Part shown: positions 1-55,268 of the stretch, one piece after another | How positions within the stretch are numbered: the first letter of the stretch is position 1 | How the letters are laid out: the number at the start of each line of letters is the position of its first letter | Notes under the pieces: generated by a model | Told to the model about the DNA's origin: nothing | Database searches by the model: none | What the model saw: only the letters and a program-made list of their open reading frames with translations | Position numbers and translations under genes: made by a program | Virus record (IMG/VR): IMGVR_UViG_3300036832_001686 | Location: 1-55,268 of that record | Reading direction: 5' to 3' (one strand) | DNA: 55,268 bases | Source of the DNA: a virus | Taxonomy: Duplodnaviria > Caudoviricetes

Positions 1-127
1 CAGGCGCAAAAACGTAAAGATCAAAGCAGCTCAACCGATGAAGCGTTAAAACGGTTGCACAAAGAATCGCCGGAATTAGCCGATCTGGTTGTGGAGGAAC
101 GGATGAGCTTAGGCGAAGCCGAGGCGG
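1..127. repeat. 127-bp exact repeat, copy 1 (circular-contig overlap)
   Basis: 1-127 is identical to 43892-44018; identity breaks at base 128 versus 44019. Confidence 0.97.
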
Positions 128-375
128 CACTTGTCGAACGTAAAGCCGAACGCAAACGGCAAGTGGCTTTATCTACCCGGCTCTTTGGCGAGATGATTAA
201 TTATCTCGAGCCTCGTGCCATCACCGTAGAAGAACGGGTCGAAACTATTGTAAGCAATCTCGATCTTAATTCAGAATCTCTCGTTTTAATGATCGGCGGC
301 AAATTTACGCCAGCAAGACTGCGTAAATGCCTAGACGTACTACAGGAAACTTTTAGCCGGATCAAAACCATATGA
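1..375 (+). CDS. C-terminal part of ParB-N domain protein (joins 43457..43891 across the circle, 269 aa total)
   Basis: Frame 1 reads QAQKRKDQ...HKESPELADLVVEE, continuing the ORF that starts at 43457. Confidence 0.85.
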   Translation, partial: QAQKRKDQSSSTDEALKRLHKESPELADLVVEERMSLGEAEAALVERKAERKRQVALSTRLFGEMINYLEPRAITVEERVETIVSNLDLNSESLVLMIGGKFTPARLRKCLDVLQETFSRIKTI

Positions 376-821
376 ATGATGAGATTTGGCAAAAGCTTTT
401 AGATTTAGTTAAAAAACATACTGGATCTGACGGGCGTTTAGATTTGGCCAAAGTGGAAGCGGAATTAGCAGATTTCCTTTCGCATAATCGCGATTTGATG
501 GACCCGCACCTAACCGCGCAGAGTTATATCAAAAAACTCGACAATTCGCGTAAAGTTAAACCGCGGGGCAGTAAACAAACCGTTTTTGCTTTCGAGCCTG
601 ATGGTTGGTTAACCGTTGGCGATCAAGAGCGCGTCGAAATGCGCAAAGCCACTCGAGAAGACGCCGTTGCTCATATCGCAATCATCACCGCTAACCATGC
701 GGCGGTAACCGAGGCTTACGCCCAAGAAATGGCGTATTGGAATTCCCGCTTACAAGCTTGGAAAGCCAAATATAAAACGCTGCAACAAGTCGAAATAAAC
801 GAATTTGGTTCTCAACCTTGA
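372..821 (+). CDS. Hypothetical protein
   Basis: 149-aa ORF with ATGA overlap to the upstream gene. Confidence 0.75.
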   Translation: MNDEIWQKLLDLVKKHTGSDGRLDLAKVEAELADFLSHNRDLMDPHLTAQSYIKKLDNSRKVKPRGSKQTVFAFEPDGWLTVGDQERVEMRKATREDAVAHIAIITANHAAVTEAYAQEMAYWNSRLQAWKAKYKTLQQVEINEFGSQP

Positions 822-838
822 TTTGCGAGGACCGCCAG

Positions 839-1414
839 ATGAGCGATCAAGTGCCGGCTATTCTCTTTTTTGCGCCGGAAATAGAGATGGCCGTCATTTC
901 GTTGCTCTGGCATGAACCGGAGCGCTGCGCCCAATTCTTGCGCGAGTTCGATCCGGCCGTTGCTATCATTCAACCGTATTTACGGACCCTGCTCCAAGCA
1001 ATCAGCCTATCTTGGAGCGAAGCCAACGCCGCCGATTGGGCCAGTGTGGTCCAGGTGCTGCGCGAGCTCGGCCAACTGGAGGCTTGCGGCGGACTCCAAG
1101 CCTTAAACGAGGTTTATGTGCTCCAAGACTATGGCCAGAGGTTAGCTCAGCCTCACTTGGAGAACATTTGGCGCGCTTATTTGGCCATATTGCGCAATTG
1201 CATCGAAAACCGGGTGAGCGATCCACCGCGACCGCCGGATTTTTTCACCCGCGGCGAGCTCCGGCTTTACGCAACCGGCAAGCAGGCGCCTAAACCCTAC
1301 GCAATCGGCAAAGGCAAAATTGCCGGCAAGCTTTATCAAGCAAGCGCGTGGCTCGAAGCCGATCAATTCGGTCGCCAATTTTTAAAAATAAAATGTCAGA
1401 TCGAGAACCGCTAA
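839..1414 (+). CDS. DnaB helicase N-terminal-domain-like protein
   Basis: APEIEMAVISLL...DWASVVQVLRELGQLEACGGLQAL resembles DnaB-N; lies directly before the helicase. Start chosen at ATG 839. Confidence 0.65.
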   Translation: MSDQVPAILFFAPEIEMAVISLLWHEPERCAQFLREFDPAVAIIQPYLRTLLQAISLSWSEANAADWASVVQVLRELGQLEACGGLQALNEVYVLQDYGQRLAQPHLENIWRAYLAILRNCIENRVSDPPRPPDFFTRGELRLYATGKQAPKPYAIGKGKIAGKLYQASAWLEADQFGRQFLKIKCQIENR

Positions 1415-1417
1415 AAA

Positions 1418-2461
1418 ATGGATCACATCAATCCATTCGAGGATTTCTCCCCCTTGGGAAATGGCACGCAACTGCCGTTCCCAGAAATCACCAACGGACC
1501 TACCATCGGCAAGGTGCATTTGCCGTTCCCGCCGGCTGTCATCGAGGGGATGATTTGTCGCGGCGAAAAAGGCGAGTTAGCCGGGGGAAGCAAATCCTTC
1601 AAAACCTGGGCTCTGATCCAGCAGGGGCTTTGTATCGCGGCCGGCCTGCCTTGGTGGGGCTTTGAGACTCATTCCACCAATGTCCTTTTCCTTAACCTCG
1701 AGATTCCCCCAGCCTTTTTCGAATGGCGAGTCCGACTGGTGGCTAGTGCCCTCGCCATCCCGATCCCAGAAAATTTCTATGTCTGGCATTTACGCAATGA
1801 GAAACTCGGCGATCCCTCCCGCTGGGGACGTTTTCTGGACATACTCAAAAACAAATGCAGCCTGATCGCTCACCCCTTCCTAACCAGCGACCCGATCTAC
1901 AAACTCCTTGGCGGGCGCAATGAGAACGCCGCCGGCGACGTGCAATTGCTTCTGGGGCAACTAGACGAAATGATTGCCCTAGTCGATGGCGCGAATTTTT
2001 TCGGGCACCATTACTCCAAGGGCAACCAATCCAACAAGGAAGCAATCGACCGCGCTGCGGGAAGCGGCGTTTTCCAACGTGATCCCGATTCAATTTTGAC
2101 CATGACCACCCACGAAAAAGCGAATTGTTACACTCTCGAATTTATCCTGCGCAACCATCCGCCAGTTGAGCCGTGCGTGATCAAATGGACTTATCCGATT
2201 TTTATCCGGGAAGATGCCCTCGATCCCCAAGCACTTAAACAACCTCGCAAATCTGGGCCGACCAGCAAATTTCAACCAAAACAAATCGCCCAAATTCTTG
2301 GTAGCCAAGAAATGACCACCACTAACCTGAAAAAACTGGTGATGGATGAAACCGGAATGAGCAAAAGCCTTTTTTTTGAACTCTTAGCTACCGCTCAAGA
2401 ACAAAAATTGATTGCTAAAGATGGAATTACTAACACCTGGGAACGCGTTGCTAAATCTTAG
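1418..2461 (+). CDS. RepA/AAA_25-family replicative helicase
   Basis: Walker A variant GGSKSFKT, VLFLNLE, SDPIY, HHYSKG and AAGSG motifs. Confidence 0.85.
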   Translation: MDHINPFEDFSPLGNGTQLPFPEITNGPTIGKVHLPFPPAVIEGMICRGEKGELAGGSKSFKTWALIQQGLCIAAGLPWWGFETHSTNVLFLNLEIPPAFFEWRVRLVASALAIPIPENFYVWHLRNEKLGDPSRWGRFLDILKNKCSLIAHPFLTSDPIYKLLGGRNENAAGDVQLLLGQLDEMIALVDGANFFGHHYSKGNQSNKEAIDRAAGSGVFQRDPDSILTMTTHEKANCYTLEFILRNHPPVEPCVIKWTYPIFIREDALDPQALKQPRKSGPTSKFQPKQIAQILGSQEMTTTNLKKLVMDETGMSKSLFFELLATAQEQKLIAKDGITNTWERVAKS

Positions 2462-2610
2462 TCCGAAGTCCAGAGTCTTGAGTAGTCCACAATTACAAGG
2501 TCTGGACTTCCGTAAGGTGGTCCAGACCAGATTTACCTAAAGGTAATAAATCTGGACCTGTAGAACGACCACCGAAGGGTTTGGTCCACAATCCTTAGAA
2601 CCGCGGACTT
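2459..2610. other. Putative replication origin
   Basis: About 8 GTCCR motifs on both strands around the palindrome CCAGATTTA(2527)...TAAATCTGG(2555), immediately after the helicase gene. Confidence 0.55.
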
Positions 2611-3052
2611 AGTTGCATTCAGAACCCATTAACCCAATCAGCTTCAAAGAATTGATCTCCACCCTTTTTCCTGCCACAATCCTTTTGCCCTCCCCCGAGC
2701 CAAAGGCTATTCCGCAATTGAAGTGGTTTGGCATGCTTCTTCACTCATGGGCCATGGCTCGGGGCGAGCTAATCAACTCCCCACGCCAATGATCAATCCC
2801 ATCCCACCCTCCGATGAATTCGAATATTTTAATCAAGGCGGCATTGCAGGCTGGGTCCGAAAATCAGGCCACCGCCCAAAATCAAAACCTCACCATCCCA
2901 GCCGCACGGCGACCGCTGCCGCGCTCCAACTCTATGCACCTCATCCGCTACCTGCCATGACGCTAAAAACCTCGCTAGCGAGCGCTCAGCGCCTCCTATG
3001 GCCATCCTAGCCAATGGGTTCCCGGCTCTTAAACCTCACCTCGCCCATAACT

Positions 3053-3126
3053 CTGGGGTCCCTTTAACCCCATGGACAAAGCGGCTCTGAGGAGCCCGAA
3101 AAATTTGTGTTTGTGAAAAATTTTTA
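3053..3126 (+). other. Putative cos packaging site; core GCTCTGAGGAGC at 3084-3095
   Basis: Dyad GGCTC-TGAG-GAGCC followed by A/T tracts, upstream of a gpA-type terminase. Matches the reverse complement of the window's right end at 29 of 41 positions, ungapped. Confidence 0.7.
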
Positions 3127-3131
3127 TTCAG

Positions 3132-3749
3132 ATGCCTTTTTTACACTCTGCCGACAAAAAAGCATGGAGGCGCAAACACAGGATCTTAGGAAAAGAAAGA
3201 GAAGAACAACAAAGATTCTACTCCACGCATGGGCGCACTTGTACGAAATGCGGCAAATTTAAGGGACCAGGAAGTTTTCAGGAACGAAAGGATAAAGGTT
3301 GCCTTTATGAATCCTGCAAGAGGTGTCGGCGACAAATGCAGAGTAACCGGCCCGAATCGACAAGAGCTAACTTTCTGAAACGGGTCCATGGTCTAAGCAT
3401 TGACCAATTTGAAAAACTCAAAGAGCGACAACATAACCGCTGCGCGGTATGCGGGATGGAATTTCGGCCTGACTCAAGAATGACTCGACCCCATATTGAT
3501 CATTGCCATAAAACTAACGTTGTTAGGGGTCTGCTCTGTAGAGAATGCAATTTGGCTGAAGGATATTTAAAGAACGTCAAGAATGTTCGAGCTCTCTTGC
3601 GTTACATGGAAAAGAACGACTTGTTTTATAGCGGATGTATCCCAGGCGATGGAAAAAAATATCCTCTTAAAGCCAAACGGGAACGGACAAAACGGGGAAA
3701 CGTCGGCGGAACTCAAATGGCGCTTTTTACAGGAGCAACTTCGGGATAA
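3132..3749 (+). CDS. Endonuclease VII-family HNH nuclease
   Basis: CAVCG...HIDHCHKTNVVRGLLCRECN with N-terminal CxxC pairs. Confidence 0.88.
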   Translation: MPFLHSADKKAWRRKHRILGKEREEQQRFYSTHGRTCTKCGKFKGPGSFQERKDKGCLYESCKRCRRQMQSNRPESTRANFLKRVHGLSIDQFEKLKERQHNRCAVCGMEFRPDSRMTRPHIDHCHKTNVVRGLLCRECNLAEGYLKNVKNVRALLRYMEKNDLFYSGCIPGDGKKYPLKAKRERTKRGNVGGTQMALFTGATSG

Positions 3750-3996
3750 AGCGGCAAGCGCGAACTTGAAGGAACTCAAAACGGCGGTCCTGCGCGGTGT
3801 GGTGCTAGACCGGTCGCTATTGCAACAGGCGTTAGAAACGGTGTTTGTGAGTATCGCGCAGATCATTCGAGCCAGTGATTTATCGGCCGACGAGAAGAAC
3901 GATTTACTGCGCTCGATCGCGGATCTGCCGTTAATCCTTGAGCATGTCAGCCAGAAGCAAGGGGTGCGCTTAGCCAAAGGTGAGGACGAAGAATAA
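3649..3996 (+). CDS. Putative terminase small subunit (Nu1 C-terminus-like)
   Basis: Helical protein overlapping the terL start; ANLKELKTAVLRGVVLDR resembles the Nu1 C-terminal half. Start uncertain. Confidence 0.55.
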   Translation: MEKNILLKPNGNGQNGETSAELKWRFLQEQLRDKAASANLKELKTAVLRGVVLDRSLLQQALETVFVSIAQIIRASDLSADEKNDLLRSIADLPLILEHVSQKQGVRLAKGEDEE

Positions 3997-6037
3997 ACGG
4001 CGGCGAGCACCAGCAAAGCGGCGAACCACCACCGAGCCGATACGGATTAGTGACCCGGCAATATTAGCCTTCGTTAAGGAACTTTTAAGCAATTGCCGAG
4101 CAAAAGATTTAATCCTTCCCAGTGAATGGAATGAAGCGAACCGGATCCTGGCACCGGGGGTAAGTTATCGGATTGGGCGGTGGCGGAATTGGCCATTCCA
4201 GATTGAGCCCATGGACTGCGTTGTGCAGGAAGAGCTCAACACGCTGGTGCTAGATTGGGCGTCGCAACTACTGGGTAAAACGGCGCTCCTAGAATGCATC
4301 ATTGGGTGGCTAATCGCGGAGCAGCCTTGTCCGATCCAGATGTTGTTCCCGAAGAGCGAAGACGCGGAGAACTGGTCAAAGAAGAAGCTAGGGCCGTTGA
4401 TAGAATTTACGCCGAAATTGACGGCGTTAGTGGATACGCAAGTATCCCGGAAAGGGATCCGGACTGGGTACGGTCAGAACACCAAGACGTTAAAGAAATT
4501 TCCGGGTGGTACGCTACAACTCAAAGGGGTGGGCAGTGCGAGCAATCTGCGAGCGGATACGGCCCGAGTGTCGATTGCGGACGAGATTGACGGTTACGTC
4601 AAAAATGTGGAAGGGGAAGGCGACCCGCTCGAGTTGGGGGAACAACGCACCGAGGCGGCACCCAACAGTTTCACGATTCTGACCTCGACGCCGACCTTCC
4701 GGCACTTTAGCAGGATCGAAGCGGAACTAGCCCAAACTGATTTGCGCAAGTGGCACGTACCTTGTCCGAAATGTCACCAGCTCTTTGTGATTATGTGGGC
4801 AGACATCAAGTGGGACAAAGAGACTGATGGCCAAGGTAAGACGGTCACGCATTACCCGGAGACGGCTTATATCGAATGTCCGGTGTGCAAAGCGCATCTG
4901 AGCGAAAAGGATAGAAAAGCGATGGTGCGCAAAGGTCGCTGGATTGCGACCCAGCCCGGGATCAAGCATCGCCGGGGTTACTGGCTCAATGCGTTTGTTT
5001 GTCTCATCCCGACTAAGCGCGGCTATGTGTCTTGGTTACACCGCTGGGTGGACCGGTTTTTAAAAGCGCATCGGAGCGGGAACACCCAAGGGTTTCAGAA
5101 TTTAGTATTAGCGGAGAGCTACGAAGTTGCGACCGAGAAACCTTTACCGGCCGAGGTGCTTTATTCCCGTCGGGAAGTGTACGCAGAAGACGAGAAGGGC
5201 GGAGTGATATTACCGGAACGCGCGCTGTTACTAGTGAGCGGGTGCGACGTCCAAGGTGACCGGTTAGAAGCCGAGATTATGGCGGTGGGTCTGGATGGGG
5301 AACGCTGGGGAATCGCTTATCGGGTGTTCAGAGGCGATACCTCGTTGTCCGAAGTGTTCAACGAGTACGATGAATGGATCCAGAAATTTTATAAGCATCC
5401 CAGCGGGCACCTTTTAAAAGTTGAATGCGCGTGTGTGGACTCGAGCAATCGACCCACCCAGATTTATGCTTATAGCCAGCGTTGTAAACCGCGTCGGGTG
5501 TATGCGATAAAAGGCAAGCGGGGGAACAACGCACAATGGGTCTCGAGCTCGGCTCAGCAGAATCGGCGGCTATACACTGCGGAGGTGGATGTACCGAAAC
5601 AAGATTTGTATTCCTGGTTAAACCGGGTTGATCACGGACCCTATTTTCAGCATTGGCCGTTGAACCCACAATGTGGTTACGATCTGATGTATTTCAAACA
5701 GCTAACCAGCGAAGTGAAAAGGACCGGTTACTATCACGGGCGCAGCGTCTGGTATTTTGAGCCGCTCGATCCGCATGCGGCTAATGAAGCGTTGGATTGC
5801 CGGGTGTATGCGGAAGCCGCCCTGGTGTTATTGCGGCCAGATTACGAGCGGATTTTAAAAAATCTCGCGGCTAGTCCGGTTAACGATTGGCGTTCGGATC
5901 GACCGGTCCGGGAACCGCCGCCGCCACCGGATCCGACCGAGCCTTTGAAAAATCCGCAGGCCAAAGCCAGGCAGCAAGTCAAGCCGCTATCAATGCCGCT
6001 GAGGCCGCGCAAGAGCTGGTTCAATGCTTACGGATGA
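3980..6037 (+). CDS. terL: Terminase large subunit, lambda gpA family
   Basis: SQLLGKT, DEIDG, TSTPT, CPKC/CPVC, GCDVQGDRLE and NEALDCRVYA motifs. Confidence 0.95.
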   Translation: MRTKNKRRRAPAKRRTTTEPIRISDPAILAFVKELLSNCRAKDLILPSEWNEANRILAPGVSYRIGRWRNWPFQIEPMDCVVQEELNTLVLDWASQLLGKTALLECIIGWLIAEQPCPIQMLFPKSEDAENWSKKKLGPLIEFTPKLTALVDTQVSRKGIRTGYGQNTKTLKKFPGGTLQLKGVGSASNLRADTARVSIADEIDGYVKNVEGEGDPLELGEQRTEAAPNSFTILTSTPTFRHFSRIEAELAQTDLRKWHVPCPKCHQLFVIMWADIKWDKETDGQGKTVTHYPETAYIECPVCKAHLSEKDRKAMVRKGRWIATQPGIKHRRGYWLNAFVCLIPTKRGYVSWLHRWVDRFLKAHRSGNTQGFQNLVLAESYEVATEKPLPAEVLYSRREVYAEDEKGGVILPERALLLVSGCDVQGDRLEAEIMAVGLDGERWGIAYRVFRGDTSLSEVFNEYDEWIQKFYKHPSGHLLKVECACVDSSNRPTQIYAYSQRCKPRRVYAIKGKRGNNAQWVSSSAQQNRRLYTAEVDVPKQDLYSWLNRVDHGPYFQHWPLNPQCGYDLMYFKQLTSEVKRTGYYHGRSVWYFEPLDPHAANEALDCRVYAEAALVLLRPDYERILKNLAASPVNDWRSDRPVREPPPPPDPTEPLKNPQAKARQQVKPLSMPLRPRKSWFNAYG

Positions 6038-6944
6038 TAGCGGGTTCAAATTCTTCAATGCTGAAAAGGTAAGCAGCTTGATGCTGGATTTTCAGCGGAC
6101 GGGGGATCACCGTCTGTTTGAGGGGATCCTCAAAGAGTCGACTCGGCTAATCAAAGCCAACATCGAAGAGAAGCGCACGACTTACTACGTGGCCAGCGAT
6201 GAATTGATTTCCCGAATCAATCTCAAGCTTTTCAAGAGTGTATCTCATTACGATCCGGGGCGCGGGAGCGCGTATAGCTTTGTCAATAAGGTCATTAAGA
6301 CCCAGCTTTGCAGTGCGGTCATGGAGCGCAAAGCGCAGTTGCGGAAGCAAGTGGACTGGGACAGCAGTTACGAGCAGAGCGTACCGGCCGCGCTGCGCGA
6401 TGGCGCCCTGATGGAAGATCTGATCTGGAAGATCCGGCAAATAAAGACCATCTGCACGGACGACTTTGAACTGGGTGCCCAACGTTGGATGGTGGACAGC
6501 TACATCGAGTGCGGCTTCAAATTGCGCCGGCATGAAGCGGCTGACGCCATGATGACAGTGTTTAATATTGGCCACGGTCGGGCGCGCCGGTTGCACGATC
6601 TGACGCTTCTAGAGATTCGGCGAGCGGTCTGGGAAGATCACCCTAACGGGAAAGAAATTGCGCCCGCGAGCTTAGCCGGCACCAGTTCGCGGCCGTTAAT
6701 TCCTTACGCCAGATATTTGTCGGTTGCAGATTTCACGAACTTAGTCTGTTTATTGGAAGGCTTAGCGCCGGCTCTGGTGATGTACATCAAGGCGCAGAAC
6801 ATCCGCGCCATCCGCAAAGGCAGCGCTAAAGCGCTCGCCGAGAATCTGCGCTTGATCATTAACGGCCACCCCCAAGCGCGGTTACTTTTTAAGCTGGAAG
6901 GCAAAGCTTATATCGAACATTTGTTAGCGAAGAGCTCGCAGTAA
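6024..6944 (+). CDS. Sigma-70 region-2-like protein, probable phage late sigma factor
   Basis: DELISRINLKLFKSVSHYDPGRGSAYSFVNKVIK resembles sigma regions 2.2-2.4. Confidence 0.6.
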   Translation: MLTDDSGFKFFNAEKVSSLMLDFQRTGDHRLFEGILKESTRLIKANIEEKRTTYYVASDELISRINLKLFKSVSHYDPGRGSAYSFVNKVIKTQLCSAVMERKAQLRKQVDWDSSYEQSVPAALRDGALMEDLIWKIRQIKTICTDDFELGAQRWMVDSYIECGFKLRRHEAADAMMTVFNIGHGRARRLHDLTLLEIRRAVWEDHPNGKEIAPASLAGTSSRPLIPYARYLSVADFTNLVCLLEGLAPALVMYIKAQNIRAIRKGSAKALAENLRLIINGHPQARLLFKLEGKAYIEHLLAKSSQ

Positions 6945-6947
6945 GTA
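6941..6947 (+). promoter_or_regulatory. GTAAGTA late motif
   Basis: 27 nt before ATG 6975. Confidence 0.6.
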
Positions 6948-6974
6948 TGGAGAAGTGGACAAAAGTCGCATCAA

Positions 6975-7556
6975 ATGAGCGGATACTCTGGAATAGTTGG
7001 GGGAACCGTTCCGAACCAAGTCGTCTTCACTTCGCCGCTGGTGATTGGCGATACCTGGAGCTTTGCCATGGGTGCCGGTCAATACGGGGACGGCACTTGG
7101 ACCGCAACGGCGATTTTTTATGGGGGCACCTCGCGCTTGGAAGCCGATGCGGTCTTAGAGAGCAGCCAGTTTCAATGGAATATCCCGGGCAGTGAGACCA
7201 GCCAACTCTTAGCTCAGCCCTACAGCTTTTCGGTGCAGGTCAGTGATGGTACCGACCGTTACACGGTCCAGGCCGGTGTGGTCACGGTGTTAGCCGATCC
7301 GCTGACGTCGACCGGCGGCGGTGAGTTGACCATGTTGCAACAGCAGCTGGCCCAGCTTGATCAAACCATTCTGGCTATCGCGAGCAAGCAGGTGACCATG
7401 ATGGATTTTGGTACCAAGCAATACACGCTGCACAACCTCAAAGATCTGTACGCGATTAGGAACTCGCTGGCTATTCAGGTGCAAGCCGAGCAAGACAAGC
7501 TCTCTGGTCAACAGCGGAGCCGCCGCATTCTGCCGCGTTTCGTCAGGAATTACTAA
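6975..7556 (+). CDS. Head completion protein (gpW-like C-terminus, Ig-like N-terminus)
   Basis: Position before the portal; helix-hairpin-helix LAQLDQTILAI...FGTKQYT...LKDLYAIRNSL. Confidence 0.6.
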   Translation: MSGYSGIVGGTVPNQVVFTSPLVIGDTWSFAMGAGQYGDGTWTATAIFYGGTSRLEADAVLESSQFQWNIPGSETSQLLAQPYSFSVQVSDGTDRYTVQAGVVTVLADPLTSTGGGELTMLQQQLAQLDQTILAIASKQVTMMDFGTKQYTLHNLKDLYAIRNSLAIQVQAEQDKLSGQQRSRRILPRFVRNY

Positions 7557-9176
7557 ATGGCGCTCTTCGAAAAGCTGATCCAATTTCTCGAGGGTCCGAA
7601 AGTCAACGCGGCGCCGGTGCCGAAACGCCAGCAACCGGCACCGCGCCATCTCCAACTGGGTAAACGGGCTTATGATGCGGCGTTGCCCTCTGCGCTGACG
7701 GCGGACTGGGAAAACTGGACCACTAGCCAGAGTTACGAGACGCTGACCGCCTGGCGCAATGTCACCAATTACGCTCGCGACCTAGCGCGCAACAATTCGC
7801 ACGCGGTCTGTTTTTTGCGCGAACTCTGTATCTCGGTGCTGGGGTACAAAGGGATCCAATGCCATAGCAAACTGAAAAATAAGATCGGCAAAGGATTCAA
7901 TACCAAGGTCAACGCGACCGTGCATGCAGCCTGGCAAGAGTTCCGCCGGCAAGGCATTTATGAGGCCACCGAACAATGGAGCGGGTTAGAGACCGATAAG
8001 CTGATTTTAAAAGCCTTAGCGCGAGATGGCGGATGCATGATTCGCTTATTACGCAATCACTCGAACAAGTTCCGCTTCGCCATCCAAATTTTGGAGGTCG
8101 ATTCGTTGAACCTCTACTACACGGTAGAAAAAAACGAGTTCGGCAATCGGGTGACCACCGGCGTTGAGACTAACGAACTCGGTAAAGTCGTTGCCTATCA
8201 CCTGCAGAAATTTAATCAGCAGGATCTCTTTGCCAACAATTATGGGGCACCCACGCTGCGGGTGTTGGCGCGGGAGATGATCCATGTTTGGATGCCGGAT
8301 CGGATTACCGCCGTGCGCGGGATGAGCTGGTTTGCTCCGGTTATCCTGAAGCTGCGGATGTTGGGCGAATACGAGATGGCCATCAGCGTAGCCCAGCGCA
8401 TTGCCGCGAGCCGGATGGGATTTTTGACGCCTGGCAAAGATGCTGAAGGCACCTATGAAGGGGTCGGGCAAGACGCCCAAGGCAACACGATCCAGGAATT
8501 CAGTGCCGGCATGATTGAACAGTTACCGCCCGGTTATAACGTCACCGTCCCGGACCTGGGGCATACGCCGGAGAAATATTGCGATTACCGCAAGGCCATG
8601 CTCCGCACGATCTCTAGCGGCCTAGGGATCATGTATAACTCGATGGGCAACGATTTAGAAAGTACGAGCTACTCCAGTGCTCGCTTTGGCCGAGATCAGG
8701 AAGTGGAATTTTGGCGCGACATTCAGCGCTTTTATTCGCAACAGGTACTGAACCAGATTTTCAGCGCCTGGCTCGAGATGGCATTCCTATCCGGGAATTT
8801 GCCGGGAGTCACCATTGATCAGCTGGACCCGATCAACAGCGCGGTGCGTTGGAAAGGTCGCGGCTGGAGTTATGTTGATCCGGAAAAAGATGTCCAAGCC
8901 GCTCTGGGCGCCATTGATGGCGGACTCTCGACACACCGGCGCGAACTGGAGGAACAAGGCGAAGATATCGTGGAAGTCTACGACGAGCTCGAAGAAGAAA
9001 AACAGATGGCGGAAGAGCGCGGCCTAGTGTTCGTGAATCCCTATTCTCGACATCCGGAAATTATGTCGACCCAGGAAAATCCGGAAGAGACCGAAGCCGA
9101 AGCGGTCACTGCCGGCGGTGGTAAACCGAGCGGCAACGGCAAACCTAAGCCTAAGCCGGCGGTAAGTAATCAGTAA
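7557..9176 (+). CDS. Portal protein, lambda family
   Basis: RAYDAA, ARDLARNN, GVETNELGKVVAYH, VRGMSWFAP, SYSSAR and GWSYVDPEKD motifs. Confidence 0.95.
   Translation: MALFEKLIQFLEGPKVNAAPVPKRQQPAPRHLQLGKRAYDAALPSALTADWENWTTSQSYETLTAWRNVTNYARDLARNNSHAVCFLRELCISVLGYKGIQCHSKLKNKIGKGFNTKVNATVHAAWQEFRRQGIYEATEQWSGLETDKLILKALARDGGCMIRLLRNHSNKFRFAIQILEVDSLNLYYTVEKNEFGNRVTTGVETNELGKVVAYHLQKFNQQDLFANNYGAPTLRVLAREMIHVWMPDRITAVRGMSWFAPVILKLRMLGEYEMAISVAQRIAASRMGFLTPGKDAEGTYEGVGQDAQGNTIQEFSAGMIEQLPPGYNVTVPDLGHTPEKYCDYRKAMLRTISSGLGIMYNSMGNDLESTSYSSARFGRDQEVEFWRDIQRFYSQQVLNQIFSAWLEMAFLSGNLPGVTIDQLDPINSAVRWKGRGWSYVDPEKDVQAALGAIDGGLSTHRRELEEQGEDIVEVYDELEEEKQMAEERGLVFVNPYSRHPEIMSTQENPEETEAEAVTAGGGKPSGNGKPKPKPAVSNQ
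9162..9168 (+). promoter_or_regulatory. GTAAGTA late motif
   Basis: 8 nt before ATG 9177. Confidence 0.7.
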
Positions 9177-11339
9177 ATGCCATTGCCAACGCCTCACGCC
9201 GGCGAAGAAGAATCCAAATTTATCGAGCGGTGCATGCACGCCATGGCCGAGACTGATCCGGACCGTCCCCAAGATCAGCGCTTGGCTATCTGCTATTCGC
9301 AATATAAAAAAGGCGATAAAGGACTAAATCCGGAAATGGTCCGCTATCGCGAGCTGGCGCTCCAGAAGAAATTTCTGGACCGGGAAAAGCGCTTGGTGCG
9401 TTTAAGCTTCAGTTCCGATCAACCGTATCTTCGCGAGAATGGCTATGAGATTCTGAGCCACGCGAAAGGAGCGCTGAACACCGATCGATTAAAATCGGGC
9501 TTGGCCTTGCTAGTCAATCATAACTGGGAAGACCAGCTTGGCGTGGTCACCGATTATAGCGTGGACGGGCACAAAGCTTTTGCCACGGTCAAGATCTCCC
9601 GTTCGGTCCGCGGCGAAGAACTCTTAAACGATATCGAGGACGGAATTAAACGCAGTGTCAGCGTCGGTTATTCGATCGATAAGATCCGGCAACTCAAAGA
9701 TGAGGAACTAGACAGCTACTTTGCCAAGGACAACGGCGAGATGCATCCCATGGAAAGCGAGATGGGCGGCGAAGATAGCGGCGAAGACGACGAGGACGAG
9801 GAGGACGAAGAGGACGAGGATGAAGCGGAGGAAGAGGACGATTATCGGGCATTAGCTAGAGCGCGTGGCGCCTATCTGGTGACCCGATTTACTCCATTGG
9901 AAATATCAGTGGTGAGCGTGCCGGCGGATATCAGTGTTGGCGTCGGCCGCTCCAAAGAAGTAGCCCCCGCGCCTGCGGTAAGTATAGAAAACCCCATCCG
10001 AGAATCTATGGCCGAGACTAATGTTGTCGAAATTACAAGCGAAACGCTGAACGAGGCGAGACGGTTAGAAGTCGCCCGCATTCGCGAATTAACCGGAATC
10101 GGCAAGCGTTTCGGCGCCGAGAAAGAAGCCGACGATTTCGTCAACCAAGATAAGACGGTAGCGGAATTCAACGCCTACATTCTCGAACATAAGATCAAAA
10201 CCCAGAACGTAATTCCGACGCCTCCGACCGGTGCAGTCCCAAATCGGGATATGGCCCGCTATGACCTCTGCAAAGCCATCATGGAAGGCGGCGAGCATCG
10301 CCTGAGTGGTCTGGAATTGGAAATTGATCAAGAGATGTCTCGGGTTAATCGCAAGAGCCGACCGGATAGTTTCTGGTTACCAGAGCAAGCTTTCGGGTAT
10401 GCGTTACGAAATACGCCATTGGGTCGGCTGGCGACCCGCGACGCCGTGGTCGGCACTCCTGGTCTTGGGGGAGATTTGGTGCAGACCACGGTGGTGCCCA
10501 GTCTGATCGAGCTATTACGACATAAGATGGTGCTCGGCAGAGCCGGGGCGACCATGATGTCAGGACTGCGCGATAACCTGGCGATTCCCGGCCAGATCAC
10601 GGCGGCAACCGCGACTTGGGCCACTGAAGTCCAGGCTTTGACCAACACCGATCGCACCTTCAACCAGGTGCCCTTAGAACCAATCCGTTTAGGCGCAGTG
10701 AGTAACTTTTCCAAGATGTTACTCGCCCAAAGTGTGCTCTCGATTCAAGCCATTATCGCCGAGGATCTTTTGACGGTGATTGCGTTGGCCGAGGATGAGG
10801 CCGGCCTTTTCGGGACCGCGCCGGCGCCAGTCGGGATTTTCAATTATCCGGCTAATACGCCGACCGGTAACGTCTATCAACAGACTGCGGCCAGCGTCAC
10901 TTTCCCGAGCGGTTATCCAACTTGGACAAATATCGTTGCTTTCGAGGGTAACGTCGGATTCTTAGACGTGAACCTGGATGACCCGAGCGCGCGTTACATC
11001 ATCAATCCAAAAACGATGGCGGCGTGGAAGACTTACGCCAGGACCGATCCGCGAGCGACGAACCAATTTTATCCCGCGTTCTTCATTGATCAGGACAACG
11101 AAGTCAATGGTTATCCTTACATCGCCAGCAACCAGATTGGACCCACAAACCAGGTGCTCTTTGGCGTATTTTCCAATGTCATTATTGGGCACTGGGGCGG
11201 TGGTGTGGAACTGTTTACAGATCCTTATACTCTGGCCCATCAGGCGGAGGTCAGGATCGTCATCAACCTCTTTACGGACATCGCGTTCAGGTATACGCAA
11301 GCCTTCGCTTATTCGACAAACAGCGGGATTACCAATTAA
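9177..11339 (+). CDS. Prohead protease - major capsid protein fusion (HK97 fold)
   Basis: Protease motifs LLVNHN, SVSVGY and EISVVSVPAD; capsid motifs GGDLVQT, LIELLR, NGYP and FGVFS...WGG...DPYT. Confidence 0.92.
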   Translation: MPLPTPHAGEEESKFIERCMHAMAETDPDRPQDQRLAICYSQYKKGDKGLNPEMVRYRELALQKKFLDREKRLVRLSFSSDQPYLRENGYEILSHAKGALNTDRLKSGLALLVNHNWEDQLGVVTDYSVDGHKAFATVKISRSVRGEELLNDIEDGIKRSVSVGYSIDKIRQLKDEELDSYFAKDNGEMHPMESEMGGEDSGEDDEDEEDEEDEDEAEEEDDYRALARARGAYLVTRFTPLEISVVSVPADISVGVGRSKEVAPAPAVSIENPIRESMAETNVVEITSETLNEARRLEVARIRELTGIGKRFGAEKEADDFVNQDKTVAEFNAYILEHKIKTQNVIPTPPTGAVPNRDMARYDLCKAIMEGGEHRLSGLELEIDQEMSRVNRKSRPDSFWLPEQAFGYALRNTPLGRLATRDAVVGTPGLGGDLVQTTVVPSLIELLRHKMVLGRAGATMMSGLRDNLAIPGQITAATATWATEVQALTNTDRTFNQVPLEPIRLGAVSNFSKMLLAQSVLSIQAIIAEDLLTVIALAEDEAGLFGTAPAPVGIFNYPANTPTGNVYQQTAASVTFPSGYPTWTNIVAFEGNVGFLDVNLDDPSARYIINPKTMAAWKTYARTDPRATNQFYPAFFIDQDNEVNGYPYIASNQIGPTNQVLFGVFSNVIIGHWGGGVELFTDPYTLAHQAEVRIVINLFTDIAFRYTQAFAYSTNSGITN
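9978..9984 (+). promoter_or_regulatory. GTAAGTA motif inside the protease-capsid gene
   Basis: 23 nt before in-frame ATG 10008 (Met278), at the protease/capsid boundary. Confidence 0.6.
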
Positions 11340-11353
11340 TCGCCGTAAGGCGA
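11340..11353 (+). terminator. Small GNRA hairpin after the capsid gene
   Basis: TCGCC-GTAA-GGCGA directly after the stop. No U-tract, so it may be an mRNA stabiliser. Confidence 0.35.
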
Positions 11354-11362
11354 AAATTCAGA

Positions 11363-11369
11363 GTAAGTA
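11363..11369 (+). promoter_or_regulatory. GTAAGTA late motif
   Basis: 9 nt before ATG 11379. Confidence 0.7.
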
Positions 11370-11378
11370 GTTACTGTT

Positions 11379-12008
11379 ATGCCGACTTCTGATGCCGTTA
11401 TTGTTGGTAAAATTACCATCCCCGAGGTTGGGGGTGGCCCCATCATTCCTCCTGCTGACGCGGTAGTCATGCCGCCGATTTATTTGCCGATCACGCCGCC
11501 AGGTCAGCCTGAACACCCGATCTACATTCCCGTTTATCCGGCTCATCCCATTGAGATTGTGCCGCCTACACCGGAACACCCGATCTATTTGCCTTCCGAT
11601 GGTAGCCCGACCCATCCGATCTATATCCCGGGCAAACCGACTCATCCGATCGCTCCCGGCGGTGGACCCGAGCATCCGATTTATTTCCCAGTATTTCCAT
11701 CACATCCCATCGAAATCGTGCCGCCTACGGCTGAACATCCGATCTATTTGCCGATCGGACCGGAGCATCCGATTTATTATCCCGTCGGGGCGGAACATCC
11801 GATTGTTTATCCACCGGAAGGAACACCGGAACACCCGATCTATTTGCCGGTCGCACCCGCCCATCCGATTGAATTGCCGGAGGCACCGTCAGAACCTGGC
11901 AACGGCTTAACGCCGGAACATCCGATTCTGTTACCCGGCGATACCATCACCCTTTACGTATCCCTGGGACCAGGAAAACCGATTCAGATCGCCATCCCCA
12001 AGAAATAG
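11379..12008 (+). CDS. Proline-rich protein with 13 xxHPI repeats
   Basis: PEHPIY/PAHPIE/PTHPI units; own late motif; directly after the capsid gene. Confidence 0.8.
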   Translation: MPTSDAVIVGKITIPEVGGGPIIPPADAVVMPPIYLPITPPGQPEHPIYIPVYPAHPIEIVPPTPEHPIYLPSDGSPTHPIYIPGKPTHPIAPGGGPEHPIYFPVFPSHPIEIVPPTAEHPIYLPIGPEHPIYYPVGAEHPIVYPPEGTPEHPIYLPVAPAHPIELPEAPSEPGNGLTPEHPILLPGDTITLYVSLGPGKPIQIAIPKK

Positions 12009-12151
12009 TGGAACCGCCACTATCACCGAAAGACGAGAAATCGCTTGAACAGGAAATGGAAGAAACCGTTCAAGCGATTATCGCCGACGATCTCAAAAAG
12101 AGGGTAGTGATCCCAGAGGACGCGCTGAAAAAGCAGGAAGCAACCCGGTAA
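12008..12151 (+). CDS. Small 47-aa hypothetical protein (not in the ORF track)
   Basis: GTG 12008 to TAA 12151 exactly fills the gap: MEPPLSPKDEKSLEQEMEETVQAII... Confidence 0.5.
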   Translation: MEPPLSPKDEKSLEQEMEETVQAIIADDLKKRVVIPEDALKKQEATR

Positions 12152-12157
12152 ATTTCA

Positions 12158-12523
12158 ATGAGCGTTCTGCCCGAAGTCCAGCAGACGTTTCTGGATGCTT
12201 TCGGCTACACCCAGGAGTTTGATGCTACCGTCTTAAGCCTGACTTTCTCAGACGGTAGCGTTGATGGCCGGATCACGCTGGACATCACCGGGCTCTTAAT
12301 CACCGACCAGTCCAGAGCGATTCACACCCATTCGCACGGACTGAACATTGTCGGGGAAATCGAGTCAGTCCTCTTCATGTTTTACGCGAGCCAGGTGCCC
12401 TCTGGAGCCCAGATCTATTCCAAGCAGATGATCGATATCAGCGGCACCAAATACAACCTGGAGACCGTCGTTTTAGAATATGGCCTCTACACGCTCACGA
12501 TGCGGCTTTTGGGGATGCATTGA
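12158..12523 (+). CDS. Head closure / head-tail joining protein (gpFII-like)
   Basis: Size, beta-rich C-terminus IDISGTKYNLETVVLEYGLYTL, and position. Confidence 0.55.
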   Translation: MSVLPEVQQTFLDAFGYTQEFDATVLSLTFSDGSVDGRITLDITGLLITDQSRAIHTHSHGLNIVGEIESVLFMFYASQVPSGAQIYSKQMIDISGTKYNLETVVLEYGLYTLTMRLLGMH

Positions 12524-13161
12524 TGATTAGACATAGCTTTACGTTGCAAAACATTCAGGAGACTTACCGCGTCTTTCGCGGCGTCCCTAAAGCAGCGGAG
12601 AAAGTCGTTTTAAAGACCATCAACGAATCCTTACCGCGTGGCCGGACTGTGGCCGTGGACAGTATCGTCAAGCGGCTACAGATCGGTAGAAACACCATTT
12701 CGAAAGACGTTAAAATTGATCGCGCTCGGCCAGGCCATCTCGTTGGGGCTATTCACGCCAAAGGCTTTCGTTTAGCGGTCGGGCTGTTCAGTCCGCGACT
12801 CGGCGCCAAGATGTTAACCAGGAGCAAAAACCAATGGAAATACCGGCGTGTACGACGCAAACCCGGCCAGATGGGACCATTCTATGGTGGGATCGAGTTC
12901 ACCGAGATCCGCGGGCGCACTTCGATTTTACAGCACGCTTTTTTCGCCGGCTTTAGCAGTGGCCACCAAGGAGTCTTTTCGCGTCGCCAAAAGGACGGCA
13001 GCTATTCCAAACGTTATCCTATCCACGAACAGGAAGGGACCAGTGTCGCTTCCCAGTTGAATAATCCTGACGTCCGCAAAGCGGTCAACAAAGCCACTCA
13101 GGAAAACGCTTTAGTCCATTGGCAACATTGGATGCGAACAGAATTGGAGGCGATTAAGTAG
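12520..13161 (+). CDS. Tail completion protein (lambda gpZ-like)
   Basis: Basic protein with HAFFAGFSSGHQGVFSR...RYPIHEQEGTSVAS motif. Confidence 0.75.
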   Translation: MMIRHSFTLQNIQETYRVFRGVPKAAEKVVLKTINESLPRGRTVAVDSIVKRLQIGRNTISKDVKIDRARPGHLVGAIHAKGFRLAVGLFSPRLGAKMLTRSKNQWKYRRVRRKPGQMGPFYGGIEFTEIRGRTSILQHAFFAGFSSGHQGVFSRRQKDGSYSKRYPIHEQEGTSVASQLNNPDVRKAVNKATQENALVHWQHWMRTELEAIK

Positions 13162-13163
13162 GC

Positions 13164-13765
13164 ATGCTTTTCACCGTGATGGACCTGGAGCGGGCGCTAG
13201 TGGAGCGCGTGTCGCCTGGACGCAGTACATGCGCTTTAAGTCTCCAGAAGACGGCGGTGCAACGTCGGTGCCAGTCACCGTGGTGACCGGTCTAATCCCC
13301 TCTTATCAGGCCGGCACCCAGAACATGGACAAGGCGCCGGTCATTTCCGTGCGAGCCACGGCCGGCAGCTTTCATCGGGTCGGCGGCGAATGCACTATTC
13401 ACGTTTTTATTTTGACCTGGGACGACGATCAATCCCGAGACGGTTACCTGGACGTCCTCGATATAATCACCGCTATTTACAGCGGCCTCTATGAGGAAGG
13501 CGCTCTGGCTAACGCTTTCCTGCTCTTAGATCAGCCGGTGAAGTGGTCGATGATCGAGGACATCAGCCTGGACACGTTCGGCTATTACGTGGGCGGGATG
13601 CAGATCGAGTTCGGCATTATGACGCCAGGCATCAATCCCAATTACGGTGGCGGCGGTTGGGTGGAAGGCGACCTGCAATATAGCGGCGTCGGTGGGGAGA
13701 GCGCCGAAGTCTCTGAAACTCCCACCAACAATTTTTCTCCAGATAATCCCTACGCACCAGCGTAG
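13164..13765 (+). CDS. Tail terminator-like protein, apparently frameshifted near 13210
   Basis: ATG 13164 (MLFTVMDLERALVERV) joins AWTQYMRFKS of ORF 13229..13765 if one base is added at about 13210. Confidence 0.55.
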
Positions 13766-13786
13766 GAAGTTGATTCCGTTTGTCCG

Positions 13787-13793
13787 GTAAGTA
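13787..13793 (+). promoter_or_regulatory. GTAAGTA late motif
   Basis: 9 nt before GTG 13803. Confidence 0.7.
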
Positions 13794-13802
13794 ATAGACA
13801 AG

Positions 13803-14096
13803 GTGAGCACCGAAGCAACTGGACCAACCACCGCCGCAACTCGGCCGCAGGTACTGATTTATGTGGGACCGAAAAACAAGGCGTTAGGACTTCGCGAGTT
13901 CCAACGATTTATCGGCGGTACGGCGGCATTCCCACCGGCGCTATTAGCCGCCTATAACAATTCACCGGCGTTCGCCAATCTGTTCGAAGATTTTCACGAG
14001 AAATTCATGAAACACCGCCCGCCGGGCGCGCCACCACTTCGTGGCGCCATTGCACCGGCGATTCGCAAAGGTCCGCCAATCCGAGTCAACCGCTAA
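13803..14096 (+). CDS. Small pre-sheath tail protein
   Basis: LIYVGP motif and position directly before the sheath gene. Confidence 0.6.
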   Translation: MSTEATGPTTAATRPQVLIYVGPKNKALGLREFQRFIGGTAAFPPALLAAYNNSPAFANLFEDFHEKFMKHRPPGAPPLRGAIAPAIRKGPPIRVNR

Positions 14097-14102
14097 AAGC
14101 TT

Positions 14103-15692
14103 ATGGCCCTTCCACAACCCGGCGTAATTTCTGTTGATGTCCCTACCGCATTGCGGGCGGTTATTCAGGCCAACTGCGCGGCTTTCTTCAATACGGGCGT
14201 TTATCCGGTTCACTCGCTATCGAACAATCCGGATGGCAGTCCGATCGTCTGGACCCAACCGGGGAGCGGGGTCAGTCCTTACGCGCAGGTAGTCAATAAG
14301 CCCATTCTTTGCACGATCGCTGCCGATTTTACGACCCAGCTCGGGGAATCCGATGACTGGATCTCCTTTCCGCCGATGCAGGTCTATCAGGCCGGCTTCA
14401 TTGATGCTTTTCCCCAACCGGTCAGCCCGCAAATCCATAACAACGTCTGGGATCCGTGGTTAGCGAAGAATCATACCCAGGTCAGCGCCCTAAACGCTCC
14501 GCTGGTCAATGGACTCGTCACGATTGACGCCGAAGTCATTCTTCCTTCCCTAGTGGTTAAAGGCACTGCGGGGCGTGTCTACGTCAACGGCACCGACTTC
14601 CAATTTGCCTATGACGATAACACGCTCAAATCGGCAACCCTGACCGTGTTCGCCGCCTCGCCCATGTTCGCGGAAACTTCGGTTTCGCTGACTTATTGTA
14701 CTCCGATCGTCTCCGGAATTACCGAGGACGACATTGCTGGCGGTACTGATGTAAACGGCAATAATCTGGGGCTGGAAGTGATCGAGGACGTTTATCAGCA
14801 CACCGATATCACTGCGGCCATTGTTTTTTGCCCGGGTTGGACCAGTAACGATGTCGTGTACGCGGCCGGCAATGCCCGGGTCCAGTCGATCAATAATGGC
14901 CGTTTCCGCGCCATTTACTTATACAGCGTCGATCCGGAAGCGGTGCAATTTTATAACGGGATCCTGGAGTGGAAAAATAGCCAGAACATGGTCAGCGCGT
15001 TCTCGATCGGCAGCTGGCCGCACGGCGGTCTAGGCACACCAGGCCCTTACGGCAAATACGTCTATGAAGCGGCCACCATCGAAGCGGTGACCTTAGCATC
15101 AACCGATGCCAGCTACGGGCTTGTTCCTTATGTCAGTCCGGACAACAAGGGGTTGGCGATCGATCGCACCTATGTCGGCACCTTTGGCACTCCCAGCTTC
15201 AAGCAGGTCCGGGTTAATTGGACTTGGGCCGACCAAATAGAAGAGTGGGGAGTCAGCACTTTTGTCAACGATAACGGCTGGAAATCTTACGGCGGATTAA
15301 CTCCCTACTACCCAGGCGGCTCGGATCCGATTTTTATGTGGATCAATGTCCGCCGGTATTTCTGCTGGTTCGGCTCAACCATGAGCTTGACGCTTCAGCA
15401 GTTCAAAGGCTTACCCGGTAACCAGCGATCGCTCTCCGCGATTCAAGCGACCATTTCCCAGTTTGGCAATGCCCAGGTTCAAATTCAGGCGCTGAACAGT
15501 TTTCACTGTTACTTTCTCCCAGAGGAAAATCCGGCTGAGAACGTCATCAATGGCGAGTACACCTACCATATTGATATGGTTGTCCCGATCGAGATCCGGA
15601 CCATTCAATTGATGCTGCAATTCTCCATTCCTGATCTTACCGCGTGGATTAGTCAGGTCTCCCAAACCATCAACGCTGGGACTGGAACCTAG
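14103..15692 (+). CDS. Contractile tail sheath protein (P2 FI-like)
   Basis: 529 aa; GLEVIEDVY, PGW, VSPDNK, INVRRYF and FLPEENP motifs. Confidence 0.9.
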   Translation: MALPQPGVISVDVPTALRAVIQANCAAFFNTGVYPVHSLSNNPDGSPIVWTQPGSGVSPYAQVVNKPILCTIAADFTTQLGESDDWISFPPMQVYQAGFIDAFPQPVSPQIHNNVWDPWLAKNHTQVSALNAPLVNGLVTIDAEVILPSLVVKGTAGRVYVNGTDFQFAYDDNTLKSATLTVFAASPMFAETSVSLTYCTPIVSGITEDDIAGGTDVNGNNLGLEVIEDVYQHTDITAAIVFCPGWTSNDVVYAAGNARVQSINNGRFRAIYLYSVDPEAVQFYNGILEWKNSQNMVSAFSIGSWPHGGLGTPGPYGKYVYEAATIEAVTLASTDASYGLVPYVSPDNKGLAIDRTYVGTFGTPSFKQVRVNWTWADQIEEWGVSTFVNDNGWKSYGGLTPYYPGGSDPIFMWINVRRYFCWFGSTMSLTLQQFKGLPGNQRSLSAIQATISQFGNAQVQIQALNSFHCYFLPEENPAENVINGEYTYHIDMVVPIEIRTIQLMLQFSIPDLTAWISQVSQTINAGTGT

Positions 15693-15698
15693 TAAGTA
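15692..15698 (+). promoter_or_regulatory. GTAAGTA late motif
   Basis: 7 nt before ATG 15706. Confidence 0.7.
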
Positions 15699-15705
15699 CT
15701 GACAT

Positions 15706-16224
15706 ATGGCGATCTCCTACCCTTTCAGTCTGAAACAGTACAACGTGTACCCCAATGCAGGGGGCGCTTTAATCGGCGTCGCGGATGTGGTCATGCCGAA
15801 GCTGATGTTCGTCAAGGATACGATCAGCGGTGCTGGAATCGCGGGCAGTTTAAGCGTGCCGGTGATGGGCAACGTCCAACCCATGCAGTGTACAATCAAT
15901 TGGCATGTCAATAGCGTTCCAGCTTTCGCGCTCTTTCAGGGCAACGGTCAGCAAGTGCGGATCATGAGTGACGTGTATAATTTCAACAATGCGAGCGGGC
16001 TCTTTTCCGATGTGGCCGAAGAGGTGGTAATGACGCTGTTTTCCTCTGAGCATGACCTGGGTAAACGCGAAGCCAGCGTCAAAGCGATTGTCAGCCAGGT
16101 CTATGATGTCACCTTTCTGCTAGTGGTTTTCCAAGGAAAGACGATGTGGCAGATTGATCCGATGTCTGACGTCTGTGTATTGAACGGCGTCGATGTGAAC
16201 GTGGGTGCACGCGCAAATACTTGA
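15706..16224 (+). CDS. Tail tube protein (P2 FII-like)
   Basis: GVADVVMPKL...ISGAGIAG...IDPMSDVCVLNGVD. Confidence 0.92.
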   Translation: MAISYPFSLKQYNVYPNAGGALIGVADVVMPKLMFVKDTISGAGIAGSLSVPVMGNVQPMQCTINWHVNSVPAFALFQGNGQQVRIMSDVYNFNNASGLFSDVAEEVVMTLFSSEHDLGKREASVKAIVSQVYDVTFLLVVFQGKTMWQIDPMSDVCVLNGVDVNVGARANT

Positions 16225-16229
16225 GCCCG

Positions 16230-16236
16230 GTAAGTA
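16230..16236 (+). promoter_or_regulatory. GTAAGTA late motif embedded in a palindrome
   Basis: 10 nt before ATG 16247; within CCGGTAAG-TAG-CTTACCGG (16227-16245). Confidence 0.7.
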
Positions 16237-16246
16237 GCTTACCGGA

Positions 16247-16612
16247 ATGAGTGAGCTGCAAGTCGTAGAAGAGAATAGTGCCCCTGAAGAACTGAAACCC
16301 GAGGACGATCCTCGGTATTTCATGCTGTCCAAGCCGATTCGGGCCGGCACGCGGACCCTGGATAAATTGCTGATCGATGCGAGCACCCTCGATGGCGTGA
16401 CGTACTTTCAGCTGGTCGAAGAGTGGAACCGGCGCTGGCCTGGCGCGGTGCGCAGGTTCCCCGTCAAATCGCAGGACGACAATTGGTTGATGCTGGTGAT
16501 TGCCAAGCTCAACGATATTCCTCCCGAGGATCTCGCTAAGCTGAATTTCACCGATCTCAATACTCTGTTTCCTCGAAGCTTAGCTTTTCAATTTTCCCAG
16601 AGTCAGAAGTAA
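16247..16612 (+). CDS. Tail assembly chaperone (gpE-like)
   Basis: LSKPI...IAKLNDIPPEDLAKLNFTD; lies between tube and tape measure. Confidence 0.85.
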   Translation: MSELQVVEENSAPEELKPEDDPRYFMLSKPIRAGTRTLDKLLIDASTLDGVTYFQLVEEWNRRWPGAVRRFPVKSQDDNWLMLVIAKLNDIPPEDLAKLNFTDLNTLFPRSLAFQFSQSQK

Positions 16613-16761
16613 AGGACGAAGCTGACACCGATCTGATGAGGAAAGCGTATCTCTTTATGGGGTACCGCTGTCCGCCGCTGAGCTATTGGATGAAAATGCC
16701 CATACGCGATTTTTTTGATTGGTTAACTGTGGCCGGCGAATTCTTTAAAGACGCGATGTGA
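16582..16761 (+). CDS. gpE'-like -1 frameshift extension of the chaperone
   Basis: The -1 frame is open across the chaperone stop and encodes PLSYWMKMPIRDFFDWLTVA. T-runs at 16585-16595 are candidate slip sites. Confidence 0.65.
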   Translation, partial: SFSIFPESEVKDEADTDLMRKAYLFMGYRCPPLSYWMKMPIRDFFDWLTVAGEFFKDAM

Positions 16762-16762
16762 A

Positions 16763-19129
16763 ATGACTAGAGACCTCCAAGAACTCAAACTCCTGATAAC
16801 CGGGCATACGGACGCCTCGGTCGGCGCGGCCAGCGCTAAAGTCGTCGGTGAAGTCAAAAAGCTGGCAGACAGTTTGGACCGGTTGGCGGGCATCGAAAAA
16901 CAGATTGGTCAGGTCAACATTACTGTTGCCGAGGGATTCAAGAAGATGGGGACCGGCGCCAGGCAAGCCAAAGAAGAATTGACCGGCTTTGAGGCTAGCT
17001 TGAAACGAGTCAAGGAAATTGCGGCCGGCGTTTTCAGCGGCGAAGCGCTCTGGGAAGGATTCAAGACCGGGATTGAAGCGGTCAAAGAAGGCATCGGTGA
17101 AGTCGTTACCCAACTGCAAGAAGCCTCGAAAGCGGCCAGTGATTTCGAGATGGTGCAGAAAGGGATCGGGAACCTGTTACGCGATCAAGCGTATGCCAAC
17201 GCCATGATTGGCCGATTCCAAGAAGTGGCCGTCGGATCTCCCTTCCAAGCGCAAACCCTTTTGGAGACCGCCCGCTCGCTCACCGGTCGCGGCATGCAAA
17301 AGGAAATGCTCGAATCTCGGACCGAAGAGCTCGGGGATATCGTGGCGGGGCTCGGCGGCGGTCCGGATTTAATGGGCCGATTGACGCTTGCCTACGGTGA
17401 GGCTTTCAGTCAGCACCTTGTCGATAAGCGGATCATCAACCAATTCAGCAAGGCTGGTGTCAACATCATGTCCGAGCTGATGAAAGCCTACGGGCTCGAT
17501 CCGAAGTCCGACGCTGACACACAGCGCATGTATAAGATGATCCACGATAAACAGATCACCTTTACCGATATCGACAAAGCGATCTACGAGCTCACGCACA
17601 ACATGGGGCTCTATGCGGACGGTATGAAGAAGCACGCCGACACTGCTCAAGGTGTCTGGACCGGGTTCCTCGATCGGATGCTCTATATCCAGCAGGATCT
17701 CGGCGCCATCGTTAACGATATTTCCATGACGCTCTTAAGCTTGCTGGAGAAAAGCGGATTTTTGAAAGCGTTCGATACCTGGCTAAAAGGTATAAAGAGC
17801 ATGGCGGACAGTATGACCGAGCATTTCAAGCTGTTCGATGGGGGGAAGATTATCTCGTTTTTTCAGACCGTCGGAGATGGCATCCAGCAATTCATGGTGA
17901 AGCTGGGTTTGATCTCGAAAAGCGCAGAATCGAAATATCTCACTAGCGACATTTACGCCTTTGCCGGTCAACGACCGGAGACCTTCGGCAAGCAACATCC
18001 GCAACTAGGCATGGTAACGCCGGCGTGGAAACTCGGAGGGGACTTCGAATCGGCGGGGATCTTACCAGCTGCCGCAAGTCCCGCAGACAAACTGACTACC
18101 TGGTTAGATCAGCTCTCCAATATTCTGGGCAGCATTCAGACGGAGCAGGTCACAAATTTTTTAGAATGTTTGCTGACGATATCTACCGAGATCAAAACCG
18201 ATTACATCGAACCGATCTTTAAATTCTTCAAAGCTGTTGGCGATTTCGGAGATTGGTGCGCCGGACCCGGCCACGATCAAGTCATTGGTTTCTTCAACAC
18301 CATCAAAGATTTCTGGGACAAAATTGTGGGGAAACCAACGCCGATCTCGGCAGCCCGCAGCACTGTGGATATCGACCGGGAGATGGTTAACCAACGGCAA
18401 AGGGAATTGAACGATAAAATTTCAATGGGCTTGCAGAACCAAATCGAGCCCGCCAAAGCCGCTTTAACTCTTGCCCAAGACAAACTCAAAGTTGATACCG
18501 CTTTGCTGACAGTGACAGACTCACTCACAAAAGCTTTCGAAGGTCATAGCCCGGGTCTGATCCCAGCAACCGAGACTGCGACCGCTGCGCTGGATGCATT
18601 TACCCAAACGCTGCTCTCGATGCCGCTGGGTGCCGCGGCGGGCGGCTTTGGTGGTGCGGCTGGCGGCGGTGCTGGCGTCACCGAGTACGGTCCGTCGATC
18701 GATCCGCCAGGGTCTCCTAATTACGATTACAACTCCTATCACCGCATTGGGGCGTGGCCCGGAGTGACTGGTCCGCTTCAGCCCGGCGATGTCGCGCTTG
18801 GCTACGGCGCCCAAGCTCATTACGGGGTGCAGCCAGGGCAATGGTTCACTGACGATCAAGGGCGCCACGTTCGGTTCGCCGATCGCAGCGGAAGCAAGAA
18901 TCCGATGAATGAGGACATCTTCCGGCTTGCGGCTGGCGGCATCGTGCGTCGACCGACGACTGCGCTGATCGGCGAATCCGGACCGGAAGCGGTGGTCCCG
19001 CTGCGTGGTGCCGGCGCCATCGGTCACACCATCAACGTGACGGTCAACGGCTATGGGGATGGCGAACAGATCGCGGAGATGGTCCGCCGCGTTTTGGAAG
19101 AGGAAACGGAACGAACCGGTTCAGTCTGA
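16763..19129 (+). CDS. Tape measure protein with C-terminal 3D(DPBB)-like domain
   Basis: SPFQ, LGDIVAG, INQFSKAGVNI and AAGGIVRRPTTALIGESGPEAVVPL; VTEYG...DVALG...FADRSGS...EDIF. Confidence 0.92.
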   Translation: MTRDLQELKLLITGHTDASVGAASAKVVGEVKKLADSLDRLAGIEKQIGQVNITVAEGFKKMGTGARQAKEELTGFEASLKRVKEIAAGVFSGEALWEGFKTGIEAVKEGIGEVVTQLQEASKAASDFEMVQKGIGNLLRDQAYANAMIGRFQEVAVGSPFQAQTLLETARSLTGRGMQKEMLESRTEELGDIVAGLGGGPDLMGRLTLAYGEAFSQHLVDKRIINQFSKAGVNIMSELMKAYGLDPKSDADTQRMYKMIHDKQITFTDIDKAIYELTHNMGLYADGMKKHADTAQGVWTGFLDRMLYIQQDLGAIVNDISMTLLSLLEKSGFLKAFDTWLKGIKSMADSMTEHFKLFDGGKIISFFQTVGDGIQQFMVKLGLISKSAESKYLTSDIYAFAGQRPETFGKQHPQLGMVTPAWKLGGDFESAGILPAAASPADKLTTWLDQLSNILGSIQTEQVTNFLECLLTISTEIKTDYIEPIFKFFKAVGDFGDWCAGPGHDQVIGFFNTIKDFWDKIVGKPTPISAARSTVDIDREMVNQRQRELNDKISMGLQNQIEPAKAALTLAQDKLKVDTALLTVTDSLTKAFEGHSPGLIPATETATAALDAFTQTLLSMPLGAAAGGFGGAAGGGAGVTEYGPSIDPPGSPNYDYNSYHRIGAWPGVTGPLQPGDVALGYGAQAHYGVQPGQWFTDDQGRHVRFADRSGSKNPMNEDIFRLAAGGIVRRPTTALIGESGPEAVVPLRGAGAIGHTINVTVNGYGDGEQIAEMVRRVLEEETERTGSV

Positions 19130-19134
19130 AAGCC

Positions 19135-19755
19135 GTGATGAGTTTGCCGTGCATTGCTTTATCCGAGATCGCGCAAGGCCGGCCTTACCCAATGGGCCCG
19201 GCTTTTAGGTGGGTTTACGAAGATGGCGGACTATCTCGGGAGCAACTCGATATCCTCCTAACCGTGGCCATGCTCCGTCAGCCGGAAACGATTTTAGAGG
19301 TCGGGACTTTCATGGGTCAGACCACCTACGCTTTGGCCGTTGCTTTACCAAAGGCTCATATCTTTACGGTCGATCTGCCTTTAGGGGCGACCGTAGAAGA
19401 TGCTCCCGGCCAGGATAAGCACCTCGTTGAGCGGCGGGATGTCGGGCGGGCGTTTCGCGGGAGTGGATGCGCGGAGCGTATTACCCAATATTTAGAGGAT
19501 ACTCTAACTTGGAATTTTAAGGGGATCGGCTCACCGGATTTTTTCTTTATCGACGGAGCGCATACTTATGAAGCTTGCCGGAACGATTCCGAAAAATCTT
19601 TAGCCCGGGCCACGCCTGGCTCGGTTTTTATTTGGCACGATTACGACGAGCGCCACCCGGGCGTGGTTAGGGTATTAAATGAGTGGCGACAACGGTTAAA
19701 CCGGAACGTGCGGCAATTAGCCGGGACGCCGTTTGCCTATTGGGTCTACTCCTAA
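19135..19755 (+). CDS. Class I SAM-dependent methyltransferase (Methyltransf_24-like)
   Basis: ILEVGTFMGQT, FFIDGAHTYE and WHDY motifs. Confidence 0.88.
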   Translation: MMSLPCIALSEIAQGRPYPMGPAFRWVYEDGGLSREQLDILLTVAMLRQPETILEVGTFMGQTTYALAVALPKAHIFTVDLPLGATVEDAPGQDKHLVERRDVGRAFRGSGCAERITQYLEDTLTWNFKGIGSPDFFFIDGAHTYEACRNDSEKSLARATPGSVFIWHDYDERHPGVVRVLNEWRQRLNRNVRQLAGTPFAYWVYS

Positions 19756-19762
19756 TCGTCAT

Positions 19763-20458
19763 TCATATCGGCAGGACGGGCGCATAGCCGTAATTAGCGG
19801 GCGCGTGAAACTTCTGCAGAGTGCAACTCAATTCTGGTCGGAAAATTAGTTTGCCGCCGGCTTTCTTGAACGCCCAGCAATAGTGCGGATCTTCGCCCCG
19901 AATATCTGGATAGGGAACATTCAAACAGAAGCCAGGCCAATTAATGATGTGCTGGTTACCGGATAAATAAAGGTCACGCGCCCAGCGAGGCGAAGCCCAG
20001 GACTCATACGGCACGCAGAACGGGTGACCGTCAGTCTGGAAGCAACAAACATCGTACCAGCGTTTACCGTCGCTATTGAATGTTCGCCCGCTTAAGAGCA
20101 CGGGTCCCTGGTAACGGATCAATTCGAGTTGCTCAAAAAAATCGTCCGCTGGCAGTGCATCTTCGTCGCCGAACCAAATCCACTCTGGATACGGCGGCAA
20201 CTGATTCTGGATATAAAGCTGGATGGCGCATCGCAGTCGTTCGCGGTTCCGGCCGGTTGCATCATGCGAATCCGGACCTTCCCAAGAATTGATATGAACT
20301 AGCTTGGGCGAACGAATGAAAAAGTTTGCGTGCAAATACCGATTCCGGGGAGTCAATATCCAGACCTTGGTCACTTGAGGAGCCAAAACAATCTTAGTGA
20401 CTACCCGTTCCGACATCGCGGTCAAACCGGTGCCGGCGAGAATGGCGACGTAGATCAT
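19763..20458 (-). CDS. Glycosyltransferase, GT2/GT-A-like
   Basis: WIWFGDED (DxD) and GEDPHYCWAFKKAGGKLIFRP. Start taken at ATG 20458. Confidence 0.7.
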   Translation of the reverse strand: MIYVAILAGTGLTAMSERVVTKIVLAPQVTKVWILTPRNRYLHANFFIRSPKLVHINSWEGPDSHDATGRNRERLRCAIQLYIQNQLPPYPEWIWFGDEDALPADDFFEQLELIRYQGPVLLSGRTFNSDGKRWYDVCCFQTDGHPFCVPYESWASPRWARDLYLSGNQHIINWPGFCLNVPYPDIRGEDPHYCWAFKKAGGKLIFRPELSCTLQKFHAPANYGYAPVLPI

Positions 20459-20503
20459 AATAGTTTGAAAAACATCTTGCGTTTTCAAATAAGGATTGTA
20501 TAC

Positions 20504-20875
20504 ATGCGAATGAGAAAAATACTATTGGTTCTATCGAGCATGGCTGGTCTAACGATGGCGGCTCATGCTCAAAACTACGTTACCGGTAGCGGTAACGATT
20601 GGTGGAAACATCTAGAGGATCCAACGCCCGCTCCTGTACAAGTCCAAGGTTACTCCGACGCTGAAAAGGCTTTCAATGCCAATTGGATGAAAATTGCCAA
20701 AGCAAAAGGTTGGATCAGCAAAAATGATCACTGGAGTGATGTCAGCCAAGAACAACGCGAACGAGTGCATGCTTGGTTTTTGGAAGCGCAAGCCCACAAG
20801 CAAGACGCTTTGGACAGCTACAACCGCTTCAACCACACGCACTACAAAAGCTTGGACGAAATTCCTGAGGAATAA
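20504..20875 (+). CDS. Secreted hypothetical protein
   Basis: Signal peptide MRKILLVLSSMAGLTMAAHA-Q. Confidence 0.7.
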   Translation: MRMRKILLVLSSMAGLTMAAHAQNYVTGSGNDWWKHLEDPTPAPVQVQGYSDAEKAFNANWMKIAKAKGWISKNDHWSDVSQEQRERVHAWFLEAQAHKQDALDSYNRFNHTHYKSLDEIPEE

Positions 20876-20877
20876 AA

Positions 20878-21150
20878 ATGGGTGAACCAAAGCCACGAGG
20901 TGGCCACCGTGCAGGTAGTGGCCGCAAACGGCTAGGGCACGTAGCGTTGACGTTGTATCTGCTACCTGAAGTGGTGGCGGATATTCGCCAAGCTGCGGCG
21001 GAAGCTGGGGTTAGCCCTAGTAAGCTGATTGAGGCGATTTGGAATGCGCGGAGTAGGACTGTCATATTAATAGCAGCCAGTGGTGGAGCTTCGGATAATC
21101 AAACCATCCTGGAATATAAAGCCGAGCGTATCGGTGGTAATACAATTTAG
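20878..21150 (+). CDS. Ribbon-helix-helix (CopG-like) regulator
   Basis: RGGHRAGSGRK followed by LTLYLLPEVVADIRQAAAEAGVSPSKLIE. Confidence 0.65.
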   Translation: MGEPKPRGGHRAGSGRKRLGHVALTLYLLPEVVADIRQAAAEAGVSPSKLIEAIWNARSRTVILIAASGGASDNQTILEYKAERIGGNTI

Positions 21151-21739
21151 CGGTGATGCCGCCGATGCTCTCGATCAGATGATAAAAGCAGCTGTCTATG
21201 CAATGGATCTCTTCCATTTGGCGCAATAACGAAACAAAGCCGAGAATGGAACCACCGCGCTCCACCGGACGATAAATCGCTTTGTCCTCGATCCCTTGAT
21301 TAATGAGAAAGCCTCTAGCCGGATCATCATGCACGAAGACTTCGCATTCGATCTTGAGTTGCGGGATAAGCTCGGCCGCTTTTTCCAAAGGAGAGACTAA
21401 CCAGCGCACCGTGTAGGGAATGCCCAGTTGCCGGTAGAACACTACCGGAAACGAAATGTCACTGTGGACTTGGGGATCCGCATAAAAGCCGGTGCGCAAG
21501 ATCGGTCCGTCCACCGATCTGACTAGCTCGCTTTCCGGCGGGATCCCATAGCTATGAGTTCCACGTGGAACAGGGACGACGTAAACACCGGGATACCCGA
21601 CGAAAAAAGAGCGTACACTGGTCTCGTGATGGGCATAGCAGAAGATCCGGACACTGCCGAATTCTTGGGCCAACGTGACGATTGCTCCTGAGAGCAAGAT
21701 TAAGTCGCCTAACCCAATGTGAGAGAAGAGCGTGACCAT
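21062..21739 (-). CDS. GT-B/GT9-like glycosyltransferase
   Basis: HIGLGDLILLSG and EIHCIDSCFYHL motifs. Confidence 0.65.
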   Translation of the reverse strand: MVTLFSHIGLGDLILLSGAIVTLAQEFGSVRIFCYAHHETSVRSFFVGYPGVYVVPVPRGTHSYGIPPESELVRSVDGPILRTGFYADPQVHSDISFPVVFYRQLGIPYTVRWLVSPLEKAAELIPQLKIECEVFVHDDPARGFLINQGIEDKAIYRPVERGGSILGFVSLLRQMEEIHCIDSCFYHLIESIGGITAKLYYHRYARLYIPGWFDYPKLHHWLLLI

Positions 21740-21750
21740 TGAATCTCCCG

Positions 21751-21757
21751 GTAAGTA
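21751..21757 (+). promoter_or_regulatory. GTAAGTA late motif
   Basis: 7 nt before GTG 21765. Confidence 0.7.
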
Positions 21758-21764
21758 AATCGGA

Positions 21765-21986
21765 GTGTCATTTTTTACTTACCAGAGTGTTGGCGGTGAG
21801 ATGTGGGATCAGATCGCGCTCAAGATCTACGGCTCGGAACGTTATACGAACGTCTTAATGCGAGCCAACCCGACCTTAGCCAGTGTGATCACCTTCGATG
21901 CCGGGATCCCTTTAATCGTGCCGGTGGTCAATGTGAGCTCCAATATCTCGGTCACACCCTGGACCCAAATCCTTTCCGCCGGATGA
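21765..21986 (+). CDS. Tail protein X (LysM-like)
   Basis: GEMWDQIALKIYGSE...LMRANP...FDAGIPLIVP. Confidence 0.92.
   Translation: MSFFTYQSVGGEMWDQIALKIYGSERYTNVLMRANPTLASVITFDAGIPLIVPVVNVSSNISVTPWTQILSAG
21776..21782 (-). promoter_or_regulatory. GTAAGTA late motif on the minus strand
   Basis: TACTTAC on the plus strand, 36 nt before the ATG of the minus-strand glycosyltransferase (21739). Confidence 0.5.
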
Positions 21987-22924
21987 ATATTCTCGGTCCA
22001 GCTTTGCAAGGTCTCGTCTCCGAGACGCGCTATGTCTATATCGCTTTCAATGTGCAAGGCATGGACGCCACCGTGGATTTTAATGCTTCGCTGGTCTCTT
22101 TCACCTACCGCGAAGGGATCGAAGTGGGTAAAGAGCCGGCCAATACCGCCGCTGTCGTTTTAGCAGATCCGGAGAGCTTAATCCGCACAAAGTACCGGAT
22201 GGCGGCTGGGCAAACCGTCGGCATCACCTTGAACTCCTTCAATTGGAATTATCCTGGCGAAAAGCTGTCCCGGCCGCTCGGTTACATGGAAATCAAGACC
22301 TACGGGGTCCGCCAGGACAAGCAATCCGGGACCGTCGTCGAGTTTTCCTTAACCACAATTCCCACCACTAGCGACGTACGCTTGACCAAAGCGTCCAAGG
22401 CTTACGAGAACACCACTCTCAAAGCGATCGCCCAGGACGTCGCGAACACGAACCATCTGAAGCTCCAGTTTATGGCGCCGGACCAACCGGAATCGCGCGC
22501 CGACGAGCACAACCATTCCGACATGAAACTGCTTCAGAAGCTGGGCACCCAGCACGATTACCTGGTCCGGACCGAGAACGGCACGCTTTATGTCCAATCC
22601 TATTCGCAACTGGAACAGTCCGCCCCCCAACACACTCTCGTATGTCCTACTCCTGGTAATGTTGGCGGCATCGATAATAAAGGCGGCGTCACTCACTGGG
22701 CATTCAAAGAAGCCTTGGAAGACGCTTATTCGCAGTCCCAGGTCGCGATCAAAGATAACCGGACCGGTAAGACGGTCGCGGCCACCGCTAAGAAAGCCGC
22801 GAGCGCGACTACTAATCCCGGCACTGGGCCAAAGCTGATCTTGAATTCCGGCTACACGGATCCGGACTTTGCTGTTCAGCCATTCAACGTCAGTACCCAA
22901 CTCACGCTCACCCCTGGACAATGA
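21983..22924 (+). CDS. Baseplate hub (P2 gpD-like), N-terminal part
   Basis: LVSFTYRE, KAYENTTLKAIAQDVA and SDMKLLQKLG. Start ATG 21983 overlaps the gpX stop. Confidence 0.85.
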   Translation: MNILGPALQGLVSETRYVYIAFNVQGMDATVDFNASLVSFTYREGIEVGKEPANTAAVVLADPESLIRTKYRMAAGQTVGITLNSFNWNYPGEKLSRPLGYMEIKTYGVRQDKQSGTVVEFSLTTIPTTSDVRLTKASKAYENTTLKAIAQDVANTNHLKLQFMAPDQPESRADEHNHSDMKLLQKLGTQHDYLVRTENGTLYVQSYSQLEQSAPQHTLVCPTPGNVGGIDNKGGVTHWAFKEALEDAYSQSQVAIKDNRTGKTVAATAKKAASATTNPGTGPKLILNSGYTDPDFAVQPFNVSTQLTLTPGQ

Positions 22925-23523
22925 ACGGCGGAACTCCTGGACTTCCTGATGTCAGTTTATCAGCACCTGGCTTGCCGAATGTGGAGCATTTCGACGCCAC
23001 CAAAGCCAGTGATCTCTCGATCAAGCCGATTGTTCCCGAAACCCATCAAGTGCTCCCGCTTAAACCGAAGGTCACCCCACAGAATAAGCAGGAAACCAAG
23101 CAAGCTCGCCAGGCTAAGGCGCAAGCCACCGCCATTAATAAGCTCCAACAGAAAAACCGCAAATCGCACACCTTCACGATTGTGATTCCTTTTAATCCAG
23201 TGGTGCAGGCCGGTGTCGTTTACAAGCTGACCGGCTTTACCCCAGACGCGGACACAGACACCTGGTTGCTCTACGACGTCGCTCACCGGGTACAAGGTAA
23301 GAGCGGCAGCATCACCACCATGCAATTTCACCATGCTGCCTCCAACGTGGCCACGCCAGGACCGGCCACCTTGCCGGTTAACCGCAAACCGATCACGCCG
23401 GCAACCAGTGCACCGGCGCCAAGTGCTCCCTATGAGCTCCCGCCTATCTCGGTCACACCGATTGCCGGCAGTGTCCCGGTCGGTTCCGGTTCCGGCGGTT
23501 TAACGCTTACCCCATTAACCTAA
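22921..23523 (+). CDS. Baseplate hub (gpD-like) C-terminal domain as a separate gene, with Pro/Thr-rich ends
   Basis: FNPVVQAGVVYKLTGF...WLLYDVAHRV...GSITT matches the gpD C-terminal pattern. Confidence 0.7.
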   Translation: MNGGTPGLPDVSLSAPGLPNVEHFDATKASDLSIKPIVPETHQVLPLKPKVTPQNKQETKQARQAKAQATAINKLQQKNRKSHTFTIVIPFNPVVQAGVVYKLTGFTPDADTDTWLLYDVAHRVQGKSGSITTMQFHHAASNVATPGPATLPVNRKPITPATSAPAPSAPYELPPISVTPIAGSVPVGSGSGGLTLTPLT

Positions 23524-24212
23524 TGCAGCAATACACCGATTACGGCTCCCACGGATTCGATGTCACGGCCGAGAATCTGATCCGGTGCGGCACCATCAGC
23601 GATCGCCGGATGACCTCTTACGGTCCAGAAGTCCGCGTTGATTACGATGATCGTGGTGTCACCAGCGCCTGGCTCCCAGTGGCTCAACACGGTTCCAGCG
23701 GGACAAGCATGCACTGGTGTCCGCGTGTTGGCGACAATGTGACTGTCTTGCATTACCCGACCAGGATTGAGCAAGGCGTCGTTCTCTGTTCAACCGCCAC
23801 CGAGAACAACCCGGCATTCTGTCCGCGCTCAATCAACGCCGTGGCCTGTCAGCATTCGGACGGTTCCTACATGGAATATGACCCGGATGCCCAATGCTTT
23901 TCCATGTTAGGCGTTGGCAGCATTTATCTGCACGCCAACGGCGACTACACCATGTATGCCGGCGGTAACGTGATTAAATCCATCGGCGGTAAGCTCACCA
24001 TTACCACGGGAGGAAAGATCGACATTACTGCGGGTGGCCAGATCACGGTCAAAGGTGATCCGATGATTCAGCTCAACGGGGTACAGATCAACACCAACGG
24101 TGACGTATTGATTCCAGGCAAGCTGACGGTCGACGGTCAAACCCTGTTGCAAGGCGGCGGCACGGCCACACCTAGCCTTAAAAACAGCGACGGATCGGGA
24201 GGTGGAAGCTGA
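23523..24212 (+). CDS. Baseplate spike (P2 gpV-like)
   Basis: LIRCGTI, TSAWLPV, PRVGDNV and DGSYMEYD, followed by beta-helix repeats. Confidence 0.92.
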   Translation: MQQYTDYGSHGFDVTAENLIRCGTISDRRMTSYGPEVRVDYDDRGVTSAWLPVAQHGSSGTSMHWCPRVGDNVTVLHYPTRIEQGVVLCSTATENNPAFCPRSINAVACQHSDGSYMEYDPDAQCFSMLGVGSIYLHANGDYTMYAGGNVIKSIGGKLTITTGGKIDITAGGQITVKGDPMIQLNGVQINTNGDVLIPGKLTVDGQTLLQGGGTATPSLKNSDGSGGGS

Positions 24213-24832
24213 TGATGGTCGGAATCTACGGCGCTATTCCTTTTGTGGGCGGATTCGGTACCGCAACACCGGTCCAGGAGATCAGCAAGAAACGCAGTGA
24301 AACCTACGCCAGGCATCAGCTGATCAACGGTCTGGATCTGATCGAATCGACCGGCTCGAAACCCATCGAGCTGGATTTCAAAATGCATTTCTGCGCTCCC
24401 TTCACCCTGGATCCGGCGGTGAGTATCTCGATGATTGAAGGCGCGCAAGCCGCTAAAATTCCAATGCCGTTGATGTTCAATGATTGCCCGGTCGGGCGCG
24501 GTCTTCTAACCATGTTTGTAATCGAGGAAGTCGGTTCACAGATGACCAAATGGACCTTCGGCAATCTGGCGGTTTGCTCGATCAATATCCGCTTACTGGA
24601 GTACTCCAACCCGCTAGCCATTGCCGGTCCGTTAAACGCGCTCTTAGGCGCTGGCGCAAACTTTATCAGTGGCCTAGGGGCTGGCATCGCCTCCGGTATC
24701 ACGAGCGCCGTGGGCGGGCTACCTGGGCCCTTCGGCAGTGCCGTAGCCAACGGGATTATTGGCATCACGGCCGCGGCACCGGCCACCATTGCCTCCGCTC
24801 AAAGTGCCGCCTTAGCTCTTACCGGACGTTAG
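24212..24832 (+). CDS. Tail protein (P2 gpU-like)
   Basis: YARHQLING...ESTG...IRLLEY, with an Ala/Gly-rich extension. Confidence 0.85.
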   Translation: MMVGIYGAIPFVGGFGTATPVQEISKKRSETYARHQLINGLDLIESTGSKPIELDFKMHFCAPFTLDPAVSISMIEGAQAAKIPMPLMFNDCPVGRGLLTMFVIEEVGSQMTKWTFGNLAVCSINIRLLEYSNPLAIAGPLNALLGAGANFISGLGAGIASGITSAVGGLPGPFGSAVANGIIGITAAAPATIASAQSAALALTGR

Positions 24833-25308
24833 TGTTCTCCAGGTTGGGAGTGGTAAAAAGGAATGTTTTTGCGTCTGTTTTGAGTTTGGGTCTTTTTATC
24901 AGCCCATCGAATATTCCAGGGGTAATAGCCTTCCCAAGGATTGATTCTATCTAGGGTCATTCCTTTAGGGCGATTGCCTATAAGATTTAAGACTCCCCGT
25001 ATAAAAATTTCTCCTTTACGCCATGATTCCCATATGGTGACAGGCGGATTTAGCCCGCCATACTCTGTATAACTTTTCGCCTTAGGATTGCAGCATCGTT
25101 GCGTCATGGCGTCCCAAAGCAAGTACAAAGGATGAAAACTCAAACCGTGTTTGTAACCGTACTTATGACCTTTCCCAAGCTGATTGCCTTTCGGAAATGG
25201 ATTATAAACGCGACCCATTCTACGTGGATTATTGAGCGGTTCACGTTTTCTTGCGGCACTCAAACTCGCACAGATTTCTGGTGTTCGGACGTAAACTCCT
25301 GAGGGCAT
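24829..25308 (-). CDS. Free-standing HNH homing endonuclease
   Basis: LYLLWDAMTQRCCNP...YGG...TLDRINP...NIRWA...QTQNRR. AT-rich and antisense to the tail operon. Confidence 0.88.
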   Translation of the reverse strand: MPSGVYVRTPEICASLSAARKREPLNNPRRMGRVYNPFPKGNQLGKGHKYGYKHGLSFHPLYLLWDAMTQRCCNPKAKSYTEYGGLNPPVTIWESWRKGEIFIRGVLNLIGNRPKGMTLDRINPWEGYYPWNIRWADKKTQTQNRRKNIPFYHSQPGEH

Positions 25309-25317
25309 ATATTTGCG

Positions 25318-25324
25318 GTAAGTA
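25318..25324 (+). promoter_or_regulatory. GTAAGTA late motif
   Basis: 10 nt before ATG 25335. Confidence 0.7.
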
Positions 25325-25334
25325 ACTATCAGAA

Positions 25335-25814
25335 ATGCCAAAGACCTATTCTGATATTCGGCTTCTGGTAAACAATGTAAAATTTTTTGTAGATGGCAAT
25401 TTTCAATTCAATATGTCAGCGCCAGCGAACTCGGTCGAATCCGTTGTACAGAATGTACTTAATATTCTGGATACGAAACTCGGCACCCAACCGCTCCAGC
25501 GCAGTTTCGGCCTGGATCAATCCTGGATCGGTTTACCCGGCAATTTAGGCACCTTGCAAGCCCAAGTCGCCATGGTGCTAGCCATCTCCATTTGGGAACC
25601 GCGCTTTTCGGCGACGAAGATCCAGTTCAGCCTGAACACCTCCGACATTCTCCAAGGCGTTTACTCCGTTTTTATCGAGGGGGTGGTCAACCTCGATCTG
25701 ATGATTACCCAACAGCTCTTTAGTGGTCCAGCTAACGCGCCGGTCTGGGTACTGGATGCGCCCTTCGACGGCACGAGCATCCCAACCGCGCAACAGGAGA
25801 CACTCACGCTCTAG
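25335..25814 (+). CDS. Baseplate wedge protein gpW/gp25-like
   Basis: VVQNVLNILDTKLGTQPLQRSFG...WEPR. Confidence 0.92.
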   Translation: MPKTYSDIRLLVNNVKFFVDGNFQFNMSAPANSVESVVQNVLNILDTKLGTQPLQRSFGLDQSWIGLPGNLGTLQAQVAMVLAISIWEPRFSATKIQFSLNTSDILQGVYSVFIEGVVNLDLMITQQLFSGPANAPVWVLDAPFDGTSIPTAQQETLTL

Positions 25815-25820
25815 TAAGTA
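25814..25820 (+). promoter_or_regulatory. GTAAGTA late motif
   Basis: 6 nt before ATG 25827. Confidence 0.7.
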
Positions 25821-25826
25821 CAAACG

Positions 25827-27020
25827 ATGGCTGTCCCAAATCCATTCGCTGCGTTGCCGCCCATCAGTTTCACGAACACCGATGTGGCCGCTTTGCAACA
25901 GGCTGTCATCACTGGGTTTCAGCAAGCCTGGAAATTGTCCACCGGCGAGACGCTCGTTCTTTATCCGTCCGATCGCCGCTACAATTTCCTGATGTCATTG
26001 GTCGATTATCTGATCAATGAACGGGAGCTGATCAATCAAAGTGCCCTCCAAAATCTGCTTCCTTACGCCACCGGCGGTTTTTTAGATAACCTCGCCATTC
26101 TATTTAATACCTTGCGCCTGCCGGCCGCTGCGGCGGTGACCACGCTAGAATTTACCTTACCGCAGACCTATCCGACCAGTCAGACGATTCCCGCCGGCAG
26201 CCAGTGTCAATCCAGTTCAACGAATGTGGTGTTCGCGAGCGATAATGATTTGATTATCCCAGCTGGCTATATCAGCGGCCTGGTTACCGCGACCTGTACG
26301 ACCGCCGCTAACGGCGTGGCTAACGGGATTCCGATCGGCGACATCACGACTCTGCTCAACTGGACGAGCTCCGTCTTTACTCCCACAGTTACTAATACCC
26401 AGGTACCGACCGGTGACGCGCCAGTAGAAACTGACGACGTTTTCCGGGTGCGCCTCCTGACCGCTACCGACAGCTATTCGCCGGCTGGGCCAAAAAACAG
26501 ATACAAATTTTACGCTGAGAAAGTCAGTTCTGCGATCTCGGACGTCAGCGTCATGGGACCAGAAGACGGCCTGGCTCCCGGTAATGTGCTGGTCACCATC
26601 CTCCTTCAGAACGGCGTTTATCCGACACCCACCTTTCTCTCCGAGGTCTCGAGCGCGCTTAACCCTGATGATGTCCGCGATCTCTGCGCGAACGTGAGCG
26701 TCTTCGCGCCCACCGGCGTTCCCTTCAGTGTGACCGTTAATTATTACGTCGATGAATCCCAGGCTAACAACGTTGTCAATATTCAGAAGAGCGTCCAAAC
26801 GGCGGTTACCAATTGGATCTATGGGAACCAGACCGCATTAGGCGGCGCCATTACGCCGACCTCTTTAATCTCGGCCGTTTACGGCGCCGGCGCTTCTTAC
26901 GTCGATCCTGCCTCACTCTTACCGGCAAGCCGGATCGCGCTGAACCTGAACCAAATTGGGATCTTGGTGGATGACCCGATAGTTAACTATTTGGGCTTAG
27001 AAATGGACTCTCAGATTTGA
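25827..27020 (+). CDS. Baseplate protein gpJ
   Basis: QNLLPYATGGFLDNL, ETDDVFRVR, SPAGPKNRY and VRDLCANV. Confidence 0.93.
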   Translation: MAVPNPFAALPPISFTNTDVAALQQAVITGFQQAWKLSTGETLVLYPSDRRYNFLMSLVDYLINERELINQSALQNLLPYATGGFLDNLAILFNTLRLPAAAAVTTLEFTLPQTYPTSQTIPAGSQCQSSSTNVVFASDNDLIIPAGYISGLVTATCTTAANGVANGIPIGDITTLLNWTSSVFTPTVTNTQVPTGDAPVETDDVFRVRLLTATDSYSPAGPKNRYKFYAEKVSSAISDVSVMGPEDGLAPGNVLVTILLQNGVYPTPTFLSEVSSALNPDDVRDLCANVSVFAPTGVPFSVTVNYYVDESQANNVVNIQKSVQTAVTNWIYGNQTALGGAITPTSLISAVYGAGASYVDPASLLPASRIALNLNQIGILVDDPIVNYLGLEMDSQI

Positions 27021-27028
27021 TCTAACCC

Positions 27029-27859
27029 ATGGACGTTCTCTCCCCAGCACCGGTTCTGCCTTCAGGTCCATATCTCGGACATTTCCCGGATGAGGCATCG
27101 CTACCGGCTAACCCGGTCGCTATGGAATGGGTGCTGGTCGGTCCAGGGAACGAGATCTTTATTGCGAATTGGCATGGGGCTTTTGTGAGCACCACTCAGA
27201 ATTTCGGCGGCTCCTTCCTATTGTATCTTTCGCCGGCAGTTGAACAGGACCAATTCTTTAACGCTTCGGCGAACACGCTCGATCCGCTCTTAGCCGATGT
27301 CCGATCTTTAATCCCGGTGAATCAGGTAATCGGTAACCTGCCGAATATCGCTAACTTCTTAAGTGAACAGCAAGCCGAAGTAACGCTCGATTTTCTCGCC
27401 GTCTACCATTTCGACCTCGACACGTATTACATCTACAATCCGGCCGATTCGACCGCCCAACGGATCGCTCGGAAACTGCAATTCGTGCTAGCGGCTATCA
27501 CGAGCAAGATCCGCAAAGGCACTCCTTCCATGGTCAAGGCGGCAATGAATAACGCCTTTTCGTACGCGGAGTTGATTGAATGGTTTACCGATTTACCGCC
27601 CATCTCACCGTGGCAGAATCAACCAACGGCCACACCGACCAGCCGAGGTGCGCCTAGCACTTTCAGAATCCAGATCGCTGATCCGCTTACTGACCCGAAT
27701 AAGGTTAGCCAGATGGTTTCCACCATTCTGAAAGTTAAAAACGCTCGCTCTTATTTCTCGGGGATCTCCTCATTCGAGACCTGCACCGGCGCCGAATACA
27801 TCGGGCTCGCGATCGCTTGTTATGACTACCTGATCGTCCGTCTACCCGTCACCACCTAG
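27029..27859 (+). CDS. Baseplate protein gpI-like
   Basis: LDFLAVYHF, RKGTPSMV, IEWF and KVKNARS. Confidence 0.85.
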   Translation: MDVLSPAPVLPSGPYLGHFPDEASLPANPVAMEWVLVGPGNEIFIANWHGAFVSTTQNFGGSFLLYLSPAVEQDQFFNASANTLDPLLADVRSLIPVNQVIGNLPNIANFLSEQQAEVTLDFLAVYHFDLDTYYIYNPADSTAQRIARKLQFVLAAITSKIRKGTPSMVKAAMNNAFSYAELIEWFTDLPPISPWQNQPTATPTSRGAPSTFRIQIADPLTDPNKVSQMVSTILKVKNARSYFSGISSFETCTGAEYIGLAIACYDYLIVRLPVTT

Positions 27860-27864
27860 AGCTT

Positions 27865-29799
27865 ATGGCATTCACCGCTTTTTATCTCACGCAAAACGGC
27901 CAGCAGCTGATTACGCAGGCTATCGCCAGTAGCGGTCTCATCAATTATACGCGGGTAGAATACGGGAGCGGTTATCCGGCTAGCGGCGATTCCCCGTCCA
28001 ATTTCACCCAGCTGAAAAATTATGTGATGGATGGGACCATCACCGGCGTCAATGCCGAGGTTCTCTATCAGGTCACGATCCGCTCTAATGTCCAGAGTAA
28101 GAACGCGCCATTTACTTTTCAGGTGAACGAAGTGGGCGTCTTTGCCACACTGAATAACGGCCCGCAAACGCTGGTCGCCTACATCACAACCGGCGCGCCC
28201 AACGGCGATACTATCAACCCGACGCCGGCCGCGAGTAACATCGTCAAAGATTACGCCTGGCTCTTGCCGTTTAGCCAAGCGCCCAATACCACCGCCACCG
28301 TTACCCTGGCCCAAGAAGTGGGTTTACACGCTCCCAGCCACCTCGGACAAGGTGCCGCTGTCGCCGGCGTCGATCCGATCCCGAACGTTAGCCAGGCTAA
28401 TACTGGGCTTGTTCCTTTTATCCCGACACCGGATCCCGGTTCGCTTTCCTTGTTCACAGACGGCACCGGCAACGCTTTCTGGTCGAGCGCCCAACTGTTG
28501 CTCAGTAGCAATCTGACCCTTTACGTTAAGACCGTGGCCAACGGCGGCAACGATGCGACCGCGCAACCCAACGATTTGACCCATCCCTGGGCTACCCTGC
28601 AAGGGGCCTGGAATTATCTGCGCAAATATGTGTTCGCTCCAGGGATCGCTGCCACTATCAGCATGGGTGACGGCGTTTATGCCACCGCCTCTCCTGGTCT
28701 CTCGCTCGATCACGTAAACGGTTCCCAGATCCAAATTATTCCCACTACTGCGCCCACTCCGATTGACATGAGTTTTACGAATGCCGCGGTGGTTGGCGGA
28801 AGCGCTTATCTGTGGAGCGTACAACTGACCGGCCTGAGTTCGACCGCTCCGCTGGTAGTCGGTAATTATCTGACGGTCTGGCAAGCCTCTGGCGGCACTA
28901 ATTCGAGCGGCGTTCTGCTAACTGGTTGTTTTAAAATCACCGCGAAAACTGCCAGCACGGTGACCATTACTGTACCCTATCGCACCACCATTCCTGCACT
29001 GACTGGTGCCAGCGGCTCACTAACTCCGCACAATGTCGTTCTACCTTTAGCTGCTAACCAGGCAATAACAATCGGTCAGCATGGCGTTAACACGTTTCAA
29101 GGAATCGCAGTAGTGGCGGGGGTGGCACCTTCGGCCGGTGCGGCATTTCCTTTGCTCTCAGTCCTAGGCAGTATCAACATTTATCGTTGTGGTTTTTCTG
29201 GCAATCTTCCCTCTGCCGGCTATGCCGGGGCTGGCGAATATTTTGGCTGTTACTTGAGCGGCGGTGCCGGGATTATTTATAAATGTGGTGCCACCGGAAA
29301 TATGATTGGCTTTACAGTCGTCGGTCGCGGCACCTATAATTTTATTTGGTGCGCCGGTAGCAATAATTCCGGTTACGGCCTCTCGTTAGATAACGGTACC
29401 GCCTATAGTCTTCCTGACAATGTGAGCAGTCCCACCAGCGGAAGCGCTCTGTTTTATAATTGCGGTAATGGTTCGCACGGCCTGTTCACGGCCAATAATT
29501 CTACCCTAGGTTGCGAAGGAGCTTGGCAGACTATTAGCGGTACGCTGACCGCCGTGGGTGGCAGTTTCCTAAATTATTACAATGGGGGGTGGGGCACCGA
29601 TATGCTCCAAAGCATCACCGCTGCCACCTTCAGCTACGGGAGCGGCCAACCGAATTGTACTTATATCAATTCTAATTATAACGCTTCCGGCGATTTAGCG
29701 GTTTCTAGTCTGGCTGTAGCCAATGCTCCCAATATCGGAGGGCAAGTATTCAACCAGGCCCGCGGCACCCTCACCGCTAATGGGGTTATCAACGGCTAA
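27865..29799 (+). CDS. Tail fibre / tailspike (gpH-like N-terminus, beta-helix-like body)
   Basis: YLTQNGQQL...NEVGVFAT; LYVKT...GND...PWATLQGA; Gly/Asn-rich repeats. Confidence 0.85.
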   Translation: MAFTAFYLTQNGQQLITQAIASSGLINYTRVEYGSGYPASGDSPSNFTQLKNYVMDGTITGVNAEVLYQVTIRSNVQSKNAPFTFQVNEVGVFATLNNGPQTLVAYITTGAPNGDTINPTPAASNIVKDYAWLLPFSQAPNTTATVTLAQEVGLHAPSHLGQGAAVAGVDPIPNVSQANTGLVPFIPTPDPGSLSLFTDGTGNAFWSSAQLLLSSNLTLYVKTVANGGNDATAQPNDLTHPWATLQGAWNYLRKYVFAPGIAATISMGDGVYATASPGLSLDHVNGSQIQIIPTTAPTPIDMSFTNAAVVGGSAYLWSVQLTGLSSTAPLVVGNYLTVWQASGGTNSSGVLLTGCFKITAKTASTVTITVPYRTTIPALTGASGSLTPHNVVLPLAANQAITIGQHGVNTFQGIAVVAGVAPSAGAAFPLLSVLGSINIYRCGFSGNLPSAGYAGAGEYFGCYLSGGAGIIYKCGATGNMIGFTVVGRGTYNFIWCAGSNNSGYGLSLDNGTAYSLPDNVSSPTSGSALFYNCGNGSHGLFTANNSTLGCEGAWQTISGTLTAVGGSFLNYYNGGWGTDMLQSITAATFSYGSGQPNCTYINSNYNASGDLAVSSLAVANAPNIGGQVFNQARGTLTANGVING

Positions 29800-29802
29800 T
29801 TT

Positions 29803-30189
29803 ATGGCAGTCACCTATAACATCACCGTAAGAGCCGACCGCGATTATTATCTGCCGATCACGGTACAGACCGACTTAAATAATCCGGCCGGGCTAACGGG
29901 TTATATCTGTGTGATGACCGTCAAACGCACGGTGAATGATCCCGACGCTGCCGCCTTATTTAAAGGCCAACCTTTTTCGAGTAACTTGGGACTAGGCCGA
30001 TTCACCTTTCATATCCCGAGAGCCATCAACAATACTTGGTGGGTATCACCGCCAAGCGGCAGCGGTCCAGTCAGTACGTCGATCGCCTATGATGTCTCGG
30101 TCCAAGACAGTGCGCCTAGTCCTAACTGGGTGACCTTACTCGAGGGCAGCGTCACTGTCATTGCTCCCCTAACCCGGACGATTCCCTAA
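29803..30189 (+). CDS. BppU/Ig-like tail-associated protein
   Basis: YNITV, YDVSV and TLLEGSVTV pattern. Confidence 0.65.
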   Translation: MAVTYNITVRADRDYYLPITVQTDLNNPAGLTGYICVMTVKRTVNDPDAAALFKGQPFSSNLGLGRFTFHIPRAINNTWWVSPPSGSGPVSTSIAYDVSVQDSAPSPNWVTLLEGSVTVIAPLTRTIP

Positions 30190-30191
30190 CC

Positions 30192-31445
30192 ATGCCGGCT
30201 ACTTTTCCACCCTCGGACGGTTCGGTTATTATTACGGTTGACGAACAGCTCAACGCTACCGGGTTAACTATCGACACCACCGAGTTAGTTATTCCGGATC
30301 CGCAGCCTCAAAAGATCGTACTCGCACTAGAAGAATCCATGGGGGCACCTGGGTCAAACGGCTCGCAAGGTCCACCCGGTGAAATTGGCCCACCCGGCCA
30401 ACCTGGGGTTGCTGGCCCGCCTGGTCAACCCGGAGCAACGGGGCCGGCGGGACCGATCGGAAGCACCGGACAAGGTTACAGTTGGCGGGGGGCGTGGAAT
30501 AGTGCCACCACCTATAATCCGTACGACAACGTTTCCTATAACGGTTCAAGTTATACTTGCATCGCCGCGAACACGAACCAGGTACCGACTAACACGGCAT
30601 ACTGGAACCTGATTGCCCAGATCGGGGCGACGGGCGCGACCGGGAGCCAAGGGCCGCAAGGGCCGCAAGGGCCAGGTTCGGGCGATATGCTCAAAAGCGT
30701 TTACGATACCAACAATAATGGTGTTGTGGACACCTGCGATTCGCTAGCCTATAGCAAGTTGACCGGAGTTCCGGCGACTCCCACCGTCAGCACGGCGTTG
30801 AATGTCGGGACAGCAACTGGAACGGGTGGCTTTGTTTCTGGCACCTACACAACGCCCGCCGGGGTGAAATGGCTTGAAATTCGAGCTGTTGGCGGTGGTG
30901 GTGGATCAGCGGGTTCAGGAGTAAGTGGTGCAACTAATGGTACGGCAGGAGGCCCAACGATCTTTGGTACATCGCTAATTACCTGTAATGGCGGCGGTGC
31001 TCCAGGTGCAGCGGGACCCTCAGTAGGAGGAGCAGGCGGCACAGCATCAATAGGTTCAGGTGCCGCCGGAACTGCCGTAACGGGCGGCGGCGGTTGTGGA
31101 TCTATGGCAAACGCCGCCTCGGTAGGGTATCCCCATGCTGGTCCTGGCGGCTCATCTTTCCTTGGTGGTGGCGGTTATGGCGGTGGTCCAAATAGTTCAG
31201 GGGGTGCTGGTACACCGAATAGCGGCGGCGGCGGCGGTGGCCCTGGAGCTAATAATGTTGCTAATTCGTCATCAGGTGCCTCCGGTGGCGCAGGCGGTGG
31301 CGTCATCGCGATTATTAGTGTTCCGCTAGCTACTTATACATATTCAATAGGTACTCCTGGTGGCGGAGGAGCCGCGGGTGCTAACGGTGCAGGTGGTTCT
31401 AACGGCGGTTCCGGCGGCATCTGGGTCATTGAACATTATTCCTAA
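30192..31445 (+). CDS. Collagen-repeat fibre with CBM5/12-like module and glycine-rich domain
   Basis: G-X-Y repeats; WNSATTYNPYDNVSYNGSSY...YW; YTTPAGVKWLEIRAVGGGGG...GGSGGIWVIEH. Confidence 0.85.
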   Translation: MPATFPPSDGSVIITVDEQLNATGLTIDTTELVIPDPQPQKIVLALEESMGAPGSNGSQGPPGEIGPPGQPGVAGPPGQPGATGPAGPIGSTGQGYSWRGAWNSATTYNPYDNVSYNGSSYTCIAANTNQVPTNTAYWNLIAQIGATGATGSQGPQGPQGPGSGDMLKSVYDTNNNGVVDTCDSLAYSKLTGVPATPTVSTALNVGTATGTGGFVSGTYTTPAGVKWLEIRAVGGGGGSAGSGVSGATNGTAGGPTIFGTSLITCNGGGAPGAAGPSVGGAGGTASIGSGAAGTAVTGGGGCGSMANAASVGYPHAGPGGSSFLGGGGYGGGPNSSGGAGTPNSGGGGGGPGANNVANSSSGASGGAGGGVIAIISVPLATYTYSIGTPGGGGAAGANGAGGSNGGSGGIWVIEHYS

Positions 31446-32318
31446 ATGAGTCAGCCATTCAATAGCGGCATTTATGATCCGGACCAGTTGATGGCCAGCC
31501 TGACCAGTTTCACGATCGAAGCTAACTTTGCCAGCTGGTCACCTTGGGATAATTCCAGTGTCACTTCCTGGTTAGCCACCGTTGCCAGCCGCAACCGGTC
31601 GCCGCTCCTCACCATCCAATGTTATGCCGGCAGCGGCTTGTCCGCTAACATCGTCGGGGATATCACCGCAGGCGCTTATGACGCGACCCTGAATCAGATC
31701 TGCGCCACCCTAAATGCCGGCACCTATGCCACCAAGGCTGTCCCCATCGTGCGAATCCTGCACAATATGGAAATGGTGTCACCGACGTTCCCGTGGGCGT
31801 CACCGGATACCGCCGCTTCAATTGCTGCCTTCCGCTACATTGTCCATTACATGCAAGCCCAACTGACCGTCGGCATTCACTTCATGTGGAGTCCGGTCGG
31901 CGATGATCAGCGCGTCCCCAGTTATTGGCCGGGTCGAGACGTCGTCGATCTGGTGGGCTCTTCCCTTTACATCTGGAGCCAATACGAGCTGGACTATCAA
32001 AACCCGCCCCTGATTCGATCCTTTGCCGATCAAATGGCCGCTAAATACGGAATTTTGAGTCCGTTCAATAAACCGATCATGGTCGCCGAGTGCGGCATCT
32101 CTTACACCGGTGCCGGCTCGGGCTTCGGCTACAAAGGCGCTAAACGCAAATGGCTCTTTGACGCGTTCAACGCGATTAAAAGCGGTACCTGGCCACTCTT
32201 GACGACACTGGTCTATAGCAATTTCACCGATAACACCGGCGCCTGGTCGCGCTGGGAAAGTCAAAACCCGGATTTCCACGTGAGTTTCAGCGTGTTCACC
32301 AGTTGGTTTGGGAACTAA
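31446..32318 (+). CDS. Glycoside hydrolase family 26-like protein
   Basis: GAYD, RILHNME, FMWSP, YWPGRDVVDLVG and KPIMVAECG. Confidence 0.82.
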   Translation: MSQPFNSGIYDPDQLMASLTSFTIEANFASWSPWDNSSVTSWLATVASRNRSPLLTIQCYAGSGLSANIVGDITAGAYDATLNQICATLNAGTYATKAVPIVRILHNMEMVSPTFPWASPDTAASIAAFRYIVHYMQAQLTVGIHFMWSPVGDDQRVPSYWPGRDVVDLVGSSLYIWSQYELDYQNPPLIRSFADQMAAKYGILSPFNKPIMVAECGISYTGAGSGFGYKGAKRKWLFDAFNAIKSGTWPLLTTLVYSNFTDNTGAWSRWESQNPDFHVSFSVFTSWFGN

Positions 32319-32323
32319 ATTTT

Positions 32324-32653
32324 ATGCCGGTCGATCCTTTCAACACCGTCGCCCAGATATTCCGAAACCGGCAATGGATCCAAACGATCACTAGCCCCAA
32401 TGATCTGACCGGCAGCGAGCTTGCACTAGTGGTGATCTCGCCGGTAACCACGGTGTTAGTTAATACGGCACCCTCTATCGTTGCCAATAGCGCTACCTTC
32501 GTCTTTCTCGATTCTGACACCGCGCAGTTAACCGCTGGTGGCCCTTATCGCTGGCAAGCCTTGTCTCGGACTGGCTCCGGTTCTGGGGCCGGTTCCACCG
32601 TGATCGTTGCTGGGCCATTGGTGGTATTCGAATCACCACCCTGGCCGCTATAA
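32324..32653 (+). CDS. Small Ig-like structural protein
   Basis: DLTGSEL...DTAQLTAG...YRWQ...IVAGPLVV; resembles 29803..30189. Confidence 0.55.
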   Translation: MPVDPFNTVAQIFRNRQWIQTITSPNDLTGSELALVVISPVTTVLVNTAPSIVANSATFVFLDSDTAQLTAGGPYRWQALSRTGSGSGAGSTVIVAGPLVVFESPPWPL

Positions 32654-32663
32654 AGGAAATCCT

Positions 32664-32855
32664 ATGATCCCATTACTAATTCACCTCTTAATCGTTATCG
32701 TGGTTCTGGGCTTAATCTTCTGGGTGGTTTGGTGGGCGCTCAATTATCTGCCCTTACCGCAACCCTTTGCTCAGATCGTGCGATTTATCGTCGTACTGAT
32801 CTTTGCTTTGATCCTGATCTATCTGCTCTTGCCTTTACTCAACGCCCATTTCTGA
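32664..32855 (+). CDS. Small two-TM membrane protein (holin candidate)
   Basis: Two hydrophobic segments flanking LPLPQPF. Confidence 0.65.
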   Translation: MIPLLIHLLIVIVVLGLIFWVVWWALNYLPLPQPFAQIVRFIVVLIFALILIYLLLPLLNAHF

Positions 32856-33038
32856 ATGACAAAACAGGACGTTAATCACATCTACGAAGAATCGGTTTAC
32901 CAGATCCGCTTAAGGGTGGCGATCAACCTCCTAGCGGTGCCGGGAATAAGCCACAACGATGCTTTGGCAGAAGCAGACAAATTCGTTGAGCGACTACAGG
33001 ATGAAGATGCCAGCTGGTTACTAAGCCGATACAAATAA
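32856..33038 (+). CDS. Hypothetical protein
   Basis: 60-aa ORF tightly packed between its neighbours. Confidence 0.55.
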   Translation: MTKQDVNHIYEESVYQIRLRVAINLLAVPGISHNDALAEADKFVERLQDEDASWLLSRYK

Positions 33039-33043
33039 ACTCG

Positions 33044-34306
33044 ATGAAGATCATCACCTTCGGCCGCAAAGTTACTGTCATTACCCGCAACGGAGCGCAC
33101 AACTCAGAAGTCAGCGCTAACCCTGGCGAACGCTTGATTTTCGATAACGAGAACGCGCTGACCATCCAGCAGAACCCGGACAGTGCCCGGTATATTTATG
33201 AGATTACTGATCTGAATCCCTTGCTCGCGGAACTGCCGGCACCGAAATCCTGGACGAAAATGAAGGTACTTTTTTTTAGAAATCGCGGGATCGGTGACCA
33301 ACTAATCGCTTCGGCCGGCTCCCGCTATTTCCGGGAAACTCTCGGCGCCGATTCCCATCAACTCTGTGACCGGGTCCACGAACCGCTTTGGGCGTATAAT
33401 CCCTACATCGGCGGATCGGCTTTAATACCGCCCTTGCATCTGGATGCGGTCTGGCGAGCCAAGAAAATGCACCCGTTTTTCGATAAAGCTTTTTTTATCG
33501 AATCACTCACCGAATGGGACAACGACTCCGAACAACCCAACGTTTATGACCGGCTTTTTGCTATGCTCGGTATTCGGCCCGAGACGGTTAGCCCAAAATT
33601 CAAACGACCAACCTTTGCCCTCCAACAGGAAGATATCGAGACCCGGATTAATTGGTTGCGCCAGGTAGCAGCGGCCACGGACAAATCCTTTGAGAATGGC
33701 TATGTTTTTGTCCAGCTCCGCGCCACCAATAAACCGCGCTCCTTGCCTCAATCGGTCATTGAGAAGGTGCTGTATGCCGCGAACGAATTCGCCGCTCCGC
33801 GGCAGCTCCCGGTCCTGGTCACCGATGATCAACCGCTGGAGCCAGCCATCGCCAAGCTCGTCCTCCAGACGCCCAGCGCCATCAATGTGGCCACCGCCAT
33901 AAACAGTGTCCGTTTGCTCGGTTCCTTGATTGCCGGCGCGTCGCTTATCATCGGTCCGGATTCTAGCTCGATCCATTTCGCCGCCGCTTTCGAGACGCCC
34001 ACTATCGGCATCTGGGGTCCATTCGATCCGGCTTGCCGCACGGCCTATTACCCAAACCAGATCCATCTCTGGCACCGCCAGCTTTGCAAGCATAGCCCCT
34101 GCTATAATTATCTGCCCGAGCTCCCCATTCAGAAATGTCCGCGTGGCCAAGCCCAGACCACTTGTGAAGTGTTCGCCGGCGTCACCGTGGAAGAAATAGA
34201 GACCGCGATCGCTCAACTCGTCCACTGGAAAAAGCCAGCCAGTAAAATCCGCGAAGTTGATTTCTCGGTCACGTCTGTCGCGAACTCTGGCCCGGCTACC
34301 GCTTAA
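33044..34306 (+). CDS. Glycosyltransferase family 9 (heptosyltransferase-like)
   Basis: RNRGIGD and IIGPDSSSIHFAAAFETPTIGIWGP...C...PC. Confidence 0.9.
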   Translation: MKIITFGRKVTVITRNGAHNSEVSANPGERLIFDNENALTIQQNPDSARYIYEITDLNPLLAELPAPKSWTKMKVLFFRNRGIGDQLIASAGSRYFRETLGADSHQLCDRVHEPLWAYNPYIGGSALIPPLHLDAVWRAKKMHPFFDKAFFIESLTEWDNDSEQPNVYDRLFAMLGIRPETVSPKFKRPTFALQQEDIETRINWLRQVAAATDKSFENGYVFVQLRATNKPRSLPQSVIEKVLYAANEFAAPRQLPVLVTDDQPLEPAIAKLVLQTPSAINVATAINSVRLLGSLIAGASLIIGPDSSSIHFAAAFETPTIGIWGPFDPACRTAYYPNQIHLWHRQLCKHSPCYNYLPELPIQKCPRGQAQTTCEVFAGVTVEEIETAIAQLVHWKKPASKIREVDFSVTSVANSGPATA

Positions 34307-34567
34307 AAATAAAACTGCTTGGTGAAACGGTCATGCGCTCCCGACAGATACTCGTCATCGGATTTACGGGCTTGTCTTCGGGCTATGATTATGGGTTTGG
34401 TCCGATGTCCAGTCCCCTGCGTTCCACCAAACAGCGAAAAGAACAAACGACGTTCGTAATTATTTACAAGACATTCCTCGGTCCTGAGAAATGGCGCGGC
34501 GTGAAGTTTTGAAGCTCCCATGGACATGTCCAGTGACCCAGAAGGTCAACGCCGCGTTTAAAACATT

Positions 34568-34765
34568 ATGAGCATTACCGTCGTCTGCCCTCGGGTCAAA
34601 TCCCATCCCATGCCCGAGGTGGATTCGACTTTCCGCCGATGCGATATCTGTAATCAGATGATCTGGATGCCGCTCGCCGTTAAAGCCCCTGATCACCTAG
34701 TCTGCGTCGAATGTTTTACCGAGGAAAATACCTTGGCTAAACTCTTTTCCGCCCGCATTCGTTAG
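34568..34765 (+). CDS. Small Zn-finger protein
   Basis: CDIC...CVEC. Confidence 0.5.
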   Translation: MSITVVCPRVKSHPMPEVDSTFRRCDICNQMIWMPLAVKAPDHLVCVECFTEENTLAKLFSARIR

Positions 34766-34944
34766 CGCTTTTTTGCGGTTCCGAATACGCCGAATAGCAA
34801 CCGCTCGATTAGCTCCCCCTTCGAACACCCGGCTTTGGCCGCTGCACGGGTAAGCGCGGCGAATCCTTCGGGGCTTATCTTCACCGTCAAGTGTACTCTG
34901 CCGGTGGACGGGCGCCCTGCCTTTTTCCGTGGCGGTTGACTCAT
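34762..34944 (-). CDS. Ribbon-helix-helix regulator
   Basis: AGRPSTGRVHLTVKISPEGFAALTRAAAKAGCSKGELIERL. Confidence 0.7.
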   Translation of the reverse strand: MSQPPRKKAGRPSTGRVHLTVKISPEGFAALTRAAAKAGCSKGELIERLLFGVFGTAKKR

Positions 34945-34969
34945 CACTGGGAAGGTAACCGCCGGGGAG

Positions 34970-35043
34970 TTTCGTGACAACGTAATTTAATTTCGTGATA
35001 ACGAAATGGCTTGCACCTTATTGGGAATGTGCATAATTTCGTG
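34970..35043. promoter_or_regulatory. Divergent promoter/operator region
   Basis: TTTCGTG three times, palindrome ATTTCGT-GATA-ACGAAAT (34990-35007), and TTGCAC...TGTGCATAAT before ATG 35047. Confidence 0.55.
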
Positions 35044-35046
35044 CTC

Positions 35047-35583
35047 ATGAAATTCAAACATAAAATTTCACTAAAAGTCGTTGCGGCCGGTATCCTGGCC
35101 GCTTTTACCGTTCTGCTCACTTGCCAGGCTCGGGCCGATCTGGGCGATACTTACGCCCAATCTTGCCGCCGGTACGGGTGCCGTGGCACTGTTTCTGGCA
35201 ATGAAATGCGATGGGCGATCGAAGGTAACAACCTCATCGTTCAAGAGGTCTTTTATCGCAATCAATGCGTAGCGATCCAATATACGCCATCTCATGGCAG
35301 GCACCTCATCGAGAGTGCGATCTGGGGATTACTCCAGAGGAATGTGCGCTCAGGGGACCATTGGCACACCTATGACAATGACAGCTACGGCCAGCCGGAA
35401 TACACCAATGATGGCAACGATATTCTTGGCAAACTCCTCACTAGCGATAGTGGCCAATTGCGTATCGCTTACAGGAGCTGGTTGAATCGGCATGGAATGA
35501 TGAATGAAAGCCCAAGTAATGGCGGTGGTGACGATGGCGGTAGCTATGGTCGCGCACCCGTTGATGAAAGTGGGGCTGTCTAA
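35047..35583 (+). CDS. Secreted hypothetical protein
   Basis: Signal peptide ending QARA-DLGDT. Confidence 0.7.
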   Translation: MKFKHKISLKVVAAGILAAFTVLLTCQARADLGDTYAQSCRRYGCRGTVSGNEMRWAIEGNNLIVQEVFYRNQCVAIQYTPSHGRHLIESAIWGLLQRNVRSGDHWHTYDNDSYGQPEYTNDGNDILGKLLTSDSGQLRIAYRSWLNRHGMMNESPSNGGGDDGGSYGRAPVDESGAV

Positions 35584-35584
35584 G

Positions 35585-35821
35585 ATGAAACTACTCCTAA
35601 TCACGCTTGGAGCCGTCGCCCTTGCTATCGGGGTTGGTGTAACCATCAACGCGTTCAGATACTCGCGGCCGTCAGTCACTACCGTTGAGGGCGCAAAGGT
35701 CGGGCTCGAGAAGCGGCTCTCAGTAATACTAGGGGACCATGACGAGCTGACAATTCCAGCGATCCCAGGCGATTACACTGGCGCAGATGTCCTAGGTCTG
35801 AACAGGAAATATTTAATATGA
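35585..35821 (+). CDS. Small membrane/secreted protein
   Basis: MKLLLITLGAVALAIGVGV. Confidence 0.55.
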   Translation: MKLLLITLGAVALAIGVGVTINAFRYSRPSVTTVEGAKVGLEKRLSVILGDHDELTIPAIPGDYTGADVLGLNRKYLI

Positions 35822-36000
35822 ACCTAGTTAAAGCTCTCGGCGCTTGCGCGACCCTGGCACCCTCCAGAGTGTTCCGGGTGAAGTATTCAACCGGCGGCGA
35901 AGCCATCGAGCTCACCATCTACGCTGAATCGATAGCGGACGCCAAAGCCGGTATTGAATCAATAACCGGTGCTACCGTGATCCACGTGGCACCTAAATAA
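35818..36000 (+). CDS. Hypothetical protein
   Basis: Overlapping start/stop; ends just before a terminator. Confidence 0.5.
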   Translation: MNLVKALGACATLAPSRVFRVKYSTGGEAIELTIYAESIADAKAGIESITGATVIHVAPK

Positions 36001-36027
36001 AAGCGCCTTTTCTTCAATCAGCGAGCC

Positions 36028-36061
36028 AAAGGCATCGGCCTAAAAAGCCGGTGCCTTTTTT
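36028..36061. terminator. Rho-independent terminator between convergent genes
   Basis: AAA-GGCATCGGC-loop-GCCGGTGCC-TTTTTT. Confidence 0.85.
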
Positions 36062-36067
36062 GTTTTC

Positions 36068-36592
36068 CTAGCCGATGTAAATCCGAACCGGGTTGAACGC
36101 TTTCAATAGGTGTTGCCGGGTCTCTTCGTCGCCATTCATCACGAATTGCATTTCCTCATCAATGTCGGCCACAAGCCCACGGGAATCTGTCGTTCCCTCA
36201 ATCGAAACAATGATGTCGATGACCCAACGAAAGATTCCATCAAAGCGTCGGGCTCGATAAATCCGGATAATCGGTTTGTTCGGTTCAATAAACGAAAGCT
36301 CCTTGAGTTCGGTGACACTGCTCGCATCAATGAATTTTGTCCAACCCTCGCCTAAATGTTCAGCAAATGGCCGGCCTGTAAAATCGCACCAACCTTGGCT
36401 GACCCAAATACAACCCTTCTCAGGATTGGCCCGGTAAAGCATGCTCCCGAAGGTTTTCGAATGCTCAGTGTCGAGCTCGGACACGTATGTTTCCCAATAG
36501 GTCAGCGCTTTCCCCAGCGCCTTTTGCGGTTTCTTCCGATACATTTTGCCATAAAATACCCGTACGACTTTAGCCAGAGTTTCTGAATTCAT
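36068..36592 (-). CDS. Stand-alone PAS-domain protein
   Basis: WVSQGWCDFTG...LGEGWTKFID...YRARRFDGIFRWV is a PAS_3/PAC pattern. Confidence 0.8.
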   Translation of the reverse strand: MNSETLAKVVRVFYGKMYRKKPQKALGKALTYWETYVSELDTEHSKTFGSMLYRANPEKGCIWVSQGWCDFTGRPFAEHLGEGWTKFIDASSVTELKELSFIEPNKPIIRIYRARRFDGIFRWVIDIIVSIEGTTDSRGLVADIDEEMQFVMNGDEETRQHLLKAFNPVRIYIG

Positions 36593-36694
36593 TAACTTCC
36601 TTGTAATGATAAGCAGAGATGATAAGTCGCCGATATTGCCTACTCAAGCCGATAATGACCGTTAAGTGACCCTTTGATGACCGGTAAATGGCGT

Positions 36695-37126
36695 TTATCC
36701 TGGCGGATTCGCTTTCAGCACGTTGGCGTCTAAAAACTTGGCGATCTTGGCCGAGGTTTTACGGCTGGGACCACCTTTGCCGGCCCGCCACAAGGTAATG
36801 GTGGCCCGGTTTAAACCCAATTCGCGCCCAATCTCGGTCGCGCCTTTGCCGCTTGTTTCCATGTAGCGGATCAACCGGTCTAAGATAGCCTTGCGATCCC
36901 ATGGCTTGATGCTCTCGGGTGCATGGACAAATTCATTCCGCAAAATTGTCAGGGTCTCACAGTACAATTCTAAAGCTTCAGAAAGCGCGGTTTCTGGGCT
37001 TGGCATCTCCTGACCGGCATACATCAGTGCCGCCAGCGTTGCCAGTTGTTTCGGTGTGAGCCGTTTTGGATTTAGTTCGCTTTCGTCCGTCACGTTACGA
37101 CAACTCTCCCGATTATCGTACATCAT
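36695..37126 (-). CDS. XRE-type HTH protein (repressor candidate), HTH at C-terminus
   Basis: GATEIGRELGLNRATITLWRAGKGGPS. Confidence 0.75.
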   Translation of the reverse strand: MMYDNRESCRNVTDESELNPKRLTPKQLATLAALMYAGQEMPSPETALSEALELYCETLTILRNEFVHAPESIKPWDRKAILDRLIRYMETSGKGATEIGRELGLNRATITLWRAGKGGPSRKTSAKIAKFLDANVLKANPPG

Positions 37127-37239
37127 CGTGCATTATTCTACATTAGACTACATTAACGCCCTATATTCGTAGCATGGTAACGTTATGGACTTAGGGAGCA
37201 ACACTTTTGGTGATGTAAAAAAGCCCAGGTTTTACATTC

Positions 37240-37542
37240 GGTGTACCTAAAGTGTACCTTGCATCCCATTCCGCCGTTTAGATTTTCATTCGTAAGTCGT
37301 TGGGGATCAAGGCTTGCACCGTGCCGGAGTCGAACCGGCAACCTAATGATTAAGAGTCTCAAAATTACCCTCTGCCTATCCGGGACGATATGTGCCTTTA
37401 AATGTCGCTAAATGCCGCTCAATTGGCTTAAATAGAGGGAAAGCCAAGCGAACAGATAGTGATTTATCGGTTGACATCGGCCCAAATCGGACCTAATAGG
37501 ACGACATAGGCGAGACGAAAGGTGCACTAGGTAGGTGCACTT
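37240..37542. other. Phage attP region
   Basis: tRNA-derived core flanked by paired arm-type repeats GTGTACCT x2 (37241-37259) and AGGTGCACT x2 (37520-37541) in opposite orientation. Confidence 0.75.
37315..37358 (-). tRNA. 3' half of tRNA-Lys(CTT), att core (not a full tRNA)
   Basis: Minus strand GACT-CTT-AATCATTAGGTTGCCGGTTCGACTCCGGCACGGTGCA: anticodon loop, T-arm and 3' acceptor strand only. Confidence 0.85.
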
Positions 37543-37574
37543 TGACGCTTCTAGCCAAAACCGACAAAACACCC

Positions 37575-37787
37575 ATGACTGACAACGAGATTATTGCAAC
37601 TTTAAAGCCCTGTCCGTTCTGCGGCTGTTCAGAGATTCAATGGGTAACGCATTATTTCAATAAGTGTTGCGCTGATCCGAACGTGCCAACGGTAGAGATC
37701 ATTTCTTGTACTAATCCAGCTTGCGGTGCGCAGATACGCCGGATCGAGATTGAGCAGGCGGTGAAGGTCTGGAACTACAGGCAATGA
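37575..37787 (+). CDS. Lar-family restriction alleviation protein
   Basis: LKPCPFCG...C..PACGA...AVKVWNYR. Confidence 0.8.
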   Translation: MTDNEIIATLKPCPFCGCSEIQWVTHYFNKCCADPNVPTVEIISCTNPACGAQIRRIEIEQAVKVWNYRQ

Positions 37788-39100
37788 AACAGCATTCCAA
37801 AACCACGGCGGAATATTGGCTCAGTCGCGTCTACTTCCACAACCAGGGGGGCAAAGTCGAAGCCGACTATTCGGTTTTGATTCAACACGACAAGCGCCGG
37901 GAACGTTTCCCGTTGCATACGTCCAACAAGCGCCAAGCTTCCGAGCTCGCCCGCGAGATTTACCGAACCCTGCAAAATGGCGGTTGGGATCTGACCATCG
38001 CCGTTTACAAGAAAGGCCAGACTATCGATGGTGACCTCACGGTCGGTCAATACCTCGATGCCGTGGCCCGAGTCTGGACTAAGCACGAAGCAACTCTGCA
38101 CAATTACACGCGCAGTTTGCGCATGATCGTGACGGAGCTTTTTAATCTGGATCCGGACAACCAACGCTTTAACTACAAGCATGCCGGCTCGGCCGCTTGG
38201 CGGGCGCGGACCGATGCCGTTTACTTGAGCGACATCACCACCGACCGGGTCAACACTTGGGCGCTCGGCTATGCCGGCCGAAACATCAAAACTCGCGGGC
38301 CTGGCGCAGCACCCGAGACCAATCACGTCGCGCTTAACCGGCGTCGCATTTCGGCGAATTCCTATCTGCGGACCGCTAAAAGCCTTTTCTCGCCCAAATT
38401 ATTGAAGCGTACCGGATTCAAGCTCGCGTCGATCCCGTTTAAGGATGTCGAGTTTTTCGGCGGCACCGATAGCCGCTACTTTAGCGATTTCGATATCCGG
38501 AAAGTTTTGACTGCGGCCCAAGCCGAGCTCGCGCCTTTTGACGCTGACGCTTATTCGGTGATTCTTTTGTCTGCTGTTGCCGGGTTACGCCGGGGCGAAA
38601 TTGATTTGCTGGAATGGCCCAGCATTGATTTCAAGCATGGCGCCATCCAATTACGGGTGACCGAATACTACCGACCGAAAACGCCGGATTCGTTGCGCCA
38701 GGTTCCTTTCAAAGCGCCTTGGGTTCTGGATTGGTTTAAGGCCAGGCGGACCGCCCAAGGCGAGCAGGCGCGCTTTGTGGTGGCGCCAGCCGCGCAGTAT
38801 CAGCCCGACCAGAAAACCGATTACTACCGCTGCGCTGATCTCTTGAGCAAAGTTTCGGCTTGGTTACGTGCCCGAGGCGTCAAAGCAATCCGGCCGTTGC
38901 ATACGTTACGCAAAGAAGCGGGCGCCGATATCGTGCGCCGGATGGGCTTGGTTGCGGGTGCGGCGTTCTTGCGTCACAAGACAACCGCAGTGACCGCAGC
39001 TCACTACACCGATTGGACAATTACAGAAACGCCAAGTTTCGTCGATGTCGGTCAAGAAGAAAAAAATATTATTAAATTTGCAGAAACCGACTTGACATGA
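37784..39100 (+). CDS. int: Tyrosine integrase
   Basis: GLRRGEI, PKT, HTLRK and LRH...TAAHY catalytic residues. Confidence 0.93.
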   Translation: MKQHSKTTAEYWLSRVYFHNQGGKVEADYSVLIQHDKRRERFPLHTSNKRQASELAREIYRTLQNGGWDLTIAVYKKGQTIDGDLTVGQYLDAVARVWTKHEATLHNYTRSLRMIVTELFNLDPDNQRFNYKHAGSAAWRARTDAVYLSDITTDRVNTWALGYAGRNIKTRGPGAAPETNHVALNRRRISANSYLRTAKSLFSPKLLKRTGFKLASIPFKDVEFFGGTDSRYFSDFDIRKVLTAAQAELAPFDADAYSVILLSAVAGLRRGEIDLLEWPSIDFKHGAIQLRVTEYYRPKTPDSLRQVPFKAPWVLDWFKARRTAQGEQARFVVAPAAQYQPDQKTDYYRCADLLSKVSAWLRARGVKAIRPLHTLRKEAGADIVRRMGLVAGAAFLRHKTTAVTAAHYTDWTITETPSFVDVGQEEKNIIKFAETDLT

Positions 39101-39249
39101 CCGTCGGCATTTAGCGGCGCTTATCGGCGCTTATCGACGCACATCCGCCATAAAAGGGCGACGGTTTACCTAGCGGCAACGCAGCACGTAACTGCATTAA
39201 AAATGCAAAAAACGCGCAAATTGCCCGATGTGGTAGAAGTAGAGTCGTT

Positions 39250-39528
39250 ATGCAAAACGACGCGGTTGTCATGGCCGATCTCCCCCCACCGCCAAGGCAT
39301 TTTTTAGCAAAAGAATTGGCGCATCGTTGGCGAATTAACCTCCGCCGTATCAAGAAGTTACGACAAGAGAAACGCTTGCCCTCTGTTCAATTCGGGCCAC
39401 GGGATTTTCGCTTCCCGGTTGACGAAATTCTCAAACTGGAAGAGCGCGGAGAGTTTTTCCAGCATATCGATCCGCCTCCCGTCAAACCGGCCGTCAAGGC
39501 GCGTCGCAATACGTCAAAAAAACGTTAA
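39250..39528 (+). CDS. Excisionase-like HTH protein
   Basis: KELAHRWRI...LPSVQFGPRDFRFP; follows the integrase. Confidence 0.75.
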   Translation: MQNDAVVMADLPPPPRHFLAKELAHRWRINLRRIKKLRQEKRLPSVQFGPRDFRFPVDEILKLEERGEFFQHIDPPPVKPAVKARRNTSKKR

Positions 39529-39580
39529 TGCATTTTGCGCGATTTTTCGCGCCAACTCCTCACCCCCCCAGGAGACAACT

Positions 39581-40000
39581 ATGGGCATAACTGGTCCCTT
39601 GCCGCCCAATGTGACCGACAAGATCGATCCCGCTCAACGCCAGGCCGGCGGTCCGAGATTGCAGACTAACGAGGAAGCCGGCCAGAAAGCGGCCGAGCGC
39701 TCGGAACGTAAAGAACAGAAACTATTTGCCGGCATTTTGCGCCAGCGCAAAGAACGCGGCGAGCTCCAGTACCGTTGGACCGCAACGCACAAGCCCAATA
39801 CCGATATGCCGGGTGTCGCCGATTTCTGGATTGGTGCAAACGGCCGGCTCTTACAACTCGAATTCAAAGCCTATCCAGGCGCCAGATTATCGTCCGAGCA
39901 AAAGACCGAGAAAGAGTGCGCCACTGCGGCGGGCAACGATTATCGGATTGTTTATTCCGCTGACGAAGCGGTCAGCATACTAAGGAAATGGCTAGGATGA
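39581..40000 (+). CDS. VRR-NUC-like nuclease
   Basis: PGVADF...LEFK...LSSEQK...YRIVYS. Confidence 0.8.
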   Translation: MGITGPLPPNVTDKIDPAQRQAGGPRLQTNEEAGQKAAERSERKEQKLFAGILRQRKERGELQYRWTATHKPNTDMPGVADFWIGANGRLLQLEFKAYPGARLSSEQKTEKECATAAGNDYRIVYSADEAVSILRKWLG

Positions 40001-40070
40001 CCATCGAACAATCACTGCCGGTGTTAGTAACAATTTCCCTAGTGAGTCTTGCCTGGATTTGGTTAATAAA

Positions 40071-40256
40071 ATGAACACTTTCGAAGACTTTGGAACTGCG
40101 GCCCTTATTACCAGCGCAGTTCTTTTATTAGTCGCAATGGCCTTACTGATTTGGGTGGCGGTTCTGGCCACTAAACTAGATGCGTCGCTGCGAAGATTAG
40201 AGCGCCCATTTCGGCAGCGCGACGGAAACGGCCGTCCACTTAGAGAACGACTATGA
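40071..40256 (+). CDS. Small membrane protein
   Basis: One hydrophobic helix; ATGA overlap with the next gene. Confidence 0.5.
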   Translation: MNTFEDFGTAALITSAVLLLVAMALLIWVAVLATKLDASLRRLERPFRQRDGNGRPLRERL

Positions 40257-40459
40257 AAGGCAAATTCTACAAACAGCCAACCAGCCGAACCAATTTTGAA
40301 ATGTTTTGGACTCGTTTCGACCCGGACAAGCGATTGGGTCAGGCCACCAAAGCGTTTGTAAAACATCTTTTTGCGGTGGTGCAACAATCTAACCTAGCTA
40401 GCCAGGTTAAGTCCTATGAAACAAGTAAATCGAACCGGGGGGATCTAAACAATGAGTGA
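40253..40459 (+). CDS. Hypothetical protein
   Basis: Overlaps both neighbours in the early operon. Confidence 0.5.
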   Translation: MKGKFYKQPTSRTNFEMFWTRFDPDKRLGQATKAFVKHLFAVVQQSNLASQVKSYETSKSNRGDLNNE

Positions 40460-41429
40460 AGAAGAAACTAACAAAGCAATTACTACCCGCCAATCGATCA
40501 GCTTTGGCGAGCGCGGACTACGGTTTCTAGATATGGATCAGATGTTCCGTTTTTCCAAAGCGGTGGCTGGGAGCCAGTTTTGTCCAAAAGGCTGGAGTGA
40601 GATCGACTGTTTTGTGGCGTTACAGAAAGGCGCCGAAACCGGGATGACGCCGATGCAATCGCTTGAATCGATCTATGTCGTTAATAACCGGGCAACGCTT
40701 TTCGGTGATGCGCCCAAAGCTTTAGTCGAGGCATCCGGCTTGATGACCGACTATAAACAGCAATACGAAGGGCAGGAAGGAACAGACGATTACCGTTGCG
40801 TGGTGACCTCGACCCGTAAAGGCCGGGAACCGATGACTGAAACCTATTCTGTGAGGGACGCGAAAACTGCCGAGCTTTGGAATAAACCGGGAGCGTGGAA
40901 ACTACACCCGCGCCGAATGCTGCTTTTCCGCGCCAGGGGATTTAATTTGCGCGACAATTTTGGCGATGTCCTCAAAGGTTTCCAGATCGGCGAGCTTGTC
41001 GACGAGGATGGGGTTGCCGGCTTCGAACACGCCAGAAATGCCAGTGCAAAGGTGGTTGAACCGCGCTTTGACTCCCAAGAAGAGCGCCCGGCAACTAAGG
41101 CACCGGAACAGAGCTCCGAGCTGCCGAAACGCCCGCGGGGGCGTCCACCCAAAAACCCGGAACCAACCGATTATGGGCCCAATGCAGTGCCAGAAATGAA
41201 GGCCACGCAACAGAGTTTTGCTACCGAGCCGACCGAATCCACTTTAGCCGCTGAGATAAAACGTCGCCTTGAAGTCGCCAATTTAGCGCCTGACAAATTT
41301 CTCGCTCTTATGCGGAGTTACGAATTTATCGGGCCGGAAGTGACCACTATCGAGCAATGTCGGCCGGATGATTTGAAACTGGCCCTTGGACACTGGACGG
41401 ACGTCCTAACTGAATTAGAGAAAGTATGA
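40452..41429 (+). CDS. RecT-like single-strand annealing protein
   Basis: GMTPMQSLESIYVVNNRATLFGD and AKTAELWNKPGAWKLHPRRMLLFRARGFNLRD. Confidence 0.85.
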   Translation: MSEEETNKAITTRQSISFGERGLRFLDMDQMFRFSKAVAGSQFCPKGWSEIDCFVALQKGAETGMTPMQSLESIYVVNNRATLFGDAPKALVEASGLMTDYKQQYEGQEGTDDYRCVVTSTRKGREPMTETYSVRDAKTAELWNKPGAWKLHPRRMLLFRARGFNLRDNFGDVLKGFQIGELVDEDGVAGFEHARNASAKVVEPRFDSQEERPATKAPEQSSELPKRPRGRPPKNPEPTDYGPNAVPEMKATQQSFATEPTESTLAAEIKRRLEVANLAPDKFLALMRSYEFIGPEVTTIEQCRPDDLKLALGHWTDVLTELEKV

Positions 41430-42577
41430 GCGACCCACGCAAAGGTTTGCCTAGCGCCTCGGCCATGTATCGACTGTCGGAATGTCCCGGCAGTTTGACC
41501 CTGACTAATTTATTGCGCGAGCGCGGCCAACTTTACCAGTTACGCGACCGCGCGGTAAGCTCAGGAAATAGAATCCACGCTTGGCTAGCTCAAGAAGCTT
41601 TAGCGAATGATCCGCTGGTAGCGCTAGACCAGGACGAAGAGCAGATAGCTAAAATGTGCGCCAGTTTGCGCGACGAACGCCGCGAGCAATGGCTCGCTCC
41701 TACCCTGGAACAAGAAGTCTTTGTAGAACAACGATTCTGGTATCGGTCCGGTTTTTTGCCGCGTTTTAGCGGTCAACCTGATTACCTGGTGATCGACCAA
41801 GACGCTAAGTGCGCTTGGGTAGCAGACTACAAAACCGGCCGGCGCGAAGCCCAAGAGGCGGCAGATAATTTGCAACTGCGCGCCGAGGTGGTGCTCCTAA
41901 AACATAACTTCCCGGAACTCGAGCAAATCAGCGCTAGTATTATCGAGCCATTAGTTAGCTGGGATAATGTCAGCGTGGTCTATGAAGGCGCCGATTTAGT
42001 GAGTGCTGAAGCTAACATTCTGGAAATTGTGGCTCGGACCGAGTTTGAACGCGAACACCGCGTGGCCGGCCCCTTTTGCGTTTATTGCCCGGCTAAAGCC
42101 CATTGTCGTGAAGCGTTCGCTTATGCCCAGAGTGTGCCAAGCGTGGCGCCGGAAAAAGCGATTGCCGAATTGCCCCGCGGCGTGAACGGCGTCCGCTTAT
42201 GGGAACGTGCCAAAGTCGCCAAAAAGCTCATCGAAACAATCGAGGAAGCGTACACCCAGATTTTGGAGACTGAACCGGAAGCCTTGCCTGGTTACATCTT
42301 GCCCAAAGAAGGACGCACCCGGCGCTTTGTGCCGTACCCGGCTAAGTTCAAAGCGGCCTTAGCCGATTATTTAACCGGCGAGGAAATCGACGGGTGCGCC
42401 AACTACCATTTGTCCAGAATCGAAGAACTCTTTGGCCTGAAAACAAAACTTAGCGGTAAAGAGTTACAGTCAACTTTTAAGGCCGTCGTTAACGATACGG
42501 TTTCGACGACTCGGGATGCGCCTTTTATCCGGGCGAAAACCAAACGGGAGCGAGAGGAGGCGCCGCAACTAAAATGA
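41426..42577 (+). CDS. PD-(D/E)XK Cas4-like exonuclease (DUF2800-like)
   Basis: SASAMYRLSECPGS, GQPD, DYKTG, NLQL and CVYCPAKAHC. Confidence 0.85.
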   Translation: MSDPRKGLPSASAMYRLSECPGSLTLTNLLRERGQLYQLRDRAVSSGNRIHAWLAQEALANDPLVALDQDEEQIAKMCASLRDERREQWLAPTLEQEVFVEQRFWYRSGFLPRFSGQPDYLVIDQDAKCAWVADYKTGRREAQEAADNLQLRAEVVLLKHNFPELEQISASIIEPLVSWDNVSVVYEGADLVSAEANILEIVARTEFEREHRVAGPFCVYCPAKAHCREAFAYAQSVPSVAPEKAIAELPRGVNGVRLWERAKVAKKLIETIEEAYTQILETEPEALPGYILPKEGRTRRFVPYPAKFKAALADYLTGEEIDGCANYHLSRIEELFGLKTKLSGKELQSTFKAVVNDTVSTTRDAPFIRAKTKREREEAPQLK

Positions 42578-43392
42578 GCGACCTACATATAATTTCTTTA
42601 GGGGCTGGGGTGCAGAGTTCCACTATGGCGCTTATGGCTGCCGCTGGAGAAATTACTCCCATGCCGCAGGCTGCGATATTCGCCGATACTGGCGCTGAGC
42701 CTGGGAGCGTCTACCGGTGGTTAGACTGGCTTGAAAAACAACTTCCGTTTCCAGTTCACCGAGTCATGCAAGGCGAAGGGCTCGCAAAAGATGCGCTACG
42801 AATTAGGCAGAGGAAAGATGGCAAAGGGTCTTGGGTTCCGAGCGGTATTCCTCACTTCTCAGAGAATAGCGATGGAACATTCGGTCAGGGCCCGCGGCAA
42901 TGTACGCAGGATTTTAAACTCGCTCCCTTAATGCGTGAGGCTAAAAAGTTGATGAAGGAAAATGGTGCTAATCACCTCATCCAATGGATCGGGATTTCAC
43001 TGGATGAGGCGCACCGGATGAAACCGAGCCGGGTTAATTACGCCACGTCGATTTGGCCGTTAATAAAGCTGCGCATGAAGCGCTGGGATTGCTTGCGTTG
43101 GATGCAGAAGCATGGCTTTCCTAAGCCGCCTAGGAGTGCCTGCGTCTTCTGTCCCTATCATTCCGACACAGAATGGAAAAGGCTTAAGATTGAAGAACCT
43201 GAGGAATTCGCGAAAGCAGTAGATTTTGAGCGTGCTTACCAAGACGCAAAGCGCCTCACGTTCGGAAAAGGTTTTACTCCCTTCCTTCACGCGTCTCGAA
43301 CGCCCCTAGATCAAGTCGACTTTTCAACCGACGAAGACCACGGCCAGCAAATCATGTTCGGCAACGAATGCGAAGGGATATGCGGCGTATGA
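42574..43392 (+). CDS. PAPS-reductase-like (PP-loop, Cys-rich) protein
   Basis: ISLGAGVQSS, FADTGAE, IGISLDE, SACVFCPYH and ECEGICG. Confidence 0.82.
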   Translation: MSDLHIISLGAGVQSSTMALMAAAGEITPMPQAAIFADTGAEPGSVYRWLDWLEKQLPFPVHRVMQGEGLAKDALRIRQRKDGKGSWVPSGIPHFSENSDGTFGQGPRQCTQDFKLAPLMREAKKLMKENGANHLIQWIGISLDEAHRMKPSRVNYATSIWPLIKLRMKRWDCLRWMQKHGFPKPPRSACVFCPYHSDTEWKRLKIEEPEEFAKAVDFERAYQDAKRLTFGKGFTPFLHASRTPLDQVDFSTDEDHGQQIMFGNECEGICGV

Positions 43393-43456
43393 TCTGGTTT
43401 TTACTGATCTGGATCGGGCTCACGCTCTTAATGCTGCGATTCTTGCAATTCACCAA

Positions 43457-44018
43457 ATGAAAATTCATCCGGTAGCAGACCTCTTTCCTATGATGTCGGA
43501 TGACGAACTCACCGAGCTCGCCACCGACATTAAAGCTAATGGGCAAATCCATCCCATTATTATCGATAACGATATTATTATTGATGGTCGGAACCGGCTC
43601 GAGGCTTGCAATCGGGCTGGAATACAACCGACTTTTGCCGAGCTGAACGGCCAAGATCCGGTCGCGTTTATTCTCTCAGCCAATATTGCAAGGCGCCATC
43701 TTTCCAAGGGCCAACAAGCCATGGCGGTAGCGAAAGCGTTATTACTAAGTAATAAAACGCAAACTCAGGCGGCAAAACAGACGCAAGTAAGTCAAACCCG
43801 GATCGCACAAGCTTCGATCGTTCTGCAATACGCACCCGATCTAGCCGATGGCGTACTATCGGGCGCGCTCGCGCTCAACGTCGCCTATGAACAGGCGCAA
43901 AAACGTAAAGATCAAAGCAGCTCAACCGATGAAGCGTTAAAACGGTTGCACAAAGAATCGCCGGAATTAGCCGATCTGGTTGTGGAGGAACGGATGAGCT
44001 TAGGCGAAGCCGAGGCGG
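43457..44018 (+). CDS. ParB-N domain protein, N-terminal part (continues at 128..375)
   Basis: IHPVADLFPMM...DIKANGQIHPII...DGRNRL...NIARRHLSKGQ. Confidence 0.88.
43892..44018. repeat. 127-bp exact repeat, copy 2
   Basis: Identical to 1-127. Confidence 0.97.
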
Positions 44019-44255
44019 GATGCCCGCCCCGCCGAGTCCTTTTTCGGTCAGCACTAAATGCCGATCGAGAAAGAGTTCTCGCAGTGCCATACGGAAGAAT
44101 GAGAAATTAGTTTCATCCTTGCCGTAAGGCCCGGCTAATTGCTGTAGATCTTTCATTTTATAGAAAGCGCCATGACTAATCGGACCGAGCTCTTTCTCAA
44201 TCCGGTCCATGATTTGCAGCATGAACTCGTTTCGAGTTAGCAGTTCCTCGCTCAT
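44019..44255 (-). CDS. Hypothetical protein coupled to the RAMP-like gene, truncated at the junction
   Basis: ATGA overlap with 44252..44866; runs off at 44019. Confidence 0.65.
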
Positions 44256-44866
44256 GGTAAGACCTCCACTTCAAAACGCCCGTAGCGCGGCCGCCAATCG
44301 CATAGTCCGATATAAAACCCAGCATCGATAGCCGATTTAAGTAGAGCGTCCCCGTTCACCACGTTCGCATCGAATTTCAGTAAAAACTCGAGCACCCACG
44401 GAACGGGGAAAATTGGTCGGGTCCGCACAATTCGGCTTTGATTAACCCGAACTAACTTCGTGAAAACGAAGTTGCTGTTACCATCTGCCCACATTTTTTC
44501 CTTGGTCCGCGGGCCTTGGTAATCGAGCCGGATCACGCCCGCGTCACCGGTTTTACCATCACCCTCCACAAAAACGGCCAATCCGACCTCTTTTCCATAT
44601 TTGGACTTTTTAGCCCCGGCGGTGATGGTAGCTAATATATTATCGGTTGGGACCACTGGCCCAAATTTTTCATCCCAATATAAACTTCCTTGCCACTCCG
44701 CCTTAGCTAAATCGACCAAATCTTCATCGGTCTTTTTTCTTTTGGAGCTCAGCGCCTTGATGCGCCTAGCTGCTGGGTTCAGTGGATTAGCTAAAGTACC
44801 TTGGTGATGGATTAGATCACTGACTCCGGTAAACCGGAGCCGCATCGTTTCTAAACTAGATTTCAT
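44252..44866 (-). CDS. Stand-alone RAMP/Cas7-like protein (Vipr-like)
   Basis: LRFTGVSDLIHH, PVVPTDNILATI, RIVRTRPIF..W and C-terminal Gly loop AGFYIGLCDWRPRYGRFEV; adjacent to GGY/NN arrays. Confidence 0.75.
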   Translation of the reverse strand: MKSSLETMRLRFTGVSDLIHHQGTLANPLNPAARRIKALSSKRKKTDEDLVDLAKAEWQGSLYWDEKFGPVVPTDNILATITAGAKKSKYGKEVGLAVFVEGDGKTGDAGVIRLDYQGPRTKEKMWADGNSNFVFTKLVRVNQSRIVRTRPIFPVPWVLEFLLKFDANVVNGDALLKSAIDAGFYIGLCDWRPRYGRFEVEVLP

Positions 44867-44905
44867 TTTCTATCTTTCTTTCTTTCTTTCTGTTCGAGCC
44901 TCACG

Positions 44906-45045
44906 AGCTCGCTACTGCCGACTAACAATTCTGTTAGCCGGCAGTGTGCGAACTAAATCGCCCATGCCTTGCCTTGCCGCGCCGTGCCTGGCCCTGCCTC
45001 GCCTTGCCTCGCCGCGCCTTGCCCTACCAAGCCGCGCCAAAATCC
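44906..45045 (-). ncRNA. Guide-like RNA unit A: (NN-GGY)x15 + AT-GGG + hairpin
   Basis: Perfect 5-nt register 44961-45040; 3' hairpin TCGCACACTGCCG-GCTAACAG-AA-TTGTTAGT-CGGCAGTAGCGA. Confidence 0.8.
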
Positions 45046-45062
45046 TAGAGTCTGCTTTCAGC

Positions 45063-45209
45063 AGCTCGCTACTACCGTTAGCAGTTGCCAACGGCAGTAT
45101 GCGAACCGTTATGGTTTCGCCCATGCCTTGCCCCGCCAGGCCTCGCCTCGCCCTGCCGTGCCAAGCCTCGCCGCGCCCTGCCAAACCCGGCCTCGCCAGG
45201 CCAAAATCC
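45063..45209 (-). ncRNA. Guide-like RNA unit B: (NN-GGY)x16 + AT-GGG + hairpin
   Basis: Perfect 5-nt register 45120-45204; 3' hairpin TCGCATACTGCCG-TTGGCA-AC-TGCTAA-CGGTAGTAGCGA. Confidence 0.8.
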
Positions 45210-45263
45210 AAATTTTTAACTGACCTTTTTTCGTAAGCTTTTTTTAGGTCCGTGCGTTATTTA

Positions 45264-45473
45264 TTAGGGATCAAGCTCATTGGCTGTTAGCTCTGCCAAG
45301 CGGTCGATCAACTCTAAGGCCCCGGCCAAAGTCTCGAGATCCAAGCTCGAATCGAAGAACACCCGGTCGCGGCACCCGGCAACAAACGCGCGGCCAGTGA
45401 GTCCCCTGGCTTTGGCGCGCTCGATTCCCGCCTCGAGCAGCGCGACTAATTCGTTTTGTTTGGGAGTCATCAT
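45264..45473 (-). CDS. Hypothetical protein
   Basis: Co-oriented small ORF in the minus-strand run. Confidence 0.55.
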   Translation of the reverse strand: MMTPKQNELVALLEAGIERAKARGLTGRAFVAGCRDRVFFDSSLDLETLAGALELIDRLAELTANELDP

Positions 45474-45493
45474 GTTAGTTACTGCTTAGTTTT

Positions 45494-45730
45494 TTAATTG
45501 CTCTCGAACCGATCAGCTTCGAGCCCGCGCTGACCAACCTGGAGGAACTCCACCAGCTCGGAGACATCGCCTTTGGTGCTCACGAAATAGTCGAAAATCA
45601 TGTAACCAATCTTTTTTTCGACCGTGTCCCACTCTTCGCTTCCCAGCCAATCTAGGGCCAGAGCTTCGAAGGCCTGCCGTTGTTTCAACCGGGCTTCTTC
45701 TATAGGGTCCATATTCTTAGGAGTCTGCAT
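45494..45730 (-). CDS. Hypothetical protein
   Basis: Co-oriented small ORF. Confidence 0.6.
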   Translation of the reverse strand: MQTPKNMDPIEEARLKQRQAFEALALDWLGSEEWDTVEKKIGYMIFDYFVSTKGDVSELVEFLQVGQRGLEADRFESN

Positions 45731-45857
45731 TGATAGCTAGTCGGCTATTTTGGTTAGTTGCGGGCGGCCCGGCCAAATGCAGAAATGCGCGTCCGTCCGC
45801 TGCGCAGGTTTTTCCGACAAGCATGGTCACTCTGCGCTTGACCGTGTCCGCCTACTC

Positions 45858-46184
45858 TCACTTCCCGCCGGCGGCTGGCGGGTAAGCTTTTACTTTCGCC
45901 AGTTTATCTAAAATTCGATCCAGCGTAGCTTCCAGCTCTTCCAGGTCGGTCCCATCGAGAACGATAGACACCAGTTTATCGACGATGTTAGTTGTCTGGT
46001 TCTCTAATGCTTCCAGATCACTGGGGGTGTTTTCCTCAATGTATTTTAGGTTCCCGGTGATATTATTTGTCTGTTCGTTTAATGCTTCCAGATCACCAGG
46101 AGTATTTTCTTCGATGTACCGCAGGCCAACGGCGATATTACCTGTCTGTTTGTTTAGTTCGTCGAGATGCTGCCGCTCATTCAT
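45858..46184 (-). CDS. Coiled-coil protein with about three 25-aa repeats
   Basis: (D)LEALNEQTNNITGNLKYIEENTPS-type units. Confidence 0.7.
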   Translation of the reverse strand: MNERQHLDELNKQTGNIAVGLRYIEENTPGDLEALNEQTNNITGNLKYIEENTPSDLEALENQTTNIVDKLVSIVLDGTDLEELEATLDRILDKLAKVKAYPPAAGGK

Positions 46185-46554
46185 TTGTACTCTCCGCCGT
46201 TATGCGAAGTTCCCGCCGAGGGGCATCATCGACGATCCCAACAAATTCGCAGTGAGTGTCACGCAGACAATCCTGCCCGTTGTCGCCACCCTCAAAAATA
46301 ATTGCCCAAACCTCTGAAAATCCGTGTTCGAGCTGACATCGCCGGATTTGGTCTGGACTCCACGAATGCGGGACCGTGATGTCGATATCCAACTTGCACC
46401 GGAAACGCGCGACCTTGGTTACGACGACGCAATCGCGAGCGTGCGGAGTACCCACTAACTGCTCGCAATAAAAACACGCATCCGACGGTCCGGCTGGCCG
46501 GATACCGTCGTCTTGTGGATCCACTAAAGGCCAATTCGAATCGCCTGTGCTCAT
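46177..46554 (-). CDS. Cys/His-containing hypothetical protein
   Basis: IRPAG..DACFYC...HARDCV; overlaps both neighbours. Confidence 0.65.
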   Translation of the reverse strand: MSTGDSNWPLVDPQDDGIRPAGPSDACFYCEQLVGTPHARDCVVVTKVARFRCKLDIDITVPHSWSPDQIRRCQLEHGFSEVWAIIFEGGDNGQDCLRDTHCEFVGIVDDAPRRELRITAESTNE

Positions 46555-46796
46555 TGCGCTTTGGCCAGTTGAGCCCTCTGAAACCGAGCACCCCCAGGCA
46601 GGAACGAATGGATAAAATCGTCGAGCGACTTTTTGTTAATCAACCGAACGCCTTTGCGTTTCCCGGGCTTAACAATATGGACGCTCAAGACCTCTTCGGT
46701 CATGCATTGCCGATAGATCTCCGAAATGGATAGCCCGGTCCTGGCGCTCGCGTCTTGGAGCTTCTCCCAGTCGGGTTCGACGAATTTTCTGCTCAT
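46551..46796 (-). CDS. AlpA/excisionase-like HTH protein
   Basis: LQDASARTGLSISEIY...GVRLINKKSLDDFI. Confidence 0.78.
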   Translation of the reverse strand: MSRKFVEPDWEKLQDASARTGLSISEIYRQCMTEEVLSVHIVKPGKRKGVRLINKKSLDDFIHSFLPGGARFQRAQLAKAQ

Positions 46797-46914
46797 GAAC
46801 AATATTGAGCACAAATTCGCAATCCGAAATAGTCGGCCTCAGAAAGATTTTTTAAGAGCACCTATTTCGCCTGAAATTGGTGGCCTTGAAGAAAAAGCTA
46901 GAGGCCCACTATTT

Positions 46915-47475
46915 TTAACGCTTGGTCGGTCTGCCAGCTCGAGCCGGCTTAAGCGCGCCTAAGCCCGCTTTTCGAAGAATTCGGGTCCAAGCGTGTTTTT
47001 TCGGAACAGCTTTTCCGGCCGCTTTTAAAATCTCTTCGGCTCTGGCTCTCACTTCGCGTTTGGTCGGCCAGTCATTCTTAGATTCACCGATAAAGAGAGC
47101 GTCAAAGACTTGAAGCGCCGCCCGGATCCCGTGCATTTCCGGTTCGGGCCAACTATCGTAATCCATGACTTTGAGAAGATTTTCAAAGTAAGCGCGGTCA
47201 CCGTCGAAAGCGGCTTTTAGAAGCCGGGCCTTGAATTTTTCGATATCTGCGGCGCCGCTTTCCAAAACCTGGCGATAGAATGGGGAATCGGCAGAGAACT
47301 TTTCGAGTAACCCAGGATATCCTTTTTCATAGTCGCGCCAATCTTCGAGCTGTTCCCAAATATCGGCAGGACTGTCCAGCGGCTGCTCAAAGTTAAGATT
47401 GTCGATATTGTACTTTTGGTACGCATCGAGATAGCCAGGCGGATATTCTATCTTCTTGTACTTTTCGTCTTCCAT
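46915..47475 (-). CDS. Hypothetical protein, possible C-terminal HTH regulator
   Basis: 186-aa ORF right after the integrase; WPTKREVR...WTRILRKAGL. Confidence 0.65.
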   Translation of the reverse strand: MEDEKYKKIEYPPGYLDAYQKYNIDNLNFEQPLDSPADIWEQLEDWRDYEKGYPGLLEKFSADSPFYRQVLESGAADIEKFKARLLKAAFDGDRAYFENLLKVMDYDSWPEPEMHGIRAALQVFDALFIGESKNDWPTKREVRARAEEILKAAGKAVPKKHAWTRILRKAGLGALKPARAGRPTKR

Positions 47476-47489
47476 GGAACCGCGAACCC

Positions 47490-48653
47490 CTATTGGGCTT
47501 TGGGCAACCGCGGGATGAGTTGAGTGGCGGCTTTGATTGCGTCCAGATCCTCGTGGATATAGCGGTCGACTACGCCCCCGGCGGCGTGATTGGTGACCCG
47601 GCGGGTGATCTCCCGAAGGGCCGCCCCGTTGAATACATTGCTGGCCGCGGTGTGCCGGAAACTGTGAAACGAGAGCGCCCTGACCGAACGGCCTTTGCCT
47701 GCGTTGCCTTGACGCAAGAACCGCTTTTCAATACCCGCCTTGTCGAGTAACGCAACGAACGTATTCGAAAGCCCGTGCTCGCCATTCAACGCCTTGTCGG
47801 CCAACGTGGGGAATACCGGTGCGTCAGCGGCCTCCTCGGGTGTGGGCCGAACCGCTAGCCAATCAAGAAAGTCAGAGTGCAACCCAAGCACCGCCTGGGC
47901 CTTGGTCTTGCGCTCACGAAAAACGACGATCCCGTTCGCAACATCGAGGTTCGACCATTTAAGGCTCTTGCAATCACCGAGTCGGGCCCCGGTCCCGTAC
48001 GCGAACAGGATCACCCCTTGCCAATCAGAATCAGCGACCGCGAGCAGAGCGGCGATTTGGTCGCCCGTAAAGGTCTCTTTACTGAGCGACTCGCTCCTTT
48101 CGGGCGCGGTCGCCATGACCGGGTTGAAGCGGATCTTGCCGACCTTGCGGGCCTTCTCGAATGGGGCTGACAAATATTTGCGGATCAGCTTATTGATCGT
48201 CGCCGGGGATCGGCCCTCTTTGCGTAGGAGCCGGATAAATCCTTCAATATCGGCTGTGGTAATGGAATCCAGACGCCGGGTTTGGGCGCCACGTCCGCCC
48301 AGGTAGGCTAAAAATTCCTCAACAGCCTGGGCATAGGCTTTATAGGTTGAAACTTCAATCTGGCCCTCTTTAGAGCCGAGCCATTCACCCAACCAGCTTC
48401 CGACACTAACGAAGTCGATTCCTGAGGAGCCGATCCGTTCGAGGGTTTCATTTAAGATTTCTAAGACCCGGGATTGGGAAAGCCGCCCCTCTGCTGCCGC
48501 ATCTTCGGCACTCTGCCAGGCCTCGGCGATAACCTTCGCCTTGGGCTTATCCCGGGTCTTAGTCGAACGCCAGACCCGGCGTCCGTCGCCGAGAGTGAGA
48601 ACTGCGTACCAGGTGCCTTTGGGGGATCGAGTGTTGCGGTGAACCGAAGCCAT
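47490..48653 (-). CDS. int: Tyrosine integrase
   Basis: TGARLGD, KTK, SFHSFRH and H...YIH. Confidence 0.93.
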   Translation of the reverse strand: MASVHRNTRSPKGTWYAVLTLGDGRRVWRSTKTRDKPKAKVIAEAWQSAEDAAAEGRLSQSRVLEILNETLERIGSSGIDFVSVGSWLGEWLGSKEGQIEVSTYKAYAQAVEEFLAYLGGRGAQTRRLDSITTADIEGFIRLLRKEGRSPATINKLIRKYLSAPFEKARKVGKIRFNPVMATAPERSESLSKETFTGDQIAALLAVADSDWQGVILFAYGTGARLGDCKSLKWSNLDVANGIVVFRERKTKAQAVLGLHSDFLDWLAVRPTPEEAADAPVFPTLADKALNGEHGLSNTFVALLDKAGIEKRFLRQGNAGKGRSVRALSFHSFRHTAASNVFNGAALREITRRVTNHAAGGVVDRYIHEDLDAIKAATQLIPRLPKAQ

Positions 48654-48655
48654 AG

Positions 48656-48858
48656 ACTCACTAACACGATTCACTACCGAGCAACTTAATTCCAGAACAT
48701 TCTAGAACATTCTTCTCTCTCGGAATCAGGCACTTACAGAGGGGTGAATAAGGTACCGAGGGTTCGAATCCCTCCCCATCCGTAGGTGCTTAGAATGAGG
48801 CACTTACAACAAATCAGAGCCAGAAAATCGCCAATTCGCTAACAGATTCACTAACAGG
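48656..48858. other. Satellite attP region
   Basis: TCACTAAC-like arm repeats paired on each side, GAATSAGGCACTTACA direct repeats (48723, 48793), and tandem AGAACATTCT. Confidence 0.75.
48753..48782 (+). tRNA. 3' end of a tRNA (Ser-like), att core (not a full tRNA)
   Basis: GTACCGAGGGTTCGAATCCCTCCCCATCCG: T-arm plus 3' acceptor strand. Confidence 0.75.
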
Positions 48859-48969
48859 CGTTTTGAAATCGGCTTGAACTAACTTGAAATCCCTCCTGCC
48901 CTGCCGAAGTTTACCAGGCCGGCCAAGCTCGGCTAGTCTGTCGCTGTGCCAACGCTTTGCCAATGAAAG

Positions 48970-49179
48970 ATGCCTCGCAAGATCCGAGACCTGATCAAGG
49001 ATTTAAAGTCGGCTGGTTGGTCACAGGTTGCCGGGGGCAAGGGCTCCCACCGGAAATTCAAGCACGACAAATTCCCTGGGGCGGTGCTGATTCCGGGTCA
49101 CGATAACGACGACTCTAAACCCTACCTAGAAAAGCAAGTTAAGAACGCGGTTAAAGGCCGAATGGTACGCAAGCCATGA
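48970..49179 (+). CDS. hicA: HicA-family toxin
   Basis: LIKDLKSAGW...GKGSHRKFKH...VLIPGH. Confidence 0.92.
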   Translation: MPRKIRDLIKDLKSAGWSQVAGGKGSHRKFKHDKFPGAVLIPGHDNDDSKPYLEKQVKNAVKGRMVRKP

Positions 49180-49400
49180 GCGAAACCAAAAAAATCACCA
49201 TGTGGGTTCAATGGAGTGATGAAGACGGTGCCTTTCTTGGCTACTGCCCGCAGTTCTTCCCTTACGGCGCGGTCTGTGACGGTCACACCCAAGCCAAGGC
49301 CGTAACCAAACTTGCTCGACTAGTCCGGGAAGAATTGGAAGAACGCGGACAACTCCCTAAACCGCTTACGAAAGGGCGAAAGGCCCGAGTCGCACACTAA
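49176..49400 (+). CDS. hicB: Short HicB-family antitoxin
   Basis: VQWSDEDGAFLGYCP...GHTQAKAV...LPKP; ATGA coupling to hicA. Confidence 0.85.
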   Translation: MSETKKITMWVQWSDEDGAFLGYCPQFFPYGAVCDGHTQAKAVTKLARLVREELEERGQLPKPLTKGRKARVAH

Positions 49401-49430
49401 GCTTCTGCCCTGCCGAAGTTCACCAGGTCG

Positions 49431-49437
49431 GTAAGTA
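49431..49437 (+). promoter_or_regulatory. Helper-type GTAAGTA late motif
   Basis: CGGTAAGTA, 9 nt before ATG 49447 in front of the satellite TMP gene. Confidence 0.7.
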
Positions 49438-49498
49438 AGCTTTGAAATGACCGAGAATTTAAACAAGGGGGCCCGCTGGAACGAGGCGGGATAGAGTC

Positions 49499-51946
49499 AT
49501 CACTCGCGATCTACAAGAGTTAAAGATCCTAATTTCGGGGCATACGGACGCCTCGGTCGGTGCCGCCAGCGCTAAAGTGGTCGGCGAAGTCAAAAAGCTG
49601 GCAGACAGTCTAGACCGGTTGGCGGTAATCGAAAAACAGATTGGCCAGGTCAACAACGCGGTCGCGGAGGGATTCAAGAAAATGGGGAGTGGCGCTCGCC
49701 AAGCCGAAGCTGAACTGACCGGCTTTGAGGCTAGCCTGAAACGAGTTAAAGAAATTGCAGCCGGCGTCTTTAGCGGCGAAGCGCTCTGGGAAGGATTTAA
49801 GGGCGGCGTCGAGATGGTCAAGGAAGGTATCGGGGATGTCGTGGAACTGCTGCAGAACGCATCGAAAGCAGCCTCTGACTTTGAGATGACGCAGAAGGGA
49901 ATTGGTAATCTGCTGCGCGATCAGCCCTATGCCAACATGCTGATCAAGAACTTGCGGGAAACCGCTGTCGGCAGTCCTTTTGCGCCCGAGACGCTGTACG
50001 GCGCCGCTCGAGCGCTGACAGGGCGCGGCATGGACAAGAGTCTGCTCGAGTCGCGCACGAATGAGCTGGGCGACATCGTGAGCGGTATTGGCGGTGGGCA
50101 AGAGATGATGGAACGGCTGACGCTCGCATACGGCGAGGCGTTCAGCGAGCACCTCGTCAACAAGCGAATTCTCAACCAGTTCGCCCAGGCTGGCGTCAAC
50201 ATCACGTCCGAGATCATGAAGGCTTATGGCATGGACCCCACGGATGCCAACGTGCAGAAATTCCAAAAGATGGTGCATGATAAACAGATCACCTTCACCG
50301 ATGTCGATAAAGCACTCTACACTTTGACGCACGGCATGGGGATTTATGCGGACGCGATGCAGAAACACGCGGAGACAGCGCAAGGTATCTGGACGGGATT
50401 CATCGCGAGGCTGAACTTCATCGAAGTCGATCTCGGCGGCATCGTTAACGACATCTCGATGACGTTGCTGAACCTGCTCGAAAAGAGCGGCTTTCTGAAA
50501 GCATTCGACACCTGGCTGCAAGGGATCCGCACCATAGCGGACAGCATGACCGAGTATTTCAAGCTGTTTAACGGCGAAAAGATTATCCATTTTTTCCAGA
50601 CCGTCGGAGACGGCATCCAGCAGTTCATGGTGAAGCTGGGTTTAATCTCCAAAAGTACAGAATCAAAATATCTCACTAGCGATATCTACGCCTTTGCCGG
50701 TCAGCGTCCCGAGACCTTTGGTAAACAACGGCCGCAACTGGGCCGGGTAACGCCAGCCTGGAAACTGGGCGGAGAATTCGAATCCGAGACAATCCTGCCG
50801 GCCGCACCGACACCGACGGTGGCGGATAAATTGACCAAATGGTTAGACGATCTCTCTAACACTCTGGCCAGCATTCATACGGAGCAGGTCGAAGATTTCC
50901 TGCAAGGTTTGGTGACGGTATCGACCGCAATCGGCGGAGTCAGTATGGATTTCTTTGGTGAAATTGCTGATTTCTTCAAGGACATGTACACCTTCGGGCA
51001 ATGGTGCGGCGGACCCGGCCACGATATGGTGGTTGGGTTTTTCAACGCCATCAAAGATTTCTGGAACAACATTGTTCAATGGATCTCGGATCACATCCCG
51101 CCCTTTCTGAAATTGACGGCGCCCTCGGATCAAGAGAAACGAATGAACGAAGCGGCGGATAAAGCCCGCAGCACCGTCGATATCGACCAGGAGACAGTCA
51201 ACCAGCGGCAAAGCGACCTGGACAATAAGATGTTGTTGGGCACCCAAGACCAAATTGATCACGCTAAATCCGCTTTAACCCTGGCCCAGGACAAGTTGAA
51301 AGTTGATACCGCGCTCGCCGCGGCGGCAGAGTCACTCACCAAAGCGTTCGAAGGTCATAGCCCCGGGCTGATCCCGGCAACCGAGACTGCGACCGCGGCG
51401 CTAGATGCATTTGCCCAGGCCATGCTCTCTATGCCCCTTGGAGCAGCCACGGGGGGCTTTGGTGGTGCGGTCGCTGGCGGTGGTGCTGGCGTCACTGAAT
51501 ACGGGCCGAGCATCGATCCGCCCGGGTCTGCTGACTACGATTATAACTCGTATCACCGTATCGGTGCGTGGCCTGGAAAGACAGGGCCCTTGAGTCCTGG
51601 TGATGTCGCGCTTGGCTACGGCGCGCAAGCTCATTACGGGGTGCAGCCCGGGCAATGGTTCACTGACGATCAAGGGCGCCACGTTCGCTTCGCCGATCGC
51701 AGCGGGAGCAAGAATCCGATGAACGAGGACATTTTTCGCCTCGCTGCTGGCGGCATTGTGCGACGTCCGACGACTGCGCTAATTGGCGAGTCTGGGCCCG
51801 AAGCGGTGGTGCCCTTACGCGGTGCCGGCGGTATCGGTCACACTTTCAATGTGACGGTTAACACTGTCGCCGGTGACGGCTACGCAATCGCAGAGATGGT
51901 GATGAATGCACTGCAGGAGCTCACGGAGCGAACCGGCTCCGTGTAA
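49499..51946 (+). CDS. Tape measure protein paralog of 16763..19129 (start uncertain)
   Basis: Colinear end to end. Homology begins at ATC 49499 (ITRDLQELK versus MTRDLQELK), upstream of the GTG called at 49577. Confidence 0.9.
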   Translation: MTRDLQELKILISGHTDASVGAASAKVVGEVKKLADSLDRLAVIEKQIGQVNNAVAEGFKKMGSGARQAEAELTGFEASLKRVKEIAAGVFSGEALWEGFKGGVEMVKEGIGDVVELLQNASKAASDFEMTQKGIGNLLRDQPYANMLIKNLRETAVGSPFAPETLYGAARALTGRGMDKSLLESRTNELGDIVSGIGGGQEMMERLTLAYGEAFSEHLVNKRILNQFAQAGVNITSEIMKAYGMDPTDANVQKFQKMVHDKQITFTDVDKALYTLTHGMGIYADAMQKHAETAQGIWTGFIARLNFIEVDLGGIVNDISMTLLNLLEKSGFLKAFDTWLQGIRTIADSMTEYFKLFNGEKIIHFFQTVGDGIQQFMVKLGLISKSTESKYLTSDIYAFAGQRPETFGKQRPQLGRVTPAWKLGGEFESETILPAAPTPTVADKLTKWLDDLSNTLASIHTEQVEDFLQGLVTVSTAIGGVSMDFFGEIADFFKDMYTFGQWCGGPGHDMVVGFFNAIKDFWNNIVQWISDHIPPFLKLTAPSDQEKRMNEAADKARSTVDIDQETVNQRQSDLDNKMLLGTQDQIDHAKSALTLAQDKLKVDTALAAAAESLTKAFEGHSPGLIPATETATAALDAFAQAMLSMPLGAATGGFGGAVAGGGAGVTEYGPSIDPPGSADYDYNSYHRIGAWPGKTGPLSPGDVALGYGAQAHYGVQPGQWFTDDQGRHVRFADRSGSKNPMNEDIFRLAAGGIVRRPTTALIGESGPEAVVPLRGAGGIGHTFNVTVNTVAGDGYAIAEMVMNALQELTERTGSV

Positions 51947-52162
51947 TTGATACAACTAACCGACGTCGGTTAGTTTCCATCACGGTCGACGTATCCCGAA
52001 AGTCTGCTCGGGTGCTTGGCGGCTCAGAGGGCTAAAGCGAAAGTTAGTAATGATAGGCGCTTTAACTTGAGCAGGCTTTTCCTCCTGCGCCCAGGAGGCC
52101 AGCAGTTCCTCTGCACGTTTTCGCAGCAAACGGTTAGAAAGTTTCCGAGACATAACTTGTTA

Positions 52163-53320
52163 TTAATTGCTCACGCCCGAATTTGTCGAGATCGCCCAGG
52201 CTTGCGTGTGCCGGAACTTAACATCTACCCAGCTGTCCAAAATAAAGCGAACGCGCCCGCTGGTACTTTGGCTATACGGATCCACAAAAACTTCAGTGCC
52301 GCCCCAGTGGGCAAAAATCGCATTCGAGAAATCTCCAAAGAGCACTTGGTTAGTGGCTCCGATCTGGTTAGTTCCGATAAAATCCCAGCCAGCGATACCT
52401 GCGTCATTCGCGTAAAAGTTTGGATAATAGGTGGTCGCGCCTCGTGCATCCTGACGTGCGTATCCCTTCCACGCGGCTAATGTGCTCGGCGAACAAACGA
52501 ACCGGGTGGTTGCAGGGTCTAGATCCACATCGCACGCGCCGGCGACATTCGCCTCGAATTGCAAGACTGCGGCCCACGTCGGCGGCCCGCCTGTTGCGAA
52601 CGTCACCGAGGGGGCTAGCTCGCCATAAACGCTCGTCCCGGGCGCGGAACTCGGGATGGTAAACAATCCCACAGGCTGGTTGTTAGCCGGCCCAGTGCCC
52701 CATAACCCTGCGTAATCTTCAGCCACTGCGATGCTCCTCAACAAATCGTTGGCGACGAACTGTTGGGCGCTCAAAGCGCTTTGAGTTAACAATTGTCGAC
52801 TGACCACCGCAACCGAGTTCAATCTCTTGGGGGACAAAACAATTTGTGCGAAAGTTCGGTCCGAACTGGTCGCGGGGCTGATCTCGGGAAGCCACGCCGA
52901 AGTGGAGGCCGAGGTCTGACCTGCAATCGCCAAATCACCCTGAAGATTGTCGAGAAAAACGGCCCCGGCTCGACCAAAGACCATCTTTTTTCTGAGCAGG
53001 TCGATCAGTCGCGGCGACACATCCGTCTGGATAAGCGAACCACCGGCGCCAGGCGTACCTGCCACGGCGTCGCGCATCACCGCTCGCCCGATCGGTGTGT
53101 CTCTTAACGAAAAGCAGAGACACGAATCGGGGAGCCAAATTGCGTTCGGATTTTTTTTCTGGCGCCCTTCAGATAGAGCAACGTCAACCGCTTTTTCCAG
53201 GCCGCTCAATCGCTGATCGCCCGCCTCGCGCAGAGCTTTGCACAAATCGTAACGCTGCAGTTCCTTTGCGGGGATCGACGGGAACGGAGCCAGAGTCAGG
53301 GGCTTGGTTTGATAGTCCAT
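52163..53320 (-). CDS. Major capsid protein paralog lacking the protease and most of the scaffold region
   Basis: RYDLCKA, RLSGLE, RDAVAGTPG, LLRKKMVFGRAGA, NQIGATNQVLFG and the C-terminal STNSG are shared with the helper capsid. Confidence 0.9.
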   Translation of the reverse strand: MDYQTKPLTLAPFPSIPAKELQRYDLCKALREAGDQRLSGLEKAVDVALSEGRQKKNPNAIWLPDSCLCFSLRDTPIGRAVMRDAVAGTPGAGGSLIQTDVSPRLIDLLRKKMVFGRAGAVFLDNLQGDLAIAGQTSASTSAWLPEISPATSSDRTFAQIVLSPKRLNSVAVVSRQLLTQSALSAQQFVANDLLRSIAVAEDYAGLWGTGPANNQPVGLFTIPSSAPGTSVYGELAPSVTFATGGPPTWAAVLQFEANVAGACDVDLDPATTRFVCSPSTLAAWKGYARQDARGATTYYPNFYANDAGIAGWDFIGTNQIGATNQVLFGDFSNAIFAHWGGTEVFVDPYSQSTSGRVRFILDSWVDVKFRHTQAWAISTNSGVSN

Positions 53321-53802
53321 TTTTGGTGACTTTGTTAGGTCGATTTGACCGCCTAAACCGTACACCCTGGACCACGGGCTTGACAGCACAAAAGATGTCG
53401 CTTGTCCAGAGCTGCGCCGTCTCTGATACTAACGCCATGTTTTCCTGGCGCAGAGCTTTTGCGGCCCTCTTGCCGCCGCATAAAAAAACTGGCGAGCAGG
53501 TGACGCGACCGCCGTTGATGTTGTCACCGCTCTTCTCCTCGCCGTACAGGAGCGAACCAGTTGGTTGGTTTACCCATGTTGCAGGCCTCGATGTCACCGG
53601 CAGCAACACCAACTCCGGACTGTTCAACCGTCGCCCTCGTTCGTGGGAGACTCAGCAACAAGTCCCGAATTGGGTAGGAGCGGGACAGCACTCACCGCCA
53701 GCGCCGCTTTTGCTGGACGCGAATCAAGCCCCAGGATTCTATCGGCCTCGCATTTCGGTTTTCACAACGCCGGCTAAGCTCGGCCGTCTCTGGAAATGGT
53801 AA

Positions 53803-54036
53803 TTGCAAGACTCAACCCGACGAACACTGCTGTGCAGCGCTGCTGAGGGCGATGTCTATTTCGCTCGGGCCGAGCCGTGGCGAGGCTGCTGGTTTGAACT
53901 GCGCTCGAACACGCCTCCAGGAGTATGCTTGGCCACCTATTGTTTGCCGGGAACACAGCCGGCGTGGTTAGGAGACCGTCCGCCTGCGCCCGAGACGTGG
54001 GTGCAGGTTGCCCGTGAGCGGCGACTGATCCCTTGA
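53803..54036 (+). CDS. Small hypothetical protein, paralog 1
   Basis: WxELR-x7-C-x3-YxLP...APxxWVQ, shared with the next ORF. Confidence 0.55.
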   Translation: MQDSTRRTLLCSAAEGDVYFARAEPWRGCWFELRSNTPPGVCLATYCLPGTQPAWLGDRPPAPETWVQVARERRLIP

Positions 54037-54076
54037 CAGCGCGACTCCTCGGGGATTACACAATTGCTTCTGCGGT

Positions 54077-54319
54077 ATGGATGCTCCCCCTCATCTCTGC
54101 ACCCTCATCTCGCGAACGCATTTTCTGACCGTCAAGGACCGCCACGGCTGGCAATGGTTTGCCTACTTTTGCACATCTGAAATCACACAAGAACGCTGGA
54201 TTGAACTCAAGGGCAGCGAGGACCGACAAGGCTGCACCAAGCGCTATTGGTTGCCCGATGACCAGCACGAGCTCGCGCCCCCGGCGTGGGTGCAAAAGAT
54301 TCCGCGCCAACTGCTCTAG
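54077..54319 (+). CDS. Small hypothetical protein, paralog 2
   Basis: WxELK-x7-C-x3-YxLP...APxxWVQ. Confidence 0.6.
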   Translation: MDAPPHLCTLISRTHFLTVKDRHGWQWFAYFCTSEITQERWIELKGSEDRQGCTKRYWLPDDQHELAPPAWVQKIPRQLL

Positions 54320-54609
54320 ACGATGATCGGCAGCGTCTGCGGCAGTAATTGATAGAGCGTGCTCGCTAAAGAAAAAAGGCTAGTTAATCGTCCACTAGCA
54401 CACACTAGTTTCCGACCAACTAGCCCAAAAACCCAAATATCTAGAACCAGATACTTCTTCTTGAGCCTACTACAACAACGCACCGCAGACAAAGGAATAC
54501 CGGCAGCGAGAGAACGCCCAGATAACGTCAACAACGGTGCTCACTCCTGGCCGTCATTTTCTGTGTGCCGTGCAGCGGGTACCGTTTGCCAGAAATTTAA
54601 AAGTGCTAC

Positions 54610-54807
54610 ATGAAATTTGATCAATCGAATACGGTCTATATCGGTGATGCCGTTTACGCGACTTTTGATGGTTGCGGCATCGAATTACGACTTAACAGCC
54701 ACAAGAGCGAATGCCTCATCTATCTTGAGCCTGAGGTGATGGCAACCCTGGTCGAATTCTGGCGGAACGCGAGCGAGGTCGAAAATTCGAAAGTTCTATT
54801 CAAATAG
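54610..54807 (+). CDS. Small phage-type hypothetical protein
   Basis: YIGDAVYATFDG...IYLEPEV. Confidence 0.65.
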   Translation: MKFDQSNTVYIGDAVYATFDGCGIELRLNSHKSECLIYLEPEVMATLVEFWRNASEVENSKVLFK

Positions 54808-54872
54808 CAGTTGTTCAGCAAAAGTTGCTGGAAGTTGAAAACCTCGCGCCAAAACGAAGTTTTGCACTGCCT

Positions 54873-55130
54873 TCACTTTTCACGCAGACTTTTGAGCAAA
54901 TCGTCGGTCGATTCGAACACCGGCAAATTTCCACTCTCGGCTTCTTCGAGCGCCAGGTGAAGCCGCTCTTCATTTGCATTTGATCCCAAAAGATAAGCAG
55001 TTTCGGCATCGCTATTTGTTTTGTGTGAAACATTCTTAGCCGGCAGCTCGAATTTTTCTCTTAGCTTCTTAAAAAATAGCGGCGCAGCTTTCGGCCGTCC
55101 GTTTTTGCGCTGACTTTTTGGGCGCTTCAT
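54873..55130 (-). CDS. Orphan YefM C-terminus-like antitoxin mimic
   Basis: ETAYLLGSNANEERLHLALEEAESG resembles YefM ETAYLLRSPANARRL. Confidence 0.6.
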   Translation of the reverse strand: MKRPKSQRKNGRPKAAPLFFKKLREKFELPAKNVSHKTNSDAETAYLLGSNANEERLHLALEEAESGNLPVFESTDDLLKSLREK

Positions 55131-55227
55131 TTCTTACCGCTTAGATAATTCGCACAAAATATCGCGGTCTTCGTGCATGATCTCCGAGGGTCCCTATTTT
55201 GGCCGCCGGCAAGTTTTGCACTCACTC

Positions 55228-55268
55228 AAAAAATCTCACATTCGCAAAAAATTCGTGGTCCTCAGACC
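55228..55268 (-). other. cos-like terminus; core GGTCTGAGGACC
   Basis: The last 12 nt form the dyad GGTC-TGAG-GACC; 29 of 41 positions identical to 3084-3124. Confidence 0.7.

Follow-up and report, generated by a model that had tools for sequence, protein, structure and literature searches.

Tape measure and major capsid paralogs of a 43.9-kb myophage in a candidate satellite-like integrative element

Capsid-forming PICIs (cf-PICIs) encode their own capsid protein and carry a whole head module, namely terminase, portal, protease and connectors; putative tmp genes have been reported in some of them. The cos-type SaPIs (SaPIbov5, Ccm; PMC8569155) are described as integrase islands that carry a diverged homolog of a phage capsid protein and have neither a terminase large subunit nor a portal of their own. 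The PLEs of Vibrio cholerae are reported to form chimeric tails from a TMP, a tail chaperone and BhuB that they encode themselves; their TMPs are homologous to that of the helper ICP1, which has a contractile tail, but are only about 20% identical to it, differ in length and are accompanied by the chaperone (PMC12987554). EPIPs of Mycolicibacterium aichiense, isolated as particles, are described in a preprint (PMC12822802) as combining MCP, TMP and a serine integrase with a small terminase, head-tail adaptors and a scaffold, most virion genes being absent. The mini HK97-fold “twilight zone” entities from metagenomes are presented as having an HK97-fold capsid as sole structural gene together with an integrase, sometimes with excisionase, sigma-like and replication genes, and as lacking terminase, portal and tail; they average 8.75 kb, and one contains an ORF annotated as tape measure (PMC13669383). 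By these accounts, the literature already contains capsid homologs of satellites (Ccm), TMPs of satellites (PLEs, EPIPs, some cf-PICIs) and mini-elements with MCP alone.

Here we analyzed a window of 55,268 nt (the whole IMG/VR record IMGVR_UViG_3300036832_001686), which begins with a myophage (phage 1) and ends with a tail, 44019–55268, that contains an integrase gene, an attP site and paralogs of the tape measure (TMP′) and major capsid (MCP′) genes of phage 1 (Table 1). Our preferred reading, held tentatively and at slightly under even confidence, is that this tail and the preceding 452 nt represent an excised (attP-form) satellite-like element of a phage-1-like helper. The element differs from cos-type SaPIs in integrase, host and capsid lineage and adds a tape measure gene; its helper is a candidate. 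Unlike PLE TMPs, TMP′ is 75% identical to the phage TMP, has nearly the same length (789 versus 788 aa) and is without a chaperone gene, and no Rta-like gene as in PLEs was recognized in the element. In contrast to EPIPs, the recombinase is a tyrosine recombinase, no small terminase, head-tail adaptor or scaffold gene was seen, and the evidence consists of genes rather than particles. The cf-PICI head module is absent both from the seen part and from the integrated relative described below (the G001 element), which at 16.1 kb is larger than the average twilight-zone entity; compared with those entities, a candidate helper could be identified here by sequence kinship of two genes. The first-pass annotation had proposed a satellite type with its own capsid and tape measure. 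An int/attP element with only those two structural genes in its seen part stands, and the satellite-like reading gains support from G001 and from the kinship of both genes with phage 1; the type is not new in principle, given the published parallels, and the location beside the helper, the cos end and an RNA-guided module did not hold up.

Table 1. Positions of features in the window (strand cells are empty for features without orientation)
Feature	Position	Strand	Remarks
First 127-nt overlap copy	1–127		Exact repeat; assembly signature, not cos site
Shared 452-nt segment	43567–44018		One unitig; contig switches molecule here
126-aa ORF	43875–44255	−	First 79 codons tail-specific; last 47 cross junction into shared segment
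phrog_4652 phage early protein	44252–44866	−	E 1.9e-50
Two arrays of period-5 GCCNN repeats	44938–45213		Within 400-nt intergenic gap
Four small int-operon ORFs (69, 78, 108, 125 aa)	45264–46554	−	No family above threshold
87-aa ORF, excisionase position	46551–46814	−	Kept next to int in G001 element, 44% identity
186-aa protein adjoining int	46915–47475	−	Kept in G001 element, 34% identity
Tyrosine integrase	47490–48674	−	PF00589 E 1.3e-14; phrog_1 E 1.4e-42
attP	48654–48860		P arm 48654–48749, core 48750–48782, P′ arm 48783–48860
hicA	48970–49179	+	HicA_toxin E 3e-14
74-aa ORF in hicB position	49176–49400	+	Position
GTAAGTA motif copy	49431–49437	+	Upstream of TMP′
15-codon mini-ORF	49447–49494	+	Starts 16 nt from first GTAAGTA base; stop 4 nt before TMP′ codon 1
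TMP′, tape measure paralog	49499–51946	+	Homology to phage TMP starts exactly at codon 1
Perfect 22-nt palindrome	51954–51975		Between convergent TMP′ and MCP′ units
57-aa ORF immediately 3′ of MCP′	51980–52153	−	Coding score −0.075
MCP′, lone HK97-type major capsid gene	52163–53389	−	PF05065 E 1.8e-31
1.2-kb non-coding stretch	53390–54609		No frame with phage-like coding potential
65-aa ORF	54610–54807	+	39%-identical homolog in myovirus part of G001 record
85-aa ORF	54873–55130	−	No family above threshold
End unitig	55103–55268		Final 166 nt, depth 20.7; another repeat, contig breaks off

The first 127 nt of the window are repeated at 43892–44018 with 100% identity; therefore, 1–43891 is a closed phage circle, a complete circular myophage of 43.9 kb (43,891 bp). 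It is this overlap that had been taken for a matching cos-like end. The circle is also closed by a run X1 contig that continues from 44018 into window position 128 and beyond. The segment preceding the tail corresponds to codons 37–187 of the phage ParB-like gene and is 100% identical in the phage and the tail molecule. Its unitig depth was 36.1, as against 14–14.6 for phage 1 and 12.1/11.0 for the tail, and a third genome probably carries it as well; before 43567 lies a loose end, a foreign left flank whose 30-mer is absent from the window. The overlap, the unitig depths, the circle-closing contig and the foreign flank all point to a separate molecule. The tail is not adjacent to the phage in nature but was joined to it in assembly through the 452-nt segment, and because the contig is a concatenation, it does not place a satellite beside its helper. 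The tie to phage 1 includes the 452 nt at full identity, the same run, which may represent the source sample, and similar depth; similar depth in one run is weak evidence of co-residence. At the junction, recombination has probably truncated a gene, leaving the 126-aa ORF (coding score 0.011 per codon). Repeats lie at both ends of the 11.25 kb seen, and the element is incomplete on both sides.

The annotated integrase was borne out by two family matches (Table 1) and shared 80% identity with the integrase of the G001 element, while the remaining 16 matches reached only 21–23%; the element family thus rests on one close relative. The 186-aa protein had no family match in Pfam or PHROGs. Family searches with the 87-aa ORF likewise gave no match, so that the label “xis-like” is positional, although the ORF is kept beside int in G001. 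These two proteins and phrog_4652 occur in the same order in the G001 element, where the phrog_4652 member lies in the same operon (E 1.9e-11); the family is found in 130 phage records. Coding scores were positive in three of the four small ORFs of the operon. The GCCNN arrays were polymorphic in run X1, with loose ends at 44991 and 45023; that they are an origin or a binding array is a guess.

The att core consists of the last 33 nt of a tRNA-Ser (+ strand) and lies about 75 nt from the int start; in three run X1 contigs it is preceded by the anticodon arm and half of the variable arm of the tRNA, with the anticodon GGA as read by eye. Arm motifs flank the core on both sides: the repeat GAATSAGGCACTTACA at 48723 and 48793, and ATTCRCTAACA-type motifs at 48654/48668 and 48834/48846. 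Of the two window arms, the right one matched the inner arm of G001 attL and the left one that of G001 attR (z 6.4 and 7.5, respectively; 0 of 300 shuffles in each case). Against the outer flanks of G001, the right arm showed no match to that of attR (z 1.1, 48 of 300 shuffles), whereas a weaker match was obtained for the left arm with that of attL (z 3.1, 1 of 300 shuffles), attributed by eye to a common tRNA-like stretch. The homology of each arm to an inner arm of this integrated relative identifies the site as a true attP, as had been proposed.

The G001 element lies beside a partial tRNA-Ser in another virus record, and its limits are marked by direct repeats of 24 nt, identical to each other, at 47397 and 63491. 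It contains int, a gene in the xis position, phrog_4652, a ParB-like gene, primase, helicase, HNH and a lone HK97-type capsid gene, the largest ORFs being helicase (500 aa), int (388), MCP (383) and the primase-like protein (376); no terminase, portal or tail genes were found in it. Its sole PF05065 capsid gene adjoins the att site, and the terminase and portal genes of that record belong to a separate myovirus module, at least 15 kb distant, whose capsid protein is of the lambda-E type. The G001 element has int and a lone MCP but no TMP, and MCP′ has the opposite orientation to the G001 capsid gene. For 64 loci of the capsid family, 3.5 kb or more of upstream sequence was available; portal or protease homologs lay upstream in 46 of them, and a further 16 had a terminase-sized ORF upstream on the same strand. 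Neither was present at the remaining two loci, the G001 element and L043, the latter with two related mini-elements in tandem; both loci carry int and primase. A lone capsid gene is therefore exceptional in this family.

Between attP and TMP′, the hicA region (48893–49431) is bracketed by 30-nt direct repeats (48893–48922 and 49402–49431, 90% identical; two matches versus none expected), so that hicA and its hicB-position neighbor have the appearance of an inserted cassette. The GTAAGTA motif is of phage type, with 13 occurrences against 2.06 expected, a count reached in none of 100 shuffles. The reported helper-type late motif was found before TMP′ but not before MCP′. TMP′ and the phage TMP (16763–19129) share 592 of 790 residues, counting TMP′ from its first standard start codon, a GTG at 49577 that yields the 789-aa product. 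The ends of TMP′ are helper-like and its middle diverged; relative to the phage gene, dN/dS was 0.14 overall (dS 1.07) and 0.07 in the initial 26 codons. Among 5.8 billion proteins the closest relative was the phage 1 TMP, and the next was 44% identical over 42% of the length. The low dN/dS and the retained GTAAGTA leader favor a tie to phage 1. TMP′ and MCP′ converge, as had been noted, on the palindrome, likely a two-way terminator.

The MCP′ product is 408 aa from a GTG, or 385 aa from the ATG at 53320, and corresponds to residues 336–720 of a 720-aa protease-capsid fusion of phage 1 (9177–11339), with 188 of 390 residues identical (48%). This phage protein was also the closest relative among the 5.8 billion proteins, the next being 36% identical. 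No trace of the protease was found in the tail, and no portal or terminase gene beside MCP′. No recognizable ribosome-binding signal precedes MCP′, and its phage-like codon use is low (0.082 per codon versus 0.235 for TMP′). The 57-aa ORF had no relatives, and the non-coding stretch, which includes a hairpin and T-run near 54375–54430 (−), had no match in phage and plasmid collections. In tblastx of the tail against 1–44018, TMP′ and MCP′ were the only structural homologs, and families named by Pfam and PHROGs in the tail were limited to int, HicA, TMP, MCP and phrog_4652; the seen part contains no replication gene, small terminase or recognizable packaging site. No RNA-guided module was recovered: the window had no Rfam match at gathering score, the two in the tail being at chance level (E 0.11 and 0.14), and the ORFs of at least 300 aa are int, TMP′, MCP′ and a 326-aa frame antisense inside TMP′.

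Several of these features tell against a satellite and suggest instead a defective, decaying member of the same element family, which may still excise but whose two structural genes do nothing. Recombination with phage-1-like phages would have left relics: a start-less TMP′, an isolated MCP′, part of a ParB-like gene, and dead DNA. Codon 1 of TMP′ (49499) is ATC where the phage gene has ATG, ORFs are cut at the 44018/44019 junction (the 126-aa ORF and the ParB-like piece), 1.2 kb lacks coding potential, MCP′ scores low, has neither a ribosome-binding nor a GTAAGTA signal and is inverted relative to the G001 layout, and hicAB looks inserted. Nevertheless, the TMP′ and MCP′ reading frames run uninterrupted for 789 and 408 codons, respectively, the dN/dS of TMP′ is low, the initial 26 codons included, and the breakpoints coincide with gene borders, the palindromic terminator being shared. 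A lone capsid gene by an att site, otherwise rare, recurs in the intact-looking G001 element. No relatives of TMP′ or MCP′ showing a conserved pair were found. We consider decay unlikely, though a serious alternative.

It is improbable that the tail is a fragment of a complete temperate phage that employs this int/att system and has its regular structural module in the unseen part, with TMP′ and MCP′ as extra copies (morons or decoys). Because only 11.25 kb was seen, with repeats at both ends, terminase, portal and tail genes may exist outside it; ordinary phages carry phrog_4652 and this integrase type, and the homolog of the 65-aa ORF sits in the G001 myovirus part. However, the int module has a single close relative, the 16.1-kb G001 element, which is without a virion module; TMP′ has no chaperone gene upstream and no baseplate genes downstream, and no portal or protease gene adjoins MCP′, in contrast to 62 of the 64 family loci. 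Somewhat less probable still are two family members in tandem at tRNA-Ser, with the int operon in one, hicAB, TMP′ and MCP′ in the next, and the attP-like site as the joint between the two. A tandem array also yields a P-core-P′ joint, L043 has such an arrangement, and the G001 element follows a partial tRNA and has another prophage as its neighbor; even so, TMP′ and MCP′ would still sit inside a family member, and a search of the whole window gave no second core copy. A further misassembly that placed the int and TMP′/MCP′ halves on different molecules is very improbable, since, although the k=31 contigs of run X1 break at the 33-nt tRNA core with an overlap of 27 nt and none was placed over 51950–54613, the original contig runs through the core, each arm finds its counterpart in the two G001 inner arms, and depth is similar on either side (12.1 versus 11.0).

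On the satellite-like reading, Int would integrate the element into a tRNA-Ser gene and excise it, the attP form being the one represented here, and replication would depend on a primase and helicase in the unseen part, as in the G001 relative. A phage-1-like helper would supply terminase, portal, protease, sheath, tube, baseplate and fibres. In the helper, the capsid protein is fused to a protease domain that MCP′ lacks, and we therefore propose that MCP′ is matured in trans. MCP′ may co-assemble with or replace the helper capsid protein, as does Ccm of cos-type SaPIs, and TMP′ may be built into helper tails, as are PLE tape measures. The element carrying these two genes probably parasitizes phage 1.

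The record is listed as linear, with a completeness rating of 100%. Its bases 1–127 were found again, exactly, at 43892–44018 (repeat D7). Closure of a circle by a k = 127 de Bruijn assembler leaves an exact overlap of 127 bases, thereby indicating that 1–43891 (43,891 bp) forms a closed genome (phage 1), and the stretch under study (44019–55268, hereafter the element) starts exactly where this circle has closed. What the first-pass annotation had called a cos-like end is this assembly overlap. Reads evidence was taken from one public soil metagenome run (k = 31 contigs), which may be the source sample. One run contig goes on from 44018 into window position 128 and closes phage 1, and a second contig reaches 43567 from a 30-mer that is absent from the whole window. 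This foreign left flank, the circle-closing contig and the unitig depths (see the table) together indicate that the element is a different molecule from phage 1. The assembler passed from one to the other through 452 identical shared bases, and the record is a concatenation of two molecules, masked by its length of 55,268 bases and its completeness rating; the phage had been described as neighbouring, an adjacency that is therefore unsupported. The practical lesson is that a 100% completeness rating can be given to a contig in which 11 kb of a second molecule follow a closed phage genome; the warning sign is the internal recurrence of the contig's first 127 bases.

The shared 452 bases correspond, with 100% identity, to codons 37–187 of the ParB-like gene of phage 1. 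Their depth exceeds that of phage 1 and the element together (about 26), indicating that a third genome in the run holds the piece with different flanks; it is thus common to at least three genomes in the run. The element's molecule carries this piece as a dead remnant of the gene: an in-frame TAG stands in its foreign left flank, and the ParB-like C-terminus is replaced. It is antisense to the integrase operon, the last ORF of which extends 47 codons into it, and it is a candidate packaging signal only. The final 166 bases of the window belong to a unitig of their own (depth 20.7); the contig therefore ends at another repeat. In viral contigs, the foreign left-flank 30-mer, the window's last 39 nt and the shared segment's first 34 nt gave 0 matches each, as did the last 39 nt in metagenome contigs.

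Features of phage 1 and of the element, in window positions
Feature	Positions	Strand	Remarks
Phage 1
Small terminase	3583–3996
Large terminase	3980–6037
306-aa protein	6024–6944		Between terminase and head–tail joining gene; weak, sub-cut-off Sigma70_r2 match
Head–tail joining protein and portal	7557–9176 (portal)
Protease–capsid fusion	9177–11339		720 aa
Protein right after capsid gene	11379–12008		Seven copies of a 30/33-nt repeat
Sheath, tube-position protein, phrog_166 tail-protein gene			phrog_166 gene in chaperone position
Tape measure	16763–19129		Between phrog_166 gene and baseplate genes
Baseplate and fibre proteins
tRNA-Lys(CTT)	37315–37386	−	Abuts the inverted repeat
32-nt inverted repeat	37386–37417 / 39105–39136		78% complementary; brackets integrase-family gene
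Integrase-family gene	37784–39100
PD-(D/E)XK nuclease
ParB-like gene			Runs across the closure point
Run contigs
Phage contigs left of shared unitig			Depth 14.6 and 14
Shared 452-nt single unitig	43567–44018		Depth 36.1
Element	43989–48779		Depth 12.1
Element	48753–51679		Depth 11.0
Element
126-aa ORF, cut	43875–44255	−	Last of integrase operon
phrog_4652 protein	44252–44866	−
Two period-5 GCCNN arrays in a 400-nt gap	44938–45213
Four small ORFs		−	After 87-aa ORF
108-aa ORF	45858–46184		Repeated peptide
75-nt tandem repeat, 2.3 copies	45983–46156		Inside 108-aa ORF
186-aa protein, then 87-aa ORF		−	After integrase; 87-aa ORF in excisionase position
Tyrosine integrase	47490–48674	−	First in transcription order
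P arm	48654–48749
att core	48750–48782
P′ arm	48783–48860
30-nt direct repeats	48893–48922 / 49402–49431		90% identical; bracket hicA and partner ORF
hicA and small overlapping ORF			Right of att site, between the direct repeats
TMP′ (tape measure paralog)	49499–51946	+	Beyond hicA
Perfect 22-nt palindrome			After TMP′
57-aa ORF			Opposite strand to TMP′, with MCP′
MCP′ (lone HK97-type capsid gene)	52163–53389	−
1.2 kb lacking phage-like coding potential in any frame			Past MCP′
Two small ORFs			After the 1.2-kb stretch

A comparison of the element with phage 1 by tblastx gave matches to the tape measure and capsid genes and to nothing else. In the 11.25 kb seen of the element, which is cut at both ends, there was no large terminase subunit, portal or tail-set gene other than TMP′, and no replication module; no helper-matched packaging signal or small terminase was recognised in this part.

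The att core is formed by the final 33 bases of a tRNA-Ser, and three run contigs hold the anticodon arm and half of the variable arm before it (anticodon GGA, read by eye). The integrase had one close relative in IMG/VR, 80% identical, in record G001, a 64,318-bp “provirus”; its alignment in viral contigs retrieved G001 and 16 loci at just 21–23% identity. G001 has two identical, directly repeated copies of a 24-nt core, at 47397 and 63491, and a 16,094-bp element lies bounded by them. When 100 bases on each side of the cores were aligned, with 300 shuffles, the window right arm matched the left G001 site on its inner side (z 6.4, 0/300 shuffles) and did not match the right site on its outer side (z 1.1, 48/300). 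The window left arm matched the inner side of the right site (z 7.5, 0/300) and more weakly the outer side of the left site (z 3.1, 1/300), a tRNA-like stretch being visible by eye in both. Since the window arms match the inner arms of G001, P arm, core and P′ arm lie together in the window, and hicAB, TMP′ and MCP′ therefore belong to a member of this family and not to host flank. The att site of the window represents an excised element or else the junction of two members in tandem, and in G001 the family is integrated. The integrase and attP of the first-pass annotation are thus confirmed, with the proviso that a tandem joint would look alike. A AGGCACTTACA motif flanking the core was rejected as an arm site by itself because its reverse complement resembles GTAAGTA, and the arm homology to G001 was relied on instead.

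G001 consists of two units in tandem. The first, which spans the initial 46 kb or so, is a myovirus prophage equipped with tail genes, a PF03864 lambda-E-type capsid protein, portal, terminase and replication genes of its own. Directly behind it lies a 16,094-bp element (47397–63514; loci L012, L006, L016 and L017), the left att site of which follows a partial (52 nt) and not a whole tRNA; a 388-aa ORF left of this attL had no significant similarity to integrase. From the left att site the G001 element encodes a 73-aa ORF, a 383-aa capsid protein (the record's only PF05065 capsid, 32% identical to MCP′) and, beside it, a 281-aa protein (49427–50272) that is 45% identical over 117 residues to the phage 1 306-aa protein. 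Small ORFs, an HNH endonuclease, a helicase (AAA_25), a RepB-primase-like protein, a ParB_N protein, a phrog_4652 protein, DUF2786/DUF7168 and DUF3102 proteins, homologs of the xis-position and 186-aa genes, and the integrase follow. Nothing terminase-sized or portal-like and no tail gene was found in its 16.1 kb. The 281-aa protein, like its phage 1 counterpart, has a weak Sigma70_r2 match below the cut-off. The order integrase, 186-aa protein, xis-position gene and, further on, phrog_4652 is the same in both elements, and in each a lone HK97-type capsid gene is found close to the P′ arm; MCP′ is reversed relative to the G001 gene, with hicAB and TMP′ between it and the arm. The window element thus shares with the G001-type family the integrase and tRNA-Ser core, the homology of both arms, the operon order and the lone capsid gene.

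MCP′ matched PF05065 with 110 bits (cut-off, 24.2) over profile positions 1–274 of 280, and no protease remnant was found upstream of it. Among 5.8 billion proteins its closest relative was the phage 1 fusion (48% identity; next, 36%). An alignment of four capsid proteins was used to scan for related genes and yielded 71 loci. The sequence ahead of the capsid gene is 3.5 kb or longer in 64 of them; the other seven, where it is shorter, were set aside. Homologs of the phage 1 portal or protease lie upstream on the same strand in 46 of the 64. A further 16 have a 527–577-aa ORF in that position and strand, accompanied in 13 by a 397–422-aa ORF, both recognised by size only. The two loci with neither were the G001 element and L043, an IMG/VR contig of 16,096 bp. 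The latter (1–11404) carries two diverged capsid genes whose proteins are 68% identical. Behind each gene comes a 224-nt segment, the two copies being 98.7% identical, and the interval that separates the genes encodes an integrase and a DnaG-like primase; this arrangement looks like two tandem mini-elements of roughly 8.6 kb, each with a capsid gene. Both lone-capsid loci carry an integrase and a primase, indicating that a capsid gene without a head module goes with such elements. A conserved set of integrase, TMP′ and MCP′ did not emerge: there were no relatives for MCP′ and TMP′ searched singly in viral contigs, for MCP′ in metagenome contigs, or for the tape measure alignment and integrase in genome contigs.

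The closest relative of TMP′ among the 5.8 billion proteins was the phage 1 tape measure (75%), the next reaching 44% over 42% of the length. TMP′ was matched by six PHROG families annotated as tape measure, and by PF20155 at 35.5 bits, below the cut-off of 41; it therefore combines a family match with orthology to a gene in tape-measure position. The DNA homology between the two genes extends precisely from codon 1 to the stop codon, the protein ends are most conserved, and dN/dS was 0.14 at dS 1.07, and 0.07 over the first 26 codons. Codon 1 of TMP′ is ATC and not ATG, and the first common start codon is a GTG at 49577. Upstream, a GTAAGTA (49431) has its first base 16 nt before a 15-codon mini-ORF that stops 4 nt short of codon 1; similarly, the start of the phage 1 tape measure gene abuts the stop codon of an upstream frame. 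The window has 13 copies of GTAAGTA where 2.06 would be expected. Of these, 11 are in the phage 1 structural region (6941–25820) on the + strand, and seven of the 11 precede an ORF start by 13–17 nt. The motif may serve as a leader of late genes or as an uncommon signal for initiation. Most genes of this structural region lack a Shine–Dalgarno sequence. The helper-type late motif credited to the element in the first-pass annotation precedes the mini-ORF of TMP′ and is absent from MCP′.

The HicA match had an E value of 3e-14, and the overlapping 74-aa ORF had no HicB match in the family search; the flanking direct repeats give the pair the look of a cassette that entered between TMP′ and the P′ arm. 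At the GCCNN arrays the run contigs differ: position 45172 is joined to 44997, and there are loose ends at 44991 and at 45023. The 1.2-kb non-coding stretch had no match in phage or plasmid collections. Local folding singled out one region, 54290–54514 (z −3.6 to −4.4; control minimum −3.2), which by eye is a hairpin with a T-run and was rejected as a special RNA. A Phd/YefM antitoxin C-terminus considered for the 85-aa ORF at 54873–55130 found no support in family searches. The element had also been credited with an RNA-guided module; there was no credible Rfam family match and no large ORF fit for an RNA-guided nuclease, and this assignment is unsupported.

Of the readings considered, the best supported is that the tail of the record is a member of the G001 family, satellite-like and in excised form, with a phage resembling phage 1 as its helper; we give this slightly less than even confidence. 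Several points count against it: both ends of the element are cut off, no replication or packaging function is seen in the available part, several features look like decay, the only close relative itself lacks a tape measure, and an attP could be mimicked by a tandem joint. A bolder and less likely reading makes it a soil satellite whose products take the place of two proteins of an identified myophage helper, that of the shell and the tail ruler. In that case MCP′, a capsid paralog, would resemble Ccm and be matured by the protease fused to the helper's own capsid protein, TMP′ would be a PLE-like tape measure with helper-type ends, and the 452-nt ParB-like piece would be a cis-acting site copied from the helper, for packaging or partition.

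A defective family member with relic genes is an unlikely reading: beside the decay-like features stand the low dN/dS of TMP′ and the intact reading frames of TMP′ and MCP′. That the tail is a fragment of a full phage is improbable; the cut ends leave room for further genes, and the G001 element, seen between both of its att sites, lacks terminase, portal and tail genes. A tandem pair of members, the joint of which could mimic attP, is less probable again. Further misassembly within the tail is very improbable, and the absence of any run contig over 51950–54613 is a hole that proves nothing.

The tail can be placed, tentatively, under the broad phage satellite concept only, with integrase and att site present and helper-dependent induction and transfer putative. 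A cf-PICI has a complete head module of terminase, portal, protease, capsid protein and connectors, whereas terminase, portal and protease are absent from the seen part of the element and from the G001 element. Among published systems, Ccm of SaPIbov5 is a satellite capsid homolog, EPIPs (preprint) are reported to carry a capsid protein and a tape measure, and small integrase-bearing elements with an HK97-fold capsid gene as the only structural gene are in print. Putative tmp genes are also noted in PLE-like elements and some cf-PICIs, and the satellite tape measures of PLEs, which come with a tail chaperone and a baseplate hub, are described as giving chimeric tails (PMC12987554). Unlike these, TMP′ has no chaperone or hub of its own: hicAB and the mini-ORF lie upstream and a likely terminator downstream. 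It also has the length of the candidate helper's tape measure, in contrast to PLE tape measures. The element further differs from known satellites in its integrase and att family, in its soil origin, and in that both genes are closest to one identifiable phage. Since satellite capsid homologs, tape measures and elements with both have been published, it is at most a variant of a described kind.

If the satellite reading is true, an uncultured satellite would have been paired with a named candidate helper from sequence alone, and a capsid gene and a tape measure gene, both helper-derived, would stand together in a single element of a lineage distant from those of staphylococci, vibrios and mycobacteria. 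Substitution of head and of tail would in that case appear as recurring satellite strategies that can be combined, and mini-elements with a capsid gene only would be linked to ordinary tailed-phage helpers.

Follow-up and report, generated by a model that had tools for sequence, protein, structure and literature searches.

The two tandem units at positions 44906–45209 of virus record IMGVR_UViG_3300036832_001686 very probably encode the guide RNAs of a VIPR (Viral Interference Programmable Repeat) system, in which two head-to-tail vrRNA genes lie immediately upstream of vipr and the hairpins that close them are the 3′ tails of the RNAs. The window analysed here is the whole IMG/VR virus record, 55 268 bp in length. 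Because an adjacent gene on the same strand encodes a Vipr protein and the repeats have the GGY-NN architecture, the units were taken as vrRNAs and the hairpins as their constant 3′ tails. A preliminary description of the region had proposed structured minus-strand RNAs with a constant 3′ handle resembling a crRNA stem, and the adjacent gene and repeat architecture bear this out.

VIPR is described as a phage-borne system, related to CRISPR, that silences DNA under the guidance of an RNA (bioRxiv 10.64898/2026.04.26.720920). According to that preprint, the phage-borne Vipr, an early-branching RAMP, binds vrRNAs of 9–16 YNNGG repeats with a conserved GGY and a hypervariable NN. After the last repeat comes a 3′ tail that does not vary and whose secondary structure is conserved; in the SUSP1 clade it folds as a pseudoknot. 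The authors liken this tail to the crRNA repeat handle. The NN dinucleotides read dsDNA, with one base skipped per unit, and transcription is repressed; the natural targets given are satellites and rival prophages. Seven types are distinguished by array layout and accessory vap genes, type II being the one given for Escherichia phage SUSP1 and for a prophage of Pseudomonas fulva (10.64898/2026.04.26.720920). The companion structural preprint describes a helical filament with one protomer per repeat, in which H17, D177, R138 and W178 hold the two guanines while R179 and its neighbours hold the pyrimidine (10.64898/2026.04.26.720927; PDB 36pp, 36PK). Solo (orphan) vrRNAs are reported from F5 satellites and VIPR-null phages, where a shared consensus tail is taken as competence for Vipr complex formation (10.64898/2026.10.15.759431), and VIPR arrays have been recovered with a language model (10.64898/2026.10.21.760802).

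For assignment to VIPR we looked for at least four (typically 9–16) tandem YNNGG/GGYNN units, vrRNA genes flanking vipr on the same strand, a minimal RAMP with an RRM core, a thumb and a C-terminal glycine-rich loop, and a structured, invariable 3′ tail. The window holds a Vipr protein, GGY-NN tandem units, vrRNA genes on the vipr strand, and a structured 3′ tail.

Locus layout and the Vipr protein

The two units lie on the minus strand between a 69-aa ORF (45473–45264) and a 204-aa ORF (44866–44252), both also on the minus strand. They start at 45209 and 45045, 164 nt apart, and each reads, on the minus strand, GGAUUUU, 16–17 GGY-NN pentamers, a short linker and a 47–49-nt hairpin. In vrRNA-A the 5′ flank GGAUUUU (45203–45209), the same seven bases that stand ahead of vrRNA-B, is followed by 17 pentamers (45118–45202; 15 GGC, one GGU and a terminal GGG) whose NN positions are the presumed guide. 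A linker, AAACCAUAA (45109–45117), leads from the tract to the tail hairpin (45062–45108), which has 21 pairs (four G·U), one bulged A, the apical stem UUGGC/GCUAA and the loop AACU. In the spacer between the units (45046–45061) a small hairpin, CUGCU GAA AGCAG, is possible; it overlaps the last bases of the vrRNA-A tail stem. vrRNA-B has its own GGAUUUU (45039–45045), 16 pentamers (44959–45038; 14 GGC, one GGU and a terminal GGG), the linker AUUU (44955–44958) and a tail hairpin (44906–44954) of 21 pairs (two G·U) with a 2 × 1 internal loop, the apical stem GCUAACA/UGUUAGU and the loop GAAU. Between the end of the array and the vipr start lie 39 nt, and both tracts are on the vipr (minus) strand. 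Rfam at gathering thresholds identified no family in the window or in five related loci, and a nucleotide BLAST of the locus against isolate phages returned no match.

The 204-aa product of the vipr gene (P0001; 44252–44866, minus strand) is RAMP/Cas7-like, as judged by homology and a structural model. The vipr gene is followed in the minus-strand direction by a 126-aa ORF (P0002; 43875–44255, minus strand), a candidate accessory (vap) gene, whose start overlaps the vipr stop by 4 nt and whose last third lies inside a 127-bp repeat. P0002 had no match in Pfam, PHROG or NCBIfam and no BLAST similarity to the genes that follow vipr in phages tootiki and LESphi2; its best Atlas score, 0.81, is a lead only. 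Upstream of the array, the ORF at 45858–46184 (minus strand) contains an internal 110-nt direct repeat (45984–46093 versus 46059–46168, 75% identity), so this small upstream protein is itself repetitive.

Searched against the PDB with phmmer, P0001 matched 36pp_D, 'SUSP1 Vipr protein', over residues 7–203 (E = 1.3e-32). A profile built from 20 relatives matched 36pp over the full length (E = 2.6e-56), and 36pp was the one PDB entry matched by both the profile and P0001 alone. The SUSP1 residues H17, R138, D177, W178 and R179 align to H21, R150, D190, W191 and R192 of P0001; all five of the published GGY-contacting residues that were checked are thus kept, and four of the equivalents (W191 is the exception) vary little or not at all among the 20 relatives. 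The C-terminal glycine-rich loop, GLCDWRPRYGRF, is also present. An AF2 model of P0001 (pLDDT 93.8) gave 54 Foldseek matches in the PDB at E ≤ 0.001 (best E = 1.5e-5), headed by type III-A Csm-complex chains, two of these rows being named Csm3, and by type VII chains; the modelled fold is Cas7/Csm3-like. P0001 had no Pfam or NCBIfam match and matched phrog_4652, a family of unknown function (E = 1.9e-50). By homology, P0001 is the Vipr protein of the locus.

A search with P0001 alone found no close relatives in viral, genome and metagenome contigs. The nearest Vipr relatives, among the best 80 of 305 stretches, are at most 46% identical; those in genome loci are spread over many phyla at no more than 42% identity. 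At least 130 isolate-phage records encode relatives of about 36–41% identity, and all those listed, including Felixounaviruses, Mycobacterium phage LittleE and Pseudomonas phage LESphi2, are 'hypothetical protein' or unannotated. In both LESphi2 (OQ594955.1; locus L283) and Escherichia phage tootiki (MN850647.1; L284), the Vipr homologue and the gene after it are annotated as hypothetical only. The vrRNA tracts of tootiki are labelled merely 'repeat_region', and the LESphi2 Vipr locus lies beside CI and Cro genes.

Other systems built on repeats were considered. CRISPR-Cas was rejected, as the period is 5 nt inside 164-nt units and not that of 25–40-nt repeats with spacers, and as Rfam gave no match. 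Among ten neighbouring ORFs scanned, the only RAMP was Vipr and there was neither a Cas6 nor any further cas-like gene; integrase and ParB-like matches were found. A type III toxin–antitoxin (ToxIN-like) system came into question because the repeats precede a gene of about 200 aa, and was rejected because that gene is Vipr and not of the ToxN/AbiQ type. A TRAP-like ring-protein site, a G-quadruplex array and a retron/DRT template were dropped on the Vipr match. There are resemblances to the Class 1 CRISPR crRNA, with its Cas7 backbone and its 3′ stem-loop handle derived from the repeat: in both, a RAMP protein polymerises on a guide RNA with bases flipped out at regular intervals, and a constant, structured 3′ element caps the variable guide. 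The Vipr fold resembles Csm3. The period in Class 1 systems, however, is 6 nt with five guide bases, whereas in VIPR it is 5 nt with two guide bases per protomer, and the published VIPR target, unlike that of Class 1 CRISPR, is dsDNA with a skipped base.

Pentamer tracts and their orientation

The tract period, as determined by TRF, is 5 nt. The pentamer pattern had 18 matches in the window, against 0.05 expected, and all 18 fell within the two tracts; a looser scan of both strands of the window for GG at 5-nt spacing revealed no third tract. Between tracts A and B the GGY positions are identical at 45 of 45, while the NN positions agree at 11 of 28. Conserved GGY with variable NN, together with an invariable structured tail, is the published vrRNA hallmark; the pentamers would thus serve as the guide, with the adjacent gene encoding its RAMP partner. 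With 17 units, vrRNA-A is one above the published range of 9–16. Each tract is closed by AUGGG, as are the vrRNAs of the SUSP1-family phage tootiki and of several distant loci.

The periodicity also bears on whether the stretch might be protein-coding, as a 99-aa minus-strand ORF (45211–44912) or a 96-aa plus-strand ORF. Open frames of 84–99 aa do span the array on both strands, as would be expected of GGCNN repeats, which rarely make stop codons. The period, however, is 5 nt and not 3, and conservation tracks GGY and NN rather than codons, which leaves a coding role with next to no likelihood.

To place the tracts among other loci, IMG/VR DNA was scanned with the pattern (GCCNN)x7+GCC, that is, eight GCC triplets at 5-nt spacing, which occurred in at least 120 contigs. 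The examples looked at first had their coding sequence on the GGC strand, with a gene similar to P0001 next to the tract. Among the matches listed, tblastn found P0001 relatives in 40 of 120 loci, and the Vipr profile, built from 20 relatives, matched in 85 of 120 contigs; again among the matches listed, the tract lay on the vipr strand in 83 of these 85. Within the best 80 of 305 tblastn-confirmed Vipr stretches, 53 had same-strand tracts and none an opposite-strand tract. A tract was present in 20 of 29 genome loci, on the vipr strand in all 20, one of which also carried a tract on the opposite strand. Six of the loci (L013, L023, L048, L068, L087 and L104) have tracts on both sides of vipr with equal unit counts (12/12, 14/14); there only 10–30 nt separate the end of the tract from a ribosome-binding site and start codon, and a structured tail is not obvious.

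The locus shares with the SUSP1 and P. fulva systems a Vipr that is homologous from end to end (the Felixounavirus copies are about 36% identical), same-strand vrRNAs beside vipr, GGY-NN units with variable NN, a structured constant 3′ tail and a phage carrier. It differs in several respects. SUSP1 has one vrRNA upstream and three downstream of vipr, whereas both lie upstream in the window; SUSP1 vrRNA1 has 12 units against 16–17 here; and the SUSP1 and P. fulva repeats are GGU-rich, those of the window GGC-rich. The SUSP1 tail is a pseudoknot of about 40 nt, and that of the window a bulged hairpin of 21 pairs and 47–49 nt. Solo vrRNAs likewise combine a GGYNN tract with a conserved tail; the window vrRNAs differ in lying beside their own vipr gene.

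Structure and variation of the 3′ tails

On the minus strand both tail copies read UUCGCA(C/U)ACUGCCG ... CGG(C/U)AGUAGCGAGCU, so that the flanks which the preliminary description had noticed at the ends of both units are indeed common to them. Hairpin A folds with −34.5 kcal/mol (z = −7.39) and hairpin B with −33.4 kcal/mol (z = −7.35), and for each none of 200 shuffles folded as well. Read from the plus strand, hairpin A reached −19.5 kcal/mol (z = −2.1; 8 of 200 shuffles as good) and hairpin B −27.5 kcal/mol (z = −6.2). The strand asymmetry arising from the G·U pairs is real. Hairpin B folds fairly well from the plus strand too.

This plus-strand fold of hairpin B, together with the position of the array in an early/lysogeny region near an integrase and a ParB-like gene, would suit repeats that act as DNA, whether as protein-binding iterons, recombination sites or an origin, with the hairpin as a palindromic binding site. 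Against this, G·U pairs make the fold strand-specific, and hairpin A is poor on the plus strand, as its z-score there shows. Tract and vipr share a strand in 83 of 85 contigs among the matches listed and in 53 of 53 within the best 80 of 305 stretches, and the homologous SUSP1 elements are described as RNAs that co-purify with Vipr (10.64898/2026.04.26.720920). We regard a DNA element as very improbable, and the units are treated below as RNA.

Comparison of the two copies showed two different kinds of change. The alignable lower stem has 14 pairs, of which 12 are invariant and two have one-sided changes (A-U/G·U and G-C/G·U); no compensatory double change was found in these 14 pairs between the two copies. 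Both one-sided changes go to G·U, where the other strand would have A·C mismatches. The flanks and lower 14 pairs are common to both copies almost letter for letter, whereas the apical stems are wholly replaced, with 7 bp (GCUAACA/UGUUAGU) in B and 5 bp (UUGGC/GCUAA) in A. Each apical stem prolongs its helix without a break, and shuffled apical segments matched the observed contiguous helix in only 239 of 100 000 cases for B and 850 of 100 000 for A. Pairing by inner stems of different sequence, as described before, was thus recovered, with corrected dimensions: the stems are of 7 and 5 bp with 4-nt loops, since the 8- and 6-bp stems first drawn would leave loops of 2 nt. As there are only two copies and the apex cannot be aligned base by base, the term 'covarying', which had been applied to the hairpins as a whole, is right for the apical part only; it does not fit the lower 14 pairs with their two one-sided changes. 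Covariation in the window is replacement of the apex, not paired point changes. Inspection by eye for a pseudoknot between loops and flanks revealed no partner common to both copies.

The tail sequence itself was not recovered elsewhere. Its DNA pattern had no match in IMG/VR viral DNA and 19 in a metagenome collection, none of the 19 beside a pentamer tract, and these were taken as chance for want of a neighbouring tract. A covariance model from the window's two tails, run on 231 VIPR-type loci, returned only its own copies, the best foreign E-values being 0.011, 0.086, 0.51 and 0.93. A covariance model from homologous loci had been proposed as the check on the hairpins; covariation did appear among the tails of the nearest relatives.

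These relatives from IMG/VR (L285, L287, L288 and L292; 42–46% identity in Vipr) have arrays in which a tract is followed by an A/C-rich linker, AACAnCAC, a short hairpin, GAAGAUUU(C/U) and the next tract, with GAAGAUUU(C/U) immediately ahead of the first GGC. The design is like that of the window, with tract, A/C-rich linker, a hairpin whose stem covaries, GAUUU(Y) and the next tract in the same order; the GGAUUUU lead-in of the window is similar to GAAGAUUU, and the copy A linker AAACCAUAA to the A/C-rich linker of the relatives. Their hairpins, flanked by AACAnCAC and GAAGAUUU, are nevertheless short (6–9 pairs), that of the window being more than twice as long, and their tails have no detectable sequence homology to the window tail. 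Covariation was assessed on 16 distinct tails of the AACAnCAC-hairpin-GAAGAUUU kind from these four loci, with seven predicted pairs. Double-sided changes occurred in six of the seven, and 94.5% of cells paired, against 73.4% in shuffles. The covariation score was 0.633 against 0.241 for shuffled tails, with none of 500 shuffles reaching the observed value and clearly lower scores in slid registers. Variation of the stem within one array, with pairing kept, is found in these four loci also.

Across other VIPR loci the tails are very diverse: some are hairpins of terminator type, some are minihelices resembling a T-loop, and in some loci the next gene follows with almost no intervening structure. 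Fixed flanks around a paired 3′ tail are common but not universal, and the window version of such a tail is unusually long. In L021 (with an identical sequence in L254, from Piscicoccus intestinalis), L102 and L117 each tract is followed by a minihelix with GGTTCGA(C)TCC, resembling a tRNA T-arm. These minihelices matched no tRNA or other Rfam family at gathering thresholds, and may be tRNA-like processing signals between guides.

The diversity of tails across VIPR loci argues against one universal handle read by a protein, and raises the question of whether the window hairpins are mainly signals for processing or termination, either RNase III-type sites or attenuators that balance guide RNA against vipr mRNA, rather than a handle read by Vipr. 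Classical double-strand RNase substrates are close to 21 pairs long, near the length of these stems, and a hairpin follows every unit, the last one 39 nt before the vipr start. Termination is not favoured by the terminator scan, which found none at either hairpin, with no U-run after either. The near-identical lower 14 pairs and flanks, with an apex that drifts, fit sequence-specific recognition better than a bare cut site. In SUSP1, moreover, the 3′ pseudoknot is reported to stay on the mature RNA and is visible in the complex, where it caps the RNA in the cryo-EM filament (10.64898/2026.04.26.720927). As the main role of the hairpins, processing or termination appears improbable, though the processing and handle roles are mutually compatible.

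A handle role thus remains the preferred reading, with the tail most likely acting, by analogy with SUSP1, as a cap that delimits the filament and protects its 3′ end. Since the window tail is a plain bulged hairpin and not a SUSP1-type pseudoknot, this capping role is transferred by analogy only. Near-identity of the lower stem and internal loop, against a free apex, suggests that the lower part of the tail is the recognised portion. That the hairpin would also mark cut sites between the units of the array transcript is plausible but speculative. We think it rather unlikely, but worth stating, that the tail represents a separate class of vrRNA 3′ handle (with, as a further possibility, a VIPR locus that belongs to a second, co-assembled element). 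Vipr or a host enzyme may then read no more than the conserved lower stem with its internal loop, leaving the apex free to drift, and a tail of 21 pairs could attract a double-strand RNase of the host that would separate the units, a Cas6-free route of maturation different from the SUSP1 pseudoknot.

Targets, genomic context and proposed mechanism

Targets were sought under the published criterion of at least 80% NN match by the 1-nt skip rule. Within the record, the best self-matches covered 20 of 30 and 18 of 28 guide positions, against shuffled-guide averages of 19.1 and 18.2, and so gave no self-target. A scan of IMG/VR from one exact 8-unit seed per guide gave 22 and 91 seed loci, with best full-guide matches of 21/30 and 23/28. 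By our estimate, a 23/28 match is expected by chance roughly once per 91 seeds, and the guide is A-rich. For neither guide did any target in IMG/VR extend beyond chance from the exact 8-unit seeds. The portal protein of the record is at most 32% identical to that of any isolate phage. One sequencing run is listed for this DNA, a soil metagenome that may be its source, and no RNA run.

Just left of the VIPR locus, the 127 bp at 43892–44018 are identical to positions 1–127 of the window, forming a junction in the record. A ParB-like ORF continues more naturally from 43891 into bases 1–375. To the right of the junction lie a second integrase and paralogues of left-side genes for the tape measure (75% aa identity) and a head protein (48%), the paralogous regions being 16763–19129 versus 49577–51946 and 9177–11339 versus 52163–53389 (minus strand). 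The record may therefore combine two pieces, a circular genome of about 43.9 kb and, joined to it, 11 kb from another, related element, with the VIPR locus on the second piece. As 127 is a common assembler word length, the join could have been made by an assembler. The VIPR locus may on this account belong to a second, co-assembled element with its own integrase and with paralogues of the phage tape-measure and head genes; if true, a rival or satellite-like element would be armed with a complete VIPR system. On the left side, 6.5 kb from the junction, a tRNA-Lys (CUU) gene (37315–37386, minus strand) adjoins the first integrase-like gene (37784–39100, plus strand); this could be an attachment site, or else a tRNA that the phage carries.

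Expression, filament formation and DNA targeting at the locus are proposed by analogy with the work on SUSP1 and P. fulva. The array would be transcribed with or ahead of vipr, and one Vipr protomer would bind each GGY-NN pentamer, so that 16–17 protomers would coat each RNA. The protomers would form a helical filament in which the GGY bases are hidden and the NN dinucleotides displayed, the latter reading dsDNA by the published '1-nt skip' code. The complex would block transcription of a rival mobile element, and the tail would cap and delimit the filament at its 3′ end and shield that end.

VIPR, which is related to CRISPR and has only recently been described, reads DNA by a gapped RNA code. 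The picture drawn in the 2026 preprints is unchanged by this locus, which is another example of the published kind; what it contributes is a member from a soil phage in which a long hairpin, and not the pseudoknot characterised so far, closes the guide RNAs. This locus and the relatives examined indicate that what is conserved in the 3′ tail is a paired shape between fixed flanks and not the sequence. Such tail anatomy is useful for annotating the boundaries of vrRNAs and for asking what the tail does.

Follow-up and report, generated by a model that had tools for sequence, protein, structure and literature searches.

VIPR is an RNA-guided system whose code is non-contiguous. It was first reported in 2026 as a CRISPR-like DNA silencer composed of a RAMP protein (Vipr), guide RNAs termed vrRNAs and a vap gene (10.64898/2026.04.26.720920). 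According to that preprint, each vrRNA carries 9-16 YNNGG units, in which NN is hypervariable, and a structured tail that does not vary, the latter being a pseudoknot in the SUSP1 clade. A pangenome search, competitive binding and GFP repression are presented there as evidence that the NN dinucleotides pair with DNA while one base is skipped per unit, the skipped bases falling mostly on wobble positions (10.64898/2026.04.26.720920). Satellites, prophages and other VIPRs are named as targets at a cut-off of 80% NN identity, no PAM is said to be needed and self-targeting is reported to be absent, and in the case of SUSP1 changed NN bases redirect silencing to a new matching target (10.64898/2026.04.26.720920). 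The structural basis, including the Vipr residues that contact G1, G2, Y3 and the skipped base, is covered by a companion preprint (10.64898/2026.04.26.720927). A later one reports that codon-phased targeting blocks mutational escape and that satellite vrRNAs are aimed at host repeats, and describes a guide caller together with three nulls (10.64898/2026.10.15.759431).

The window analysed here is a stretch of 55,268 nt (IMG/VR record IMGVR_UViG_3300036832_001686, positions 1-55,268) that originates from soil. With a probability of about 0.9, its region of periodic GGY triplets represents two tandem minus-strand VIPR guide RNAs located upstream of a vipr gene and a vap1-like gene (Table 1). 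The locus belongs to a kind already published in 2026 (VIPR, bioRxiv, April and October 2026); it is a divergent member of that kind from a soil phage, with a different tail and guide layout, and may already stand among the 664 loci of the preprints.

As in the type II VIPR of Escherichia phage SUSP1 (10.64898/2026.04.26.720920, 10.64898/2026.04.26.720927; PDB 36pp), the locus combines a Vipr homologue in which the contacts are kept, GGY/NN vrRNAs that share the strand of vipr and end in a predicted structured 3' tail, a putative vap1-like gene whose overlap with vipr would couple the two in translation, and the lack of a self-target. The two Vipr proteins, however, are only ~36% identical, and two tandem vrRNAs lie upstream of the gene in the window, whereas one upstream and three downstream vrRNAs are described for SUSP1. 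Further differences concern the tail, in the window a long two-part hairpin whose sequence is unrelated to that of the SUSP1 tail, the vap gene, which unlike that of SUSP1 spans ~80 residues in the window record, and the carrier, an uncultured soil temperate-type phage segment as opposed to a virulent Felixounavirus. The VIPR of the Pseudomonas fulva prophage clade (relatives LESphi2 and Medea1) resembles the window locus in its temperate context, next to regulators or an integrase, and prophage lysis-lysogeny regulators are given as its targets (10.64898/2026.04.26.720920). The likeness extends to GGC-rich units and a shared vap1 cluster, although the Vipr proteins of the Pseudomonas relatives are 38-40% identical to that of the window.

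The Cas7/Csm3 backbone of class 1 CRISPR systems has the same RAMP fold (the best structural matches being Csm complexes) and, when bound to crRNA, is likewise described as assigning one protomer to every repeat step of the RNA, the bases flipped out by the thumb being regularly spaced (10.64898/2026.04.26.720927). Class 1 CRISPR differs in its repeat-spacer array, other cas genes and adaptation module, none of which occurs at the window locus, and in its step of 6 nt with 5 read bases, as against 5 nt with 2 read bases in VIPR. Class 1 CRISPR-Cas was considered for the locus and rejected, as the only repeats recovered near the gene are the pentamer tracts and the neighbouring genes are without Cas families (Pfam, PHROGs). 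In the case of TRAP of Bacillus, RNA is recognized through triplets spaced by 2-3 nt, which are bound by the oligomer while the free bases act as spacers. Fixed triplets bound by an oligomer are thus common to TRAP and VIPR, whereas the free bases carry information in VIPR only and the two protein families are unrelated.

Guide tracts, RNA tails and neighbouring genes

A search for five GCC triplets spaced by NN, with at most one mismatch, returned 25 matches in the window on the + strand, all of them confined to 44961-45038 and 45120-45202, whereas 0.02 matches were expected from 100 dinucleotide-preserving shuffles. On the minus strand, the unit caller resolved 16 GGYNN units running from 45202 to 45123 and 15 running from 45038 to 44964, both numbers being within the published VIPR range of 9-16, and every unit of the two tracts (16/16 and 15/15) conforms to GGY. 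No comparable tract was found elsewhere in the 55 kb, the four other calls being 5-unit runs with 3 conforming units each. The guide pair is situated between two minus-strand genes, on the strand of vipr and 26-336 nt upstream of its start.

Table 1. Predicted features of the VIPR locus and its 3' junction, in window coordinates.
Feature	Coordinates	Strand	Basis or description
vrRNA-a repeat tract, 16 GGYNN units (unit B of the earlier note)	45123..45202	-	pattern search and unit caller; NN units CT GA CG TT AG GC GA TT AC AG GA GA CT GG AA AT
vrRNA-a 3' tail	45039..45122	-	small hairpin, long two-part hairpin (45106..45063), 3' hairpin, GGATTTT before next tract
vrRNA-b repeat tract, 15 GGYNN units (unit A of the earlier note)	44964..45038	-	pattern search and unit caller; NN units GC TT AG AA GC GA AA GA AG CA AC GC AA AA AT
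vrRNA-b 3' tail	44893..44963	-	long two-part hairpin 44953..44906, then small 3' hairpin
A/G-rich leader, AGAAAGAAAG...	44867..44892	-	kept in close relative L263
vipr, 204 aa (P0001), RAMP/Cas7-like protein	44252..44866	-	homology and predicted fold
vap1-like accessory gene (P0002), first 79 codons	44019..44255	-	homology to L263 vap
127-nt stretch identical to window 1-127	43892..44018		assembly branch point, cuts VIPR locus on 3' side

The orientation of the RNA follows from its predicted fold. The long hairpins of the tails contain G-U pairs on the minus strand that become A.C mismatches on the + strand, and the minus strand folds with an energy of -161.7 kcal/mol (z -7.2) as compared to -107.3 (z -2.9) for the + strand; the RNA should therefore read 5'-(GGYNN)n-tail-3' in the direction of vipr. 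A tail hairpin of 20 pairs is common to both window tails and to L263, the L-numbers being labels of fetched loci, and among the three sequences 5 of the 20 pairs show compensatory changes, while several of the 20 are G-U. The tail alignment revealed no sequence likeness to other fetched loci when used in an nhmmer search, no Rfam family reached its gathering score in the window (chance-level matches only in 44700-45400), and a simple scan detected no promoter-like or terminator-like sites. The vipr gene starts 26 nt past the second tail on the same strand, and the intervening A/G-rich leader likely holds its ribosome-binding site.

Several minor features accompany the tracts. The same GGATTTT precedes both of them (45203-45209 and 45039-45045, minus strand) and may mark where each vrRNA begins or is processed. 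The final two units are identical in both guides (AA, AT; 44964-44973 and 45123-45132), and AT before GGG also ends the tracts of close relatives and of Escherichia phage tootiki; the AA and AT units may represent a constant tail junction and not variable guide. Two soil runs contain short contigs that agree with portions of the tracts (44966-45184) apart from 2-6 differences and then continue into other GCC-periodic sequence, which suggests that other VIPR arrays are present in those two soils. In addition, the small minus-strand ORFs located upstream of the guides contain a 75-nt tandem repeat of 2.3 copies (45983-46156, 76% matches).

The product of vipr, P0001, matches PDB 36pp_D, the 'SUSP1 Vipr protein', with an E value of 1.3e-32 over residues 7-203 (197/204), and a profile built from 13 members of its clade does so with 5.2e-39. 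The residues of SUSP1 Vipr that contact G1, G2, Y3 and the skipped base (H17, K33, R138, D177, W178, R179) correspond to H21, K37, R150, D190, W191 and R192 of P0001, all six being identical in an alignment counted by hand. An AlphaFold model based on an alignment of 65 homologues (pLDDT 96.3) gave 56 matches with E <= 0.001 in a PDB copy that predates the release of 36pp, the best folds being type III Csm complex chains, Csm3 entries among them (best E 4.9e-6). P0001 also falls into phrog_4652 (E 2e-50), while no Pfam family was assigned to either vipr or vap.

The start of P0002 overlaps the stop of vipr in an ATGA, and its product is 32% identical to the vap protein of L263 over 76 residues. 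The vap cluster of the window, L263 and L264 matches the 74-member SUSP1/Pseudomonas vap1 cluster, to which the tootiki and LESphi2 vaps belong, in hhalign (probability 97.4%, E 1e-11); P0002 is therefore vap1-like, and the system resembles type II. Since the Vipr homology extends to the contact residues and a vap1 homologue is located next to the gene, the locus is identified as a VIPR system. The vap homology, however, covers about the first 83 of ~170 residues and ends at the 127-nt branch point, beyond which the P0002 ORF stays open as far as 43875, in sequence that is unrelated and lies antisense to a ParB-like gene. Three further vrRNAs follow vap in L263 and are missing from the window record because the latter branches at 44018/44019. 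The VIPR locus as recorded is thus incomplete, and may be damaged.

By analogy with SUSP1, one Vipr protomer would bind each GGY triplet, and the protomers would form a helical filament along the vrRNA that presents the NN dinucleotides for pairing with double-stranded DNA carrying the same dinucleotides with one unread base between them. Such binding would silence the target at the level of transcription; the target would typically be a gene carried by a competitor (phage, prophage or satellite), and the unread base would lie at the third position of a target codon. Expression of the vrRNAs, filament assembly and silencing at the present locus are accordingly proposed by homology.

Related loci and the one-base gap

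Relatives of P0001 were detected in 130 phage records, including those of Felixounaviruses, Pseudomonas phages LESphi2 and Medea1, Mycobacterium phage LittleE and Gordonia phage MakoManhole. A second small gene follows the vipr relative in each of the five phage loci that were opened, and GGYNN tracts were recognized by eye on the gene strand in the three flanks read (Escherichia phage tootiki, Pseudomonas phage LESphi2, Gordonia phage MakoManhole). The association proved general in the 195 fetched loci encoding Vipr relatives: with an array defined as six or more conforming units, 548 GGYNN arrays were called, 547 of which are on the vipr strand and 536 within 1.5 kb, and at least one array is present in 170/195 loci, or in 109/122 when loci with enough flank are considered. 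The closest relatives of the window Vipr (59-66% identical) are known from metagenomes only. Alignment-based searches recovered a single close clade member, L263 (60%), and single-protein locus searches of IMG/VR and of GTDB genomes yielded no relatives of P0001.

The earlier note had taken the NN dinucleotides for a guide, with one base skipped per dinucleotide. The former matches the published VIPR rule, the locus being VIPR by protein homology, and the latter agrees both with that rule and with the enrichment over shuffled guides that the note had put forward as a check. The check was run on 380 unique guides of related loci (nine or more units) against 5.6 Mb, comprising all loci and the window with the guide's own locus masked, and a gap of one base alone passed. 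Matches with an identity of at least 0.9 were obtained for 7 guides at gap 1, 1 at gap 0 and 1 at gap 2, as compared to 0-2 with one shuffle per guide, whereas a chance expectation below 0.05 was reached by 6 guides at gap 1, by a single guide at gap 0 and by none at gap 2, as compared to 0-1 in each of nine shuffled sets. Gap 3 trivially recovers homologous arrays.

The top one-gap matches are those of the L013 guide on L065 (22/22, chance expectation 2e-5) and of the L063/L064 guides on L058 (21/22). Four of the five best matches, at three sites, fall within an ORF of ~632 aa that immediately precedes vipr, and their unread bases occupy codon position 3, while the site of the fifth, in L067, is ambiguous between overlapping frames. 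The ~632-aa ORF of L065, the only one scanned among L065, L058 and L062, encodes a GpA-type large terminase. The guides of L013, L063, L064, L068 and L106 and the target sites L065:1660-1691, L058:2393-2424 and L062:1482-1513 all belong to one environmental Vipr clade. The comparison across arrays provides independent computational confirmation of the one-base-gap, wobble-phased rule, and, for that clade, suggests the gene of the large terminase as a target. The suggestion of the earlier note that the skipped base is the wobble position, making synonymous escape hard, is likewise in line with what the VIPR preprints state (10.64898/2026.04.26.720920, 10.64898/2026.10.15.759431).

Targets of the two guides and alternative readings

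The decoded strings that had been proposed for the two guides are correct for units 1-14 of the first tract and 1-13 of the second (minus strand, 5' to 3'), as are their peptide translations, but the last two units (AA, AT) had been omitted. The units had been written as GCCNN on the + strand, whereas the RNA would come from the minus strand; the double-stranded target is unaffected by this correction. Because the targets of both guides were not found, the decoded strings remain testable predictions, and they add no new principle. The proposal that the guides are directed at other phages, satellites or the host is consistent with reported VIPR biology, yet neither guide yielded a target in the collections searched.

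When both strands were scanned exhaustively, allowing gaps of 0-3 bases, the impression gained earlier by eye that the window holds no convincing match was borne out. At gap 1 the best matches were 22/32 (69%) and 18/30 (60%), compared with shuffled-guide maxima of 19.7 +/- 0.8 for the first guide and 18.9 +/- 0.9 for the second; the matches were judged to be on a par with shuffled guides, and one of eight tests gave a shuffle fraction of 0.03. The sole perfect matches in the window are those of the arrays on themselves at gap 3. No self-targeting of the source contig was therefore recorded, 69% and 60% being below the published 80% cut-off.

Among 1 Mb of related loci (the first 115), no target rose above the null. 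IMG/VR was searched with six exact 8-unit seeds that covered each guide three times, which seeded 21, 12, 91, 23, 40 and 31 loci (218 total); upon extension, the best matches were 24/32 and 24/30, each with 8 off-seed matches, and are at chance level, given that 2 and 3 such cases were observed where ~2 were expected among 73 seeds and 1.5-4.6 among 145. The exact 12-unit pattern of units 3-14 of guide a had 0 matches in JGI metagenomes, and with at most three mismatches the same guide was matched in 0/5, 0/401 and 0/401 genomes (807; the 401-genome sets are samples of two phyla chosen on weak grounds). The decoded peptides scored at best 11/16 against 241 fetched proteins, where the null maximum was 10, which is not significant. 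Since the collection scans took exact patterns only, targets with scattered mismatches would be missed, and the negative result, resting in the large scans on exact seeds, is a weak one.

This bears on the somewhat unlikely case that the guides are genuine VIPR guides but belong to a remnant system, or are orphans, whose targets are extinct, unsampled or multi-copy host decoys. Such a state would account for the loss of vap homology near residue 83, where the 127-nt branch point lies, for the absence of the three additional vrRNAs that L263 has after vap and for the failure to find a target in anything searched, and satellite vrRNAs directed at host repeats are reported in one preprint (10.64898/2026.10.15.759431). 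However, vipr is intact and keeps 6/6 contact residues, the tracts are near-perfect GGY arrays in 16/16 and 15/15 units, the truncation of vap may be an assembly artefact and not biology, and the target searches were confined to exact seeds.

Two further explanations deny the dinucleotides a guide function. One, considered first and dropped on identification of the Vipr protein, is a leader of the TRAP type: the GGY triplets would be bound by an oligomer that regulates the gene lying downstream, and the NN bases would serve as spacing without a guide role. Fixed triplets that alternate with two free bases in a 5-nt period, and a gene that follows them directly on their own strand, do fit such a leader, but the adjoining protein is Vipr, whose homologue pairs NN with DNA, the NN of related arrays match genes of other phages at gap 1 (22/22, expectation 2e-5), and arrays are also found downstream of genes in relatives, all of which makes the leader very improbable. 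That the tracts are a simple repeat that has degenerated, or coding sequence with repeats in it, can hardly be credited at all: ORFs of 96 and 99 aa (44946..45236 on the + strand and 44912..45211 on the minus strand) are indeed open across the region, yet a period of 5 nt does not preserve reading-frame meaning, the ORFs cross the conserved hairpins, and the architecture recurs beside vipr in 170/195 loci with different NN content.

Assembly of the record and the branch segment

The 127-nt identity listed in Table 1 has a counterpart in the contigs of the likely source run, where 43567-44018 forms a separate piece of 452 nt with a depth of 36, between pieces at 14 and 12, and a loose end that follows 44018 leads on into the sequence found from window 128 onward. 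From the identity and the contig branch together it follows that 1-43891 closes into a circle, and this part of the window is a complete temperate myovirus-like genome of 43.9 kb. The VIPR-bearing part, 44019-55268, branches off at a shared piece of a ParB-like gene, and may derive from a second, related element or from a mis-join. In 42574-44110, a PAPS-reductase-like gene (phrog_424) is followed by the ParB-like gene (phrog_21315 and others) ahead of the branch point.

The branch segment carries in its 47490-53389 region a second integrase gene (-), together with a tape-measure gene (+) that is 75% identical to the copy at 16763-19129 and a stand-alone major head gene (-) that is 48% identical to 9177-11339 and lies on the opposite strand. 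The order integrase (-), tape measure (+), major head (-) is odd, and the contig pieces break near 48750-48780; the gene order of 47490-53389 may reflect either a satellite-like element or a further mis-join. The notion that 44019-55268 as a whole is a separate integrative, satellite-like element co-occurring with the 43.9-kb phage in the same soil is rather doubtful, and is based on the segment's own VIPR and integrase and on its diverged copies of the tape-measure (75%) and head (48%) genes. If it were true, both guides would be aimed at a third, unsampled competitor, and the VIPR arms race reported between phages and satellites of E. coli would reach into a soil lineage that is uncultured and has a new type of tail and two guides upstream. 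One of the guides decodes to a peptide resembling an HTH regulator (L-E/D-R-L/F-R/S-A-E/D-L/F-T-R/S-E/D-E/D-L-G).

In the search for the host, 25 kb compared with phage records by megablast remained without a match, and the phage tRNA-Lys had none in five genomes of five phyla. The best relatives of the phage terminase are 46% identical, and a match in a Planctomycetes MAG is 33% identical. The genes of 1-43891 comprise those for terminase, portal, a protease-head fusion, sheath, tape measure, fibres and an integrase beside the tRNA-Lys. After the head gene, the ORF at 11379-12008 contains seven copies of a repeat spaced by 30 nt (CATCCGAT core; 11487-11870), which is probably a repeated peptide motif.

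Follow-up and report, generated by a model that had tools for sequence, protein, structure and literature searches.

The described systems with which the locus studied here can be compared are the cos site of phage lambda and several groups of phage satellites. In lambda, gpA nicks cosN, leaving 12-nt 5′ ends, and cosB is located between cosN and Nu1 (PMC6739421). The lambda record itself starts with a G+C-rich 12-mer that is followed by T/A tracts, and Nu1 begins at position 191. Among the satellites, the SaPIbov5 family comprises cos-type SaPIs that carry Ccm, a homolog of the capsid protein, according to PMC5052747, and the Ccm of cos-type SaPIs is reported to make small capsids (PMC5052747; PMC8569155). 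As described in the main text of PMC6739421, the cos PICIs of E. coli, represented by EcCICFT073, have cosN and cosQ sequences resembling those of the helper and a different cosB, and the Rpp protein retargets the terminase. P4 is an integrative cos satellite that is packaged by the P2 terminase into capsids built of helper proteins (PMC10690885). Finally, the EPIP satellites of Mycolicibacterium encode both a capsid protein (MCP) and a tape measure, and the preprint reporting them describes tape measures as otherwise absent from satellites (PMC12822802). Judged by analogy, the element whose end is described below would most resemble the cos-type satellites.

The window, i.e., the whole stretch of DNA that was analysed, is identical with the complete IMG/VR record IMGVR_UViG_3300036832_001686, which is 55,268 nt long and classed as linear. 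Its completeness is given as 100%. The record is an assembly chimera, composed of a complete phage genome and one arm of a second element. Since two replicons are combined in this public record, it would be wrong to regard it as a single 55-kb genome. The first 127 nt of the window (1–127, plus strand) are repeated exactly at 43892–44018. In a k=127 assembly graph, a circular path is usually recognised by an exact overlap of 127 nt, and bases 1–44018 are therefore a closed genome of 43,891 bp, for which the repeat is both the closing k-mer overlap and the branch point into the second element.

One public run, a soil metagenome, contains this DNA in its Logan contigs (k=31) and may be the source sample. 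These contigs constitute a second assembly made with a different assembler, from data possibly identical to the record's own sample. They were mapped to positions 41000–55268 with about 82% of the run's contigs covered; 15 contigs were placed, of which eight were listed. Positions 43567–44018 form a separate Logan contig of 452 nt with a depth of 36.1, against 14–14.6 in the neighbouring main phage and 11–12.1 in the arm. The contig corresponds to a piece of a ParB-like gene (plus strand), which is present with 100% identity in the main phage, in the second element and probably in a third replicon. The loose end before 43567 shows other DNA entering the 452-nt segment from a different sequence, and at the loose end behind 44018 the main genome itself continues, from window position 128 onward. 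From the depth step and the loose ends at this piece it follows that the assembler circled the main genome and then left along the second element. Further loose ends of the Logan contigs were located at 45391, 45887 and 46411. The 30-nt loose end before 43567 was also used as a query for the remainder of the second element, and it matched none of the metagenome contigs searched. At a depth of 36, the 452-nt piece is carried by three or more replicons of the sample, which points to recent recombination among them. The ParB-like ORF is shortened in the second element, where it ends at 44110.

Bases 1–44018 are the circular 43,891-bp genome of a temperate myophage of soil Verrucomicrobia. Its packaging region contains, on the plus strand, a gene of the endonuclease VII family (3132–3749; Pfam PF02945, E 6.9e-15, and PHROG endonuclease VII families), a probable small terminase subunit gene, TerS (3583–3996; phrog_57 terminase small subunit, E 3.5e-6, with a positive codon-usage score), and a large subunit gene, TerL, of the lambda gpA family (3980–6037; Pfam GpA_ATPase 2.7e-67 and GpA_nuclease 4.7e-56). 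The encoded TerL is 27% identical to lambda gpA over 594 aa (E 8e-46). Downstream lie a gene for a protease-capsid fusion of 720 aa with an N-terminal prohead-protease-like part (9177–11339), the tape measure gene (16763–19129) and an integrase gene (37784–39100) beside a tRNA-Lys gene. Portal, sheath, RecT and exonuclease genes were also annotated, and the ParB-like gene spans the closure. The tRNA-Lys(CTT) gene is complete (37315–37386, minus strand) and located just upstream of the integrase gene; this region is probably the attP region of the main phage. Directly after the capsid gene there is an ORF of 209 aa (11379–12008) containing a 30-nt periodic repeat (11487–11870, seven copies of a 42-nt family) that encodes a His-Pro-Ile-Tyr-type motif, and its product may be a decoration or fibre-like protein.

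The site beginning at position 3084 is situated in a non-coding stretch, 36 nt upstream of the endonuclease VII gene, which is followed by TerS and the gpA-family TerL. Its sequence (3084–3124, plus strand) is GCTCTGAGGAGC + CCGAAAAATTTGTGTTTGTGAAAAATTTT. The 12-nt core (3084–3095; GCTCTGAGGAGC; 5+4+5 dyad) is proposed as the cosN of the main phage, and the flank (3096–3124), in which GAAAAATT occurs twice, 17 nt apart, at +15 and +32, as the start of its cosB. As in lambda, the site is placed upstream of TerS and of a TerL of the gpA family, and it consists of a G+C-rich 12-mer with partial two-fold symmetry and A/T tracts on the side of the terminase genes. Unlike in lambda, the endonuclease VII gene lies between the site and TerS, the sequence has no likeness to the lambda cos, and the A/T tracts are limited to two phased ones, with R elements and an IHF site not identified. 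From position and anatomy, both of which recall lambda, the site at 3084 is likely the cos site of the main phage. It was assembled through, and joined cos forms of the main phage therefore exist in the sample.

The arm of the second, satellite-like element comprises 11,250 nt (44019–55268). It encodes a tyrosine integrase (47490–48674, minus strand; Pfam Phage_integrase 1.3e-14; phrog_1 1.4e-42), beside which an intergenic attP core (48750–48782, plus strand) has the sequence with which a host tRNA-Ser(GGA) gene terminates on its 3′ side. Further along the arm are a HicA toxin gene with a probable HicB gene (48970–49400, plus strand; Pfam HicA_toxin 3e-14, HicB by position only), a tape-measure homolog (49577–51946, plus strand) and an HK97-type capsid-protein homolog of 408 aa (52163–53389, minus strand). 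The tape-measure homolog is 79% identical to the tape measure of the main phage. The capsid homolog lacks the protease part and shares 48% identity over 390 aa with residues 336–720 of the main phage fusion. Both are lone genes on opposite strands, facing each other, and do not make up a functional structural module. Nearest to the end lies an ORF of 85 aa (54873–55130, minus strand) with neither a family match nor any likeness to the main TerS; a 65-aa ORF without a family match also lies near the end, and a phrog_4652 protein and small ORFs are found elsewhere in the arm. Searches of the 11.25-kb arm with Pfam and PHROG, and its comparison with the main phage, gave no matches to a terminase, portal, protease or other tail gene, and complete head, tail or lysis modules were absent from this stretch. 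The second element looks like a satellite by its sequence: it has an integrase and an attP, its capsid and tape-measure homologs stand alone, and no terminase was found within the 11.25 kb. The arm is only a part of the element, and a terminase located elsewhere in it would fit the data. The element being incomplete, its membership in any known satellite family cannot be claimed.

Several other features of the arm were recorded. The DNA homology of the tape-measure copy begins exactly at the start codon of the main phage gene, where the copy has ATC and the main phage ATG. Within 49499–49579, the next in-frame common start of the copy is the GTG at 49577, and the copy is either N-terminally shortened, read from a rare start, or unexpressed. 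Between 53400 and 54600, about 1.2 kb are devoid of a convincing ORF, with a weak codon-usage signal in all six frames and no Rfam match; the stretch may represent a decayed gene or have no coding function. Two arrays (44958–45038 and 45117–45210) with about 15 copies of the 5-nt unit NNGCC are located in a non-coding gap of the element, each preceded by a similar leader of about 50 nt, which makes a 159-nt direct repeat. These arrays could be iterons, an origin or a partition site.

The 33-mer attP core was found exactly in 41 genome loci, of which 37 belong to Verrucomicrobiota (mostly Chthoniobacterales), three to Acidaminococcus and one to another bacterium. The 5′ part of the tRNA-Ser forms the Logan loose end before 48750 and occurs with at most two mismatches in 28 of 124 loci, eight of them exact. 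Based on these matches of the attP core and of the tRNA-Ser loose end, the host is very probably a Chthoniobacterales bacterium (Verrucomicrobiota). The Logan contig is continuous through attP at a depth of 11–12, and the flank of the host tRNA is represented by a 67-nt side contig with a depth of only 5.4, so the second element is present in an excised form. Two MAGs have two loci each matching the attP core and might carry integrated elements.

The two elements of the record are each other's closest known kin. Their tape measures (TMP) are 79% and their capsid proteins 48% identical, while the best matches outside the record reach 31% and 36%, respectively. Together with the 100% identity of the 452-nt piece, this mutual kinship argues for common host cells. 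The best identity of TerL was 46%, among 182 metagenome proteins at E ≤ 1e-50; elsewhere the best values were 37% in IMG/VR, 33% among cultured phages and 35% in the 401 Chthoniobacterales genomes. A search of IMG/VR with the TerL alignment yielded 582 relatives from 583 candidate stretches (best 37%), and 80 loci were kept; TerL used as a single-protein query gave no IMG/VR match, and searches of the same database with the TMP and MCP alignments found no relatives. Across the 83 loci compared, the core motif was present in one, which is the window's own. The exact terminal 26-mer was absent from IMG/VR, and a degenerate 33-nt consensus of both sites had no match in IMG/VR, JGI metagenome contigs or GTDB genome contigs.

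No close prophage or integrated copy was detected among the 401 Chthoniobacterales genomes searched. TMP was found in ten of them (best 31%) and TerL in nine at E ≤ 1e-30 (best 35%). The MCP profile matched 14 genomes, mostly in fusion forms of 640–700 aa. Protease-capsid fusions of this size are thus also a feature of Chthoniobacterales genomes in the capsid profile search. TMP was present in none of the five genomes that carry the exact tRNA. On one Chthoniobacterales MAG contig (G086:C7), identical-scoring matches to the capsid protein (14056–15012 and 54126–55082) and to TerL (22991–24775 and 63061–64845) lie 40,070 nt apart, which suggests a tandem or concatemeric phage genome of about 40 kb.

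At the far end of the arm, the reverse complement of positions 55228–55268 reads GGTCTGAGGACC + ACGAATTTTTTGCGAATGTGAGATTTTTT. Its 12-nt core (55257–55268, minus strand; GGTCTGAGGACC) is proposed as the cosN, and as the 12-nt cohesive end, of the second element. The adjoining flank (55228–55256, minus strand) is cosB-like and contains two copies of ATTTTTTG, which lie at +17 and +35 from the end and are separated by 18 nt. When the terminal 41-mer was compared with 110,456 positions on both strands, its best match was position 3084 on the plus strand, with 29 of 41 nucleotides identical and no gap (10/12 in the core and 19/29 in the flank). The next best match reached 24/41 and occurred once. 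The base composition predicts 7.4e-5 matches at ≥29/41 and 0.43 at ≥24/41, and a chance resemblance of the two sites is excluded by the former value. Judged from their sequences, the terminal site and the site at 3084 are homologous, far beyond chance; the alignment beyond about 48 nt is noise. Each copy has two A/T tracts, 17–18 nt apart and at about equal offsets, and R-like repeats common to both were absent.

The geometry of the core is the same in both copies, a 4+4+4 interrupted dyad that reads GGTC tgag GACC at the terminus and GCTC tgag GAGC in the main phage. The cores differ only at positions 2 and 11, with C/G in the main phage and G/C at the terminus, a mirror pair in which the pairing is kept. 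The first-pass annotation had already quoted both sequences correctly; its ungapped match of 29/41 to 3084 onward was obtained again on recomputation, and the mirror differences that preserve the dyad were confirmed. It had further stated that the record ends on a 12-nt dyad. The stop does fall exactly at the outer edge of the core, but the core is an interrupted dyad and not a 12-nt palindrome, and neither core is among the 14 perfect 12-nt palindromes of the window. The term compensatory changes, used in the same annotation, is right in that the pairing is kept; however, one compensated pair between two sequences is weak evidence of covariation (p about 0.1 by a rough estimate). Dyads of the 4+4+4 form begin at 247 of 55,257 window positions (0.45%), and 4.4% of the window positions end on some dyad with arms of at least 4 nt and a spacer of 0–8 nt.

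The record and the Logan k=31 contig both stop at 55268, and there is no contig beyond this position among the approximately 82% of the run's contigs covered. Of the 15 contigs placed, one crosses an end of 41000–55268; this is the 10,441-nt contig, which does so near 41000. At 55268 no loose end was reported, while branches with 30-nt overlaps were detected at 43567, 44018 and 48750 in the same mapping. The possibility that 55268 is an arbitrary cut of the window, named earlier as the finding that would speak against a physical end, was examined, and the window proved to be the entire public record, continued by none of the contigs covered. Trimming of a provirus by IMG/VR was rejected as the cause of the end, as the record is classed as linear and the end of the Logan contig is identical. 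All evidence on the end is drawn from contigs, which cannot reveal pile-ups of read starts, and a further contig past 55268 could be missed.

The terminal Logan contig is 166 nt long (55103–55268) and has a depth of 20.7, against 11–12 in the rest of the arm; at about twofold depth it is therefore common, with 100% identity, to at least one other replicon or variant. No contig covering 51688–55102 was placed and the coverage bins 51948–54803 are empty; nothing was concluded from this gap, given that about 82% of the run's contigs were covered and that records are removed by a filter. Assuming one such site per element, we estimate the chance of a random stop at the exact outer edge of the core at about 1 in 10^4. 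A stop at the outer base of a 12-nt core, with the flank directed inward, is what a filled-in 12-nt 5′ overhang would give at the end where packaging is initiated. The left end of lambda is alike in that its record begins at the outer base of the 12-mer, the first ORF beginning at 139 here and at 191 in lambda.

Overall, position 55268 is fairly probably a true end cut by a terminase. The more specific reading, with the helper left open, is that a gpA-type terminase cuts here and leaves the cohesive end of a satellite-like element of the cos type; it has somewhat better than an even chance. The assembler joined the second element to the complete circular phage genome through the common 452-nt segment. 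In the proposed sequence of events at the end itself, a terminase of the gpA family would bind the cosB-like A/T-tract flank inside the element, by analogy with lambda, and would then nick both strands symmetrically about the 4+4+4 dyad, producing the 12-nt 5′ cohesive end GGTCTGAGGACC. The end-repair step of library preparation would fill the overhang, so that reads and contigs stop exactly at the twelfth base, and packaging would proceed inward from the terminal end. The homology of the two sites, their gene context, the chimeric structure, the attP with its host and the stop of both assemblies are observations; the cut itself, the length and the polarity of the overhang, the satellite lifestyle and the identity of the helper are inferred.

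Among the possible sources of the terminase, the co-assembled phage is related to the element more closely than any other known phage and is the obvious candidate helper. The cut could be made, with about the same likelihood, by an unsampled phage or variant whose cos is identical. The first-pass annotation had described a physical end cut by the helper terminase; the homology to a cos-like site, the stop of two assemblies and the satellite-like character of the element support the first part, while the identity of the cutter stands at roughly even odds. It is possible, though on the unlikely side, that 55268 is indeed a cos end but is cut by the terminase of some other, unsampled phage with an identical cos, or by a terminase of the element itself, and that the co-assembled phage is a relative with which genes are exchanged. 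Both half-sites have changed together, GCTC to GGTC on each strand, which is expected for a symmetric enzyme of different specificity; contrary to the earlier proposal that the same enzyme reads the symmetry of both sites, this pattern rather fits a changed specificity of the terminase. The flank differs at 10 of 29 positions, and a depth of 20.7 against 11–12 in the terminal 166 nt, with 36 against 14 + 12 in the ParB-like piece, indicates another replicon at about 9–10×. This other carrier of the identical end and ParB-like piece may be either the actual helper or a further strain of the element. However, the extra depth is explained equally well by a second strain of the same element, there is no third phage in the record, and the main phage is the nearest relative found anywhere. 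In addition, the E. coli PICIs use the helper terminase despite a different cosB (PMC6739421), so a diverged flank is compatible with the main phage as the cutter. A stricter version, in which the two replicons are a helper-satellite pair of soil Chthoniobacterales, the satellite has capsid and tape-measure paralogs of its own, the co-changed half-sites of cosN are still cut by the helper's own (or a retargeted) gpA-type terminase and the mismatched 12-nt ends keep the two genomes unjoined, is quite doubtful. The mismatches of the sticky ends would adjoin both ligation points, and an incompatibility between helper and satellite is plausible, as a speculation. If true, it would be a packaging-level isolation mechanism that is not described for satellites.

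The remaining explanations do without a terminase at 55268. Both assemblers may have halted at an unresolved branch, or at strain heterogeneity, that begins by coincidence at a conserved cos-like or regulatory region common to several related elements. A graph branch, no less than a dead end, would make the k=31 and the k=127 assembly stop at one and the same base. Several mosaic relatives are present in the sample, as seen from the loose ends at 43567, 45391, 45887 and 46411 and from the depth steps; 18% of the run's contigs were outside the part covered, a 3.4-kb part of the arm is without a contig, and a small dyad is found at the end of 4.4% of positions. Yet nothing was reported beyond 55268 by a mapping that detected branches with 30-nt overlaps elsewhere, and the stop coincides exactly with the outer edge of the core, the flank pointing into the element as it does at the left end of lambda. 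A branch at precisely this base would most simply represent different DNAs joined at cos, which still implies a working cos. A promoter or terminator as the reason for the common site was rejected, although weakly: the simple scans gave no site at either locus, and promoters other than sigma-70 types lie outside their scope. Rfam searched at gathering thresholds also gave no matches. We regard a halt at such a branch as unlikely.

That 55268 is the terminus of another kind of linear replicon, with terminal inverted repeats or a hairpin telomere and no cutting by a terminase, is very improbable. The doubled depth of the terminal 166 nt would fit an inverted terminal repeat, and a small dyad is indeed located at the very end, but no inverted copy exists in the window and the arm has no match to protein-primed polymerase or protelomerase families. 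At a hairpin telomere, a k=31 contig would be expected to pass the centre of symmetry by 15 nt, so that its last 30 nt form a palindrome. Here the two assemblies pass the centre of the dyad by 6 nt and the last 30 nt are not palindromic, and an N15-like hairpin telomere was rejected on these grounds. The linear-replicon explanation would also leave the homology to the site before the main terminase genes without a cause. The terminal copy has no adjoining terminase gene within 44019–55268, as is expected of the cos of a satellite.

With a cohesive end at 55268 as the preferred reading, the element can be set against the described satellites. It is like SaPIbov5 in being integrative, in having a phage-like cos and no terminase in the part seen, and in encoding a homolog of the HK97-fold capsid protein of its presumed helper. 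[quoted passage not shown] The cos sites are also further apart: the differences from the candidate helper amount to 2 of 12 nucleotides in the core and 10 of 29 in the flank, whereas the main text of PMC5052747 describes the sites of cos SaPIs and their helpers as near-identical. With EcCICFT073 the element would share a gpA/Nu1-type helper terminase, and a diverged flank has a precedent in that system (PMC6739421). In contrast to EcCICFT073, the core differs here as well, and the ORFs near the end gave no sign of an Rpp-like or TerS-like protein. The pair P4/P2 is comparable as a case of a cos-bearing integrative element, although the P2 terminase was not placed in the gpA family in this analysis, and P4 redirects the capsid size with Sid and not with a capsid homolog. 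The occurrence of capsid and tape-measure homologs together in one element recalls the EPIPs. These, however, have a serine integrase, TerS, adaptors and scaffold, according to the preprint PMC12822802, and belong to an unrelated host phylum.

If the end is real, it would fix the cos site and the cohesive end of a lineage of uncultured Verrucomicrobia phages without close relatives. In the full-text literature search, no described satellite in Verrucomicrobiota was found, the sole match being a text on gut prophages. A real end would thus also mean that a cos-type satellite-like element with capsid and tape-measure homologs exists in a phylum for which no described satellite was found.
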